Source: Dendrobates tinctorius (taxonomy: Eukaryota). Taken from it: 64,000 nt of DNA. Positions 1-64,000 of this stretch are shown one piece after another; positions within the stretch are counted from its first letter, which is position 1, and each line of letters begins with the position of its first letter. The stretch spans positions 9,052,001 to 9,116,000 of the forward strand of contig NW_027361917.1 of assembly GCF_039654945.1 (NCBI RefSeq), read 5' to 3'. Both the position numbers and the translations under genes were made by a program. Below the pieces are notes generated by a model. The model searched no databases, had not been told where the DNA came from, and saw only the letters and a program-made list of their open reading frames with translations.

Positions 1-1608
1 TCTGTATTGATGAGGGAAATAGGTCTATAATTAATAATTTGGCTAGTGTCAGAATTTGGTTTTGGGATTACGATAATTGTCGCTTCCAGCATCTCTTTAG
101 GAAATTGACCTGTTTGGAAAGCTGAGTTAAATACTTTGACAAGGTGGGGGGTTAATATATTACTAAAAGACTTGAAATAATCATTACTAAACCCGTCTGG
201 GCCGGGTGATTTGAATGTTTTAAGTTTGTTTATGGTATCTAGGATTTCTTGTTAATTGAAGGGAGAAGACAAAAATGATAAGTCTTCAGGGTTAAGCTTT
301 GGAAGGTTCATGCTGGAAAGAAATGATCCAATCTCTGAGGTAGATGGCTGCATATTGTGGTTGTCTTGGTTGATATTGTACAGATTTTTGTAATAATCGG
401 CAAAAGCTCCTACAATATTTTTAGGGTGGACCAGGGATGTACCATTAGAGGAAGTTATACTGTCAATTCTATTCCGTTTCCGTATATTCTTAATTCTGTT
501 TGACATGTATTTTGAAGGGGCGATTTATAGATAAGTAATGTTTGCATTTTGCTGATCTAATAGCTGAGTCGTAAAAATTGAATATGATTTTCCTTAACTG
601 CAACCTGAGATCAGTAAGTTCTGATAATACAGCTTGTTAGAGGAAACAGAGGATCTTCTTCTTTAGATTTAATAGCCTGTTGTAGGGAAAGGATTTTATC
701 CCTATTTTTTTTTGTCTGGAGGAAATTTGAATCAAGACTCCCCTCAACACCGCCTTGTGAGCATTCCAATAGGTAAACGGATTGAGGAGGCTTGATTCGT
801 TTTCACTTAAATAATTTTGTAAGGCTGAGCTGATTTCAGATTTGATGGTGGGGTTATGAAGCAGAGAGGAGTTGAATTTCCACATGAATTGGGGATGAAT
901 TGGGGACCCTATTATCAGTTCTGCAGTTACCGGGGAATGATCTGAAATAGATTTATTAAGTATGGAGCTGGAGGAGAACCTTGGAAAGGAGAAGACATCT
1001 GTGAGTATCAGATCTATTCTAGATGCCGACTGATGGCCATCAGAAAAATGAGTAAATTCTCTAGATGTGGTGTTCAAACAGCGGAATGAGTCGAATAGCT
1101 CGTGATTATAAATCCAGCTGTTCAAGGATTGCGTTTTTTGTCTGCTGGGAGAGGTGGAGTCTAGTACACCATCTGGCACCATATTAAAGTCCCCTAACAA
1201 AAGTAGGGTTCCTGATCGTAAGGTGTCTAATTTTTTCATTAGCTTATTCAGGAAGCTAATTTGTCTGATGGTGGGAACATAAGTATTAACTATTGCGAAG
1301 GTTTGGCCATTCAATTTGCACAGGAGAATATGATAATGTCCTTTTTCGTCTTTTACTTCAGAAAGCAATTCAAAGGAAATTGAGCTACTAATCAGGGTTA
1401 AAACCCCAGCTTTCTTTCGTAGGCCGCAAGATTCAAATACAAATGGGAAATTTTTGAGATTTATAGAAGGGTGGTTGTCTTTTTTGAACTTGGTTTCTTG
1501 AAGGCATACAACCTCAGGATGCATCCCGTTAATCTCCCTACCAATGGAAAATCTCTTTCAAGGGCTATTTAGCCCCCTGACATTGTGTGATACGAATTTT
1601 ATTTTCAT
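1..1608 (-). pseudogene. L1 ORF2 (APE endonuclease plus start of reverse transcriptase), disrupted
   Basis: ATG at 1608 gives MKIKFVSHNVRGLNSP*. APE motifs CLQET, LLGDFN, SRIDLIL and SDHSPV follow. At 1-210 it reads KSPGPDGF...YRPISLIN (RT domain 0/1). Stops and frameshifts are present. Confidence 0.92.
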
Positions 1609-2038
1609 GTTACAAGAATGGCTGGGTTTGTATGAAGTGGGGTAGGGGAAATGCAGAAACCAGAGTGCACCTGCCTTTGTAGAACTTAGTTGTCCAAAAA
1701 CTTCAAACTATATACCTATTTGAAACCAAAAACAAAAGAGACACAAAAACAATAAGAACAAAATTGTCCTTCGGGACGTGCCGATCCGGAAGGCTCTAAT
1801 TCCTTAGTGGGGAAAGTTTGTGTATGGATCCCATTGGAGGCATCCCTTGGCATAACAACACTATTCCCAGAAAGAAAATAATCTCATGTGATGTCCATAA
1901 AGTAGTAGAGTAGTGACAGAACATTTGGAAAGAAGAATAATAAGAGGTACAGTACAATACATTGACCAAATAATTAAGAAGTGTAGAGAGGCCTTATAAC
2001 AAGGTGAGTAAATATATTGGCCAGGTCTCTCCGTTGGA

Positions 2039-3135
2039 TCATCCCTTCTCTGACGAGGGCCCAGGGTCTTGAGAGTTGGAGATTCTATGGCGGTCAGGTA
2101 TCCTGTAGTAGGACAGGAAATCTCTTCCTTCTTTAGGTGAGAATAGGACGGTCGTCTTTCCTTTGTAGATTATCAAAAGTTTAAGTGGGAAGCCCCATTT
2201 ATAGGGGATATTATTTTCCCTCAAGGTGGAAGTGACTGGCTTAAAAGACAGTCTTCCTTCAATCGTTTCCTTTGAAATAGCTGAAGGTGAGCATAGGGTT
2301 CTGGAAAACCTCCTAGATCTTTAACCGATTGTTGAATTTTTTCCTTAATCTTGAAGAAGTGTACCCTTAAGATGGTATCTCTAGGTAGATCTTTATCAAT
2401 ATTCCATGGTTTGGGAAGTCTGTGGATCCTATCTATGATGAGATCTTCATCTGTAAGTGTTGGTAGTAATTTTTTGAAAATTGTCTTGACGAAGTCTTCT
2501 AGTTTATCCGGTGAGATAGATTCTTGAATTCCTCTTATTTTCAAGTTGTTTCGTCTGTTCCTGTCTTCTATATCCGCAACTTAAATTTTTAGTCTGTGAA
2601 ATTCAGATTTGAGGTCATGGGTGTCTTTTGATAAATCATCAGTGTGTTCTTCCACTACAGTTAGCCGTTTTTCGTGGTTGTTTAACCTGCTGCTAAATTT
2701 ATCCAAGGTGGACTGTAAAACTTTATTTTGGTTTTCAAATGATTGAGACATACTGGACGTGATTTTCTAGGTGAGAGTATCCATGTAAGAGTGTATGGAT
2801 ATAACATCCAGATTTTGGGAAGGAGAAGGATTGGTGTTATCCATCTTAAATTTTGACCTTTCCGGTGAAAAGTTTTGTGAATTACCTCCAGACTCAGGAC
2901 TTGAAGCGTCGGCTGGCGATGTGAATTTTTCAGAAGTTTTACCAGGATTTTTCCTTTTTGATGAGAGAGATGTATCCATGACCTCTTTATGAGGAGATCT
3001 GGCCTTAAATGGGTTAACGATATCCACTTGATCATTAAAGTGAGGATTGTAAGAATCCTGAAATTTTTGTGCTTTTTGAGGAGTCGTATTAGACACTTTC
3101 GTTGATTTGGACACTGGAATAGCCCTGTGACTCAT
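2039..3135 (-). pseudogene. L1 ORF1 (coiled-coil/RRM/CTD, transposase_22-like), frameshifted
   Basis: Fragments 2767..3135, 2221..2544 (KIRGIQE...IIDRIHRL...PRDTILRVHFF) and 2039..2224 (NIPYKWGFPLKL) carry L1 ORF1p motifs. Confidence 0.85.
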
Positions 3136-5768
3136 CTTGTGCCCTTTTTTGAATCCTGCCTTGCAGGGATTATATTAGAGAGAATTGATATTATTGGTGA
3201 TGTTTATACTGAATAAACGTTAAAAATATAGAAAATTCTTGTGTCTTCCTATGCCTTTTTATAAAAAGGACCATGAGGAATGAGAGACACCACAGAATCA
3301 GATGGCACTTTTAATATTGTATGATGCATATAGTAAAATCCTTTATTAACTGTGCGCCGATATAGACGCGCTCCCTGTGACTTTAAATGCAGCTGTGACA
3401 GGCGGCTAGTCTTCACACAGGGCTCAGTGACGTCAGTCCACGCTCATAAAAGATGCAACAGGGGAGCCGGCAGCTGATACACGGCACCGCTGAAGAAAGG
3501 CAGATCACCCCAGTGGAGCCGCACAGGAGCGGTGGGGAGCGGAGGTAACATAGAAATAGGCACAAATCAAGGACTATTTTATGTCCTTCCGCCTCACAGA
3601 TCTGTTATGACAGGAAAATGGCGTACTTGAGATAGGACGTTGAGATGAAAGAGATCCCTCCACAGCCGTTATAGCTCCCGCAGCCTCGCACAAAGCAGGG
3701 GAATATAGCTAAATTAGGACACCCTGGGACTTCCAAAGGGTCTAAAACAGACAAGAGGAGATTCCAAAAAAAAAAAGTCAATGTCTTTTAATTATGCAAC
3801 GAGAGAAATCCTGTCAGATTAGGCACAGGGTGGGGACTATTTTGTATCCTTCCGTCAATCAGCTGGTATATGACAGGATTTTTGTAAAAAAAATATCTCC
3901 AAAAGACAATAAAAATCTTTAAAATGTGGTAGACAAGCGTGGAGATACTTTTTCTGAGGACAAGGACAGCCGGTGGGTAATGGAGGGAGCAGGGAAAGGA
4001 CTTTCACTCACGGTTCAAAATGGTGTCACCTTGCAGTAAAATGGCAGGAAAAGGCCTCAGATTTCAAAAATGTATTTTTTAATGTCCAAAGCTCAGACAC
4101 GGGGAATCAGAATGTACCTCTGAGTAATGAGAAAACAATCCTTCCGTGGGTTATCAAAGAGAGTGATTTTCTTTTGCTTTATTTGTCACTTTAGGAGATG
4201 CCTCCTCAGAGATACTGAGCCGTGTGTGTTACACCATCACCAGCTCAAGCCACGCCCCCCACTTACATGTCAATTTTGAAGCTCCAAGTATGCTGCATCC
4301 TGTACATTATAAAAGGTATCGTCGCTTGACAGTTTCACTATCAGGAGGCACAGAGCTTTGTGGTTACACCACCAGAAGTTATTCAGTTCCACAGGTACAA
4401 GGATCTACCTGAGCTGCATTTTTGACCCAGTTAGTGGTTTCCACCTGCCATATACACATTCCAACAGCCTTGGTTTCTGGGTGGTTAATGTGGGCCATTT
4501 TGTAGTATGTCACATGTGGAGCAGTCCACAACTACTCTCTTCACACAGTCTCTTCACACATCTTCTGGTACAGACCACTGTCTATAAAACCATGGGACAA
4601 TTTATCATCACATGGCTAGCTATCTCAATAGTCCTACTCAACAATTAATTTCAATGTTATACTTTGGTAAGGATAGTTGTAATTATACTTCTTGGCTCAT
4701 TTCCACCACCCCCCATATTCCATTTAGAATGATATAATCCAGAGCTAGAGTCACAGTTATGTTGGTTGTTACTGCAATAAATTTAACAAGCAGGGGCCTA
4801 ACTAAAATGAGTGCAGTGGTTGCAGTATCAATCGGGTCTTGAAGTATAGGGCGACCCAAAAGGTCCTTTTGTACCATATGAAATTACCAATATTATATAA
4901 GGAGTTATCCAGGACTATTTATTTTTTTACTATGAGCCTTAGTACTAACAGGGAGGTAGTTGCCTCTGCTGGAATAGGCCGGTCCTGCCAGCAATTGATC
5001 AGCTTCCGGTAATGTCACATTGACAGAGCAGGAGCTTCCCTTCCGCCATTCTCTGCTGACAGGGCATGACTACCGACATCATGCTGATTGACAACAGGCT
5101 CCCCCCTGCCTTAGTGTGGAGAGCTGGCTGTCAATTAGCATGACATTGGCTGTCACACCTAATCAATGATGAAGCAGGGAAGAAGAAAAGCTGAAGTGAA
5201 GCAGAGAGGTAGTTGCCTCTTCAAGCAAATACCTACCCTTTTGTTTTTGGGCCCATAGTAGAAAATAATTTGTCCTGGACAGCTCATTTATAGACTAATG
5301 TGATTTAGAAGTCATAAACTTGAAGTTATGCCAGTGTTGACAAATACAATTAAAGTGTATTCCTATATACAGTGTAATGCATTTGTAGGATTACTGTACA
5401 TGTACAGCACTCCATCTTCCAGAATGAAAATCACCTGCCCCATACAAACATTTAGCCAGCTAAGAATGCCAGGAAAGCTTTAGCTTTGAAGAGTAATACT
5501 GCAGAATTGTAATTCAACCAGTCCGTCACCACATTTAAGTCATAAGTAGTTTTCAATTTACTGAGGAAGATTTATGATCATTGCCCTACTTCTGTATGAA
5601 AACTTACGGGGTAAGGTGGTTCGATGGTCTCTCCAAGTATCCAGAGCCCAAAACAAATGCCCTCCCATTAGACCCCCAACCCAGTACATCCTTGCTTAGA
5701 CACAGGTGTTTTATAACTGCAGGGTGTACTGTATTATAATTGTGCCCCTGTAACAGAATAAATCTATA

Positions 5769-7397
5769 CAATGAAGAAAACAATTATTTGATCCCTTGCT
5801 GATTTTGCAAGTTTGCCCACTGACAAAGACATGAGCAGTCTATAATTTTAAGAGTTGGTTAGTTTTAACATTGAGAGATAGAATATCAAAAATAAAATCC
5901 AGAAAATCAGATTGTATAAATTATATATATAAATTATTATATATATTATATATATTATATATTATATATATTATAAATATAAATTATTATATATATTATA
6001 ATTTGCATTTTGCAGTGAGAAATAAGTATTTTATCCCCTACCAACCATTAAGAGTTCTGTCTCCTACAGACCAGTTAGATGCTCCTAATCAACTCGTTAC
6101 CTGCATTAAAGACAGCTGTCTTGCATAGTCACATTTACAAAAGACTACTGTCCACAGACTCAATTAATCAGTCAGACTCTAACCTCTACAACATAGACAA
6201 GACCAAAGAGCTTTCTAAGGATGTCAGAGACAAGATCATAGACCTGCGCAAAGCAAGAATGGGCTACAAAGCTATAAGAAAGATGCTGGGTTAAAAGGAG
6301 ACAACTGTTGGTGCAATAGTAAGAAAATGGATGAAATACAAAATGACTGTCGATCGACATCGATCTGGGGCACCATGCAAAATCTCACCCCGTGGGGCAT
6401 CCTTGATCATGAGGAAGGTGAGATATCAGCCTAAAACTCCATGGGAGGAGCTTGTTATTGATCTCAAGGCAACTGGGACCACAGTCACCAAGAAAACCAT
6501 TGGTAACACATTACGCCGTAAAGGTTTAAAGTCCTGCAGTGCCCGCAAGGTCCCCCTGCACATGTGCAGGCCCATCTGAAGTTTGCCAATGAACACCTGA
6601 ATGATTCTGTGAGTGATTGGGAGAAGGTACTGTTGTCAGATGAGACAAAAATTGAGCTATTTGGCATTAACTCAACTCGCTGTGCTTGGAGGAAGAGAAA
6701 TGTTGCCTATGCCCCAAAGAACACCTTCCCCACTGTCAAGTATGGAGGTGGAAACATTATGTTTTGGGGTGTTTATCTGCTAAGGGCATAGGACTACTTC
6801 ACCGCATCAATGGGAGTATGGATGGAGCCATGTACCGCAAAATCCTGAGTGACAACCTGCTTCCCTCCGCCAGGACACTAAAAATGGGTCGTGGCTGGGT
6901 CTTCCAGCAAGACAATGACCCAAAACATACAGCCAAGGTAACAAAGGAGTGGCTCAAAAATAAGCACATTAAGGTCATGGAGTGGCCTAGTCTCCAGACC
7001 TTAGTCGCAGAGAAAACTTATGGAGGGGTTGAAGCTCCGAGTTGCCAAGCGACAGCCTCAAAATCTTAATGATTTAGTGATGATCTGCAAAGAGGAGTGG
7101 ACCAAAATTCCTCCTGACATGTGCGCAAACCTCATCATCAACTACAAAAAAACATCTGACTGCTGTGCTTGCCAACAGGGGTTTTTCCACCAAGTATTAA
7201 GTCTTGTTTGCCAGAGGCATCAAATACTTATTTCTCACTGCAAAATGCAGTTAAATGTATATTATTTACACAATTAAAATTAATTAAATTTAATTTTAAT
7301 TTAAAATTAATTAATTAAAATTATAGACTGTTCATGTCTTTGTCAGAGGGCAAACTTGCAAAATCAGCAAGGGATCAAATAATTATTTCCTTCACTG
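5769..7397 (+). mobile_element. Tc1/mariner DNA transposon, family 1, long IR/DR-type TIRs, defective
   Basis: TA flanks both ends. The TIR CA(G/A)TGAAG(G/A)AAA(T/C)AATTATTTGATCCC is mirrored at 7371-7397. Transposase remnants lie inside. Confidence 0.93.
6193..7200 (+). pseudogene. Tc1 transposase pseudogene (DD34E type)
   Basis: [27 protein letters not shown] and FQQDNDPKH motifs are spread over frameshifted ORFs. The start ATG is mutated to ATA (the copy at 51962 retains ATG). Confidence 0.92.
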
Positions 7398-10217
7398 TAT
7401 ATGGAGGTTCTTATTTGGGATTATTATTGTATTAGTAATTTATTCTTTTCATGCAAATATTTATTTTCTAACTTTTTAAGTATTAGAATATTGTATCTGA
7501 TGGGAACAGATCTCTGATGCTCCCTCAGTGATCACAAGATCACAGTAGACTACCATGTCCTTTTGGATCCATTAGTCTTTTCCTTGGAATGGTGCTGTTG
7601 GGCCATCATAGGTTCTTCACTGTAGCAATCGCCTGTCCTTAGAATCTGGTTCTTTCCTAATGTTCTCACATCAGTAAATGGATTTTTAGAAGCAAAGTGC
7701 CAGTGTACTTATGATGACAATTACCCTTCAGTTAAATTTAGGTGACAGATTCAAGTGACAGTGACACCTCTGGTATAAATTCCTCTTTATGGCAAGGTGC
7801 CCGCCTTACAATACCCGTGTTTATTTCCCAGATAAGGATGGGAAATGTGCAGTCAGGAGACGTTATCACTTCCTAGATAAATACAATCACAACTATTTTA
7901 AGTGGCGCTAAAGTGCACGGGAGAAATAACAGCGGCGGAGCAAGTCACCCTGACACTGAGCCTCGCCATGCAGCTGGCACAATGTGCAGCTCCTCTATTG
8001 CTCCGCTATACAATATACATGAGGATCATTCCTGCTCTGATGAATTTATTTGCAGGACAGGAACATTAAAGGTGGAACGTGAACACACTCAGGAATGGAA
8101 TCCTGATCCTGATCACAGAGGAGCCAAACCTACACAGACCATACATAATGCAGTGGCATAAGACACATTCCTATGGCAGGGATTTCTGTATCCATGGGTG
8201 AAGTATCTCCCTATCTCTTTCACAATGAGCAGGCGAATGAGATCAGTTGCAGCACAGCTCTCTTTAAGACCAAGAAGGATCCTCCTCCCTCCATGTCTCT
8301 CTACCTCTCCTGTGCAGGGGCTGTAAATTACTGTCAGCCTGGCAGTGGCTGCTGCCCTTATCTCCCACCTCATCCAGCCTCTCCTTATTATATACATCTA
8401 TTTCTTCGTCCCTCTGCTGAGCTTCAGGAAAAGCTGCAAATGTATTAAACAGTCAAGCAGGGCTGCTGCAGCAGAAAAGTTGGCCCCCATTCATCTTGTA
8501 TAGTCTTATTATCCCATTCATTGCAGTTGACAGTGGAGGACCTGCAAAACCTTCTTCATTCTTTCTTCTTGTGTTTCTCTTGTATGGACCCTCCTCACCT
8601 CTGGCCAGTTCAGGTTCTTATCCACCTGCTGTATCTGCTGTATATTGGGGCTCATTGCTGATTATTATTGCTGTGCATTTTGGCACCCTCAACCAACAAG
8701 TCCAAGACTGAATCCTATCACATCCATGGATCAGATGGAGCAGCTATTCCAGAATTAACTTTTAGCCACTGCTGTGAGGTTCTTCACCTTGCTAAGGTAA
8801 GACCCCCCCCCCTTGTCATTGAGTCCAATGTATGCTGTATACCCCCATTGTACCTGTATGCTGCAGTCTATGTGTCAGCATTGCATATGATGGATCAGGG
8901 CTTCATGCAGTTGGTAATGCAGCACATACAGTAGGTTATTTATTAGAGAGAAGTTAATATGCTGCCTGCATCTGAGCGCCCAGCCTATTTGTGCAAGGAA
9001 CTGTAATGTCACAGGCAGCCCAGCATCCCCAGGACTGTGGATCAATGTATGTGACCACTCAGGATTCCCTTCATGAGACTACTGCAGGTTGTGAGCAGCA
9101 CTACTGCATCAGGGTGTTACTAATACATCACTTACATGGATGGTTATTTAGTCCATGATTGGATTGTGGGGATTTGTTTCAAAGCACTTGCTACAAAAAC
9201 TTTTATATTTATGTTGGAGGAAGAACTTTGTTGCAAAATTCCCTGTTTTTGTCAACAAAGGTCAATCTGTATTTCTCCTGCAAACTTATTAGTAACTGCA
9301 GGAGTCAGACTGGTCCCTTTAGTCTTCCTCCTTTTAGCCTTTCCTTATTTGCTCCTGTATTTGTACCTTCTAAATATGTGGGATATGATGGGCTTTCTCT
9401 AAAGTGTAACACTTAACCCCAAGAAAGTCTTCCTGGCACAGCAGGTTGCCATGAGCTGGATGCTGGCGTGAAGCACAGCAATGCCTAAAAGTAAACTTTT
9501 GCCTGATCTTGCTTCTTTAGATTGTAAGCTCTTCTGGGCAATGATCTCTGCGGTTGTATCATTCCAGAAGTTGTTTTGCTTTGATAATTGTTTACTATCT
9601 TGAAGTTCCTTTACATTCTTTATTGCCTTATGTTTTATTTTATTGAGATCCGCACAATGTGATGGCGCTGTACAATTATTGTTAAATATAAATTTTTAAT
9701 GTAAAGGATATATGGTAATATAAATGTTGTAAATGGTTTACTAACTCTAGTAATAACAGAGAGTATATTGTAATACGGATATAAAAAAGTCTACAAATGT
9801 ATAATAATATACAAATTGCTTCAGTAATTCTTGCATAGTGATACAAGAATGGTTTACGCTGTCTACGTATTGCGAAATGATTTGCAGGATAAGGAATTCT
9901 ACAATAAATCTTTATTTTGCATATAAAGAGGCAGGAGGCATGGACAAAGACACATTGTTCTTTACACTTAGCATAATTGCCTGTTTGATGATCCTTTTTC
10001 CCGGAGAATGTCGACAATCTTCCTGTGTTCCCTGGGGAAATCATTGGAACAAAATCCATTCACTCTATCACTTACTAGAAATGCAAACCTGCCCCTATGT
10101 GTACGGCTATGGAAGCTTTTTTTTTTTGTATGAGAAGGCTAGTTATGATATCATCAACATATGCATTATAGGTAGATAAATCTGACTTTATGGACACCAA
10201 GATAAAATAAAATCTTA

Positions 10218-10801
10218 CGCCCCCATCACACACAGCGACATCGCTGCTGAGTCACAAGTTTTGATGCAACAGCGATCTCACCAGCGATATCACTGTATGT
10301 GACACCTATCAGCAACCGCCCCCCCCCCGCCGGGTATCGCTGATCGTGCTCGAAAGCCCTGGACATTTTTTTGATTGTTGGTCTCCCGCTGGCCAGCACG
10401 CATCACTGCGTGTGGCAGGTGGTAGACCAGTGATCAACGAGCTGGAGCTGGTATAAACCGCAGGTAACTAAGGGAGCGTGTCACTTAGTTACCCGCTGTG
10501 TACTTAGATACCAGCGTGCTGGTGCTGGGAGCTGGTATCTAAGGTAAACAGCAGGTTTCTAAGCACCGCGCGGCGCTTAGAAACCCACTGTTTACCTTGA
10601 TACCAGCTCCCTGCACCAGCACGCTGGTATCTAAGTACACAGCAGGTAACTAAGTGACATGCACGCTTGTTACCCGCGTCGTCGCTGTCCTGATCGCTGC
10701 TGAGATCTGTCTGTTTGGCAGCTCACCAGCGATCATGTAGCGACACACCAACAAGGTAATATCGTCGGGATCGCTGGTGCGTCGCTATGTGTGACGGGGC
10801 C
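10218..10801. mobile_element. PIF/Harbinger-type MITE with internal nested palindrome
   Basis: TTA flanks, inverted termini (..CCCCATCACACACAGCGAC / GTCGCTATGTGTGACGGGGCC), and homology to the MITEs at 11985, 46157 and 53184. Confidence 0.8.
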
Positions 10802-11984
10802 TTATCCTGCTTTAATTGAACAGCAGTGAATAGGTCGAGCAATATAGAAATCTGCCTACTGGAAACATAATAGATGGTGGCACCTAATATCAACCAGAAC
10901 CGAGTTCAGCTACAATGAGTGTGTCTTACTCTGGAGGTGCTGGCATAGCAAAGCATTATATGGATGGCACATTCATTTCTTTGGACAAGGTGTACTACCT
11001 TATTTGTCCTGTGGCGTCACTGTGTGGGAAATTGAGCACTTGGTGCTATCTTCCCTCCGCAGATTGTAGTTGATTATTTTGGGTTTCCAGCATTATGACA
11101 CTACATGATCTCAATTCACAATATCTTTGAGACGGGTATGTTAATATACCATAAGTGTCTTGGACCATAATATCGCTTTTACCCGTTACTAGTAATGAAG
11201 AAAATTAACACAAAAGACAAAATAAAGATTTCTTGGTATTTCTATGAAAGTATGACACCCCACTAAAACGGAGGCTGGATTTGCACATGCAGTTTTTGAT
11301 ATGTAGGGTATGTTTTTAGAGCAGGTAGAGTAGATACAAAAGAGAGTTGACATATCAGTCTGTCCCTTATATTTTTTTCTAGCCACTTTTGTTTTGGGCT
11401 CAAAAACTGCATATGTGATTCCAGCCTAAGAATAATTTCACATGTTAGTATGATGGTCAGTATTTTACATCATTACCTGTAACCCAAGACCAGGCGTGAA
11501 ATCTACAGAGAGAAGTATAAGAAAAAAAAATTTTGCTTACAATTAAGAAGCAAAATTTTAACCAAAATTTTCAGCTCTGGTCACAAAATTCAGTCAGTCC
11601 TTGGCCAGTAAAATTGCAAACTTTTTCACAATAGCCACTGGAGCTATCAGAATTCACTGTAATTTCCTGCAGCTCAGTATTCAGCTTTGCCGTGTAGACT
11701 TGGACAGGGTCAGAAGAGCCATCTTGTGATCATTAGAAGGAAAACAATTTACCATTTAATTGATGCCAATATGTCTTTTTTACAGTAACCATACAGAGGC
11801 TTTATTCTACAGAACCATGCTTTTAAAAACCATTTAGCCATTAAGTGAGACCACTGCATTATTTCAAGAGATTCCATCTTTTCATTAGGTCACCAGTTTT
11901 CCCAGTGATTAAAGGACTGAGGATCCCCAGTATAGTTAGCCATGGGGACCTAAAACTGTACCCAGCACTGTCACTGCACACTAA

Positions 11985-13075
11985 AGGGGGTTTTACACAC
12001 AGCGATATCGCTAGCAATATCGCTAAAACGTCACTGATTTTGCGACGTTATAGCGATATTGCTAGCGATATCGCTATGTGTGATACTTAATCATAGAATC
12101 ATAGAATCGTAGAGTTGGAAGGGACCTCCTGGGCCATTTGGTCCAACCCCCTGCTCAAAGCAGGATTCGCTAAATCATTCCAGTCAGATGTCTGTCCAGC
12201 CTCTGTTTGAAGACATCCATTGAAGGAGAACTCACCACTTCTCGTGGCAGCTTGTTCCACTCATTGATCACTCTATCTGTCAAAAAGTTTTTTCTAATAT
12301 CTAATCTGTGTCTCCTCCCATTCAGTTTCATCCCATTGCTTCTAGTCTTTCCTTGTGCAAATGAGAATAAAGTTGATCCTTCTACAATGTGACAGCCCTT
12401 GAGATATTTGTAGACAGCTATTAAGTCTCCTCTCAGTCTTCTCTTTTGCAAACTAAACAATCCCAAATCCTGCAACCTTTCCTCATAAGACAGGGTTTGC
12501 AGACCGGTCACCATTCTGGTTGCTCTTTTCTGAACTTGCTCCAGTTTGTTGATGTCTTTTTGAAAATGTGGTGCCCAAAACTGGACACAATATTCCAGAT
12601 GAGGTCTGACCAAAGAGGAGTAGAGGGAAATAATGGCTTCACGTGATCTAGACTGTATGCTTCTGTTAATACATCCTAGAATTGCATTTGCTTTTTTTGC
12701 TGCTGCATCACACTGTTGACTCATATTCAGTTTGTGATCTATTAGTATACCCAAGTCTTTTTCACATGTGCTGTTACCTCTGACCGGCTCCCCCGCTGTC
12801 CATCGCTGATCGCGCGAGATCGGGCGGCTCCATTTCTCGTCGGGCACTTCCTGCTGGGCTTCCTGCTGTGTGACGACGAGCGACACGTGGAGGCGGGCAG
12901 GTGGACATCAGGATCGCTGTGTGTGAAAGGTATCGTGTGCTGCGTCGCTGCGGCATCGCTGTGAGATCTTTCTGTGTGAAAGCTCACTAGCGATCATTTA
13001 GCGATGCACCAGCGATCCTGACCGGGTCGTATCGCTGGTCGGATCGCTGGTGCATCGCTAAATGTAAAAGGGCCT
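11985..13075. mobile_element. Harbinger-type MITE interrupted by a CR1 insertion
   Basis: TAA TSD and AGCGATATCGCT subterminal palindromes. The uninterrupted sequence GATACTTACC is seen in the sister copy at ~46245. Confidence 0.8.
12090..12775 (-). mobile_element. CR1 LINE 3' fragment (ORF2 C-terminus plus ATTCTATG tail)
   Basis: CEKDLGILID...LVRPHLEYCVQFW...RRLRGDLI motifs and the CR1 octamer tail (CATAGAAT repeats on the + strand). Confidence 0.93.
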
Positions 13076-14736
13076 TAAGTCTCCTCTGAGGTCTCTGCTA
13101 TTGGTCATGGTGTCGGTCATTGTCTCCAGCGCTGATGTTATGTCCACAACAATCAGTGGGCGGCTATGTCCAAATTGACAACATAATCTGCTTAGAGATC
13201 CTCTGCAAAATCCCATTAAAGAGAATCTGTCACCAGTATTTTGCCAACATAATGAAGAGACAGAGACACTAATTCTACTAAAGTATCAATTACTGGGCTG
13301 CTTGCTATAGTTTTGATAAAATCACTGTTTTATCAACAGGAGATTATTCCTAGAGGACTGGTAATTCTGCAGCCCTGTAGTGATCCATATTCATGTGCTC
13401 ATATAACCCTGCCCCCTCTACTGATTGGCATGTTTCTGCCTATGCACAGTGTCCACAGAAAGCTGCCAATCAGTGGTGTGGTGGCGGGTTATGCAGAGCT
13501 CAGCATTCAGAGGACTGGTAGATCTGAAGCAGATAAAATAGGAATTTTATCAAAACTGCAGCAAGCAGCCCAGTGGATCTCTGCAATCAGGGTCTCTGTT
13601 ATGGCTGCTGAAATATGGTAAGACCAAAATGAAAACATTTAGTTGACCTTCAAGGCCTTGAAGATATTTTAACAAACTCTCCAGCAGCAGTGCTTCTTTC
13701 TCTGCCTGGACGGGCATGTGACCGCTGTAGCCATTGATATGTTGTAGCAGGCACATGTCCATACCATATGAAGAGGATGTACAAAGCTTGAGAGGACACA
13801 ACCCTCTAATTGACAATGGACATCTCTATTATACTACAGGAGGCCTAGATGAGGCAGGACACCAACAATATACACATAGACACTGTTCCGTCTGCAATGT
13901 CCTTCTGGGGAGGGCAGTACTCTCCCTCTGGAAACCCTATCAGTCAATTGACATTTTTATGATCATGGCCATAAAGCAGCCCATAATACATATAAGTATA
14001 AGTTTTGAAGACTTTTTTTGGCACAAATTACCAAAGAATTCTAACGCATTTAGCTTGATAAATATATCCTGTTATTTCTCTTCTACAATCTGACGTCTAA
14101 TAAATTGAAATAAAATGAAATACACTTCACATTCTTCTTAATGCAGCACTATAGCATCTTACTGACCTTTAACAAAAAACAACCTTCACCACGTTTTCCT
14201 TTAATGGCTTTATTTGGATATTTTTTTTTTATTATGATGATAAAGATTATAATGTTACCTAGGCTTTCTCGACTCCTGAGAAAACCATGGCTGTCTAACA
14301 CAGTAGAAAGAAAAGGGAAACTTATGCTGGAGTCTACTAAGAGTGGGGATGAAGGGATGTTAGATTAAAAAAATGGGATATGTAGCTATATATCTGTAAG
14401 TATAATTAATTTAATTTCTTATTTTTAATTGAAAACTCATGAATTTCATTGTCTTGTATTGGTATACTGGTATGAAATTTTGCAGCATAATAATACTGTG
14501 GACGGGTGTAATAATCACATTACTTACCACTGTTATAGTGCAGGTCAGTGGTGTAGTGTGGATTGCCAGCTTTTGGGCAAGGTAAGTATTATGCACCCCT
14601 AACCCATGGACCATTACCACCTTCTTGAGTCCCTACCAACAGTCCACTATGTGGATCCGTTATTCCTCAAGTGTATGTATTGTAAGGTAACTAGGCTAAG
14701 TTCACATTTCCATGATTTCCATTTGTCTGTTTAGAG

Positions 14737-14921
14737 CAGCGTTTCCCAAACTCCAGTCCTCGTGGACCCCAACATGTCATATTTTCAGGATTTCCTTAGT
14801 ATTTCACAGGTGATGGAAGTATCATCAAGGCATCAGGAATTCTCTCACATGTGTAACACTATGGAAATCCTGAAAACATGACCTGTTGGGGTCCGCGAGG
14901 ACTGGAGTTTGGGAACCACTG
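14737..14921. mobile_element. hAT-type MITE (near-perfect hairpin)
   Basis: CAG...CTG termini, inverted arms of about 70 bp, and a perfect 8-bp TSD GTTTAGAG (14729-14736 and 14922-14929). Confidence 0.9.
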
Positions 14922-15290
14922 GTTTAGAGTGACAAACAGAATCTAGTAGCAGAAGTAGCCATTTTTATCAGTTACACAATCTCAACCCGAGGGACTTCAT
15001 TGATAATTACAGGGTCCATTTTGCACCAGTTTTTAGTAAACAAGAAAGTTATGCATGCAGAATTTTTTTTACTCGACATACAGTATAACGGAGACAAACC
15101 TGAACCCAGATGGATCTTATAATAACAAGTTGATTGATATGGGGTCCATCTGCACTGCAGGTGAATATTTTGCAGGTCCTCAGTTTATTTATTCCTCTCG
15201 ATTGGCTATAGTGATATTGCATACTACAGTGTGCCCTGAGAATAGTGCCCTATACCCCATTCATTATTGTATGTAGTCTTCACACATTGT

Positions 15291-16011
15291 TGTGGGGAAG
15301 GTGACTTGACGGACAGACGTGACTGGTAGTAGGAGGGGACGGTTTGTGCACTAGAGACGGAGATTGACAGGATAGAAGGGTGACAGCTGGGAAAGGTGAA
15401 TAGGAGAGTGCTGTACCAGGAAATGAACACAAGATGGCAGGGGGGAGTAGCTTAGGACTTAACATCGGCTTATGGCTTGAGAAACGCTTAGTCATGGGGG
15501 GCAAGGAGATAGGAACCCAGGAGGGGAATTCCCGGTGAGAGAGGGGATAAATAGAACAGGGTAGGGTTCCAGGGAGGCCAGTCCCGGGAGGAGCTCGGTA
15601 GAAGACGGTGAAGAGAGGAGAGCTCGAACAAGGGAACGGACAGCAAAGAGACAGTCAGGGGGGTGGCCCCGACCCGACGGACCACAGGACAGACGAGGCC
15701 CCGGGGGTACCGATTGGACGACGACCTCGGGCAGGTGAAGTGCTGGTGGTAGATTGGTCTAGGACAGCCCCAGTGCAAGATCCGCGAGGGACGTTACTAC
15801 GACTGGAGCAAAGGTGCAGGTACCCGAGCCTGGAGACAGAGAACTGTAAAGAGGCTGCGGTGCGCGGTTGTGGTCATCAGGAGGACAACGAATAAATCCG
15901 GAACTGTTACTGTTGAAATCTGTCTCCACCTCGTCCTTGCATCGCCTGGTGTCTGTGTCATCCGGACAGGGTAAGCAGTGGTCCACCCCCCAATCCCGGC
16001 CCCCTACCACA
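15291..16011 (+). mobile_element. Probable solo LTR (Gypsy-like)
   Basis: TGTGG...CCACA termini, flanks TTGT/CTGT (a 4-bp TSD with one mismatch), GC-rich interior, AATAAA at 15891. Confidence 0.6.
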
Positions 16012-16136
16012 CTGTCATGCAGTATCTCTGTTGCGGCCTATGTAGCAGTGCAGGAGAACTCAGCAGTCGAGATGACATTGCCATGCTGCTATGGTCTGTA
16101 TAGACAGAGACCAAGATGACAAAATGTTGAGTATAT

Positions 16137-16329
16137 GGCTACATTCACACTATCAGTATTTGGTCAGTATTTTACCTCAGTATCTGTAAGCCAAAACCAG
16201 GCGTGGGTGATAATACAGAAGTGGTGACGTGTTTCTATTATACTTTTTCTCTGATTGTTCCACTCCTGATTTTGGCTTACAAATACTGAGGTAAAATACT
16301 GACCAAATACTGAACGTGTGAATGTGGCC
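16137..16329. mobile_element. Short Harbinger-type hairpin MITE
   Basis: GGCTACATTCACAC / GTGTGAATGTGGCC termini and inverted arms of about 65 bp. Confidence 0.8.
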
Positions 16330-16584
16330 TAATTATTATAATAACTAGCTTCGCCCATGCGAAATTTTCACACATTGGTCGTCGGGGGTGCAGGCAATTT
16401 CAGAAAAAGCAAGCTGGTCAAATGTAAATGCATTTCATGAGATGATAAACACAGACAGGTATTTATACTGTATATGTAGATTGGTAATACAATTTTGATA
16501 AGTAGAGGCCTAAAATGTTTTCCGGTTGAGGTGCCACCTGCAGGTCATTGTTTCTTTCTGCAGGTTTATGAAAATGAATGTTTA

Positions 16585-17472
16585 GGCTGTGTGCACATGT
16601 TGCATTATTTTAGCATTTTCACTGCATTTTTCTGCTGTGAAAATGCATCCCATGCAATCCTATGGGATTCCACATTGCTGTGCTAATGCTGCGGATTTTA
16701 CAGCTGCGAAACGCATAGCAGAAAAATACACAGCATGTTCATTCTTTATGCTGAATCGCAGCGATTCCGCACCCATAGGATTGCATTGAAACCCTCACTT
16801 TACACATGTGGCTATGCCCATCATGCATGAAGTGAGCGCTTCATGTGCAGATGGTACCCAGGGTCTGGAGGAGGAGAGACTCTCCTCCAGGCCCTGGGTA
16901 CCATAATCCTGTAAAATATAGAATTAAAATAAAAAATTGGGATATACTCACCCTCCGGCAGCCACCAGAGTCCTTCCCGCCTCTCACCACGCTGCCGGCA
17001 TCTTCCGGTCCCAGTGATGCTTTGCGCGAATCAACTGAGATGACGTCGCTCTCTCGCAAGCGTGATGTCACAAAGGTCCTTCACGTAAAGCATCACTGGG
17101 ATCGGAAGATGCCCGGAGCGTGGTGAGAGGCGGGAAGGACTCCGGTGGCCGTCGGAAGGTGAGAATAACCATTTTTTAAATCTTTTTTTATTATTTTTAA
17201 CATCCTATCTTTTACTACTGATGCTGCATAGGCAGCATCAATAGTAAAAAGTTGGTCACACTTGTCAATCACTATGCTTGACAAGTGTGACCAACCTGTC
17301 AATCACCTTTCCAAGCGATGCTTCAAATCGCTTGGAAAGCGCAAGCATTCCGCAAGCTAAATATGCTTGCAAAACGCTTGTGTTTAGCGGGAAAATGCAT
17401 GCGAATTCTGCATGCGTTTTACCCGCGGCGGGAGTTGCGAAAATGTTGCAGAAATTTCGTGTGCACATAGCC
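16585..17472. mobile_element. Harbinger-type MITE with internal palindrome
   Basis: TIR GGCT(G/A)TGTGCAC and TTA TSD. The empty site is visible in a paralogous local repeat at ~17835. Confidence 0.88.
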
Positions 17473-20400
17473 TTAAACTGTATTTAGTGACAAAATCGTG
17501 AATGTGTGGTTTGTTTGGCTCTTTTCTTGGTGAAGTGGGAAAGTTTACCTTTCAAATGGTGAATCATTTGTGTGGTGGGGCGAAGTTATCAGCGAAAAAA
17601 AAGTGCATGTTTACAAATGTGTTTGCATATGTGACTCACCTGCAGTGAAGTGTGCAATCCTCCAATGTGCCTGAAATTGGCTGGGCAAGCACTTGGGCAA
17701 CCTGGAAAGACCCCAAGGCAAATGTTTGGATTTGTGTGTGATATATGTAAGCAGCTTTCTGGTACTGTGTTTTGGGGTAGTGTGGTCCCACCTGCAGGTC
17801 ATTTTTCATTACTGCAGGTTTAAGAAAATTAATGTTTAAACTGTATGTTGTGATCAAATCGTGGATGTGTGGTTTGTTTGGCTATTTTCTTGCTGAAGGG
17901 GGCAAGTTTACCTTTCAAATGGTGTATCATTTGTGTGTGTTGTTGCAGTATGAACAGAGATACAAAGTAATCACCGAAAAACAGTGTTTAGAAATAATAG
18001 TCATAAAAATTATACTGAGCTTTTTGTCATTTCTGCCAATGCAAAGCGCAGCAACTGATGACAAAGTCAGCTATACTGTTGGGCTCTGCTGCAATTGACT
18101 GGTAAATTGTGCATAGATACTGAAGTCGTAAGTAAGTGAACTGCCTTACTCTGAATGAAATTAGTGCTTGCAGGGTGCCAGGCACTCACTGCTCCCATGC
18201 GCTGTCCTGACACCCAGGGAAGATTCCCTAGGGACTGATCCTGCCATATTTTATCATATTCACCAAGCGAGGATATCCATTATTTGGCTTCGCCATAGAA
18301 TTTGGTGCATCTATGGCTCCAATGCTACATCACTGGTACAAGTTACTACAACAGTAAGATAAATGGTAAAGATAATGTAAGTATCATGTCAACTCCTAAC
18401 GGCAGGCAATAAGCCAGGATAACAAGCACTGTCATGGCTCAAAGGATTCTGCAACTATATCTATGGAAACCTCCTGTGCCACATATAAAGGAATGGAGAG
18501 CACTACGTATGAACGGCTACCTGACAGCGTCCTGTTCCTGTCAAAATGCAGGGTTCGGCAGTGGGACCCACATTTATTGGACATAATCTGTTGATGCCTT
18601 AAATGTCTCCTCAAATACAGACTTACACTTTAAATTTCTTGGGTAAGAAATTCGAAAGAAAATGTGGATGATGGTCCCAGTGCCAAAATATAAATCCCCC
18701 CTTACTTCGTGTCCTCCGTGGCTGGTAAACTACAAAGGCAGAATTTTCTTGTGACGCTCAATTTTCTCAGCATTTTCCTTTTTTACATTTGGAGTGATTG
18801 CAGATATCTGTGATGTTAGTATCAGCAGTGATCGCAGTAACCCAGTGTGTTTTCTAACCAAAGTAGTGAAATCCTGATTGCAGGTAGAGGAGAGGGTGAC
18901 TCATGGCTATTTTCTTCTAAGAGCATTTTTCTCAGAATATGATTCTTGCAAATCTTTCCTTTGATATTATATTGTTTGGAATTCACAATTTACCTATTAC
19001 TCTGAGAAAATGACGGTCCCGTCATCCACATTTGCAATTCATGTTGGGCTCTTTCCATGTACAAGTGAATGGAAATGCAGACAGCTAAAAGCTCTTGAAC
19101 CCTATATTGCAATATATATCTATACACTTGATATTTTTGTATTTTTCAAAAAAAGATATAGGAGCAGATTTACTAATGTCTATGAATTAGACAAGGAAGA
19201 TGTGCCAAATCTCTCAAAAATGGTGCACTTTGTTTAGTAAATGTGGCACATCTTATATTTGGCGCTATCTTTCCTTTTTTATACCACATCTTGGATGGTG
19301 TACTTAAAGGGAGTCTATCAGTAGGATTAACCCACCTAAGCCGTCTATATGGGCATGTAGTCACAGAAAGTTGAATATAATGACACTTTGATATCTGCGA
19401 TCCGATGTCTCATTACAGAGAAATCCATGTTTTTCTTACATTTAGGCCGGACACAATCACAAACAGCGCCGCAGTGAAATCGGAGCTAGCACAGCACAGT
19501 AGAAGTTAACTTGTCTCATTACAAACACATTTGCAGTTGCCCTCTCTTAATGCTTCAGCTTTCATGTCACAAACAGTCAGTGTGTGGGGGATGGACACTG
19601 GCACTGTGAGAGGACAACTGCAAATGTGTTTTGATATCTTTGCAGAGCTGTGTTTGATTATGAGACCAAAGTGCCAGTCATCACACATCTCACACTGGGA
19701 ACACCCCCTTTTATTTAAAAAATAAGCTCTGGAGACAGATTCTTAGGAAGATCTATGTCCGACCCAGAGATCTTAACAGCTCATTTGTATATAAGAAAAA
19801 AATGTGAATTTCGCTGGCCACATTACCTTAGTAAGAAATCAAATGCATTTTGAAACTTGACTTTTGAAAAATGTTGTGTGTGTCGTTTTGCCAAATTTAA
19901 TGAAGACTTTTTTCTTAAATTATTTGTGTCCAAATTCTGGAAAATCCGTTATTTGCAGTAATCTATTTTTATAATTAAAATAATAAAATAAATAAATAAA
20001 AAATGTCATAGAAAGTTGTTAGCAGCTATTTTCATCAAATTGTGGAAGCCCACTTGCCACTTCTCGTTATTAGATGCAGTACTACATCGCAATCAGTTGC
20101 GCTGAGTCGTAGAACCTGCCTGCGTAGCAACGTATTGCTCATTGGTTGTTTCCAATGGCAACTAGCAAAATTGTGATTTCAGCTCTGAACTATACTACAG
20201 GCTATAATTCTGGATCAGTACAAGATAAGTCATGTAATTTATTTCCAGAGCTGCTCGGCCGTAATGTGGTACTGGAAGGCGGACATACCAGTTATGGTAT
20301 TTTCAGGTTTCCAGTATGGTGTAGCACCATGTGTATGACAGCGTTATCTTTCCTGTAATAGAAGTTCTACGTTTCCTTAAGTAACTGGAATGGGAAGCAC

Positions 20401-20605
20401 CAGAATTACTAACGCGGAAACATCACAACATCAATTTTATTTTCTTTACCATAAAGACATGCAATTCTCAAACCCATAATGAAATGAATAACTTTTCATA
20501 CTTATGTATATTCTCACAGGAGCTTTTGTAAAATGAGAAGAAAAAGGAAAAAAAAACAAAAATTGTTTTAAAAAGCTTGTAAATAGCGTTTCTGATGTCC
20601 TTCTA

Positions 20606-20610
<5 letters not shown>

Positions 20611-20650
<40 letters not shown>
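20611..20650. repeat. (TA)n microsatellite
   Basis: Direct read of the sequence. Confidence 0.95.
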
Positions 20651-20653
<3 letters not shown>

Positions 20654-21141
20654 CAGTAAAAGCATCCATCAACTTAGATAATATTATTGTAAAGCATTTT
20701 TTTTTAAATGCAATAGTGTGTTATTACGGTACATCTGTTACTCATCCTGGAAATTTAATAACTGGGTGCTAGGATTTATTTATTTATTTTTTTAAAGAGG
20801 TGTGCCCTTAAACATACTAAGGGCTCATTTACATGTCCGATTTTGCATATGTGTGCTAGCTGTGACATTCACAGATACCACCCATACCTGTGATAGTCGA
20901 AGGGGAAGTCCATGATTTTTTTTTGTGGACCATCAGCATTGCAAGTCAATAGGTCTGTGAAAAAATCAAATCCGATTTTCACGGACTGTCACAAAGGAGT
21001 AGAAGAAGAAGTTTTGAAAATTTTCTCCATGCACAAGAAAATCGTATGACAATCATACCATAATCAAATCGTAACCTATTTATACATTTCGACACATTAT
21101 AACATATGAACGACACAACAGCAAGGATACTCTGTAAATTA

Positions 21142-21797
21142 TCTACTATATAATCGTCTAATTCTGTCTGTCTGTTTGTAACGGAAATCCCGTGTTGCTG
21201 ATTGGTTGCGCCCGGCCGGCTGCATCCAATCAGCGACAGGCGCAGTCCGGCCGCAAATTGGTGTGGAATTCGAACGACGCATGCCCCCCTACCGTCGGGA
21301 GATCTGCGGCGCTAGCCGCTGATCTCCCGACGGTTGCCGCAGGACATCTCCTGCGGCACGGAAGTCAGTGGCGACGCAGCCGGGAGATGATCGGCGCAGC
21401 GCTCAATGTGCAGATGGTACCCAGCGTCTGGAGGAGAGGAGACTCTCCTCCATGCCCTGGGTACCATAAACCTGTAAAAAATAGAATTAAAATAAAAAAT
21501 AGTGATATACTCACCTTCCGACGGCCCCCGACTCTTTCCCTCCTCTCACCACGCGCCCGGCATCTTCCGGACACAGTAATGCTTTGCACAAAAGACCGCT
21601 GATGACATTGCGCTCTCATGAGAGTGACATCATCTCCGGTCCTTCGCGCTAAGCATTACTGGGACCAGAAGATGCTGGGAGCGTGGAGAGATCGGGGGCC
21701 GTCGGAAGGTGAGAATAACCTTTTTTTTAAAATTTTTTTTTCTCCCGCTGGCCATATTCTAGAATACCCGATGTGTTAGAATCGGGCCACCATCTTG
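21142..21797 (+). mobile_element. Non-autonomous Helitron-like element
   Basis: Inserted between A and T. 5' end TCTACTATATAA. 3' hairpin CCCGAT-N8-ATCGGG at 21767-21786, followed about 8 bp later by CTTG (a degenerate CTAG). No TIR or TSD. Confidence 0.65.
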
Positions 21798-22537
21798 TAA
21801 TAATATAAGTATTTACTAAATGAGACATGTCGGGAGTGATGATTGATCGTCTTTAGGATGTTACAAAGAAATATGATAACTCGCCTTTGTTGGGTTCACA
21901 GTATATTAACCTTCTATTAACGTACACTTGTAATTCTTCCATAAGTCGTTTATACAGTAATTTACTTAGACATGACAATCTGTGCTTTATGGGTTGCGTT
22001 ACTTCCGTGTATTGGAGTGATACCAGCCCAGACATGATGAGTAGATTTAATATGAAAAGAGTTTTCTAAAGGAAAAGCCATAAGCAGGAAAATAAATAAA
22101 TTCTGTTTCATTTCAGCATCAAATAGCAAGGATCCAAAGCCATATTTATTCCTGAAGTCACATATCCCAGGCTCCATTAGGCTTTGTACATTGATTATTT
22201 ATTTACATGATTTTTATTGGATTATTTGTATGATTTTCTAGTGAAGGGTTTTAAAGAGATTGCTTTGCCTTTTACACTGGAGAGTTTTAATGAGCCTGGT
22301 AATTGCTTGTCTCACGGGTATTCCCTGTCTCTACCCTATATGGAAAGATAGATTCAAGCCATCAAATAAATGTAAACAAAGGCAGAGAAAGGGCATTGAT
22401 GTGGAAGATGAAGGGATCAACTACAGGTGGATTGATATTTTTTTGTGCAAACATTCTGGAATTCTGCGGAATTTTATTTCACATTACATATAGAAAATAT
22501 TAGTTCTATAGTTCAGATCTATTATTCGTGTGGTTAA

Positions 22538-23351
22538 AGAAGCCCTCCCATTAAATTTCCCCCCTAAACCTGTGTATGTAGTGTAGTATCGGTATGTCAA
22601 TATAATCCTCTACCGCCATCTTCTACGGGTCCACGGCTCCTCCTCTTAGTGACGGACTGTCCGGCTCACACACACTGTACAATATAAGTCTATGGAGCCT
22701 TAGGGTATGTTCACACAAGGGGTTTTTTCAGCGTTATTTTTTTCTGCAGCAAAACCTGATCTCTTGGCATGAAAGAAGCTTCAGCAAAAAAGTAGGTTTT
22801 CCTTGCTTTTCCTTGCTTTTTTTGCGGCAGTCTTGGCATGGTAGATTTGTCTCTTGTGCATGTTGATAAAGTTTAGTGTTGGAAAAAAAAAGTCCTATTC
22901 CACAGAATCGGATTTTGGCACAAAAAAAATGATACCTGTGTTTTTTCAGCGTTTTTTGACTACCCATTCAAGTCAATGGGTGAAAAACGCCGAAAAAACT
23001 AAAAGAAGAACAAAATACTTATGACAAAAAAAAACATTGTGAATGCATGAAATTTCTGGAATCTCATAGGCTTTGCTGGTACTGTAAAACACAGCTGAAA
23101 ATTAGAATAAAACAATGCACCAAAAATGCCTTGTGTGAACTTAGCCTTACATCGTAAAAGTCATTTCCAGGTCAGACAGAGCGCAATGTGACCTGGAGAG
23201 TCTGAAGAGCAGTGACGTCACTATTAAGAGGACCAGAATGGCGCTGGACACCACAGAAGACAGCAAGCGGTAGTTGAGTATATTAACACACTGACACTGC
23301 AGTACATACTCATATACACAAGTTTAGGGGGGAATAAGTTGGAAGGCTTCT
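22538..23351. mobile_element. TTAA-flanked (Kolobok/T2-type) MITE containing a nested Harbinger MITE
   Basis: TTAA-AGAAGCCCTCC ... GGAAGGCTTCT-TTAA termini. Confidence 0.75.
22703..23146. mobile_element. Harbinger-type MITE (nested)
   Basis: TTA TSD and GGGTATGTTCACACAAGG / CCTTGTGTGAACTTAGCC termini. Confidence 0.75.
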
Positions 23352-25379
23352 TTAAAGAATTATTCCCAAAATTTAAAATTATGGATAGAATTGGTGATAA
23401 CTTTTTGATCAAGGGGGTCTGACAATTGACTATTGAGCTTCTCACTGATACCAAGGTCTTTGAAATGCCAGAATTGTGCAGTGGATTCTATGGGACTGGC
23501 AAAGATAGCTGAATACACTGGTTGGTTTTCTTCTGCAGTCCCATAATAAATGAATGAAGGCAATGTTTTACATGCATAATAAATGCTTCATTCTGATAGA
23601 TCATTTCAGAGTTCTATTCTCAGAACTAGTGGGGGTCTTAGCAGTCAGATTCCTATTGATCAGAAAGCTATCACCTATCTTATAAACAAGTGCTAACTTT
23701 CCATGTTTGGAATAGCCCCTTGAAGTTCACACAGTTTAATTTGTCATTTTACTGTTCTGCGATGATTGAAAACTGATATTAATATGTTTCAATCAGTCGT
23801 TGAACCCATCACCCACTGATCTCATTGAAAAAAAGAAAAAATGGATCAACTTAGGTTAGGACAGACTAATGGGCTCCATACACAATGGATAGCTGCAGTG
23901 TTAGCGAAACGATGGTTGGGCCAATTGTTCAGCCAGCAGCTATCTCTCCTGACTCCTCCATTCATAGGAGCACTTGCTCTATCAAGAGCACCTGTATTCT
24001 CTGTTAGAGAGCCACTGCCATACTCTTTTGGCAACGACTTATCTTGATGAGAACAAAAGGATTGGCAGTCTGAAATCAAACAGGCTGGATCTTTATCTCC
24101 CCTGACATCATGTGTTGAGGGAGAGTTAGAAGGCCCCCAAACAAACCAGGCTGTCTGCTGAGCCCACCAATATTGGCAAGTTAAGCTGATGTTAGGAGAA
24201 TGCGTATAGGAGCCGGTAGAGTATCTGCACATGGGGCATGTATACAACGGACTTTTCACTGTAGGCTCTATCTCTAAATTTTAATTATTTCTAAGCAATG
24301 AGTCTCTCTCCCATATTAGCAACTAGTTCTAAGTCGTGCAGAATATGCCGAAATGTGGCGTAATTGACAATATTTATTCATATTAAGTTGTCTGATTCCC
24401 AGCATGCTTGTATATATACATATATACAATCTAGTCTAAATGATATCTTTCTCTATTTCTATTTTACAATCTTTTACACTATTTTTTTTCACTATTTTAC
24501 AATTGCAATAACAAAAGGATGCAACTCACCATTTATCACTGTGACTGCTCATGCAGACGACCATATTTTCCGTCGCAGGGCGATCTGACAAAACGTTAGA
24601 TTGTATTAGGACCAATGTTAGCCTATGGGGTTGTGCACATGTCTGAATATTTCCTCAGACAGAGTAAAGCAATGCTACTTGCCTGAGTTTGATCTGATCT
24701 TTGGATCGCACTCGGCCATGCAGGTCAATGAGTGCGTGTGAAACATTTCTACGGACTGACAGAATGGAGAAGATGGAGAATTTTTTTTTTCATTTTTCCT
24801 ACATCTGAGAGAATCGGAGATCAGAGATTGATCAGAGTGTCATTTGCATAATTGGACTGATTCTCTGAGATGAGAGTGTCTACAACCATCTACACCTAGC
24901 CTGAGCCAAAACAATCAAATTCATGACAAACTACTCTTAATTTTTAACAAATCCCACACTCTTATAGTCCTATGAGTTTAGAAATGGGAAAGGAGGAAGA
25001 AATAGAGTTAAATCATTCTATATTTGCTCTCAGATACGAATAGGAGTGTAGAACTTGGGTTTGGCATCATGTATGTGTACAATGTACAAATGATTACAAC
25101 TACTATAGAAAACAAACTGATCATAGGGCAATTGCTCAGTGTGACTGGGTTATACCGGGGTCTTGTCTTCCATTTACCCAGATCATCATGACTCCCTCAT
25201 TCCTAGTGGGCCTTGGAGTCTTTCCAGGTCTGCCTTATGTTGGATTAGTCCTGGCTACCATTTCTATGCCTAGCCGTTTATGGTGCCATGCTGAAACGTG
25301 ATACCTCAATGAGTCCTGCATGTGTCCAACCTATATCATTCATCTTTGCAGCATATATAATAGTATTTAACTATTTCCA

Positions 25380-26315
25380 AATTCAGAATTGAGAGTCCTC
25401 AGTGGTTGATACCTTCTAATAGCTAACTGAAAAGATGGTAACACATTGCAAGCTTTCGAGACTACTCAGGTCTCTTCATCAGGCATAGACTAATACAAAA
25501 TCTGAAGAGTCACATATTTATGCACAATACAGCACAGACAAAAAGCAAAGATGAGACAAGTGACAGACATACAGACCCCCAGTTGGACATTTAGTACAAA
25601 TAATTAAGTACACCACATTAGATCTAATGTGTACTTAATTATTTGTACTAAATGTCCAACTGGGGGCCTGTATGTGGGGGTGACAGGGCAAAAGCTTAGA
25701 ACAAGGATGAATGCTCATCGTCACACAATAAGAGAAAAAAGAATGGATCTACCTGTGGCAAAACATTTTTGTATGATGGACCACAACACCAGCGATATGA
25801 AATTACTGGTATTGAAAGGTAACTTCACATCTCAGAGAGAGAGAAGAGTCTGTGAGTATAAATTTATGATGAACTTTGACACTCTCAATGCTGGAATGAA
25901 TGTGTCGCATGGATTTATGTCTTTTTTCATCAATTAAGGAATTTGCTCCTAAGACCTTGTGGGGCATCACAACACATTAGGAGACCCCAATCATAGGACA
26001 ATAAAACATCCGGACTCCTTATCTATGAACTGGTCCAATATTTATGTTTCTCCCTCTCCCATAATCATAATTCTGCTTCCCGGCACTTGTCTCATCTATT
26101 GCATTTTTTCTGTGCTGTATTGTGCATAAATATATGACTCTTCATATTTTGTATAAGTCTATGCCTGATGAAGAGCCCTGAGTAGTCTCGAAAGCTTGCA
26201 ATGTGTTACCATCTTTTCAGTTAGCCATTAAAAGGTATCAACCACTGAGGACTCTCAATCCTGAATATTTTTCTATCTACTGGCTAACAGAGTACAAAAA
26301 TATACATCTTTCCTG
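25380..26315 (+). mobile_element. 5'-truncated Penelope-like element with an inverted pseudo-LTR
   Basis: GIY-YIG ORF fragment. 25381-25565 is an inverted copy of ~26085-26266. The 12-bp repeat TAACTATTTCCA flanks it (25368-25379 and 26316-26327). Confidence 0.88.
25629..25937 (+). pseudogene. Penelope GIY-YIG endonuclease C-terminal fragment
   Basis: VYLIICTKCP..LYVGVTGQKLRTRMNAHRHTI...PVAKHF...GMN motifs. Confidence 0.9.
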
Positions 26316-26472
26316 TAACTATTTCCAGCAACTTCACTGAGTCCTGCATGTGTCCAACCTATATCATTCATCTTTGCACCACATATAATGGTATTTAACT
26401 ATTTCCAGCAACTTCACTGAGTCCTGCATGTGTCCAACCTATAGCATTCATCTTTGCAGCATATATAATGGT
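26316..26472. repeat. 80-bp tandem repeat; a third unit at 25310-25379 is separated by the Penelope insertion
   Basis: GAGTCCTGCATGTGTCCAACC recurs at 25311, 26339 and 26419. Confidence 0.85.
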
Positions 26473-26799
26473 GCATAGTTATTTCAACTCACCCTGCTTG
26501 TCCCCTTATGCTATTGAGGTCAAGTAACTTTTCAAAGTGGTTTATGATCCATGTAGGCCTGGACACTTGTTTATTTGCTAAATACATTTATTGTGTCCTG
26601 CTGTCCTAACTTAGTTTGATTGCTAACGAGTAAGGAGAAAAAAAAAAGGAAGATCTTAGAACTGGCCTTCTATAAATTCAGAGCTAGCCTGGGGATGCAT
26701 TTATGCAGGGGGGCATTTATGTACATGTAATCGAAGTACATGTATCAAAGTACGCTGGCAATTATAACATGGCAGTTAGACAGGGCAGGAGACAGGTAA

Positions 26800-29700
26800 G
26801 ACAAATAAATAAATCTATTCCTTGTACATTTGGACTACCACAAATATTTGCCATATGCATTTGTATAATTTATATCCTGGCTGCTGCATTTACACACACC
26901 CACCGCCCTGACATTAACTCTCTACACTCCATCCATATTGGCCCCTCACTCCTTTCCTCTCCTATGTATAGCACTCACGCTGTTTTCACATTGCTTCACA
27001 TCACAGATCCATTCAGTCCCACCTTTCAACATCAAAGATGCTCTCACAAATCACTTAACCATCTGCTCACTCTTTCTATCCTCCTTCTCCTAGTCGCAGG
27101 AGACATTGCTCCCAACCCTGATCCCCCATGTTATAGAAAGTCAAACCCCCCAACTGCTACAGAAACCCCTCTAATCTTATTAATATTCCCTGCCTGCCAT
27201 CTGTCTCTCTTAATTGTGCCCTTTGGAGTTCTCGCTCAGTGTGTAACAAACTCTCCTTCATTCATGACTTTTTCCTTTCTAATTCTCTTAACCTTCTGGC
27301 TCTTACTGAAACCTGGATCCAGCAGTCAGACACTACCGCTGCTGCTGCTCTTTCATATGGTGGACTACACTTCTCTCATACCCCAAGATCAGACAATAGA
27401 GCAGGTGGAGGCGTTGGTCTGCTCCTATCACCAAAATGTACCTTTCAGGTTATCCCTCAAGTACCCTCACTTGTCTTCCCTTCTTTTGAGGTCCATGCCG
27501 TCAGACTCTACACCTCCTTCTCCATGCGAGTGGTGGTGGTATATCGTCCTCCCGGCCCCTCCCATCAGGTCCTGGATCATTTTGCCACTTGGCTCCCACA
27601 TTTTCTCTCCTGTGACATCCCTACCCTCATCATGGGCGATTTCAACATCCCCATTGCTCTTCCCCTCTCCCCATCTGCTACTCATCTTTTATCTCTAACC
27701 TCATCGTTTGGCCTTTCGCAGCTTACTAGTTCTCCAACACATGAAGCGGAAACTCCCTCGACTTGGTCTTCTCTCGGCTTTGTTCAGTTGATGATTTAGC
27801 AAACTCCCCTCTCCCGCTCTCTGACCTCAACCTTCTTTCATTCTCTATCAAGAACTGCCAGGCTGCTCAGGTCATCCCCACTGTCCATATTTATAGAAAC
27901 ATACAGGCCATTAACACCCAGAAACTTATGAAGAACTTGCAGTCTTCATTGGCCCCTATCTCCTCCCTCTCATGTCCTGATTCTGCATTGAAGCATTACA
28001 GTGAAACACTTCAAAGTGCCCTGGATGAATTTGCACCTCCTATACAAAGAACACCACAACACAGACGTCGACAACCCTGGCACACCCTGGAAACACGTTT
28101 CCTGCAGCGGTGCTCCAGGTGCGCCGAACGTCTGTGGAGGAAATCCAATCTACCCGAATATTTCATCCATTATAAATTTATGCTTCGAACATACAACACT
28201 GCCCTTCACCTCTCAAACCAAACCTATTTCAACACCCTCATCATCTCACTGTCCAATAACCCTAAACGTCTAATTGACGCTTTTCATTTTCTACTCAACC
28301 CAAGAGTATAGGCCCCAACCATGGAGCTTCAAGCTGACGAATCTGGCCAATTATTTCAAAGAAAAAATTGACCAGATCCGACAGGAAATTATCTCCCAAT
28401 CACCTCATACCATGCACTGTCCTCCCTCCCCCACTGCATCTAGCTCACTCTCTGATTTTGAACCAATCACAGAAGAAGAAGTAAGCAGGCTCCTTGCATC
28501 TTCTCGCCCAACCACTTGCACCAGTGACCCATTTCCGTCACATCTGCTCCAGTCCCTTTCCCCTGCTGTCACCCCTCACCTAACTAAAATATTTAACCTC
28601 TCTCTCTCTTCTGGTATCTTTCCCTCCTCATTTAAGCATGCCATCATACATCCACTACTTAAAAAACCATCCCTCGACCAAAACTGTGCCGCTAACTATA
28701 GACCTGTCTCTACTCTTCCCTTCATCTCTAAACTCCTGGAACGCCTGGTCCACTCCCGTCTTATCCGCTATCTCTTTGATAACTCTCTTCTCGACTCTCT
28801 CCAATCCGGTTTCCGCTCTTTACACTCTACTGAAACTGCCCTCACTAAAGTCTCAAATGATCTACTAACAGCTAAATCAAATGGTCATTACTCCATGCTA
28901 ATTCTCTTGGATCTCTCTGCAGCATTCGACACTGTGAATCATCAGCTCCTCCTCACTATGTTCCGTTCCATTGGCCTCAAGGACACCATTCTCTTCTGGT
29001 TTTCCTCCTATCTCTCTGACCGCTCCTTTACTGTATCTTTTGCTGGCTCCTCCTCCTCTCATCTTCCCCTTGCTGTTGGGGTTCCTCAAGTATCAGTCCT
29101 AGGCCCCCTCCTCTTCTCTTTGTACACTGCCCCTATTGGTCAAACAATCAGTAGATTTGGTTTCCAGTACCATCTCTATGCTGATGACACCCAATTATAT
29201 GCTTCTTCTCCTGACATCACGCCTGCCTTTCTAGAAAACACCAGCGATTGTCTAAACGCTGTGTCTAACATCATGTCCTCACTATATTTGAAACTGAACC
29301 TGTCAAAGAGTGAACTCCTTGTGTTTCCTCCTGCTACTAATGTACCTATACCCGACATTGCCATTTCCGTGTGTGGTTCCACTATTACTCCCCAGCATCA
29401 TGCCCGCTGTCTTGGGGTCGTACTTGACTCTGAGCTTTCCTTTGTCCCCCACATTCGATCACTGGCTCGCTCTTGTTATCTGCACCTCAAAAACATTTCT
29501 AGAATTCGACTTTTTCTTACTTTTGACTCCGCAAAAACTCTCACTGTTTCTCTTATTCATTCTCGTCTCGACTATTGTAACTCTCTTCTAATCGGTCTCC
29601 CTCTTACTAAACTCTCCCCCCTCCAATCTGTCTTGAATGCTGCTGCCAGGATCAAATTCCTCGCCAATCGTTACACCAATGCCTCTACCTTGTGCCAGTC

Positions 29701-30385
29701 ATTACACTGGCTACCTATCCACTCCAGAATCCAGTACAAACTTATTACCCTCACCCACAAAGCTCTTCATGGCACAACACCACCCTACATCTCCTCCCTT
29801 GTTTCAGTATACCACCCTACCCGCGCCCTCCGTTCTGCTGATGACCTGAGGTTAGCATCCACAATAATCAGAACCTCCCACTCCCGTCTCCAAGACTATA
29901 CACGTGCTGTGCCAATTTTTTGGTATGCACTTCCCAGGTCAATACGATTAGTCCCTAATCCCCACAATTTTAAGCGTGCCCTGAAAACTCATTTATTCAG
30001 ACTGGCCTACCGCCTCAACACATTAACCTAATCTATCCCTGTGTGGCACAGCCAAAAGTTTTTACCATAACCAGGTTCCCCGCATCATGTTCCCACATGC
30101 TTTATACATCCATTAGCCCTCTGTGTCTGTACTGTTACACACTTAACATTATAGCTGGTCCATACAATCAGGGCAACTGTTACCACCCACTTTTCGTGTC
30201 TCCCCTTTTCCTCATAGATTGTAAGCTTGCGAGCAGGGCCCTCATTCCTCTTGGTATCTGTTATGATCTATGTGATTATTGTTATGCTGTTATGTCTATT
30301 GTCTGTACAAGTCCCCTCTGAAATGTAAAGTGCTGCGGAATATGTCGGCGCTATAGAAATAAAATGTATTATTATTATTATTATT
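26800..30385 (+). mobile_element. L2-clade LINE, near full length, frameshifted
   Basis: APE fragments (LALTETW, GGGVGLLL, GDFNI), an RT ORF, and a 3'UTR ending AATAAAATG(TAT)n. The 5' boundary is approximate. Confidence 0.9.
28274..30031 (+). pseudogene. L2 reverse transcriptase domain (open remnant of a disrupted EN-RT ORF)
   Basis: [51 protein letters not shown] and LHWLP motifs. Confidence 0.93.
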
Positions 30386-31672
30386 AGGTGCAATTCAGAT
30401 AGACGCCCTGCCTGCCAGTCAGTTTTCATGTTATTTTTTCTAAGGGGGAGGATGTAGGAACTTATGTATACTATACCAGGCTGAATCTAGTACCAGGAAT
30501 ACAATGCTAAGCTTTATTTGTTTTCAGATTTACAAAGCTAAACAATATCTCTGACAATTGCTCTGAAAGGAGAATAATAGGCTGCCCAGGGGAATGGGAA
30601 GCGGTGGCGGAGAATGGAAAGAGTGAACTTCCTGACAATTGCATCTGCACAATAGGTGATTGATTAGGTAATGTGAAACGCAGGCAGCTTTTTAAAAAAT
30701 CTTTTGGCCACTTTTTTTCCAATCCATAAAACGTAAACTTTTCACGTATCCTACCTGTATTATATGGTATATTTCTACACCAGTATAACAGCACGGGAAT
30801 AAAGGCACAGGAATAGATTCCAAGGATCAGGCTTCTCCTTTTCACTCTCTGTAGATACAGGTCGTTTATGTCTGTACAAATCTTATAGGACTTGGCCCAG
30901 GTCCCGAAGAAAAAGTGGAACAGATAAGTAAAATGTTTTCCAGAAGATGAATTTTCAATTAATAGTTTAAAGTCAATCTGTCACCAGATTATACAGTAAA
31001 AGCTGCATACATTACTAAATAGATATCTTAAACTCAATGAGACTGCTGTACTTACTTTGAAAATCCATATTAGAATGGCTGTATAATCCTTCGAGCATTG
31101 TCTGTATGGAGTCTTACAAAACGGGCAAAGTGCCATTGTAGAAAATATGTAAATTACCGCTCTCATATGGAATTGTAAGGTAGTTACCTCACTCTCCTAA
31201 GGAGCACTTGTGAGATAATTTATTTCCTTCTGAAATTTTCATACTTTTTCTCAATTTGTCTGTAAATTAATTTCTAGATTTATTCCTGGTCATGTTACAA
31301 GGCTCATTAAAAAAAAAATTGGACATTGACAAGTCAGCTATCTGCTATGGAGCATTGCCTGTAAAACTGCATTCTCAGCTGGGAATTTAAGGAGAAGCAG
31401 TACTTCCCTCTCTATGGGTACATTGGCACTCTTTATCAGTGTTCCTTGACATACCGTGGGGAAAAAAGTGCATTATTTAGTCAGCCACCAATTGTGCACG
31501 TTCTCCCACTTAAAAACATGAGAGAGGCCTGTAAATGACATCATAGGTAGACCACAACTATGAGAGTCAAAATGAGAAAACAAATCCAGAAAATCATCTT
31601 GTCTGATTTGGCAAGATTTATTTTGCAAATTATGGTGGGAAATAAGTATTTGGTCCTTAAAAAAAGTTTGTC

Positions 31673-32696
<1,024 letters not shown>

Positions 32697-33030
32697 AGTG
32701 GAGTTTGCAGTGTGACTGTTTGAGGTTGTGGACAGGTGTATTTTATACTGATAACAACTTCAATCAGGTGCCATTACTGCAGGGTACACGTAATGAGTGG
32801 AGGACAGAGGAGCCTCTAAAAGAAGCTATGAGAGCTAGAAATCTTGCATGTTTTTAGGTGACCAAATACTTATTGTCCACCATAATTTGAAAACTAAATC
32901 TTGCCAAATCAGACAATGTGATTTTCTGGATTGGTTTTCTCATTTTGACTCTCATAGTTGTGATCTACCTATGATGTCAATTAAAGGCCTCATGCTTTTA
33001 AGTGGGAGAACTTGCACAATTGGTGGCTGA

Positions 33031-33376
33031 TTAGGACTGCTCAGATCCTTCCTTATCTGATTTGTGGACAGCATAATGACATCTGTGCCCTCATGTAATC
33101 ATTGTGAAGCCGCCAAATATCCAATCCTCTTAAAAGTTAATTTTGAGTCTCTCATCACCTCGACAATATTAAATGCAGCCCAGCTGATGTCATAGCCCAG
33201 CATTTGCAAATAGGTTAGCTTTCAAACGGCATTAGCTTTCACAGCAATGTTGTCTTGCTTAAGTTCTTGTTGGATCTCATCGATACAGTGGGAGATATAT
33301 TTTGCCTCATCCTCTTTGTGATTGCAGATTCTCCTGACCAGATCCTGCAGGTTCTTGTTGAACATGCGGTCAATAC
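33031..33376 (-). pseudogene. AP3D1: Intronless AP-3 complex subunit delta fragment A (approx. codons 9-124)
   Basis: The minus strand translates IDRMFNKNLQDLVRRICNHKEDEAKYISHCIDEIQQELKQDNIAVKANAV*KLTYLQMLGYDISWAAFNIVEVMRDSKLTFKRIGYLAASQ*LHEGTDVIMLSTNQIRKDLSSPNQ, which matches the vertebrate AP3D1 N-terminus with two stops. Confidence 0.93.
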
Positions 33377-33598
33377 CACATGGTTGCTATGGGCGGGAAA
33401 TAGAGTTAGCTGAGTTGCAGCCATTTTTGCTTCTGTGTCCGGTGACAAGAGTCTGGAGCGGCTCGATCCCGTGCACAGACATGGCGGTCCATATGGTGAA
33501 GGGAAGTATTGACTTCATGTTCGACAAGAACCTGCAGGATCTGGTCAGGGGAATCCACAATCACAAAGTTAATGCGGCAAAATATATCTCCCACTGTA
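33377..33598 (+). pseudogene. AP3D1: AP3D1 fragment B (putative 5'UTR plus first ~39 codons)
   Basis: ATG at 33481 gives MAVHMVKGSIDFMFDKNLQDLVRGIHNHKVNAAKYISHC, versus AP3D1 MALKMVKGSIDRMFDKNLQDLVRGIRNHKEDEAKYISQC. Confidence 0.9.
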
Positions 33599-34183
33599 CA
33601 TGCATGGTGGTGAGCAAATACTTGAGTGACACCACAGGATGGCAGGCAACCAGATATAATTAAAACAGCCAACCGTATAATTATCTTTGAAGTTAGAGCA
33701 TCAACACTGACTATGCATGATTATACAAGGAAAAAAGACTAGTGTATATACTTAAAGTGCACAGTGCTTGTAAACTAAACATGGATAGTTATAACTAGAA
33801 CACAACCTAGTTCAGGCAAAGTGCATAGTGCTAAGGTAGAACCTGAGGCTAAATCAGTGATGTTGCCAAAACAGTTAGAATGGATGACAGACAAGAGATT
33901 GCTGAATGATTACCTGAACCATGCGATTGTGTCACTTCCCCTACGCGCGTTTCAGCGGCGTGCCTTCGTTAGGGGGGAAATGAACTCCATATAGATTGAT
34001 TTTGCTCAATCAGTGCAAACAATATCAGGATAGGGACATAACTCACTGACAAAGGAGAATGGTAATGTCAAGTTGGGTATTTATGAAAACAATTGCAAGA
34101 GAAAAAAAAAACAGGGGATCGGCACAATGCAAAGTTTTCAGCAAATTTTATGGGGAAAACAAATATTTTCTAAAATAGATATA

Positions 34184-34222
34184 CAGTGGGGAAAAAAAGT
34201 ATTTAGTCAGCCACCAATTGTG
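34184..34222 (+). mobile_element. Isolated outer TIR end of Tc1 family 2
   Basis: TA-CAGTGGGGAAAAAAAGTATTTAGTCAGCCACCAATTGTG, matching 31454-31496. Confidence 0.85.
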
Positions 34223-34239
34223 GTCAGCATAATGACATC

Positions 34240-35097
34240 TGTTATGAATGGGTCACCGAGGAGGATGGCAGGAACAGGCTAAGCCACCAGAAGAACAGTG
34301 AGGTTGGTAACTAAGAGGATTGCAGACCCCTGATCCTATCTGCACAACTAGCAGTAGCCGTGGAGCATTCCTATGATGCCCTAGACGCCTTGTCACAGCC
34401 AGAGGACTAACTAAGCCTAAAGACAGAAAGATTTCATCTAAACTGCCCCGGAGCAGATCCCCAAAGGAATAGGCAGCCCCCAAACATATATTGTAGGTGA
34501 GACAAAATGAGACATAAACACAGGCAGAGAAAAGACTGAGAAAACGGTGGGGCCCAAGCTGTCTAGACAGGACAGGATAGAAAAGATACTGTCTGCAATC
34601 ACGCACAAAACCCTGAAAAACTCCAACACTTTTGATATACAAAAAACCTGAGATCACACGATCTCACCCCCGCTAGATCAGCACTCTTGTATAAACTGGC
34701 AGCAAGCAAAAAGACACTAACATAACAGGGGACTGAACAAGCTGCAACATATGAAGCAGGGCCCAGCGCTGCTCCCAGCACGGAGCACACTGAACCCTAA
34801 CAGCAAAACAGAAAGCAAAAAAGACACAACCAGATTAGATGCAAAGGATTAGCAAAAGAATCACTTAGCTGAACCATGCAGATCAGGCAGGGGACAAAAG
34901 AGCTCCAAATGCACACTGAGGAAATCACCCGCAACCTCCAAGAGCAGCCAGCTCAATTATATGCTCCCAGCCAGTAATCCCAGGTTTCCAATTATCGTTG
35001 TCAGGTGGGGAACTGACCAACTCCACTATTCTCAGTAACCACCAGAGGGAGCAGAGGGAGCTTCGGCTCAGAACTCCGAGCAAGAGAGTTCACAACA
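34240..35097 (-). repeat. 3' LTR of the Gypsy element
   Basis: Direct repeat of 39184-40057, adjacent to the PPT. Confidence 0.95.
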
Positions 35098-37780
35098 GTA
35101 CCCCTCCTTGAGGAGGGGTCACCGAACCCTCATCCACGCCACCAGGCCGATCAGGATGGGCCCGGTGAAAGGCACGAATCAATCTCTTGGCATGGATGTC
35201 AGAAGCAGAGACCCAAGAATTATCCTCCTGGCCATAACCCTTCCACTTGACCAAGTACTGAAGTCTCCGTCTAGCCAGATGAGAATCCAATATCTTCTCT
35301 ACCTCATACTCCAAATTACCCTTAACTAGTACAGAGTCAGAGGGCGCTACCATGGGAACAACTGGCTCCACAAACCTTTTGAACAAAGATTTATGAAAGA
35401 CGTTATGAATCTTAAACTTAACTGGAAGAGCCAAACGAAAAGAAACGGGGTTAAGGATTTCCAAAATCTTATAAGGTCCAATAAACCTTGGCCTGAATTT
35501 TGGACATGCAACTTTCATGGGAATATTTTTTGAGGACAACCAAACCATATCACCCACTTTAAACCGGGGACCAATGGTCCTATGCCGGTGGGAAAACCGT
35601 TGGGCCTTTTCCTGAGAGTGGGACAACTTATCCACTGCTTGGTCCCAAATCTGCTGCATTCTCTCTACCACAGAATCCATACTTGGTCAGGCAGGAGCTT
35701 CTACCTGCCCCGAAGAAAATCGAGGATGAAACCCAAAGTTACAAAAGAAAGGAAACATCAAAGTGGCAGAGCTAGCCCTATTGTTTAGCGCGAATTCGGC
35801 CAAGTGCAAAAATGAGATCCAATCATCCTGATCAGCAGATATGAAACATCTAAAATAGGACTCCAACGTCTGGTTTGTTCTCTCAGTCTGCCCATTGGTC
35901 TGAGGATGAAATGCAGAGGAGAAAGACAACTGAATTCCCAGTTTGGAACAAAAAGCCCTCCAAAATCTGGAAACAAACTGGACCCCTCTGTCTAACACAA
36001 TGTTCTCAGGAATCCCGTGCAAACGAACCACTTGTTGTAAAAACAAGGGCACCAACTCAGTAGAAGATGGCAACTTTGGGAGTGGTACAAGATGCACCAT
36101 CTTAGAAAATCTATCACAGATCACCCAAATAACAGTCGTTCTCTGAGAGACAGGGAGATCAGAGATAAAATCCATTGAGATATGGGTCCATGGCCTCCTG
36201 GGCACCGGCAGAAGCATCAGCAAACCACTAGCACAAGAACAGGGCTTAGACTGAGAACAAGTCCCACAGGACTGCACGAAATTCCTGACATCACGAGATA
36301 AGGCAGGCCACCAAAAAGACCAACTCACCAAATCTCTGGTACCAAAGATACCTGGATAACCAGCCAACGCGGAACAATGAATTTCAGTCAATACTCTTTT
36401 CCTCCACTGGTCAGGGACATACAATTTTACAATTACAATCGTTCAGGTTTATCCTCCTGAAATTCCTCCAGGGCACATCTCAAATCAGGAGAGATGGTGG
36501 AAAGAACTACACTCTCATTTAGAATGGTCGTAGGCTTGGTCACGTCAAGAGAATCCGCAAAGAAACTCCTAGAAAGGGCGTCCGTCTTAACATTCTAAGG
36601 TCCCAGAAGAAAGGAGACCACAAAATTAAAACATGTGAAAAACAAGACCCACCTAGCCTGTCTAGGATTTAAGTGCTTGGCTGATTCAAGATAAATCAAA
36701 TTCTTGTGATCGGTGAGGACCACAACTTGATGTCTAGCTCCCTCCAACCAATGTCTCCACCCTTCAAATGCCCACTTCATGGCCAATAATTCCCAATTCC
36801 CCATGTCATAGTTACGTTCAGATGGAGAAAATTTTCGAGAAAAGAAGGCACAGGGATTCATCTTAGAGGTTACCGGATCTCTTTGAGACAAAACGGCTCG
36901 TGCATCAATCTCAGAACCATCTATCTCCACCTGAAATGGGAGTGAAACATCAGGTTGCCATAGAACAGGAGCAGAAGTGAATCTCTGCTTAAGCTCCTGA
37001 AATGCCGTGACTGACTCTGGAGACCAACTTACCACATCAGGGCCCTTTTTGGTCAAATCCGTCAGAAGTTTAACAATACCAGAAAAATTACTTATAAATT
37101 TATGGTAGAAATGAGCAAAACCCAAAAACTTCTGAAGAGCTTTCAGAGAAGTGGGCTGAACCCAATCATAAATGGCCTGTACTTTAGCTGGGTCCATTTC
37201 AATAGCAGACGGGGACAAAATGAATCCCAAAAATGAAATCCTCTGTACACCAAAGAGGCACTTCGATCCCTTAACATACAGAGAATTTTCCCTTAAAATC
37301 CGGAACACAGTCCGGACATGTTCCACATGAGAATCCCAATCAATGGAAAAAATAAAAATACCATCCAGATAAATGATCAAAAACTTATTTACAAGGTCCT
37401 GGAAAATATCGTTCATAAAAGATTGGAAGATGGAAGGGGCATTAGTGAGCCCAAAAGGCATCACCAGGTACTCAAAATGTCTCTCCAGAGTATTAAACGC
37501 CATCTTCCATTCATCCTCGTGCTTGATGCGAATAAGATTATATGCCCCCTGAGGTCAAGTTTGGTAAACCAACAAGCACTTTTAAATCTGGAAAATAAAT
37601 CAAATATCAGTACGCGTTACCCCTGATTTCTAACAGCGATTTTGCTAAGGGAACGATAGTCAATACATGGCCTTAATGAGCCATCTTTTTTGGCCACAAA
37701 GAAAAAAACAGCACCCAAAGGCAGATAGGATGGTCTGATATAACCCTTCTCCAATGATTCTTTGATATAAGATTGCATAG
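35090..37780 (-). pseudogene. Gypsy pol: RT, RNase H, integrase and chromodomain, frameshifted
   Basis: YLVMPFGLTNAP, YLDG (mutated YLDD), TDHKNL, ISMDF..FSK..PQTNGQTER, GPY motif, and chromodomain YEVEKILDS...YLVKWKGYG...SW. Confidence 0.93.
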
Positions 37781-37788
37781 CATCATGT

Positions 37789-39051
37789 TCAGGTACAGGT
37801 AAGTTGAAAAGTCAGTTGAAAAATCAGCCAAATAGGAACATCTTGAGACTGGGAAGAGGTGGAGAAAACAGGAGTGTAACTAAGAACACATTGACAACCC
37901 CAACTCACCACAGACAGAGATTTCCAATCTAAAATAGGATTATGGGTTTGCAACCAAGGAAAACCCAGCACAATAGTATCATGTAAACTGTGCAACACCA
38001 AAAATTTACAATTCTCTTGATGGTCCGGGGTGACCCGCATTGCCACCTGGGTCCAAAACTGGGGTTTATTCTCCGCCAAAGGAGTAGCATCAATCCCCCT
38101 CAAGGGAATAAGGGTTCTCAGGGGCACCATGGGGAAACCACAACGCTTGGCAAAGTCAAGATCCATCAGATTCAAAGCTGCTCCTGAATCAACAAAGGCC
38201 TTAGCAGAAAAAGTAGACAAGGAGCAGATCAAGGTAACTGCCAACAGAAACTTAGACTGTACACTGCCCACCGCAAATGCGTGAGCAAAACGTTTTTCTT
38301 GTTTAGGGCAGACAGAAATAGCATGAGAGGCGTCCCCACAAAAGAAGCATAACTTATTACGCTTTCTAAACTCTTGACGTTGCGTCCTAGACAAAACCCT
38401 ATCACATTGCATGGGTTCAGAAGTTTGTTCAAAAGGCAGCACCGCCTCTCGCGTACTTTTACGTTCATGTAAACGTCGATGAATTTGAATGGCTAATGAC
38501 ATGGAGTCGTTAAGACCAGAAGGGACAGGAAATCCCACCATAACATATTTTACGGTTTCAGCTAGACCTTTCCAAAAGAGAGCTGCTAGGGCATCATCAT
38601 TCCATTTAGTAAGTACCACCCACTTTTGGAAATTCTGGCGGTATAACTCCGCAGCATCCTGACCCTGGTTCAATGCCAATAAGGTCTTCTCAGCTTGTTC
38701 AATAGCATTAGGTTCATCATGCAACAACCCCAGGGCCTGGAAAAATGCATCCACATTAGCCAGAATAGGATCTCCAGGTGTCAGAGAAAAAGCCCAATCC
38801 TGGGGATCGCCGCGCAGCAGGGAGATGACAATTTTAACCTGCTGCACCGAGCTGCCCGGTGAATTAGGCTTCAAGGCAAGAAATAGTTTACAGTTATTCT
38901 TGAAATTCAAAAATTTAGAGCGATCCCCAGAAAACATATCAGGAGCAGGGATCTTTGGTTCTACAGCAGATGATTGAGCGAGATAGGCAGAAATTCCCCC
39001 CACTTCAGCAGCGAGCTGCTCAACACGATCGGATAATTGTTTAGTCCCCAT
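37789..39051 (-). CDS. Gypsy Gag plus aspartic protease (open segment of a broken polyprotein)
   Basis: PDMFSGDR capsid motif, CCHC knuckle [14 protein letters not shown], protease AFVDSGA, and VLGFPWL. Confidence 0.9.
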
Positions 39052-39183
39052 TAAAGAAAGAATCCTCCTACGGCCCCAGAGAGAAAGAGGAAAAAAATAT
39101 ATAAAATAAATTCTGACACTTTTTTTTTTACAATTCTTTCCTTCTTTTGAGTACCCTAGAGTCTGCGGTTAGGTTGGTGATTC

Positions 39184-40057
39184 TGTTATGAATGGGTCAC
39201 CGTGGTGGATGGCAGGAACAGGCTAAGCCACCAGAAGACCAAAGAGGTTGGTAACTAAATGGATTGCAGACCCCTGATCCTATCCGCACAACTAGCAGTA
39301 GCCGTGGAGCATTTCTACGATGCCCTAGACGCCTCGTCACAGTCGGAGGACTAACTAAGCCTAAAGACAGAAAGATGAAATCTAAACTGCCCCGGAGCAG
39401 ATCCCCAAAGGAATAGACAGCCCCCAAACATATATTGTAGGTGAGACAAGATGAGACACAAACACAGGCAGAGAACAGACTGAGAAAACGGTGGGGCCCA
39501 AGCTGTCTAGACAGGACAGGATAGAAAAGATACTGTCTGCAATCACGTACAAAACCCTGAAAAAGTCCAACACTTTTGATATACAAAAAACCTGAGATCA
39601 CACGATCTCACCCCCGCTAGATCAGCACTCTGGTATAAACTGGCAGCAAGCAAAAAGACACTAACATAACAGGAGACTGAACAAGCTGCAACATATGAAA
39701 CAGGGCCTAGCGCTGCCCCCCAGCAGGGAGCACGCTGAACCCTAGCAGCAAAACAGAAAGCAAAAAGAGACACAACCAGATTAGATGCAATGGATTAGCA
39801 AAAGAATGCCTTAGCTGAACCATGCAGATCAGGCAGGGGACAAAAGAGCTCCAAATGCACACTGAGGAAATCACCAGCAACCTCCAAGAGCAGCCAGCTC
39901 AATTATATGCTCCCAGCCAGTAATCCCAGGCTTCCAATTATCGTCGTCAGGTGGGGAACTTCCATCCTTCTGACCAGTACATCCACTACGCTCAGTAACC
40001 ACCAGAGGGAGCAGAGGGAGCTTCGGGTCAGAACTCCGAGCAAGAGAATTCACAACA
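39184..40057 (-). repeat. 5' LTR of the Gypsy element
   Basis: Direct repeat of 34240-35097, upstream of the gag ATG at 39051. Confidence 0.95.
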
Positions 40058-40290
40058 GACATCTGTGCCCTCATGGAAGCATTGTGAAGCCGCCAAGTAT
40101 CCAATCCTCTTAAAAGTAAACTTTGAGGTGCTCATCACCTCGATAATATTAAATGCAGCCCAGCTGATGTCATAGCCCAGCATTTGCAAATAGGTTAGCT
40201 TGCAAACGGCATTAGCTTTCACAGCAATGTTGTCTTGCTTAAGTTCTTGTTTGATCTCATCAAAACAGGGGGAGATATATTTTGCCTCAT
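40058..40290 (-). pseudogene. AP3D1: AP3D1 fragment C; continues at 34218-34239 on the other side of the Gypsy insertion
   Basis: EAKYISPCFDEIKQELKQDNIAVKANAVCKLTYLQMLGYDISWAAFNIIEVMSTSKFTFKRIGYLAASQCFHEGTDV, then DVIMLTT at 34239-34219. Confidence 0.93.
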
Positions 40291-41159
40291 TATCATTAAA
40301 TTCAGAGATTGCTAAGAAATTTTTTTTTGCTTTTGTTGCCATTTTCCGAGACCCGTAACATTTTCATGTTTTTTAGGATGTGGGGCTATCTTATTTTTTG
40401 CTGACGTTTATAATTTTACCATTATGGTATAGATACAATGGTTTAATCGCCTCTTATTGCATTTGATTGTAGTTTTTTGGCGGCCAAAAAAAATCTTAAT
40501 TTTGGTGTTTTGACTTCCTTTTCATTACTCATTTTACTCATCGGAATAATATATTTCATATTTTAATAGATCAGACATTTCTGAATACAGCAATACCAAG
40601 ATTTTTTTTAATTGTCAGAGATTGACAGTGAAATTAACACCCGCGGATGTTAATGGCATATGCTGTTAAAGGCATATGAGGGCTGATTAAATCAGCTGTT
40701 AAGTGTCAGAAAAGATATGGACTCAAGATGCAAGCCCGCATCAAACGCAGTGACACGTCATATGATGTAAATTACGTCTTGTGTCATGAAGGGGCTAATT
40801 ATGATAAATAATAACTGTAATAATAATAACATTGCTATTGCTAAAACAGAAATGTCAGGAGATCAGATTGGTATTTTTAAATAATTTTACTTGCTTTTAT
40901 AACACAATCATATTCCGCAGCACATTACAGCCATTATCATCACTATCCCCAATGGGGCTCATAATCCAAATTCCCTATATCAGGAGGAAACCGTAGTACC
41001 TGGAGGAAACCCACGTAAACACACAAAACCCTTGCAGATGTCGTCCATGTTGCAATTTGATCTCAAGCCCTCAGAGGCTGCAATGCAACAGTTCTAACCA
41101 GAGAGCTAATGTGCTGCCCGTAGCTACTGTGGGAATATAAGAATATATATAGAGTTTAA

Positions 41160-41461
41160 AAGAAACCTGTTATGTAAAAAAAAGTTATTAAGCTGCAGAT
41201 ATGGGGTTGATCTACAGGTGAATAGCATTCCGAGAGCCCCTCTGCCAGGAGGAAATGAACTTCAGTCTTCCCGGCAGCCGCAGGCTTTCAGTCATAGAGG
41301 TACGGCCGCTGCAGCATGAGTCATCGCTCAGTACATAGTCAGCGGAGATTGTATCCATGCCCTGGCACTGACTGGCAGTGGGGCTTTCAGTGCAGTTGTT
41401 AAACTGCATATTAACCCCATTTCTGCAGGTTAATAGTGTTTTTTTACATGACAGGTTCCCT
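41160..41461. mobile_element. TTAA-flanked (Kolobok/T2-type) MITE
   Basis: TTAA-AAGAAACCTGTTATGTAAAAAAA ... TTTTTTTACATGACAGGTTCCCT-TTAA. Confidence 0.8.
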
Positions 41462-43286
41462 TTAAGTACTAAGTATTAAAGCAATTATATGTACAATTGA
41501 GGATACAGTAGCTTGAGGTCTGTTTGCAATGCAAAGTACAATATCAGCTTTCATTATGTTACATTTGTAAATTTTAATGTGATGTATTTCTTTTAAATTC
41601 AGTCCATAGTACTCTGGCAGACTCAAAACTATAAACACATAATAGGCGTAAGACTAATATCCCATAGAAAACCAATATAAATGTAACTAATATAATTTCA
41701 GTATTTCCCCCAAAGCATTTACATCGGTGGTTTCTCTGATGTATGAAGTTGCCAAGGTAACCGGAATCCCTGGGATTAATCACAGTGTGATACTATATGT
41801 TCCCATAGATGATAGTCGCCATCTGATCCTTGTAAGGTGCAAGGTTCAAGCTATGATGCATTGGGGTCGTAAACTGCATTGGACTCTGCAGATGTATACA
41901 TCGCTTGTTGTGACAAAGTAATATTTCTCATGCACAAATCTGATCAAATCCGCCATTTTTGGCTTTTTATTAAATAACCTGAATTAAGCAATTCGATTAA
42001 TCACAATAATATGCGAGAGGCGTGTACCTGCTACAAGGGAGTCAGGCAGCATTGGTTGAAAAGGACAACTGCTCCAATCCCTTTATAGCCAGTTGCTCAT
42101 TGGGGTGCAGTAAATTATGTTGCCAAGGACGAGGTGGCAGCATTTACACTGCTGCCACGTAGAGAGATTACCAGCGTGAAATCACTGGGCTCCTGTAGAG
42201 AACAATATAATGTAGTCAAATCAAACCTGTCTGCCTGACACATTTTAAGAAGAAATTCACATTTTCTGATCAAGATGCTGCAAGAACGCATCAATTTTAG
42301 ACCATAATTCAGCTCCATTTGCCGAGTATGAAGTCTGTATGTGGCACTACAGAAATCGAGATTCTATAGATTCAATCATCTATACTTTGAAGATCTTTTT
42401 TTGTGTCGTTCAGGTTAGCGGGATACAGACTGAAAAACCGAACCAAATTGTTGTCAACTTGGTATTACTTTTCCGATAAGGTCCGATGTGATCCAAACCA
42501 AAGCGCACAGGGAAAAAAACAGTGAACCCAATTTTCTATATAAACACATGTATTATAAATATTATGTTTTATTAAATGAAACATATTTTTTTTCTTACCG
42601 CTGATTAAAGCTGTTCAGTGACCTATGATCCGTCAATTTTTTGCTGACGCTGTAGTCAGAGAAGCTTCACTGCTTCCCTTCCTGGACCTTTCACACAGCG
42701 ATGCCACAGTTCAACAGTTCTGCAGGTCTCCAATGTTGACAGCAAAAGCAACTTATGATTTGACTGGCAGAAGGGAGGAAGAACAAAAGTGTAGCAAAGC
42801 ACAACAGTGTATGGGACCAGACATAGACATTCAGAAGTTTGAAATAAATATGAGGATTCTGAAACATTGGGAAGTTTTCAAAACCTATCCCGAATTTTCT
42901 TTTTAATTGTGTTGGGATTAGTGAGTGATAAGTTGATGACACAAAGGCATCAATCTGCATCAGCTATTTTGCTCATTAAGATTTTATAAAGCATGTCAGT
43001 AAAAAGACAAGAATTGGATCAACATTAAAGCCAGAAGGAAAGCCTCCAGTTCAAAATAATTCAAGCATAGGACATCCATAGAGGTTTGATACGTAAATAA
43101 ATTAGTTCATCTCCAAAACAAAGAAAAAGAGGTATGCAAACAACAGGGTTCATCTGATAAATATTTATTAATCAAAAAAGTACATACAAGCAACATAGAC
43201 AACTAAAAACAATTAAAAAGGGCCCATGGCTCATAGCAACAGACTATGTCACCCAAAATAAGACTGTGGTTGTCTCTAGTTAATCA

Positions 43287-43545
43287 ATATGAAACTGAAG
43301 GGGAGAAGATGCAGATTAGATATGAGAAAAAGCTTTTTGGACAGTGATGGTGATCAATGAGTGGAACAGGCTGCCACGAGAGGTGGTGAGTTCTCCTTCA
43401 TTGGAAGTCTTCAAACAGAGGCTGGACAGACATCTGTCTGCGAGGGTTTAGTGAATCCTGCAGTGCTGCATTGAGCAGGGGGTTGGACACGATGACCTTT
43501 GAGGTCTCTTCCAACTCTAACATGAATAATATTCTAACATGACTA
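43287..43545 (+). mobile_element. Short CR1 3' fragment
   Basis: Reverse-complement homolog of 12090-12340. Confidence 0.85.
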
Positions 43546-44324
43546 TTATGCATACAGTATGCTACATGCAAAGTTACATTGCAAAAACATGATACATTAT
43601 CCCTAGACAACAAATGCAGTATGGTGCCAGTACAATAATAGAACTTCAGTATGTAATAAAGTGCTCAGAGTCATATATTTATATATAGATATATATATAT
43701 ATAGATATATATATCTATATATACACAGTATATAGCAAAACAAGTGCTGAATTACTATTTACAGTCCCTAAATCATGGCAAAAAGAGCAAAGTCTGCCAA
43801 ACAAGAATAATACCAAGCAGCCCAAAAGATCCCAGGACCCTTACATGCATCCGATCAAGAAAGGGAGTTTAGGCTCCAGGCCTCTTAAATAGGCAGAGTG
43901 CATTGCTAAAAACATCTCCGGCTAATAGCTGGGATATGTTTGGTATATAAGGCATCCTCCCCTATTGGGAGTTGCCTTAGCAATTTTCGTTCAGTGTGTA
44001 TCCTGCTAGCTAGTTGATAGAGCCCAATTCCTGTGCTGTCTGATCCTGTCTGCCCTGTCTTCACCTGTTCCAGTCCATCTTGCTGACCCCTACCCGAATT
44101 CACCCTGCCTGTGTCTAGTCCTGATCCTGAACCGTCTGACCCACACCTGTGCCGCTAACCTCACCTTCTGAACCTGCACCTGTGAACCTGAATCTGTGAT
44201 CCCGTACCTGTGGCTGTCCTGTGCTCTGATACTAGTCCTGCTTGAACCCAATCCAACAGCAGTCTTCCAGCCGAGCCATCCTGCTAACCAGCTCCTGGCC
44301 AGTCCTACTTCCCAGTTGTAATGG

Positions 44325-44580
44325 CAAAGTGCAAAAATGACCAAAACAACAGCAAAAAATCGATGTGAACAGAGTAATGGTCTGCAGAACCACTCCTTTA
44401 TAGAGATGTCTTGCTAAATGCCTATCATTTCTACCTGTTGTCTGTTTCATTTGCACAACAAGAGAATATGATTAATAATCAGTGTTGCTTCATAACTGGA
44501 CAGGTTGATTTCACAGTAGTGTGATTGACTTGGATTACATTGTGTTTTAGCGTTCCCTTTATTCCTTTATTTTTTGAGCA

Positions 44581-44583
<3 letters not shown>
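44325..44583. mobile_element. Terminal fragment of another Tc1-like element, followed by (TA)n at 44584-44618
   Basis: Ends TTTATTTTTTGAGCAGTG-TA, a Tc1-like terminus next to a TA run. Confidence 0.55.
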
Positions 44584-44622
<39 letters not shown>

Positions 44623-45199
44623 ATTAGAACACTTCTAAACTCAGTCATATACAGTAGATTGACTAAAAATCACTACAAAAGAAACAAGAAACTGCAGAGA
44701 GGGATTTTTTAATATTTAGTGAATCTGATTATTACTCACCTGCTTTGCACTGGCATGGAATACAGTAATTTTCAATGATTGCATGTTATTTGCTAAAGGT
44801 CAGAAAGCAAAAAATTGTCCATTAAGCAATTATGAAAACTGTTTTTGTGTTGCAGTGCCATTTTTTCTTTGGACATCTTTGGAGGTGCATATTTGCTTTG
44901 CTATTTGCGTAAAATGATAAATATTGCTAATGATAACTTAAAGGAGTTGTCCACCAATCTGATAACTAGTTCTATGGATAGGTTGACATAATAGCAGTGG
45001 ACCTCCCCTTTAACAGTTTACCCATGGGCAGTGTTGGATAAATGATTGCAGTTGTGCTGGGCACTACAGCTGCTGTTAGCTGCAGTGCTAGATGCACGAT
45101 ATGAACAGCTCTATGCCTGCGGCCGCAATTAAGGCGACACAGTGTTTGCTGGACCCTTCATTTATCTTATCCTAGGAGATGCCAGGAGTTGAACTCTAA

Positions 45200-45406
45200 G
45201 ACCGGGGTTACACTTGCGAGTGCAATGCGAGAAACTCACGCCAGTCTCTCACCTTAATACCCAGCACTGCCGCTGGCAGTTCGGACCGGAGCGTTCAGCT
45301 GCATAGAAAGAGACATGCAGGTGCACACTCCGGTCCCGAGTGCCGGCGGCAGTGCCAGGTATTCAGGCGAGAGACTCGCATTGCATTTGTAAGTGTGACC
45401 CCGGCC
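45200..45406. mobile_element. Harbinger-type hairpin MITE
   Basis: G(A/G)CCGGGGT(T/C)ACACTT inverted termini and a near-complete palindrome. Confidence 0.75.
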
Positions 45407-45746
45407 TTATGCATAAAATATTAACGGGATTGGCCAATTTTTGTGCTCAGTGCAGCTTCCCTTGCAAAATGACCAGTGCTTCTATCCATAAAATGGTTGC
45501 TGGTAGAGGAGGGAATGACCAAAGCAGGATGTGTCCATCAGCCTTCTCCAATTTTAAAACACCTCACATGGAAAACTCCTCTAGCAACAGCCAGTATATG
45601 GACAGAAGTGCTAGGAAACCTACACTAACAAAAGAAAGTGGCCAACCCCTTTAAAGGCTTATCCTGAGGCCTTTAAATCCTAACACTCTCTGACATATAT
45701 ATCCATTGTGAGTGTTGATCTAATAATGTGCAATGGAGGATATATT

Positions 45747-47070
45747 CAGTATTGTGCAAATGTTTTACGCAGGTCTGGAGAAAATGTTGGAAATATGCTG
45801 GCTTTAAAAAAATAGAAATTGTAATAGTTTATTTTAAACAATTAACAAAATTCAATGTAAATAAATCAAAGAAATATCTAAATCAAATATTTTCTTAGTA
45901 TAATCAACCTTTCCTTTTATAACAGCTCTCCAAACCGACATTTTTCTGTACCCCAATTCCTTTATTGTTGTGTATAGTTGAGTGACTTAGTCTTATTTCT
46001 ATGATGAAGGTATGTCTTTTGGCTGCAATTCTTGATGAAGTTCACTTCTAGCCAGACTCCCCGAACACTAGATAGGTGTAGCTACTGTAGGTCCCACTGC
46101 TGCCATTTCTGACCTGATGGCACTGCTGGACATCTTCTGATTTAGAAGGGAAGTAAAGGGCCTGTCACACTAAGAGATATCGCTAGCAATATCGCTATAA
46201 CTTGTGACATTATAGCGATATTGCTAGCGATATCGCTGTATGTGATACTTACCTACGACCGGCTCCCCCGCTGGTTATTGCCGATCGCGCGAGAACAGGC
46301 TGGACTGTTTCTCGTCGTCAGCTTCCTGCGGCGCTTCCTGCTGTGACGATGAGCGACGCGTGGAGCCGGGCGGGAGGACGCAGGATCGCCTGGTGTGACA
46401 GGTAAGTAGCGACCCCCGACCCCAGCGATGTCGCTAGTGAGATCTGCCTGTGTGGCAGCTCACTAGCGACCACTTAGCGATGTACCAGCGATCCTGACAG
46501 CGTCATCTTCATCTAAGGCATTCATGTTATCCAATTTTTTGTGAGTAATACCGCCAGATACTTATCCAGCATGCAATAATATCAGTGAGATATTTGATTG
46601 GCTCCAACTGTATTGTGCAGCAGGACAATGACTTCCAGTATCCAGCCAATGTAATTAAAAACTATCTTCACCATTAAGAAGAACATGGAGTCCTGTAGTG
46701 ATGACATTACCCGGCAGAGCCCTGATATCAACATAATCAGGCATTACCTGAAGAGACAGAAGAGTTTAGGCAAGCCAGAAAATCTGTGGCTAGTTCTCCA
46801 AGATGTTTGGGACAGCCTCCCTACCGAGTTCTTTCGAATACTGTGTACAAGTGTATCTAGAAGAATTGCTACTTTGTTGATGTTTCGAAGGCAATGGTGC
46901 TGATGCTAAATATTAATTGGATTTTGATTTCTCTTTAGTTCATTCACTTTGTATTTTGTAATTGATAAAAATAAACTATTTACACCACACAATTATCGTT
47001 TCAATTTTTGAAAGCATTCTTACGCTGCAACATTTTTTCCACACCTGCCTAAAACTTTTGCACAGTACTG
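45747..47070. mobile_element. Internally deleted or rearranged Tc1 element, family 3, with a nested MITE fragment (46157-46500)
   Basis: TIR CAGTA(T/C)TGTGCAAA(T/A)GTTTTA(C/G)GCAGGT at both ends. DDE remnants (QQDND, QSPDINII) at 46600-46750. Confidence 0.75.
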
Positions 47071-47627
47071 AATGCCTAGTTGATCGGGCAGATACTGCCT
47101 TTGTACCAGCTTGGTCAGTTATAGAAGTCAGATTCACATACATGGCCAAGCTCCTGCTGTAATTATGAGAATCAGTGAAAATACCAATCCCCACAGTTAA
47201 ATCTCTTATTTCATATTGTCAAAAGTGAAAGCTGCAGGTTTGGCAGCCCTTTAATGCAATGATTTGCTATGGCAGTCAGAGTCATACAATGACCTCTGTA
47301 TATGCCATGTACTGTAGATTAATATATCTAATATTATTACTGTCAGTATAATACTGTCTGGATGTGCTAATAGGTTGCACTACACAAGTATTGCACTGTA
47401 TTACGCAGGCGATGAGTTGTTAAAAAAAAAAGTTTTATGTATTTGAAATAGAAAATGTAGAAAAATCCCAGATTTCCCGATTATAAATGGATTAATCTGG
47501 AAACAATAAGTGCAGTAAAGAAAAGCACATATTTGGTCTTGCTGTTTCTGTAAAGAACAAAAGTTCCAATATTGTGGTTTTTGATTCTCCAACCTTACAA
47601 ACAATGAAAAGAAATGGTCATCAAAAA

Positions 47628-48523
47628 GTCTTCTCTTTATACCCTGCCCCTATTGGACAAACAATCAGCAGATTTGGGTTCCAGTATCATCTCTATGCTG
47701 ATGACACCCAATTATACACTTCTTCCCCTGATATCACCTCTACCCTAATTCAAAATACCAAGGATAGTCTGTCTGCTGTCTCTAGCATCATGTCCTCCCT
47801 CTATCTGAAACTAAATCTCTCCAAAACTGAACTTCTTGTGTTTCTCCCCTCTACTAACCTCACTCTACCTAACATCGAAATAACCCTGGAGGGTTCAACC
47901 ATAACTCCCAAGCAGCATGCCTGCTGTCTTGGGGGCATATTCGACACCGAACTTTCCTTTACTCCCTACATCCGATCACTCACTCGCTCTTGTCACCTGT
48001 AACTTAAAAACATCTCCAGAAACCGACCTTTTCTCACCTTTGAAACCGCTAAGACTCTTACTGTCGCTCTTATTCATTCTCGTCTGGACTACTGCAACTC
48101 TCTTCTGATCGGTCTCCCTCTTACCAAACTTTCTCCTCTCCAATCCATCTTGAATGCGGCAGCCAGGGTCATATTTCTGTCCAGCCGCTTCACCGATGCC
48201 TCCATCTTGTGCCAGTCATTACACTGGCTACCTATTCGCTACAGGGTCCAGTATAAACCCATCTCTCTCACCCACAAAGCTCTCCACAGTTCTGCACCGC
48301 CTTATATCTCCTCTCTCATTTCTGTCTATCGCCCTACACGTGCCCTCCGTTCTTCAAATGACCTAAGACTAACATCCTCTGTAATCCGAACCACGCATCT
48401 CCGTCTCCGAGACTTCTCTCGTGCTGCACCTGCTCTCTGGAATGCACTTCCCCAGACGATCAGACTGATACCTAGTCCCGACCTATTCAAGCGCGCTTTG
48501 AAAACCCATCTCTTCAAACAAGC
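47628..48523 (+). mobile_element. L2 LINE RT/3' fragment
   Basis: [14 protein letters not shown] and [10 protein letters not shown] motifs; homologous to 29110-30000. Confidence 0.9.
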
Positions 48524-48594
48524 TTTATTATCTCCACCTGCTGGACTGGCGCCGGATCCCAACACATGTTTTGGCACGTGGCCTTCATCAGGCG

Positions 48595-50317
48595 GTGTGG
48601 GATAGAATGACGGACAAATGAGGGATATTGTTTTTTTTATTACAGGAGATGAGGGATTCTGTGGAATTAGGCGTTGGGTAAGTGTAACTGTGTTTGTTAT
48701 TTTTAAATAAAAAGTAAAAGTGTGTTTTGTTTTATCTCAAATAAATGACTTTATAGAATCATAGAATCGTAGCGTTGGAAGGGACCTCCTGGTCAAAGCA
48801 GGATTCGCTATATCAACCCAGTCAGATGTCTGTCCAGCCTCTGTTTGAAGACTTCCATTGAAGGAGAACTCACCACTTCTCGTGGCAGCCTGTTCCACTC
48901 ATTGATCACTCTAACTGTCAAAAAGTTTTTTCTAATATCTAATCTGTGTCTCCTCCCATTCAGTTTCATCCCATTGCTTTTAGTCTTTCCTTGTGCAAAT
49001 GAGAATAAAGATGATCCTTCTACAATGTGACAGCCCTTTAGATATTTGTAGACAGCTATTAAGTCTCCTCTCAGCCTTCTCTTTTGCAAACTAAACATTC
49101 CCAAATCCTGCAACCTTTCCTCATAAGACAGGGTTTGCAGACCGGTCACCATTCTGGTCTCTCTTTTCTGAACTTGCTCCAGTTTGTTGATGTCTTTTTT
49201 AAAAAGTGGTGTCCAAAACTGGACACAATATTCCAGATGAGGTCTGACCAAAGAGGAGTAGAGGGAAATAATGACTTCACGTGATCTAGACTGTATTATT
49301 CTGTTAATACATCCTAGAATTGCATTTGCCTTTTTTGCTGCTGCATCACACTGTTGACTCATATTCAGTCTGTGATCTATTAGTATACCCAAGTCTTGTT
49401 CACATGTGCTGTTGCTTAGCCCTATTCCTCCCATTATACTTGCTTTTTCTTTATTTACCATATAACTATAGGATTAGTAATGGATAGGTGTCTTATAAAC
49501 GTTTCTCCATTACTAAGCTGGGTGCTTGATGTCACCGGACAATACAAAGGTGACATCATCCCCATAAATATGAACCCCACTTGCCACCGCTACAGAGCAA
49601 GTGGGAAGAGCCAGGCAGTGTTCCAGAATTGGTGCATCTAATAGATGTACTTTTTCTGGACAGCTGCGGGCTGCTATTTTTACACTGGGGGGGCAATAGC
49701 TATGGTCCCTTACCAGCCTGAAAATGCCAGCCCCTAACTGTCTGCTTTAGCAAGACTGATTGTCAAAATGGGGGGACCCTACGCCTTTTTTTAAAATCAT
49801 TTAAATAATTTAAAAAAAAACGGAATGGGGGCACCTCTATTCTTGATAACAAGCCTTGCTGAAGCTGACAGCCGAGGGTTTCGGCCCCCAGCTGTGACTG
49901 TTGCCTGGCTGGTTATCAAAAATACAGGGAAACCCATGTGGGTTTTTTTTTTTAATTATTTATTTACAGTGCAGGTGCCGGCCGTTGAAAACTCCCATCA
50001 GCCACTCCTGCTCTCACTGTCATCAGTGGCAGCAGCTGTTGGCTGATGAGCACAGTATTCCCATCAGCTAACACCGATGACTATAGGAAAATTTTATACC
50101 TTCGAACACAGCTGCGGGCTCACGCTGTGTGGGAACCGTGGGCTGTCTGACCAGTAGTGATGATTTTACCGCCAACCATAGCAGCGTTTGCCACGCTGTC
50201 ATGCATGTTCAGCGGGCCGAACCTACGTAGTAACACAGACTTCCTGGTGAAGTCCATGTTCAGTGTCCATTTTCAGTACAGACACCAAACCTTACTGTTT
50301 GGGTTCGCCCATCTCTA
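48595..50317. mobile_element. Probable non-autonomous hAT-like element hosting the CR1 insertion
   Basis: Ends GGGTTCGCCCATCTCTA (TAGAGATG-type terminus). The left end could not be identified. Confidence 0.45.
48753..49440 (-). mobile_element. CR1 LINE 3' fragment
   Basis: Highly similar to 12090-12775, with a CATAGAAT tail. Confidence 0.92.
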
Positions 50318-51614
50318 CTTCTGGACTATCCCTACATTTGCTGGTTCTGTCAGCCCCAGTGATTTCCCGTCCAGTTCCACAGTTTACTGGGGATTCATTA
50401 CCTTCTGTTAATGTGGTTCCACATCCATCATCTCCTGTATGCCAGAGGATTAGGCACTGTTCATAGTACTTGTACCGAGACTTAAGCTCCGGATGCTACA
50501 GGAATATCTGCAAGGGATTCCAGTATGGCCTTAAACTGCCCCGAACATTAGATTTGTGGCCACTGCAACTTGAACTTGTCATTAGTTAACAAGCTTCTCT
50601 ATCTGACTGCCTGTCAGAAAGCAGTCTCTTGTTATTAGCACTAACCCGTTCCCACTGTGGGCTAGTCCCAAGCATTAATTGTAATCTTATGCCGATTACA
50701 CTCTGTGTCCTAAACCTTAATCTATATCTGACCCTATGTAGTCTTATGTGATATACACTATGCATATTAATAAATCATAGTCTATATCACTATACACACT
50801 AAATCCACCGGACAAAGTTCAGATATCACATGATACAATATTTGTTAAAACTGCACCACCCTGCTCGCATTATAATACACAGCACAGCGCGATTTGTGCC
50901 CTCAGGGGGAAGAACATGACAGTACAGTCACCACTCTTACATAGACACGATTCTAGCCAGAAGAATCTACATTTATTCAGATTCTGTATTTTACTTCTCA
51001 TAGTAAGTCACCATTGTACACCATAAAATAGTGCTTATTACTGAGCAATTTTGTTTTACATGTACATTTAATCTACCTATTTCTTCTAAGCATTGTAAAA
51101 TGTTTCTGAGATTTCAATTTCTATTACAGACCGAAAAATCCTTCCAGTTTTTTGCAAACACGGTTGATAGCAGACAAACACGGCTGATAGCAGACAGTCG
51201 CCACTTGAACACAAATGAAATCTAGATGACCACCATCTCATACATTACAGTAATTGGTTCCCACTAATCTACTTAATCAAAAATTTCATCACAGGGTGGA
51301 TGCATTATGTGAGGGATAATGACAGAGATAGCAGTCCATTATCAAGAGGAAAGGACTCTTCTCTTCATTATCATTTAAAGGCTGCAATTACGTCTCCTTC
51401 TTGATATGCAGGCAAATGATGGAGCAATTTCTGTAAATAAGTATGGACACCTGTAAGCCCAAAGCACCATAATGTTAATAGGACATATTCTCCTCTGTAC
51501 TTTACTGTTTTAATGAACGTACATTATTATATTCTATGACTTATAAAGAAAAGTTATAATTACATTTCCAAAAACTTAATAAGAAGATATAGTATGTCAC
51601 TTACAATCCGCATA

Positions 51615-52022
51615 CAGTGAAGGAAATAATTATTTGATCCCTTGCTGATTTTGTAAGTTTGCCCACTGACAAAGACATGAACAGTCTACAATTTAAAGGA
51701 TAGGTTAATTTTAACACTGAGAGACAGAATATCAAAAATAAAATCAAGATAATCACATTGTATAAATTATATAAATGCATTTGCATTTTGCAGTGAGAAA
51801 TAAGTATTTGATCCCCTACAACCATGGCTCCTACAGATCAGTTAGACGCTCCTGATCAACTCGTTACCTGAGTTAAAGACAGCTGTCTTACATATAGTCA
51901 CCTTTATAAAAGACTCCTGTCCACAGACTCAATTAATCAGTCAGACTCTAACCTCTACAACATGGGCAAGACCAAAGAGCTTTCTAAGGATGTTGAGGAC
52001 AAGATCATAGACCTGCACAAAG
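51615..52022 (+). mobile_element. Tc1 family 1 5' fragment (TIR plus transposase start)
   Basis: Homologous to 5769-6252, with ATGGGCAAGACCAAAGAG at 51962. Confidence 0.9.
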
Positions 52023-53183
52023 ACCTGTACTCATGAATTGACATGCATTGTACCATGCTGCACACCATGAAGGGGGATTGCTCTTCATGTGCCTGAATTC
52101 TTAACCTCGCTATCATGTCGGTTTTAGATCTTCATCAGCTAAGTAACCTCTTTATACCCTATTTATGCCTGATGAACCTTGAAAGGGGAAACGCATCGAG
52201 TGTCCCTTAGAGCTCTTAGTTCGTTATTTTAGTGTACAGTAGAGCTACATTTGGTATCAAATATTTTGAGCTGATTTGTATGACATTTGGAGTGGTGCAA
52301 CACTCTATGTGGAGCTTTGGTTATTACTGCCAGTCGTTAAGCATTTGAATAATTCCCTTCTGATCAAGTTCATATTTGTTCCCTAATATTCAGCAGTGCG
52401 TGATTTGGTATTTAGTATGTTGAGCTCGTCTGTATGATGTTTTGGATGATGCAATATTACATGCGGAGTTTTGCACATTATTGCTGCATATATTTTTGCT
52501 AGACAATATTTACCTCTTTATCCCTGTATTGCCCATTATGTGCTGTCCCCTATAGACACACACTTATAACATTCAGGGAAAGGAGGGACAGCCGTCTGGA
52601 GCGGGGGTGCCAAAATTCGTTTTTTTATAATCTAGGGTGCCAACCTCTGCTGGCAGGCAGGAGATGGGCGATGACACTAACCTAATTTTTTTTCCTACTG
52701 GCCCCTTACTAATCCATGAATGTTGATCAAATACTTAATCTACTTTGCAGGCAGTAACATTTTTAAATGATATATATTTCCCCCACTATCAACTGTGGAT
52801 TACTGTCCAAAGTTGAGCATTACATTGTTCTCCTTTCTTACTTCTCTCCCAATCCCTGCAGAGTTTAATAGGGATAGAAGGTATAGTCAATGGTGGGCAG
52901 GAGCGCCATTGCACAGGTGTAGGGTGACAACCTCCGCTGGCAGGTATGAACAGTCTAGCTAAGTGATAGGAACAGGCACCTCCTTATATCTTTTTCTTTT
53001 CAAATGGTGGTAGTGGTCTCTTTTATTATCACTGATTGCTGCATTTAAGACGTTAATAAAGATAATTTTCAAGCACAGTATTTTTTACATGGTGAATCAA
53101 TTGTTTTGTTATTTCTGTATAGATAATGTTTATAAAACTGTGATTCCATTTTCATATAACCTCCCCGATGCCCCATAGCGTAA

Positions 53184-53513
53184 AGGTACTGTCACACTTA
53201 GGTACTTCAGGATCGATGGTGCATCGCTAAGTGGTCGCTAGTGAGCTGCCACACAGGCAGATCTCACCAGCGACATCGCATGGGTCGGGGGTCGCTACTT
53301 ACCTGTCAGACGCGGCGATCCTGACGTCCTCCCGCCCGCGCCACAGGAAGCTGACAACGAGAAACGGTCCAGGACGTTCTTGCGCGATCAGCGATAATCA
53401 GCGGGGGAGCCGGTCGGAGGTAAGTATCACACATAGCGATATCGCTAGCAATATCGCTGCTACGTCACAAAACCAGTGACGTTATAGCGATATCGCTTAT
53501 TGTGACAGGGCCT
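53184..53513. mobile_element. Harbinger-type MITE (duplicate at 58683-59012)
   Basis: TAA TSD, AGG..CTGTCACA / TGTGACAGGGCCT termini, and AGCGATATCGCT motifs. Confidence 0.8.
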
Positions 53514-55997
53514 TAAAACTGCATTGTTTCACTAGTTACCATGAAATCTTGTGCAAAAAAAGCTGCATTTATCATAGTATAATCGTATAAACTGATAACT
53601 ACTAGATAAGTGCTCTACGTAGCTTTCTTTAAAGCACACCTACACGATCTTGTAACTGGCGAGACCTCATAGCTTTACTCTGTATGCACCAGGGGGTTGT
53701 GAAATGACTGGTTATGCTGGTAGATTCTTGCCCAGAATTTCAGAACTGATCCATGTAGGAAGTTGGGTCATTTACATAATGCTCATGTGACCTATAAAAC
53801 ATTAGCCTGGTGCAGTAGTCAAAAATATATAGGCAGAAAGGTAAAATCAGATATATCTATTTTTAATTAACACTATATCAGAACAAACCCTTCTTATAAA
53901 CAGTTGGATTGCATTCAGAAACAATTTATGTGAAAATCTTGACTGGAAAACATGCCTGAGAGATCTGGTAGAAGCACACTGCACAATTACGGTACAGGAC
54001 ACTTACTACTCCGGATTACCTTGATATTGTGTAAGGAAGCAGAAAAATAGAGAGCTATAGCATGGTATGACAGAGAGTATTGACTTTTTGTGAAAGAGTC
54101 ATGGAAGAGCACAGGCATACACACTAAAAGGGGCAACAAGCTGAGTGGTTTCACCAGTCTTAAATGGAACAACAGTTTGACTTCAACAGATGTAGATAGT
54201 TGATACTTGCAATAATTGGTTTACATTTGTGACACTTGGCTGGCATGTGACAACTTGTTGACATATGTGACAGTCTGCTGGCAGTCTCTGCAGCAGCCTC
54301 TCCATCACTGCGACAGTCTCTTTTCTATCTTAGCAGCTCATCATACACTTAAAATTGATTCCACCTCCTTTCATGGTCACTTTTATGTTGCAGAAATCTT
54401 CGACATTAGCTTGTCTAGCCCTTTGCAGGACTTTGCGTCACACACTGGCATGAGTCTCCTAGATGTCTTTTGCCTCTTTAATCTCAGACATCAGTTTCCA
54501 GATACCTTTGGTGTGCCTGCTCCTTCACCTTCAGAGATGTTTTTTCTATGCGCCCCTAAGGCACTCTTCACTTTATGTTTTTGCAATGCATTCACCTGAA
54601 TTCACCTAAAATAAGGATTATGATGAGCTCCCAACAGGGCCAAAGACTGCTATGACACAAACAGATTTCAAATTAACTCTGCTTATGCCTTTTTTCTTTA
54701 AGTGTTATTTCAGACTGGCACAAAACCGTAGCAGACAGCGTCTATGTGCTCATCTGACAAGATGGACACTATACAGATATTTTCGTCAGAAATAAGCCTC
54801 TATGTACCCTCTGCCTTAGCAATTCTTGGCCTCTACTTTTGGCAACTGTCTTGTGTGCAGATGGGCTTGTCTCCTCCACCTAAAGCTCAGACTGGGACTT
54901 TTTCTTGTTTCTTAGTTGTCCTATTTGTGCCCTGGAGTAGAACGGAATGTCAGCAAATGCTTACTCGCCTGTGCTGCTAACTACCTAATGGTACTATAGC
55001 TTCTCAGGACAACCTGCTGCTGTGTCTGTGTGTCTGACTGTAAGTGTGGTACTAAAGCAACACTGGAAGCAAACATGTGGCAGATATAACACAACTTTGC
55101 TTGAAGTGAAATGTGTACTAAACAGTGACACAAGATCTGTCACTGCCCCATCCAGCAAAGTGTCCACCATACATCTAGTATAAGCAGCTAGGAACTGGAA
55201 CAATAAAGGAACGTCATATCCTAAATATAACACTTAACAACAGAAAACAAGTTTCATAGATACTAGAAAGGACTGCAGTTATATACTAATGGTATTTTTA
55301 CCCTTCATGCACTCCACCCTGTTTGTTCATTGTAGATCTCTACAATGCTGCCGTTAGATTGGATACCCAGTTGGCTTTACTAGGCCTGCAGTAGGGCCAC
55401 TTAAATTATTCATCTTTGGACCTTATTCAGATGGTGAAAAAGCTGCTTGGGGTGATTCTTTACAATTCATCTGTTATGCACAAACACATTTTGTTGTTGT
55501 TTAATATCTCTTTGTGTATATACTACTACTGCACAAATCATAGAACCTTCATTTTTGGGCTATTCCTCCCAGATACTGTAGCTGCTCTTGGATTGCAGTA
55601 GCTGCTCTGACAATGCCAGTTGTCTGAGCAATTTATCCATTGGATTGTGGACAGCGGGAAAAATTACAGATCTATTATCCACGCTCTTTGGACTATATTT
55701 CCAACAGATTCAAGTTGGGTAGACTGGCATTTCTGCTCAGTGACAGCGTCACATCCGAAATCACACAATGGCTGCCTGTTACATGTCTCTCCTTGTTCCC
55801 CACATTCAGTCTGAAAACCCTCTTTTTTGCAGAATTCAATTGCCTCAATGCTAGAGAGGACCAGATCGATTTGTAGGACGCTAATCCAGTGTCCAGGTCA
55901 GTGATACATGTCAGCTAGATAGGAGGACTGAAAATCTCTTAACTTCTGGCTTCCTCAGTGGGTCATTTGATTTGATGGGGCTGGCGCAGCATAATCT

Positions 55998-56896
55998 GTG
56001 TGATGTGATGTACAGATGGAGTATCACTTGTCTCAGCTAATCAAAACTGCACTGGGAACATTGGAACGTAAGAGATTCGCAGGCCTCCCGTCGAGCTGCT
56101 GTAGGGAGATGGACCTGGTTAGTGGTAACTCTCTCGTATCAGGGCAGGAACTATTGGGGCTGTCACCATTGTTGCCAGGTGGAGCACTTTCTGACCTGGA
56201 CAGACCTTTTCACTCGACTACAGGGGCGGGTCTGACATAAAAGGGATGGAGCGCACCAAAACAGGGACTTTGGTGGGAAGTCAGTGTGCGCAGCAGGAGA
56301 AGGTTGACTCACTCTCCACAGCGCAACACCAGGAGAACAGGTCGCTTTTCTGACAGACGACACACGCGCAGCCAGACTGCGACAGCACGTCACTGTGGGC
56401 TCTCTCACCTCCAATAATGGGGAGATGTCCTATACTGTACCGTTGACTGTCCACGGTGCGCGCTGTGGGCCTGACCTGGGTAAGCACTCAGAGACTGCCA
56501 GGATATTCCCAGTGTCCGCCGCTGACCTCCATCCTAAATCAGCGTCACAGACACCTCCTCTACGGACACTTCGCCCCGGTCTCGCAAGTCTACGCCTAGG
56601 AGAGAAAGGATACGTTATGGCTGTCAGGAGACAGTGCCACAGATTCCTCCGGGACTAGGCCAGAGACTTCACGCGTCTCCTACGACGCCACCGCGGGATC
56701 TCCCAGCCTCCATCCTTTGGAAACACCAGACTGATAAGTTTACCTGTTATTTGAACAATTATTCTTGTCTTGAACTTTAATCCCCTATACCTCCCTTATT
56801 CTCTCCCTGCATGGAGCATTCCCTCTATTAAACACCAGTTAACTCTTGATTTGCCTCCTGCTCATCACTGCATCCCGCATTCCTGCTTAACCTTAC
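55998..56896 (+). mobile_element. Possible solo LTR (duplicate at ~61497-62395)
   Basis: TGT...TTACA ends, CpG-rich interior, CATAAAAG TATA-like site and ATTAAA. No clean TSD. Confidence 0.4.
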
Positions 56897-57395
56897 ACTG
56901 CCACTGACTTGAACCCCAGACCGGAGTCCTGCATATCAAACTCTACTCAATGCCTTTGTAAGTAACTTTGGAAAAGTAAAATTTAAGTGAAACTTTTCTT
57001 CTTAAAATCTGTTTTAAAGGATTACACTTGATGAATAAATTAAATTGGTCATGCTGCAGGCCATCTGCATGCACAAGACTAATGGCACCTTTCTTTTGGT
57101 GTCTCTGCATTAACTTCTGCAGTGTCAGTGCAAATTTCAGCAATATTTCCTCTTCATATTTACACCTTGAGAAGTTTCCTCTTCAGTCAGGCAGATGAGT
57201 TGTATCCATATAAACAGTCTAAATAGTATAATACATCACACAGGCTTTTTCATATCTCTTCAGGACCCAGCAGCGTAGCTCTCCGTGCCTACCCTTCTAG
57301 AAGCAGTATGGCCAAATCAACTTTATTAGCCTGTGAGTCCCAATACATGCAATCCGCACATTTTATTTATCTCTGCCTACTCTGTCAGAGGCATG

Positions 57396-57999
57396 TGTCA
57401 TGCTGGGTGAAGGATAAGTAAGTACACAACAATGAGAAGAGGGAAGGGGGAGCCCAAACACTAGGGCAGTGGGGAGTGGAGATCCTTAGGCAGATATAAA
57501 ATTACCCTGTCTGCCCTAAACGTCCCTATATAGGTTCTGCACCTATCGCTGAGCAGTAGCCTAGTCCCTGTCTGACCCTAGCGATAGGCGCTGGTTAGGG
57601 AGAGGATGGGGTGAGCACTAGTCAGTCCCCACTACAACTAAACAACTAAAGACAGAAAGGGTAGGCATACAAGGAAACATTTAGCTTGAAGACGACTGAG
57701 ATGTCATGCCAGCAATCCTCCAAGAATCTTCTGAGAAGGTACAAACCGACTTTTAGTACTTCCAACTGAACAGAGACAAGAGCTAGCACCAGCAACATGC
57801 TGCAGACACAGAATGAATATAAACCGTTAGCAAAGGTGTCTAATTAGCAGAAGGTGGAGGTAATCGTTGGGTCCTAAAGGGAGAGGCATATTGCAACATA
57901 ACAGAGATAAAAAATCAAGAAGATGCTTGAGCTAATTGCAAAGACCTTCTACAGCCGGATCCAGGATGAGTGTCAGTCACCCCTGACACACCCATAACA
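57396..57999. mobile_element. Solo LTR (duplicate at 62895-63498)
   Basis: TGTCATG...CATAACA termini with a perfect 5-bp TSD GCATG. Confidence 0.85.
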
Positions 58000-60900
58000 G
58001 CATGTTTGAACCAATGTATTTAGGCTTGTAGTTATGTGCTTGCCATCATAGGGAATAACATTGTAGGTAAGCATGGTCACCATATTCATATATAATAAGG
58101 GGGCATGAGAATGCTTGCAAAATTCTGCAGGCTTGCCTTCCTGCTAACTCCAGTCATGGCTTCATTGACCTAACAATTGTCACAAACTTGTCACAAATAG
58201 GTAGCTTCGACGTGACGTAAAAGTAATAAATTTGCATAAATCAAGTATCACATATGATGGTGGTACCAAGCCCATATAGCATGACATAACATGACATATC
58301 CATACAACAACATTATCACAAAATGTGCACAATAGAAATATAGTGTAGGTAAGAATATTGTTTTCCACCATATCAGGTCAATGAAAACTGATTACAAACA
58401 ATAAAAGAAATAATAGTCTTGAAAATGACAGTGAGATGGCAGGTATGAACAGTCTAGCTAAGTGATAGGAACAGGCACCTCCTTATATCTTTTTCTTTTC
58501 AAATGGTGGTAGTGGTCTCTTTTATTATCACTGATTGCTGCATTTAAGACGTTAATAAAGATAATTTTCAAGCACAGTATTTTTTACATGGTGAATCAAT
58601 TGTTTTGTTATTTCTGTATAGATAATGTTTATAAAACTGTGATTCCATTTTCATATAACCTCCCCGATGCCCCATAGCGTAAAGGTACTGTCACACTTAG
58701 GTACTTCAGGATCGATGGTGCATCGCTAAGTGGTCGCTAGTGAGCTGCCACACAGGCAGATCTCACCAGCGACATCGCAGGGGTCGGGGGTCGTTACTTA
58801 CCTGTCAGACGCGGCGATCCTGACGTCCTCCCGCCCGCGCCACAGGAAGCTGACAACGAGAAACGGTCCAGGACGTTCTTGCGCGATCAGCGATAATCAG
58901 CGGGGGAGCCGGTCGGAGGTAAGTATCACACATAGCGATATCGCTAGCAATATCGCTGCTACGTCACAAAACCAGTGACGTTATAGCGATATCGCTTATT
59001 GTGACAGGGCCTTAAAACTGCATTGTTTCACTAGTTACCATGAAATCTTGTGCAAAAAAAGCTGCATTTATCATAGTATAATCGTATAAACTGATAACTA
59101 CTAGATAAGTGCTCTACGTAGCTTTCTTTAAAGCACACCTACACGATCTTGTAACTGGCGAGACCTCATAGCTTTACTCTGTATGCACCAGGGGGTTGTG
59201 AAATGACTGGTTATGCTGGTAGATTCTTGCCCAGAATTTCAGAACTGATCCATGTAGGAAGTTGGGTCATTTACATAATGCTCATGTGACCTATAAAACA
59301 TTAGCCTGGTGCAGTAGTCAAAAATATATAGGCAGAAAGGTAAAATCAGATATATCTATTTTTAATTAACACTATATCAGAACAAACCCTTCTTATAAAC
59401 AGTTGGATTGCATTCAGAAACAATTTATGTGAAAATCTTGACTGGAAAACATGCCTGAGAGATCTGGTAGAAGCACACTGCACAATTACGGTACAGGACA
59501 CTTACTACTCCGGATTACCTTGATATTGTGTAAGGAAGCAGAAAAATAGAGAGCTATAGCATGGTATGACAGAGAGTATTGACTTTTTGTGAAAGAGTCA
59601 TGGAAGAGCACAGGCATACACACTAAAAGGGGCAACAAGCTGAGTGGTTTCACCAGTCTTAAATGGAACAACAGTTTGACTTCAACAGATGTAGATAGTT
59701 GATACTTGCAATAATTGGTTTACATTTGTGACACTTGGCTGGCATGTGACAACTTGTTGACATATGTGCCAGTCTGCTGGCAGTCTCTGCAGCAGCCTCT
59801 CCATCACTGCGACAGTCTCTTTTCTATCTTAGCAGCTCATCATACACTTAAAATTGATTCCACCTCCTTTCATGGTCACTTTTATGTTGCAGAAATCTTC
59901 GACATTAGCTTGTCTAGCCCTTTGCAGGACTTTGCGTCACACACTGGCATGAGTCTCCTAGATGTCTTTTGCCTCTTTAATCTCAGACATCAGTTTCCAG
60001 ATACCTTTGGTGTGCCTGCTCCTTCACCTTCAGAGATGTTTTTTCTATGCGCCCCTAAGGCACTCTTCACTTTATGTTTTTGCAATGCATTCACCTGAAT
60101 TCACCTAAAATAAGGATTATGATGAGCTCCCAACAGGGCCAAAGACTGCTATGACACAAACAGATTTCAAATTAACTCTGCTTATGCCTTTTTTCTTTAA
60201 GTGTTATTTCAGACTGGCACAAAACCGTAGCAGACAGCATCTATGTGCTCATCTGACAAGATGGACACTATACAGATATTTTCGTCAGAAATAAGCCTCT
60301 ATGTACCCTCTGCCTTAGCAATTCTTGGCCTCCACTTTTGGCAACTGTCTTGTGTGCAGATGGGCTTGTCTCCTCCACCTAAAGCTCAGACTGGGACTTT
60401 TTCTTGTTTCTTAGTTGTCCTATTTGTGCCCTCGAGTAGAACGGAATGTCAGCAAATGCTTACTCGCCTGTGCTGCTAACTACCTAATGGTACTATAGCT
60501 TCTCAGGACAACCTGCTGCTGTGTCTGTGTGTCTGACTGTAAGTGTGGTACTAAAGCAACACTGGAAGCAAACATGTGGCAGATATAACACAACTTTGCT
60601 TGAAGTGAAATGTGTACTAAACAGTGACACAAGATCTGTCACTGCCCCATCCAGCAAAGTGTCCACCATACATCTAGTATAAGCAGCTAGGAACTGGAAC
60701 AATAAAGGAACGTCATATCCTAAATATAACACTTAACAACAGAAAACAAGTTTCATAGATACTAGAAAGGACTGCAGTTATATACTAATGGTATTTTTAC
60801 CCTTCATGCACTCCACCCTGTTTGTTCATTGTAGATCTCTACAATGCTGCAGTTAGATTGGATACCCAGTTGGCTTTACTAGGCCTGCAGTAGGGCCACT

Positions 60901-63900
60901 TAAATTATTCATCTTTGGACCTTATTCAGATGGTGAAAAAGCTGCTTGGGGTGATTCTTTACAATTCATCTGTTATGCACAAACACATTTTGTTGTTGTT
61001 TAATATCTCTTTGTGTATATACTACTACTGCACAAATCACAGAACCTTCATTTTTGGGCTATTCCTCCCAGATACTGTAGCTGCTCTTGGATTGCAGTAG
61101 CTGCTCTGACAATGCCAGTTGTCTGAGCAATTTATCCATTGGATTGTGGACAGCGGGAAAAATTACAGATCTATTATCCACGCTCTTTGGACTATATTTC
61201 CAACAGATTCAAGTTGGGTAGACTGGCATTTCTGCTCAGTGACAGCGTCACATCCGAAATCACACAATGGCTGCCTGTTACATGCCTCTCCTTGTTCCCC
61301 ACATTCAGTCTGAAAACCCTCTTTTTTGCAGAATTCAATTGCCTCAATGCTAGAGAGGACCAGATCGATTTGTAGGACGCTAATCCCGTGTCCAGGTCAG
61401 TGATACATGTCAGCTAGATAGGAGGACTGAAAATCTCTTAACTTCTGGCTTCCTCAGTGGGGCATTTGATTTGATGGGGCTGGCGCAGCATAATCTGTGT
61501 GATGTGATGTACAGATGGAGTATCACTTGTCTCAGCTAATCAAAACTGCACTGGGAACATTGGAACGTAAGAGATTCGCAGGCCTCCCGTCGAGCTGCTG
61601 TAGGGAGATGGACCTGGTTAGTGGTAACTCTCTCGTATCAGGGCAGGAACTATTGGGGCTGTCACCATTGTTGCCAGGTGGAGCACTTTCTGACCTGGAC
61701 AGACCTTTTCACTCGACTACAGGGGCGGGTCTGACATAAAAGGGATGGAGCGCACCAAAACAGGGACTTTGGTGGGAAGTCAGTGTGCGCAGCAGGAGAA
61801 GGTTGACTCACTCTCCACAGCGCAACACCAGGAGAACAGGTCGCTTTTCTGACAGACGACACACGCGCAGCCAGACTGCGACAGCACGTCACTGTGGGCT
61901 CTCTCACCTCCAATAATGGGGAGATGTCCTATACTGTACCGTTGACTGTCCACGGTGCGCGCTGTGGGCCTGACCTGGGTAAGCACTCAGAGACTGCCAG
62001 GATATTCCCAGTGTCCGCCGCTGACCTCCATCCTAAATCAGCGTCACAGACACCTCCTCTACGGACACTTCGCCCCGGTCTCGCAAGTCTACGCCTAGGA
62101 GAGAAAGGATACGTTATGGCTGTCAGGAGACAGTGCCACAGATTCCTCCGGGACTAGGCCAGAGACTTCACGCGTCTCCTACGACGCCACCGCGGGATCT
62201 CCCAGCCTCCATCCTTTGGAAACACCAGACTGATAAGTTTACCTGTTATTTGAACAATTATTCTTGTCTTGAACTTTAATCCCCTATACCTCCCTTATTC
62301 TCTCCCTGCATGGAGCATTCCCTGTATTAAACACCAGTTAACTCTTGATTTGCCTCCTGCTCATCACTGCATCCCGCATTCCTGCTTAACCTTACACTGC
62401 CACTGACTTGAACCCCAGACCGGAGTCCTGCATATCAAACTCTACTCAATGCCTTTGTAAGTAACTTTGGAAAAGTAAAATTTAAGTGAAACTTTTCTTC
62501 TTAAAATCTGTTTTAAAGGATTACACTTGATGAATAAATTAAATTGGTCATGATGCAGGCCATCTGCATGCACAAGACTAATGGCACCTTTCTTTTAGTG
62601 TCTCTGCATTAACTTCTGCAGTGTCAGTGCAAATTTCAGCAATATTTCCTCTTCATATTTACACCTTGAGAAGTTTCCTCTTCAGTCAGGCAGATGAGTT
62701 GTATCCATATAAACAGTCTAAATAGTATAATACATCACACAGGCTTTTTCATATCTCTTCAGGACCCAGCAGCGTAGCTCTCCGTGCCTACCCTTCTAGA
62801 AGCAGTATGGCCAAATCAACTTTATTAGCCTGTGAGTCCCAATACATGCAATCCGCACATTTTATTTATCTCTGCCTACTCTGTCAGAGGCATGTGTCAT
62901 GCTGGGTGAAGGATAAGTAAGTACACAACAATGAGAAGAGGGAAGGGGGAGCCCAAACACTAGGGCAGTGGGGAGTGGAGATCCTTAGGCAGATATAAAA
63001 TTACCCTGTCTGCCCTAAACATCCCTATATAGGTTCTGCACCTATCGCTGAGCAGTAGCCTAGTCCCTGTCTGACCCTAGCGATAGGCGCTGGTTAGGGA
63101 GAGGATGGGGTGAGCACTAGTCAGTCCCCACTACAACTAAACAACTAAAGACAGAAAGGGTAGGCATACAAGGAAACATTTAGCTTGAAGACGACTGAGA
63201 TGTCATGCCAGCAATCCTCCAAGAATCTTCTGAGAAGGTACCAACCGACTTTTAGTACTTCCAACTGAACAGAGACAAGAGCTAGCACCAGCAACATGCT
63301 GCAGACACAGAATGAATATAAACCGTTAGCAAAGGTGTCTAATTAGCAGAAGGTGGAGGTAATCGTTGGGTCCTAAAGGGAGAGGCATATTGCAACACAA
63401 CAGAGATAAAAAATCAAGAAGATGCTTGAGCTAATTGCAAAGACCTTCTACAGCCGGATCCAGGATGAGTGTCAGTCACCCCTGACACACCCATAACAGC
63501 ATGTTTGAACCAATGTATTTAGGCTTGTAGTTATGTGCTTGCCATCATAGGGAATAACATTGTAGGTAAGCATGGTCACCATATTCATATATAATAAGGG
63601 GGCATGAGAATGCTTGCAAAATTCTGCAGGCTTGCCTTCCTGCTAACTCCAGTCATGGCTTCATTGACCTAACAATTGTCACAAATTTGTCACAAATAGG
63701 TAGCTTCGACGTGACGTAAAAGTAAATAATAAATTTGCATAAATCAAGTATCACATATGATGGTGGTACTAAGCCCATATAGCATGACATAACATGACAT
63801 ATCCATACAACAACATTATCACAAAATGTGCACAATAGAAATATAGTGTAGGTAAGAATATTGTTTTCCACCATATCAGGTCAATGAAAACTGATTACAA

Positions 63901-64000
63901 ACAATAAAATAAATAATAGTCTTGAAAATGACAGTGAGGTGGTCCATGTAATGTTTCAACTTGTTTTGGAAGAAGGTGACAGATTCATTTTTAACTAAGC

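Follow-up and report, generated by a model that had tools for sequence, protein, structure and literature searches.

A Tc1 terminal repeat joined to spliced AP3D1 sequence in a poison-frog genome: a possible scar of DNA-break repair

An outer end of a Tc1 transposon is fused directly to antisense AP3D1 sequence of spliced origin in a 64,000-nucleotide stretch of the Dendrobates tinctorius genome (assembly GCF_039654945.1, contig NW_027361917.1, forward-strand positions 9,052,001 to 9,116,000), which is referred to here as the window. This AP3D1 piece (fragment C) lies near two others (fragments A and B) found beside another copy of the same Tc1 family, and all three fall within 1.3 kb once a Gypsy element is removed. 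We consider it an evenly balanced proposition that fragment C is a DNA-break repair scar, and neither a gene nor transposon cargo. The history that we favour would involve microhomology-primed repair of breaks at two neighbouring Tc1 copies, either as a single compound event or as two that were tightly linked, with AP3D1 mRNA or cDNA as the template.

RESULTS

A terminal repeat fused to antisense AP3D1

The junction is composed of four features:
34182-34222, forward strand: remnant of Tc1 copy no. 2, consisting of TA followed by the outer 39 nt of a terminal repeat (positions 1-41)
34218-34222, no strand: microhomology TTGTG, 5 bp, common to the Tc1 repeat and antisense AP3D1 exon 4 (compare 33062-33066 in fragment A)
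34218-34239, reverse strand: left part of fragment C, antisense AP3D1 exon 4 (DVIMLTT), identical at 24 of 25 nt to 33062-33086 of fragment A
40064-40297, reverse strand: right part of fragment C, antisense AP3D1 running from the remainder of exon 4 through exons 3 and 2 into about 10 nt of exon 1 (residues about 30-108)

The segment at 34182-34222 is the outer end of a Tc1 element, with 86% identity to the left repeat of the copy at 31455-33031. It carries the hallmarks of a Tc1/mariner end, in that the sequence at 34182 reads TA-CAGTGGGG, the repeat starts with CAGTG beside the TA, and a related copy encodes a Tc1-type transposase. The 41-nt string occurs once in the window, where 0 chance matches are expected, and its contig depth in the DNA runs is very high. 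Beyond 34222, family members read CAAGTTCTCCCACTTAAAAAG (loose ends of DNA contigs from three frog runs), whereas the window reads GTCAGCATAATGACATC instead of this usual continuation, and the position 34222/34223 is therefore a true breakpoint. The canonical continuation CAAGTTCTCCCACTT after 34222 is absent from the window. An earlier note, prepared from the sequence alone, had described a perfect TA plus a 39-bp outer repeat of this same family, fused directly to AP3D1 through the 5-bp TTGTG, and both observations are borne out, since TTGTG is present in the repeat as well as in antisense AP3D1. Overlaps of at least 5 nt are expected at about 0.5% of random junctions (chance about 0.005). 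The remaining Tc1-like matches in the window, at 6136-7238 and 51648-51991, belong to a distant family.

The piece at 40058-40300 matches residues 30-108 of AP-3 delta-1 (E = 2e-45, versus 8e-07 for AP-1 gamma) and scores 3e-22 for Adaptin_N. The right part of fragment C is 94% identical to fragment A, and its frame is open. Genomic contigs place parental exon borders at 33130/33131 and 33209/33210 in the coordinates of A, with one contig showing an 80-nt intron, and transfer of these borders puts the exon junctions of C at about 40110/40111 and 40189/40190. Vertebrate gene fragments likewise show the exon 4/5 border after NQIRK. Fragment C is intron-less across its exon 4/3 and exon 3/2 junctions, and because at least two exon junctions are crossed it must have originated in spliced mRNA. 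It is cut off at both ends (residues about 30-113), with no run of A or T at either.

Six changes are clustered in the last 35 nt of C (40262-40297), beside the right junction, as expected for error-prone synthesis. At that junction, which is placed only approximately (about 40297), we found neither a Tc1 footprint nor a clear microhomology. Extension of C past 40297 into exon 1 was rejected for lack of significant similarity, since 1137 of 2000 shuffles did equally well. Retention of intron 1 in the tail is disfavoured by a match at 7-8 of 10 positions to the exon-1 end of A and B.

A Gypsy element inside fragment C

The two parts of C are separated by a retrotransposon:
34240-40057, reverse strand: Ty3/Gypsy chromovirus-type LTR retrotransposon, 5818 bp, inserted in C, with broken reading frames
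34240-35097 (858 nt) and 39184-40057 (874 nt): its LTRs, with TG..CA ends
34234-34239 (left) and 40058-40063 (right): target-site duplication GACATC

The reverse strand encodes gag, protease, RVT_1, RNase H, Integrase_H2C2, rve, SH3_Tf2-1 and Chromo domains. Two LTRs with TG..CA ends, a 6-bp duplication and the order gag-PR-RT-RH-INT identify the element as Gypsy, and its chromodomain, located at the integrase end, assigns it to the chromoviruses. When the element and one GACATC are removed, an AP3D1 frame without stops is restored (FNDNEAKYIS...HEGTDVIMLTT), just as the earlier note had proposed. That note had also suggested dating the insertion by its LTRs, which differ at 45 of 858 sites (5.2%, K2P 0.054), a value close to the A-C divergence of 5.8%. 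Because the element sits inside C, the similarity of these two divergences means that A and C cannot differ much in age.

Fragments A and B at the neighbouring Tc1 copy

To the left of this junction lie four further features:
31455-33031, reverse strand: Tc1 copy no. 1, with a decayed transposase (HTH_Tnp_Tc3_2, 4e-19; DDE_3, 3.7e-10)
33032-33376, reverse strand: fragment A, antisense spliced AP3D1 (residues 9-125), beginning with 15 nt of exon 5 and reaching back as far as codon 9
33377-33604, forward strand: fragment B, sense AP3D1 comprising the 5' UTR, exon 1 and the start of exon 2 (residues 1-39)
33607-34181, no strand: spacer X, single-copy DNA that separates two Tc1 ends and has only its self-match in the window

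The terminal repeats of Tc1 copy no. 1 are 187 nt long and 90% identical to each other. Its right repeat lacks the outer 25 nt and adjoins fragment A, and the normal continuation of the family after 33030 reads CTAAATAC...CCCCACT (loose ends of DNA contigs). The translation of A contains two stop codons and scores 5e-11 for Adaptin_N; parental AP3D1 exons in intron-bearing genomic contigs cover 33047-33130, 33129-33209 and 33210-33307. Parental exon-1 contigs from three species all begin aligning at 33377, the start of B, and A and B form an inverted repeat of 93 nt with 89% complementarity.

In fragment A the junction links position 26 of the repeat, read outward, with exon 5 (Q125), and in fragment C it links position 41, read inward, with exon 4 (T113/N114), so that the claimed difference in breakpoint holds. 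A difference in orientation relative to the repeat had been claimed as well. This is correct insofar as one junction uses the right repeat and the other the left, but the polarity is the same, with Tc1 on the left and antisense cDNA running rightward on the forward strand in both A and C.

Fragment B terminates in CCCACTG followed by TA, a match at 9 of 10 positions to the Tc1 terminus and target TA, which indicates that a Tc1 end also borders spacer X on its left. The composite at 31457-33604 is bordered by TA on either side. From the end of B and the 41 nt at 34182-34222, we infer that two Tc1 copies flanked spacer X. We also considered an inversion of X, through which the tip lost from copy no. 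1 would have become the 41-nt piece. This is less likely because the pieces overlap by 16 nt, and because the CCCACTG-TA end of B fits better with two Tc1 ends facing X.

AP3D1 sequence in the window is confined to the 5' exons 1-5, with no 3' end and no poly(A), and self-comparison of the window revealed none to the left of either Tc1 piece. Spacer X matches one exact contig (depth 5.7, run X2) and is also found in organism D. A small repeat is included in the spacer at about 33893-33976.

Relationship of A and C to parental AP3D1

Fragments A and C differ at 14 of 233 nt and at 1 of 25 nt (5.8%), in agreement with an initial count by eye of about 14 in some 233. At 33096, 33099, 33164, 33222 and 33272, parental contigs show that C carries the parental letter and A a derived one, and the same polarity was assigned at three further sites from protein conservation; four A/C differences are left unpolarised by this scheme. 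Within exon 2, two such sites are the only differences between the parent and A. A protein word search with the 81 residues of C returned only short fragments from other animals and no frog AP3D1.

Derived letters shared by A and C, which the earlier note had named as the result that would overturn its interpretation, were not found: at the sites readable in parental contigs, no substitution against the parent is common to both, and C is parental at the five read and three conserved sites. Derived changes appear to number 8-12 in A versus 3-6 in C. Per-exon counts taken at face value (12 versus 3) give p = 0.035, and the comparison is not significant when the tail of C is included (12 versus 6). 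An excess in A would fit an older A and counts against a single episode. At one further position B and C read TAATG, where A and human EDE read GGATG, which hints that B and C may derive from one template molecule.

Copy number

Contig depth, a rough guide that was read over 33000-34300, ranges in run X2 from 3 to 19 over fragment A versus 5.7 to 11 over the unique spacer X, and at most two contigs are present at any listed A/C difference site. Depth over the AP3D1 part is single-copy-like in the DNA runs of two species, and thus no chimeric family has spread; a dispersed family of Tc1-AP3D1 chimeras is rejected on this basis. A genome-wide count of such chimeras had been suggested as a check, and these depths give no sign of more. 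Likewise, contig depth does not point to two or more TIR-AP3D1 copies with target-site duplications of their own.

Fragment C itself is present in the reads, as precisely its seven specific letters appear, across an exon junction, in a 79-nt contig from run X2, although X2 may be the assembly's own sample and hence not independent. In organism D, spacer X is accompanied only by parental exons over A, an absence made weak by holes in the contigs.

DISCUSSION

Proposed history of the locus

The sequence of events that we favour would begin with two copies of an abundant Tc1 family flanking spacer X, at a distance of 575 bp from each other. Breaks at both copies, probably caused by transposase excision followed by interrupted gap repair, would have been mended by microhomology-primed synthesis on AP3D1 mRNA or reverse-transcribed cDNA. 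At copy no. 2, the growing forward strand is proposed to have stopped after 41 nt of the left repeat, where its 3' end (...TTGTG) could pair with ACC-ACA-A in exon 4 of the mRNA. Synthesis would then have proceeded toward the mRNA 5' end through exons 3 and 2 into exon 1, turning error-prone, before the end of C became attached to the flank on its right, at about 40297, and the remainder of copy no. 2 was lost. At copy no. 1, similar priming from repeat position 26 through the overlap CTGA could have yielded A, and the opposite break end could have yielded B through the overlap CTGTA. The Gypsy element was inserted into C afterwards.

The pattern of overlaps is seen at the junctions of C, A and B alike. 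The sequence shows the junctions and their microhomologies, the spliced origin, the lack of spread and the later Gypsy insertion, whereas excision of Tc1 as the source of the breaks, RNA or cDNA as the template, and the assignment of A, B and C to one episode are what we infer. No outgroup allele with an intact Tc1 copy no. 2 was seen, which counts against the proposed history.

The earlier note concluded that the same transcript had been joined to the same terminal repeat at least twice, through either recurrent capture or one complex template-switching or local-hopping event. A second and different junction does exist. However, independent recurrent capture is argued against by the occurrence of three pieces of one mRNA within 1.3 kb, by single-copy depth and by similar ages, and we judge one complex template-switching event to be the better of the two options.

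Alternative explanations

A two-step history is unlikely, but it is the alternative that survives best. Here A and B arose first, and a later break at the neighbouring Tc1 was repaired from the DNA copy A (33062-33317), 1.1 kb away, so that C is a local duplicate of A. The extent of C is nested within A, TTGTG exists in A at 33062-33066, and gap-filling template switches favour donors within a few kb (PMC8277862). However, none of at least eight A-derived letters is found in C, and copying would need to have followed the origin of A almost at once; moreover, the TAATG in the tail of C matches B rather than A.

True recurrent capture, in which AP3D1 mRNA was used independently at two times, is improbable. 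Such reuse might be favoured by the 9/10 match to the Tc1 terminus (CCCACTGTA), a terminus-like motif present in AP3D1 exon 2, and by other short matches to the repeat. Breakpoints that differ in both partners are compatible with it, as is the greater decay of A, with its two stops versus an open frame and its larger number of derived changes (8-12 versus 3-6). Nevertheless, two independent uses of one mRNA inside 1.3 kb are very unlikely a priori, and the Gypsy LTR divergence bounds the age of C near that of A. A preferred filler would also predict more chimeras among the very many Tc1 copies, whereas depth over A is single-copy-like.

Even less probable is an older AP3D1 processed pseudogene that was later duplicated, inverted, invaded by Tc1 and trimmed by deletions, the scenario that the earlier note set against its own interpretation. 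End-joining deletions between Tc1 and a nearby retrocopy can also generate microhomology. Yet AP3D1 sequence is absent to the left of both Tc1 pieces, the fragments stem from the mRNA 5' end and lack the 3' end and poly(A), unlike LINE-made retrocopies, and no derived letters common to A and C were found. In addition, A meets the right repeat and C the left, so one duplicated unit cannot yield both, and organism D carries spacer X with only parental exons over A (weak evidence, given the contig holes).

A mobile Pack-type chimera, in which Tc1 repeats carried and moved the AP3D1 fragment, is close to refuted and very improbable: a TA directly precedes the repeat (34180-34183) and the composite at 31457-33604 is TA-flanked on both sides, but any Tc1 end is normally flanked by TA, DNA runs of two species show single-copy-like depth over the AP3D1 part, and C has a single repeat match, with no partner repeat to its right and no family member across 40298-51600 in the window self-comparison. 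Capture, in the sense of a transposon carrying host DNA, is thus not supported for C.

Relation to known repair processes

Under the repair history that we favour, the locus looks like a known kind of break-repair accident and not a new mobile element. The closest parallel is double-strand-break repair mediated by reverse-transcription products in mouse zygotes, where pieces of spliced Pcnt and Inadl mRNA that lacked poly(A) were captured at breaks with microhomology, including as multi-piece insertions (Ono et al. 2015, PMC4516963). As in that system, C is an internal mRNA piece without introns, incomplete at either end and lacking both poly(A) and a target-site duplication of its own; further points in common are microhomology of 1-7 bp at a junction, the possibility of several pieces per repair and a vertebrate germline or zygotic setting. 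The locus differs in that a transposon terminal repeat, and not a nuclease cut, is the site of the break, that three pieces of one mRNA occupy two breaks 575 bp apart, and that the proposed event is ancient.

Gap filling with microhomology has also been documented for animal DNA transposons that bear terminal repeats, with frogs among the hosts and TcMariner elements accounting for 115 cases (Tan et al. 2021, PMC8277862), and Tc1/mariner elements become shorter through abortive gap repair (PMC3814204). These processes share with C a host-transposon join through microhomology, a single copy and template switching, and frogs and TcMariner elements are well represented among them. However, Pack-TIRs by definition have transposon sequence on both sides and derive mostly from nearby genomic DNA, whereas C is bordered by a repeat only on its left and comes from spliced mRNA.

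Templating by RNA has precedents as well: Pol theta is able to reverse transcribe RNA in repair (PMC8195485), transcript RNA can serve as a repair template in human cells (PMC12065846), and RNA-mediated end joining has been described (PMC11390984). Pairing of a few bases between a DNA 3' end and an RNA could prime synthesis of an antisense strand, which is the polarity of A, B and C. Those studies use transcripts of the broken locus itself, whereas here the transcript is that of an unrelated gene. LINE-mediated processed pseudogenes likewise place spliced host mRNA sequence in the genome, but C lacks the 3' end, poly(A) and long target-site duplication of such copies, and the 5' part of the mRNA is kept rather than lost.

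Implications

As a single locus without sign of function, this finding leaves existing knowledge unchanged. It nevertheless provides a natural, germline-fixed example, with three junctions whose microhomologies can be read, of transposon-associated breaks apparently patched by a vertebrate cell with spliced mRNA sequence. A broader proposition, which we advance tentatively and regard as doubtful, is that in this poison-frog lineage breaks left by the very abundant Tc1 elements are regularly mended by microhomology-primed reverse transcription of cellular mRNAs. If true, both ends of a break could prime on one mRNA, as proposed for A and B, and neighbouring breaks could share that RNA, as proposed for C. 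DNA-transposon activity would then constitute a separate route to retrocopies that retain the 5' part and lack poly(A). If frog genomes rich in Tc1 prove to hold many such patches, DNA-transposon activity would be tied to cellular reverse-transcriptase activity and to the formation of retrocopies.

Layout of the locus

Three pieces of AP3D1 (fragments A, B and C) lie beside two Tc1 ends, in the arrangement listed here.

Features of the locus, in window positions along the + strand
31455-33031: Tc1 copy no. 1, decayed, with HTH_Tnp_Tc3_2 and DDE_3 domains on the - strand; its right terminal repeat ends 25 nt early
33032-33376, - strand: fragment A, antisense AP3D1 running from residue 125 down to residue 9
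33377-33604, + strand: fragment B, sense AP3D1, 5' UTR to residue 39; terminates in CCCACTG, then TA
33607-34181: spacer X, a unique stretch of 575 bp
34182-34222: a TA followed by 39 nt from the outer end of the terminal repeat also found in Tc1 copy no. 1
34218-34239 and 40064-~40297, - strand: fragment C, antisense AP3D1, in two parts
34240-40057: Gypsy element dividing fragment C

Within spacer X, a short repeat of ~80 nt (33893-33976) reaches depths of 500-2300 in all three DNA runs, and several contigs omit 64-95 nt just ahead of it (33812/33840 to 33893-33938). Farther left, 26000-30000 has a strongly negative GC skew (-0.30 to -0.43) and includes an open frame of 585 codons at 28274-30031 (+ strand); a retroelement or repeat rich in C probably accounts for this region.

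Spliced origin of the AP3D1 fragments

The contiguous stretch 40058-40300 matches residues 30-108 of AP-3 delta-1 with E = 2e-45, compared with only 8e-07 for AP-1 gamma, and on this similarity the assignment of fragment C to AP3D1 is sound. Contigs derived from the reads of three frogs (organisms A, B and D) were aligned over 33000-34300, and these contigs have holes. Those of the parental gene match fragment A in separate blocks (33047-33130, 33129-33209 and 33210-33307), and in organism D two such blocks are 80 nt apart in one contig, the interval being an intron. Fragment A comprises exons 5 to 1, and fragment C comprises exons 4, 3 and 2 plus ~10 nt of exon 1; neither contains an intron. 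The divergence point of short vertebrate gene fragments, after NQIRK, likewise marks the exon 4/5 border.

Fragment A halts at codon 9, where it directly adjoins fragment B. Exon-1 contigs of three species match fragment B, each from 33377, and although these parental contigs extend upstream, the alignment begins exactly there in all three. The 5' end of the AP3D1 mRNA thus seems to lie at, or close to, the start of fragment B. A LINE-type retrocopy was rejected as the source of fragment C, because this fragment carries neither the mRNA 3' end nor a poly(A) tract. Separately, P0001, an 'AP-3 delta-1-like' protein from elephant that is 142 residues long, holds the same N-terminal part of AP3D1 with several odd substitutions, and may itself be a 5' retrocopy.

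Junctions between Tc1 and AP3D1

The 41-nt repeat string at 34182-34222 occurs once in the window, where the expected number of chance matches is 0, and it consists, as the earlier note had described, of a perfect TA and a 39-bp outer TIR of the same family as Tc1 copy no. 1. In DNA contigs from three frog runs, the many aligned members of this family read CTAAATAC...CCCCACT beyond 33030 and CAAGTTCTCCCACTTAAAAAG beyond 34222. Because the window departs from these continuations at both points, both junctions are breaks relative to the Tc1 family. The overlap is CTGA for fragment A and TTGTG for fragment C; the latter, common to the Tc1 repeat and antisense AP3D1 (it is seen in fragment A at 33062-33066), confirms the 5-bp microhomology reported previously, and an overlap of at least 5 nt is expected in ~0.5% of random junctions. 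The end of fragment B, CCCACTG-TA, matches a Tc1 terminus plus its target TA at 9/10 positions.

A contig of organism B connects 33033 to 34185 on the same strand, omitting fragments A and B and spacer X. Its depth is 6.3 and its shorter side only 26 nt; a fold-back Tc1 with no relation to this locus, or an allele with a deletion, could account for it.

Divergence of fragments A and C from the parental gene

Fragments A and C differ at 14/233 nt, in agreement with the count first made by eye, and at 1/25 nt in the left part. At five sites listed for the parental contigs (33096, 33099, 33164, 33222 and 33272), C retains the parental letter and A is derived; protein conservation makes 33068, 33138 and 33150 A-derived as well. 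With four sites unpolarised (33117, 33141, 33148 and 33149), the A-derived changes number at least 8 and up to 12. Per exon, the differences are 4, 6 and 2 between parent and A, and 4, 6 and 5 between A and C. The three extra differences in exon 2 (33282, 33284 and 33289) look C-derived: fragment B backs the letter of A at 33284 and 33289, as does a conserved Ile codon at 33284, whereas the polarity of 33282, which is synonymous, relies solely on the exon-2 count of the parent in organism D. This gives fragment C 3 changes, to which its exon-1 tail adds another 3.

Derived substitutions shared by A and C, which the earlier note had set against its own reading, did not appear as far as they could be traced: no letter common to both against the parent was shown, as exon 2 has none, exon 4 could hold 2 at most and exon 3 may hold some. 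Organism B has the A/B patch at ~3% divergence, and its copy of fragment A still has the parental letters at 33099, 33164 and 33222. Seen on the + strand, up to 5 of the 12 differences specific to A are G>T changes (33096, 33099, 33148, 33150 and 33222, if the unpolarised 33148 is A-derived), a spectrum that is unusual for neutral decay; two of these changes create the stop codons of fragment A.

Proposed priming of broken Tc1 ends on AP3D1 mRNA

Read along the + strand, fragments A and C share one order: Tc1 sequence comes first, and antisense cDNA follows to its right. A Tc1 strand that was broken or only half repaired would leave such a product, had its 3' end annealed to a few bases of AP3D1 mRNA and then been elongated toward the mRNA 5' end. 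Fragment B has the mirror polarity, starts exactly where parental exon-1 homology starts and ends in CCCACTG-TA, as would result had the opposite break end, X-TA-CAG, primed on the same mRNA. Since fragment B ends like a Tc1 terminus and the repeat begins at 34182, spacer X seems to have been flanked by a Tc1 end on each side, implying two neighbouring copies and, with fragments A, B and C, three primings on one mRNA species.

We favour an origin of all three fragments in one episode, or in two nearly simultaneous ones. This view draws on the clustering of the pieces within 1.3 kb, the lack of letters common to A and C, and a 2-nt variant common to B and C, which read TAATG where A reads GGATG and human has EDE (chance ~0.01-0.02, a rough estimate). 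Of the accounts offered earlier, one complex template-switching event thus fares better than recurrent capture. All six changes of fragment C fall within its last 35 nt, adjoining the right junction, a clustering that resembles the outcome of error-prone synthesis ahead of the final joining more than that of slow decay. We infer this mechanism; candidate enzymes are the reverse transcriptase of a retroelement, which would make free cDNA, and a polymerase of DNA repair, for instance Pol theta.

The Gypsy insertion and its age

The element dividing fragment C is a Ty3/Gypsy chromovirus-type element with TG..CA LTRs of 858 and 874 nt, - strand domains for gag, protease, RT, RNase H, integrase (zinc and core domains), SH3 and chromodomain, and GACATC on both sides. 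Computed excision of the element and one GACATC yields the open frame FNDNEAKYIS...HEGTDVIMLTT, as anticipated in the earlier note, which had also proposed the LTR dating given here. The LTRs differ at 45/858 sites (5.2%; 4.1% outside CpG; K2P 0.054), and anuran neutral rates of ~0.8-3 x 10^-9 per site per year would put the insertion at roughly 9-35 million years ago. Fragment C, in which the element sits, must be at least as old. Fragments A and C diverge by 5.8%, and comparison with the LTR divergence limits the age of fragment A to about twice that of fragment C.

The summed contig depth of the LTR family (34240-34300) is 3-6 x 10^5 in organisms A and B but ~40 or 0 in D, which points to a lineage-specific expansion, whereas the Tc1 repeat (34182-34231) is hugely abundant in all three. 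Given such LTR abundance, ectopic conversion may inflate the LTR clock.

Copy number

Depth over fragment A is 3-19 in DNA run X2 (organism A, possibly the assembly's own sample) and 9-36 in DNA run X10 (organism B). The single contig over the unique spacer has a depth of 5.7 in X2, of the same order, and at most 2 contigs occur at any listed difference site; Tc1 repeat and Gypsy LTR depths reach hundreds of thousands. Within the limits of the contig data, fragments A and C and the parental exons explain all contigs aligned there. A mobile family of TIR-AP3D1 chimeras, for which a genome-wide count had been suggested, is accordingly not supported by these depths.

An inverted repeat with apparent RNA editing

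The arms of fragments A and B are predicted to pair as one long duplex (-193.6 kcal/mol, z = -14.7). A 1208-nt contig from run X1 (organism A, probably RNA) spans 33001-34208, covering fragments A and B, spacer X and the start of the repeat. Its 15 differences are all A>G on the + strand, 14/15 of them in the two arms (33284-33598), and DNA contigs of the same species, from a different sample, have A at these sites. The pattern resembles ADAR hyper-editing, with a transcript from the + strand as its substrate.

Comparison with known systems

The locus does not fit the Pack-TIR definition, as it has a repeat on one side only and is single copy. Closer parallels come from nuclease breaks in mouse zygotes, which capture reverse-transcribed pieces of spliced mRNA without poly(A) through 1-7 bp of microhomology, sometimes several pieces together (PMC4516963). 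Gap filling with microhomology, mostly single copy, occurs at terminal-repeat transposons across animals, with 115 TcMariner cases and many cases in a frog (PMC8277862), and a mosquito Tc1/mariner element has been shortened via microhomology (PMC3814204). Published work documents repair templated by RNA and reverse transcription by Pol theta (PMC8195485, PMC12065846, PMC11390984), and Tc1 and Gypsy elements are plentiful in poison-frog genomes (PMC6278860). This locus adds a new, well-resolved case to the known processes of mRNA capture, gap filling and repair.
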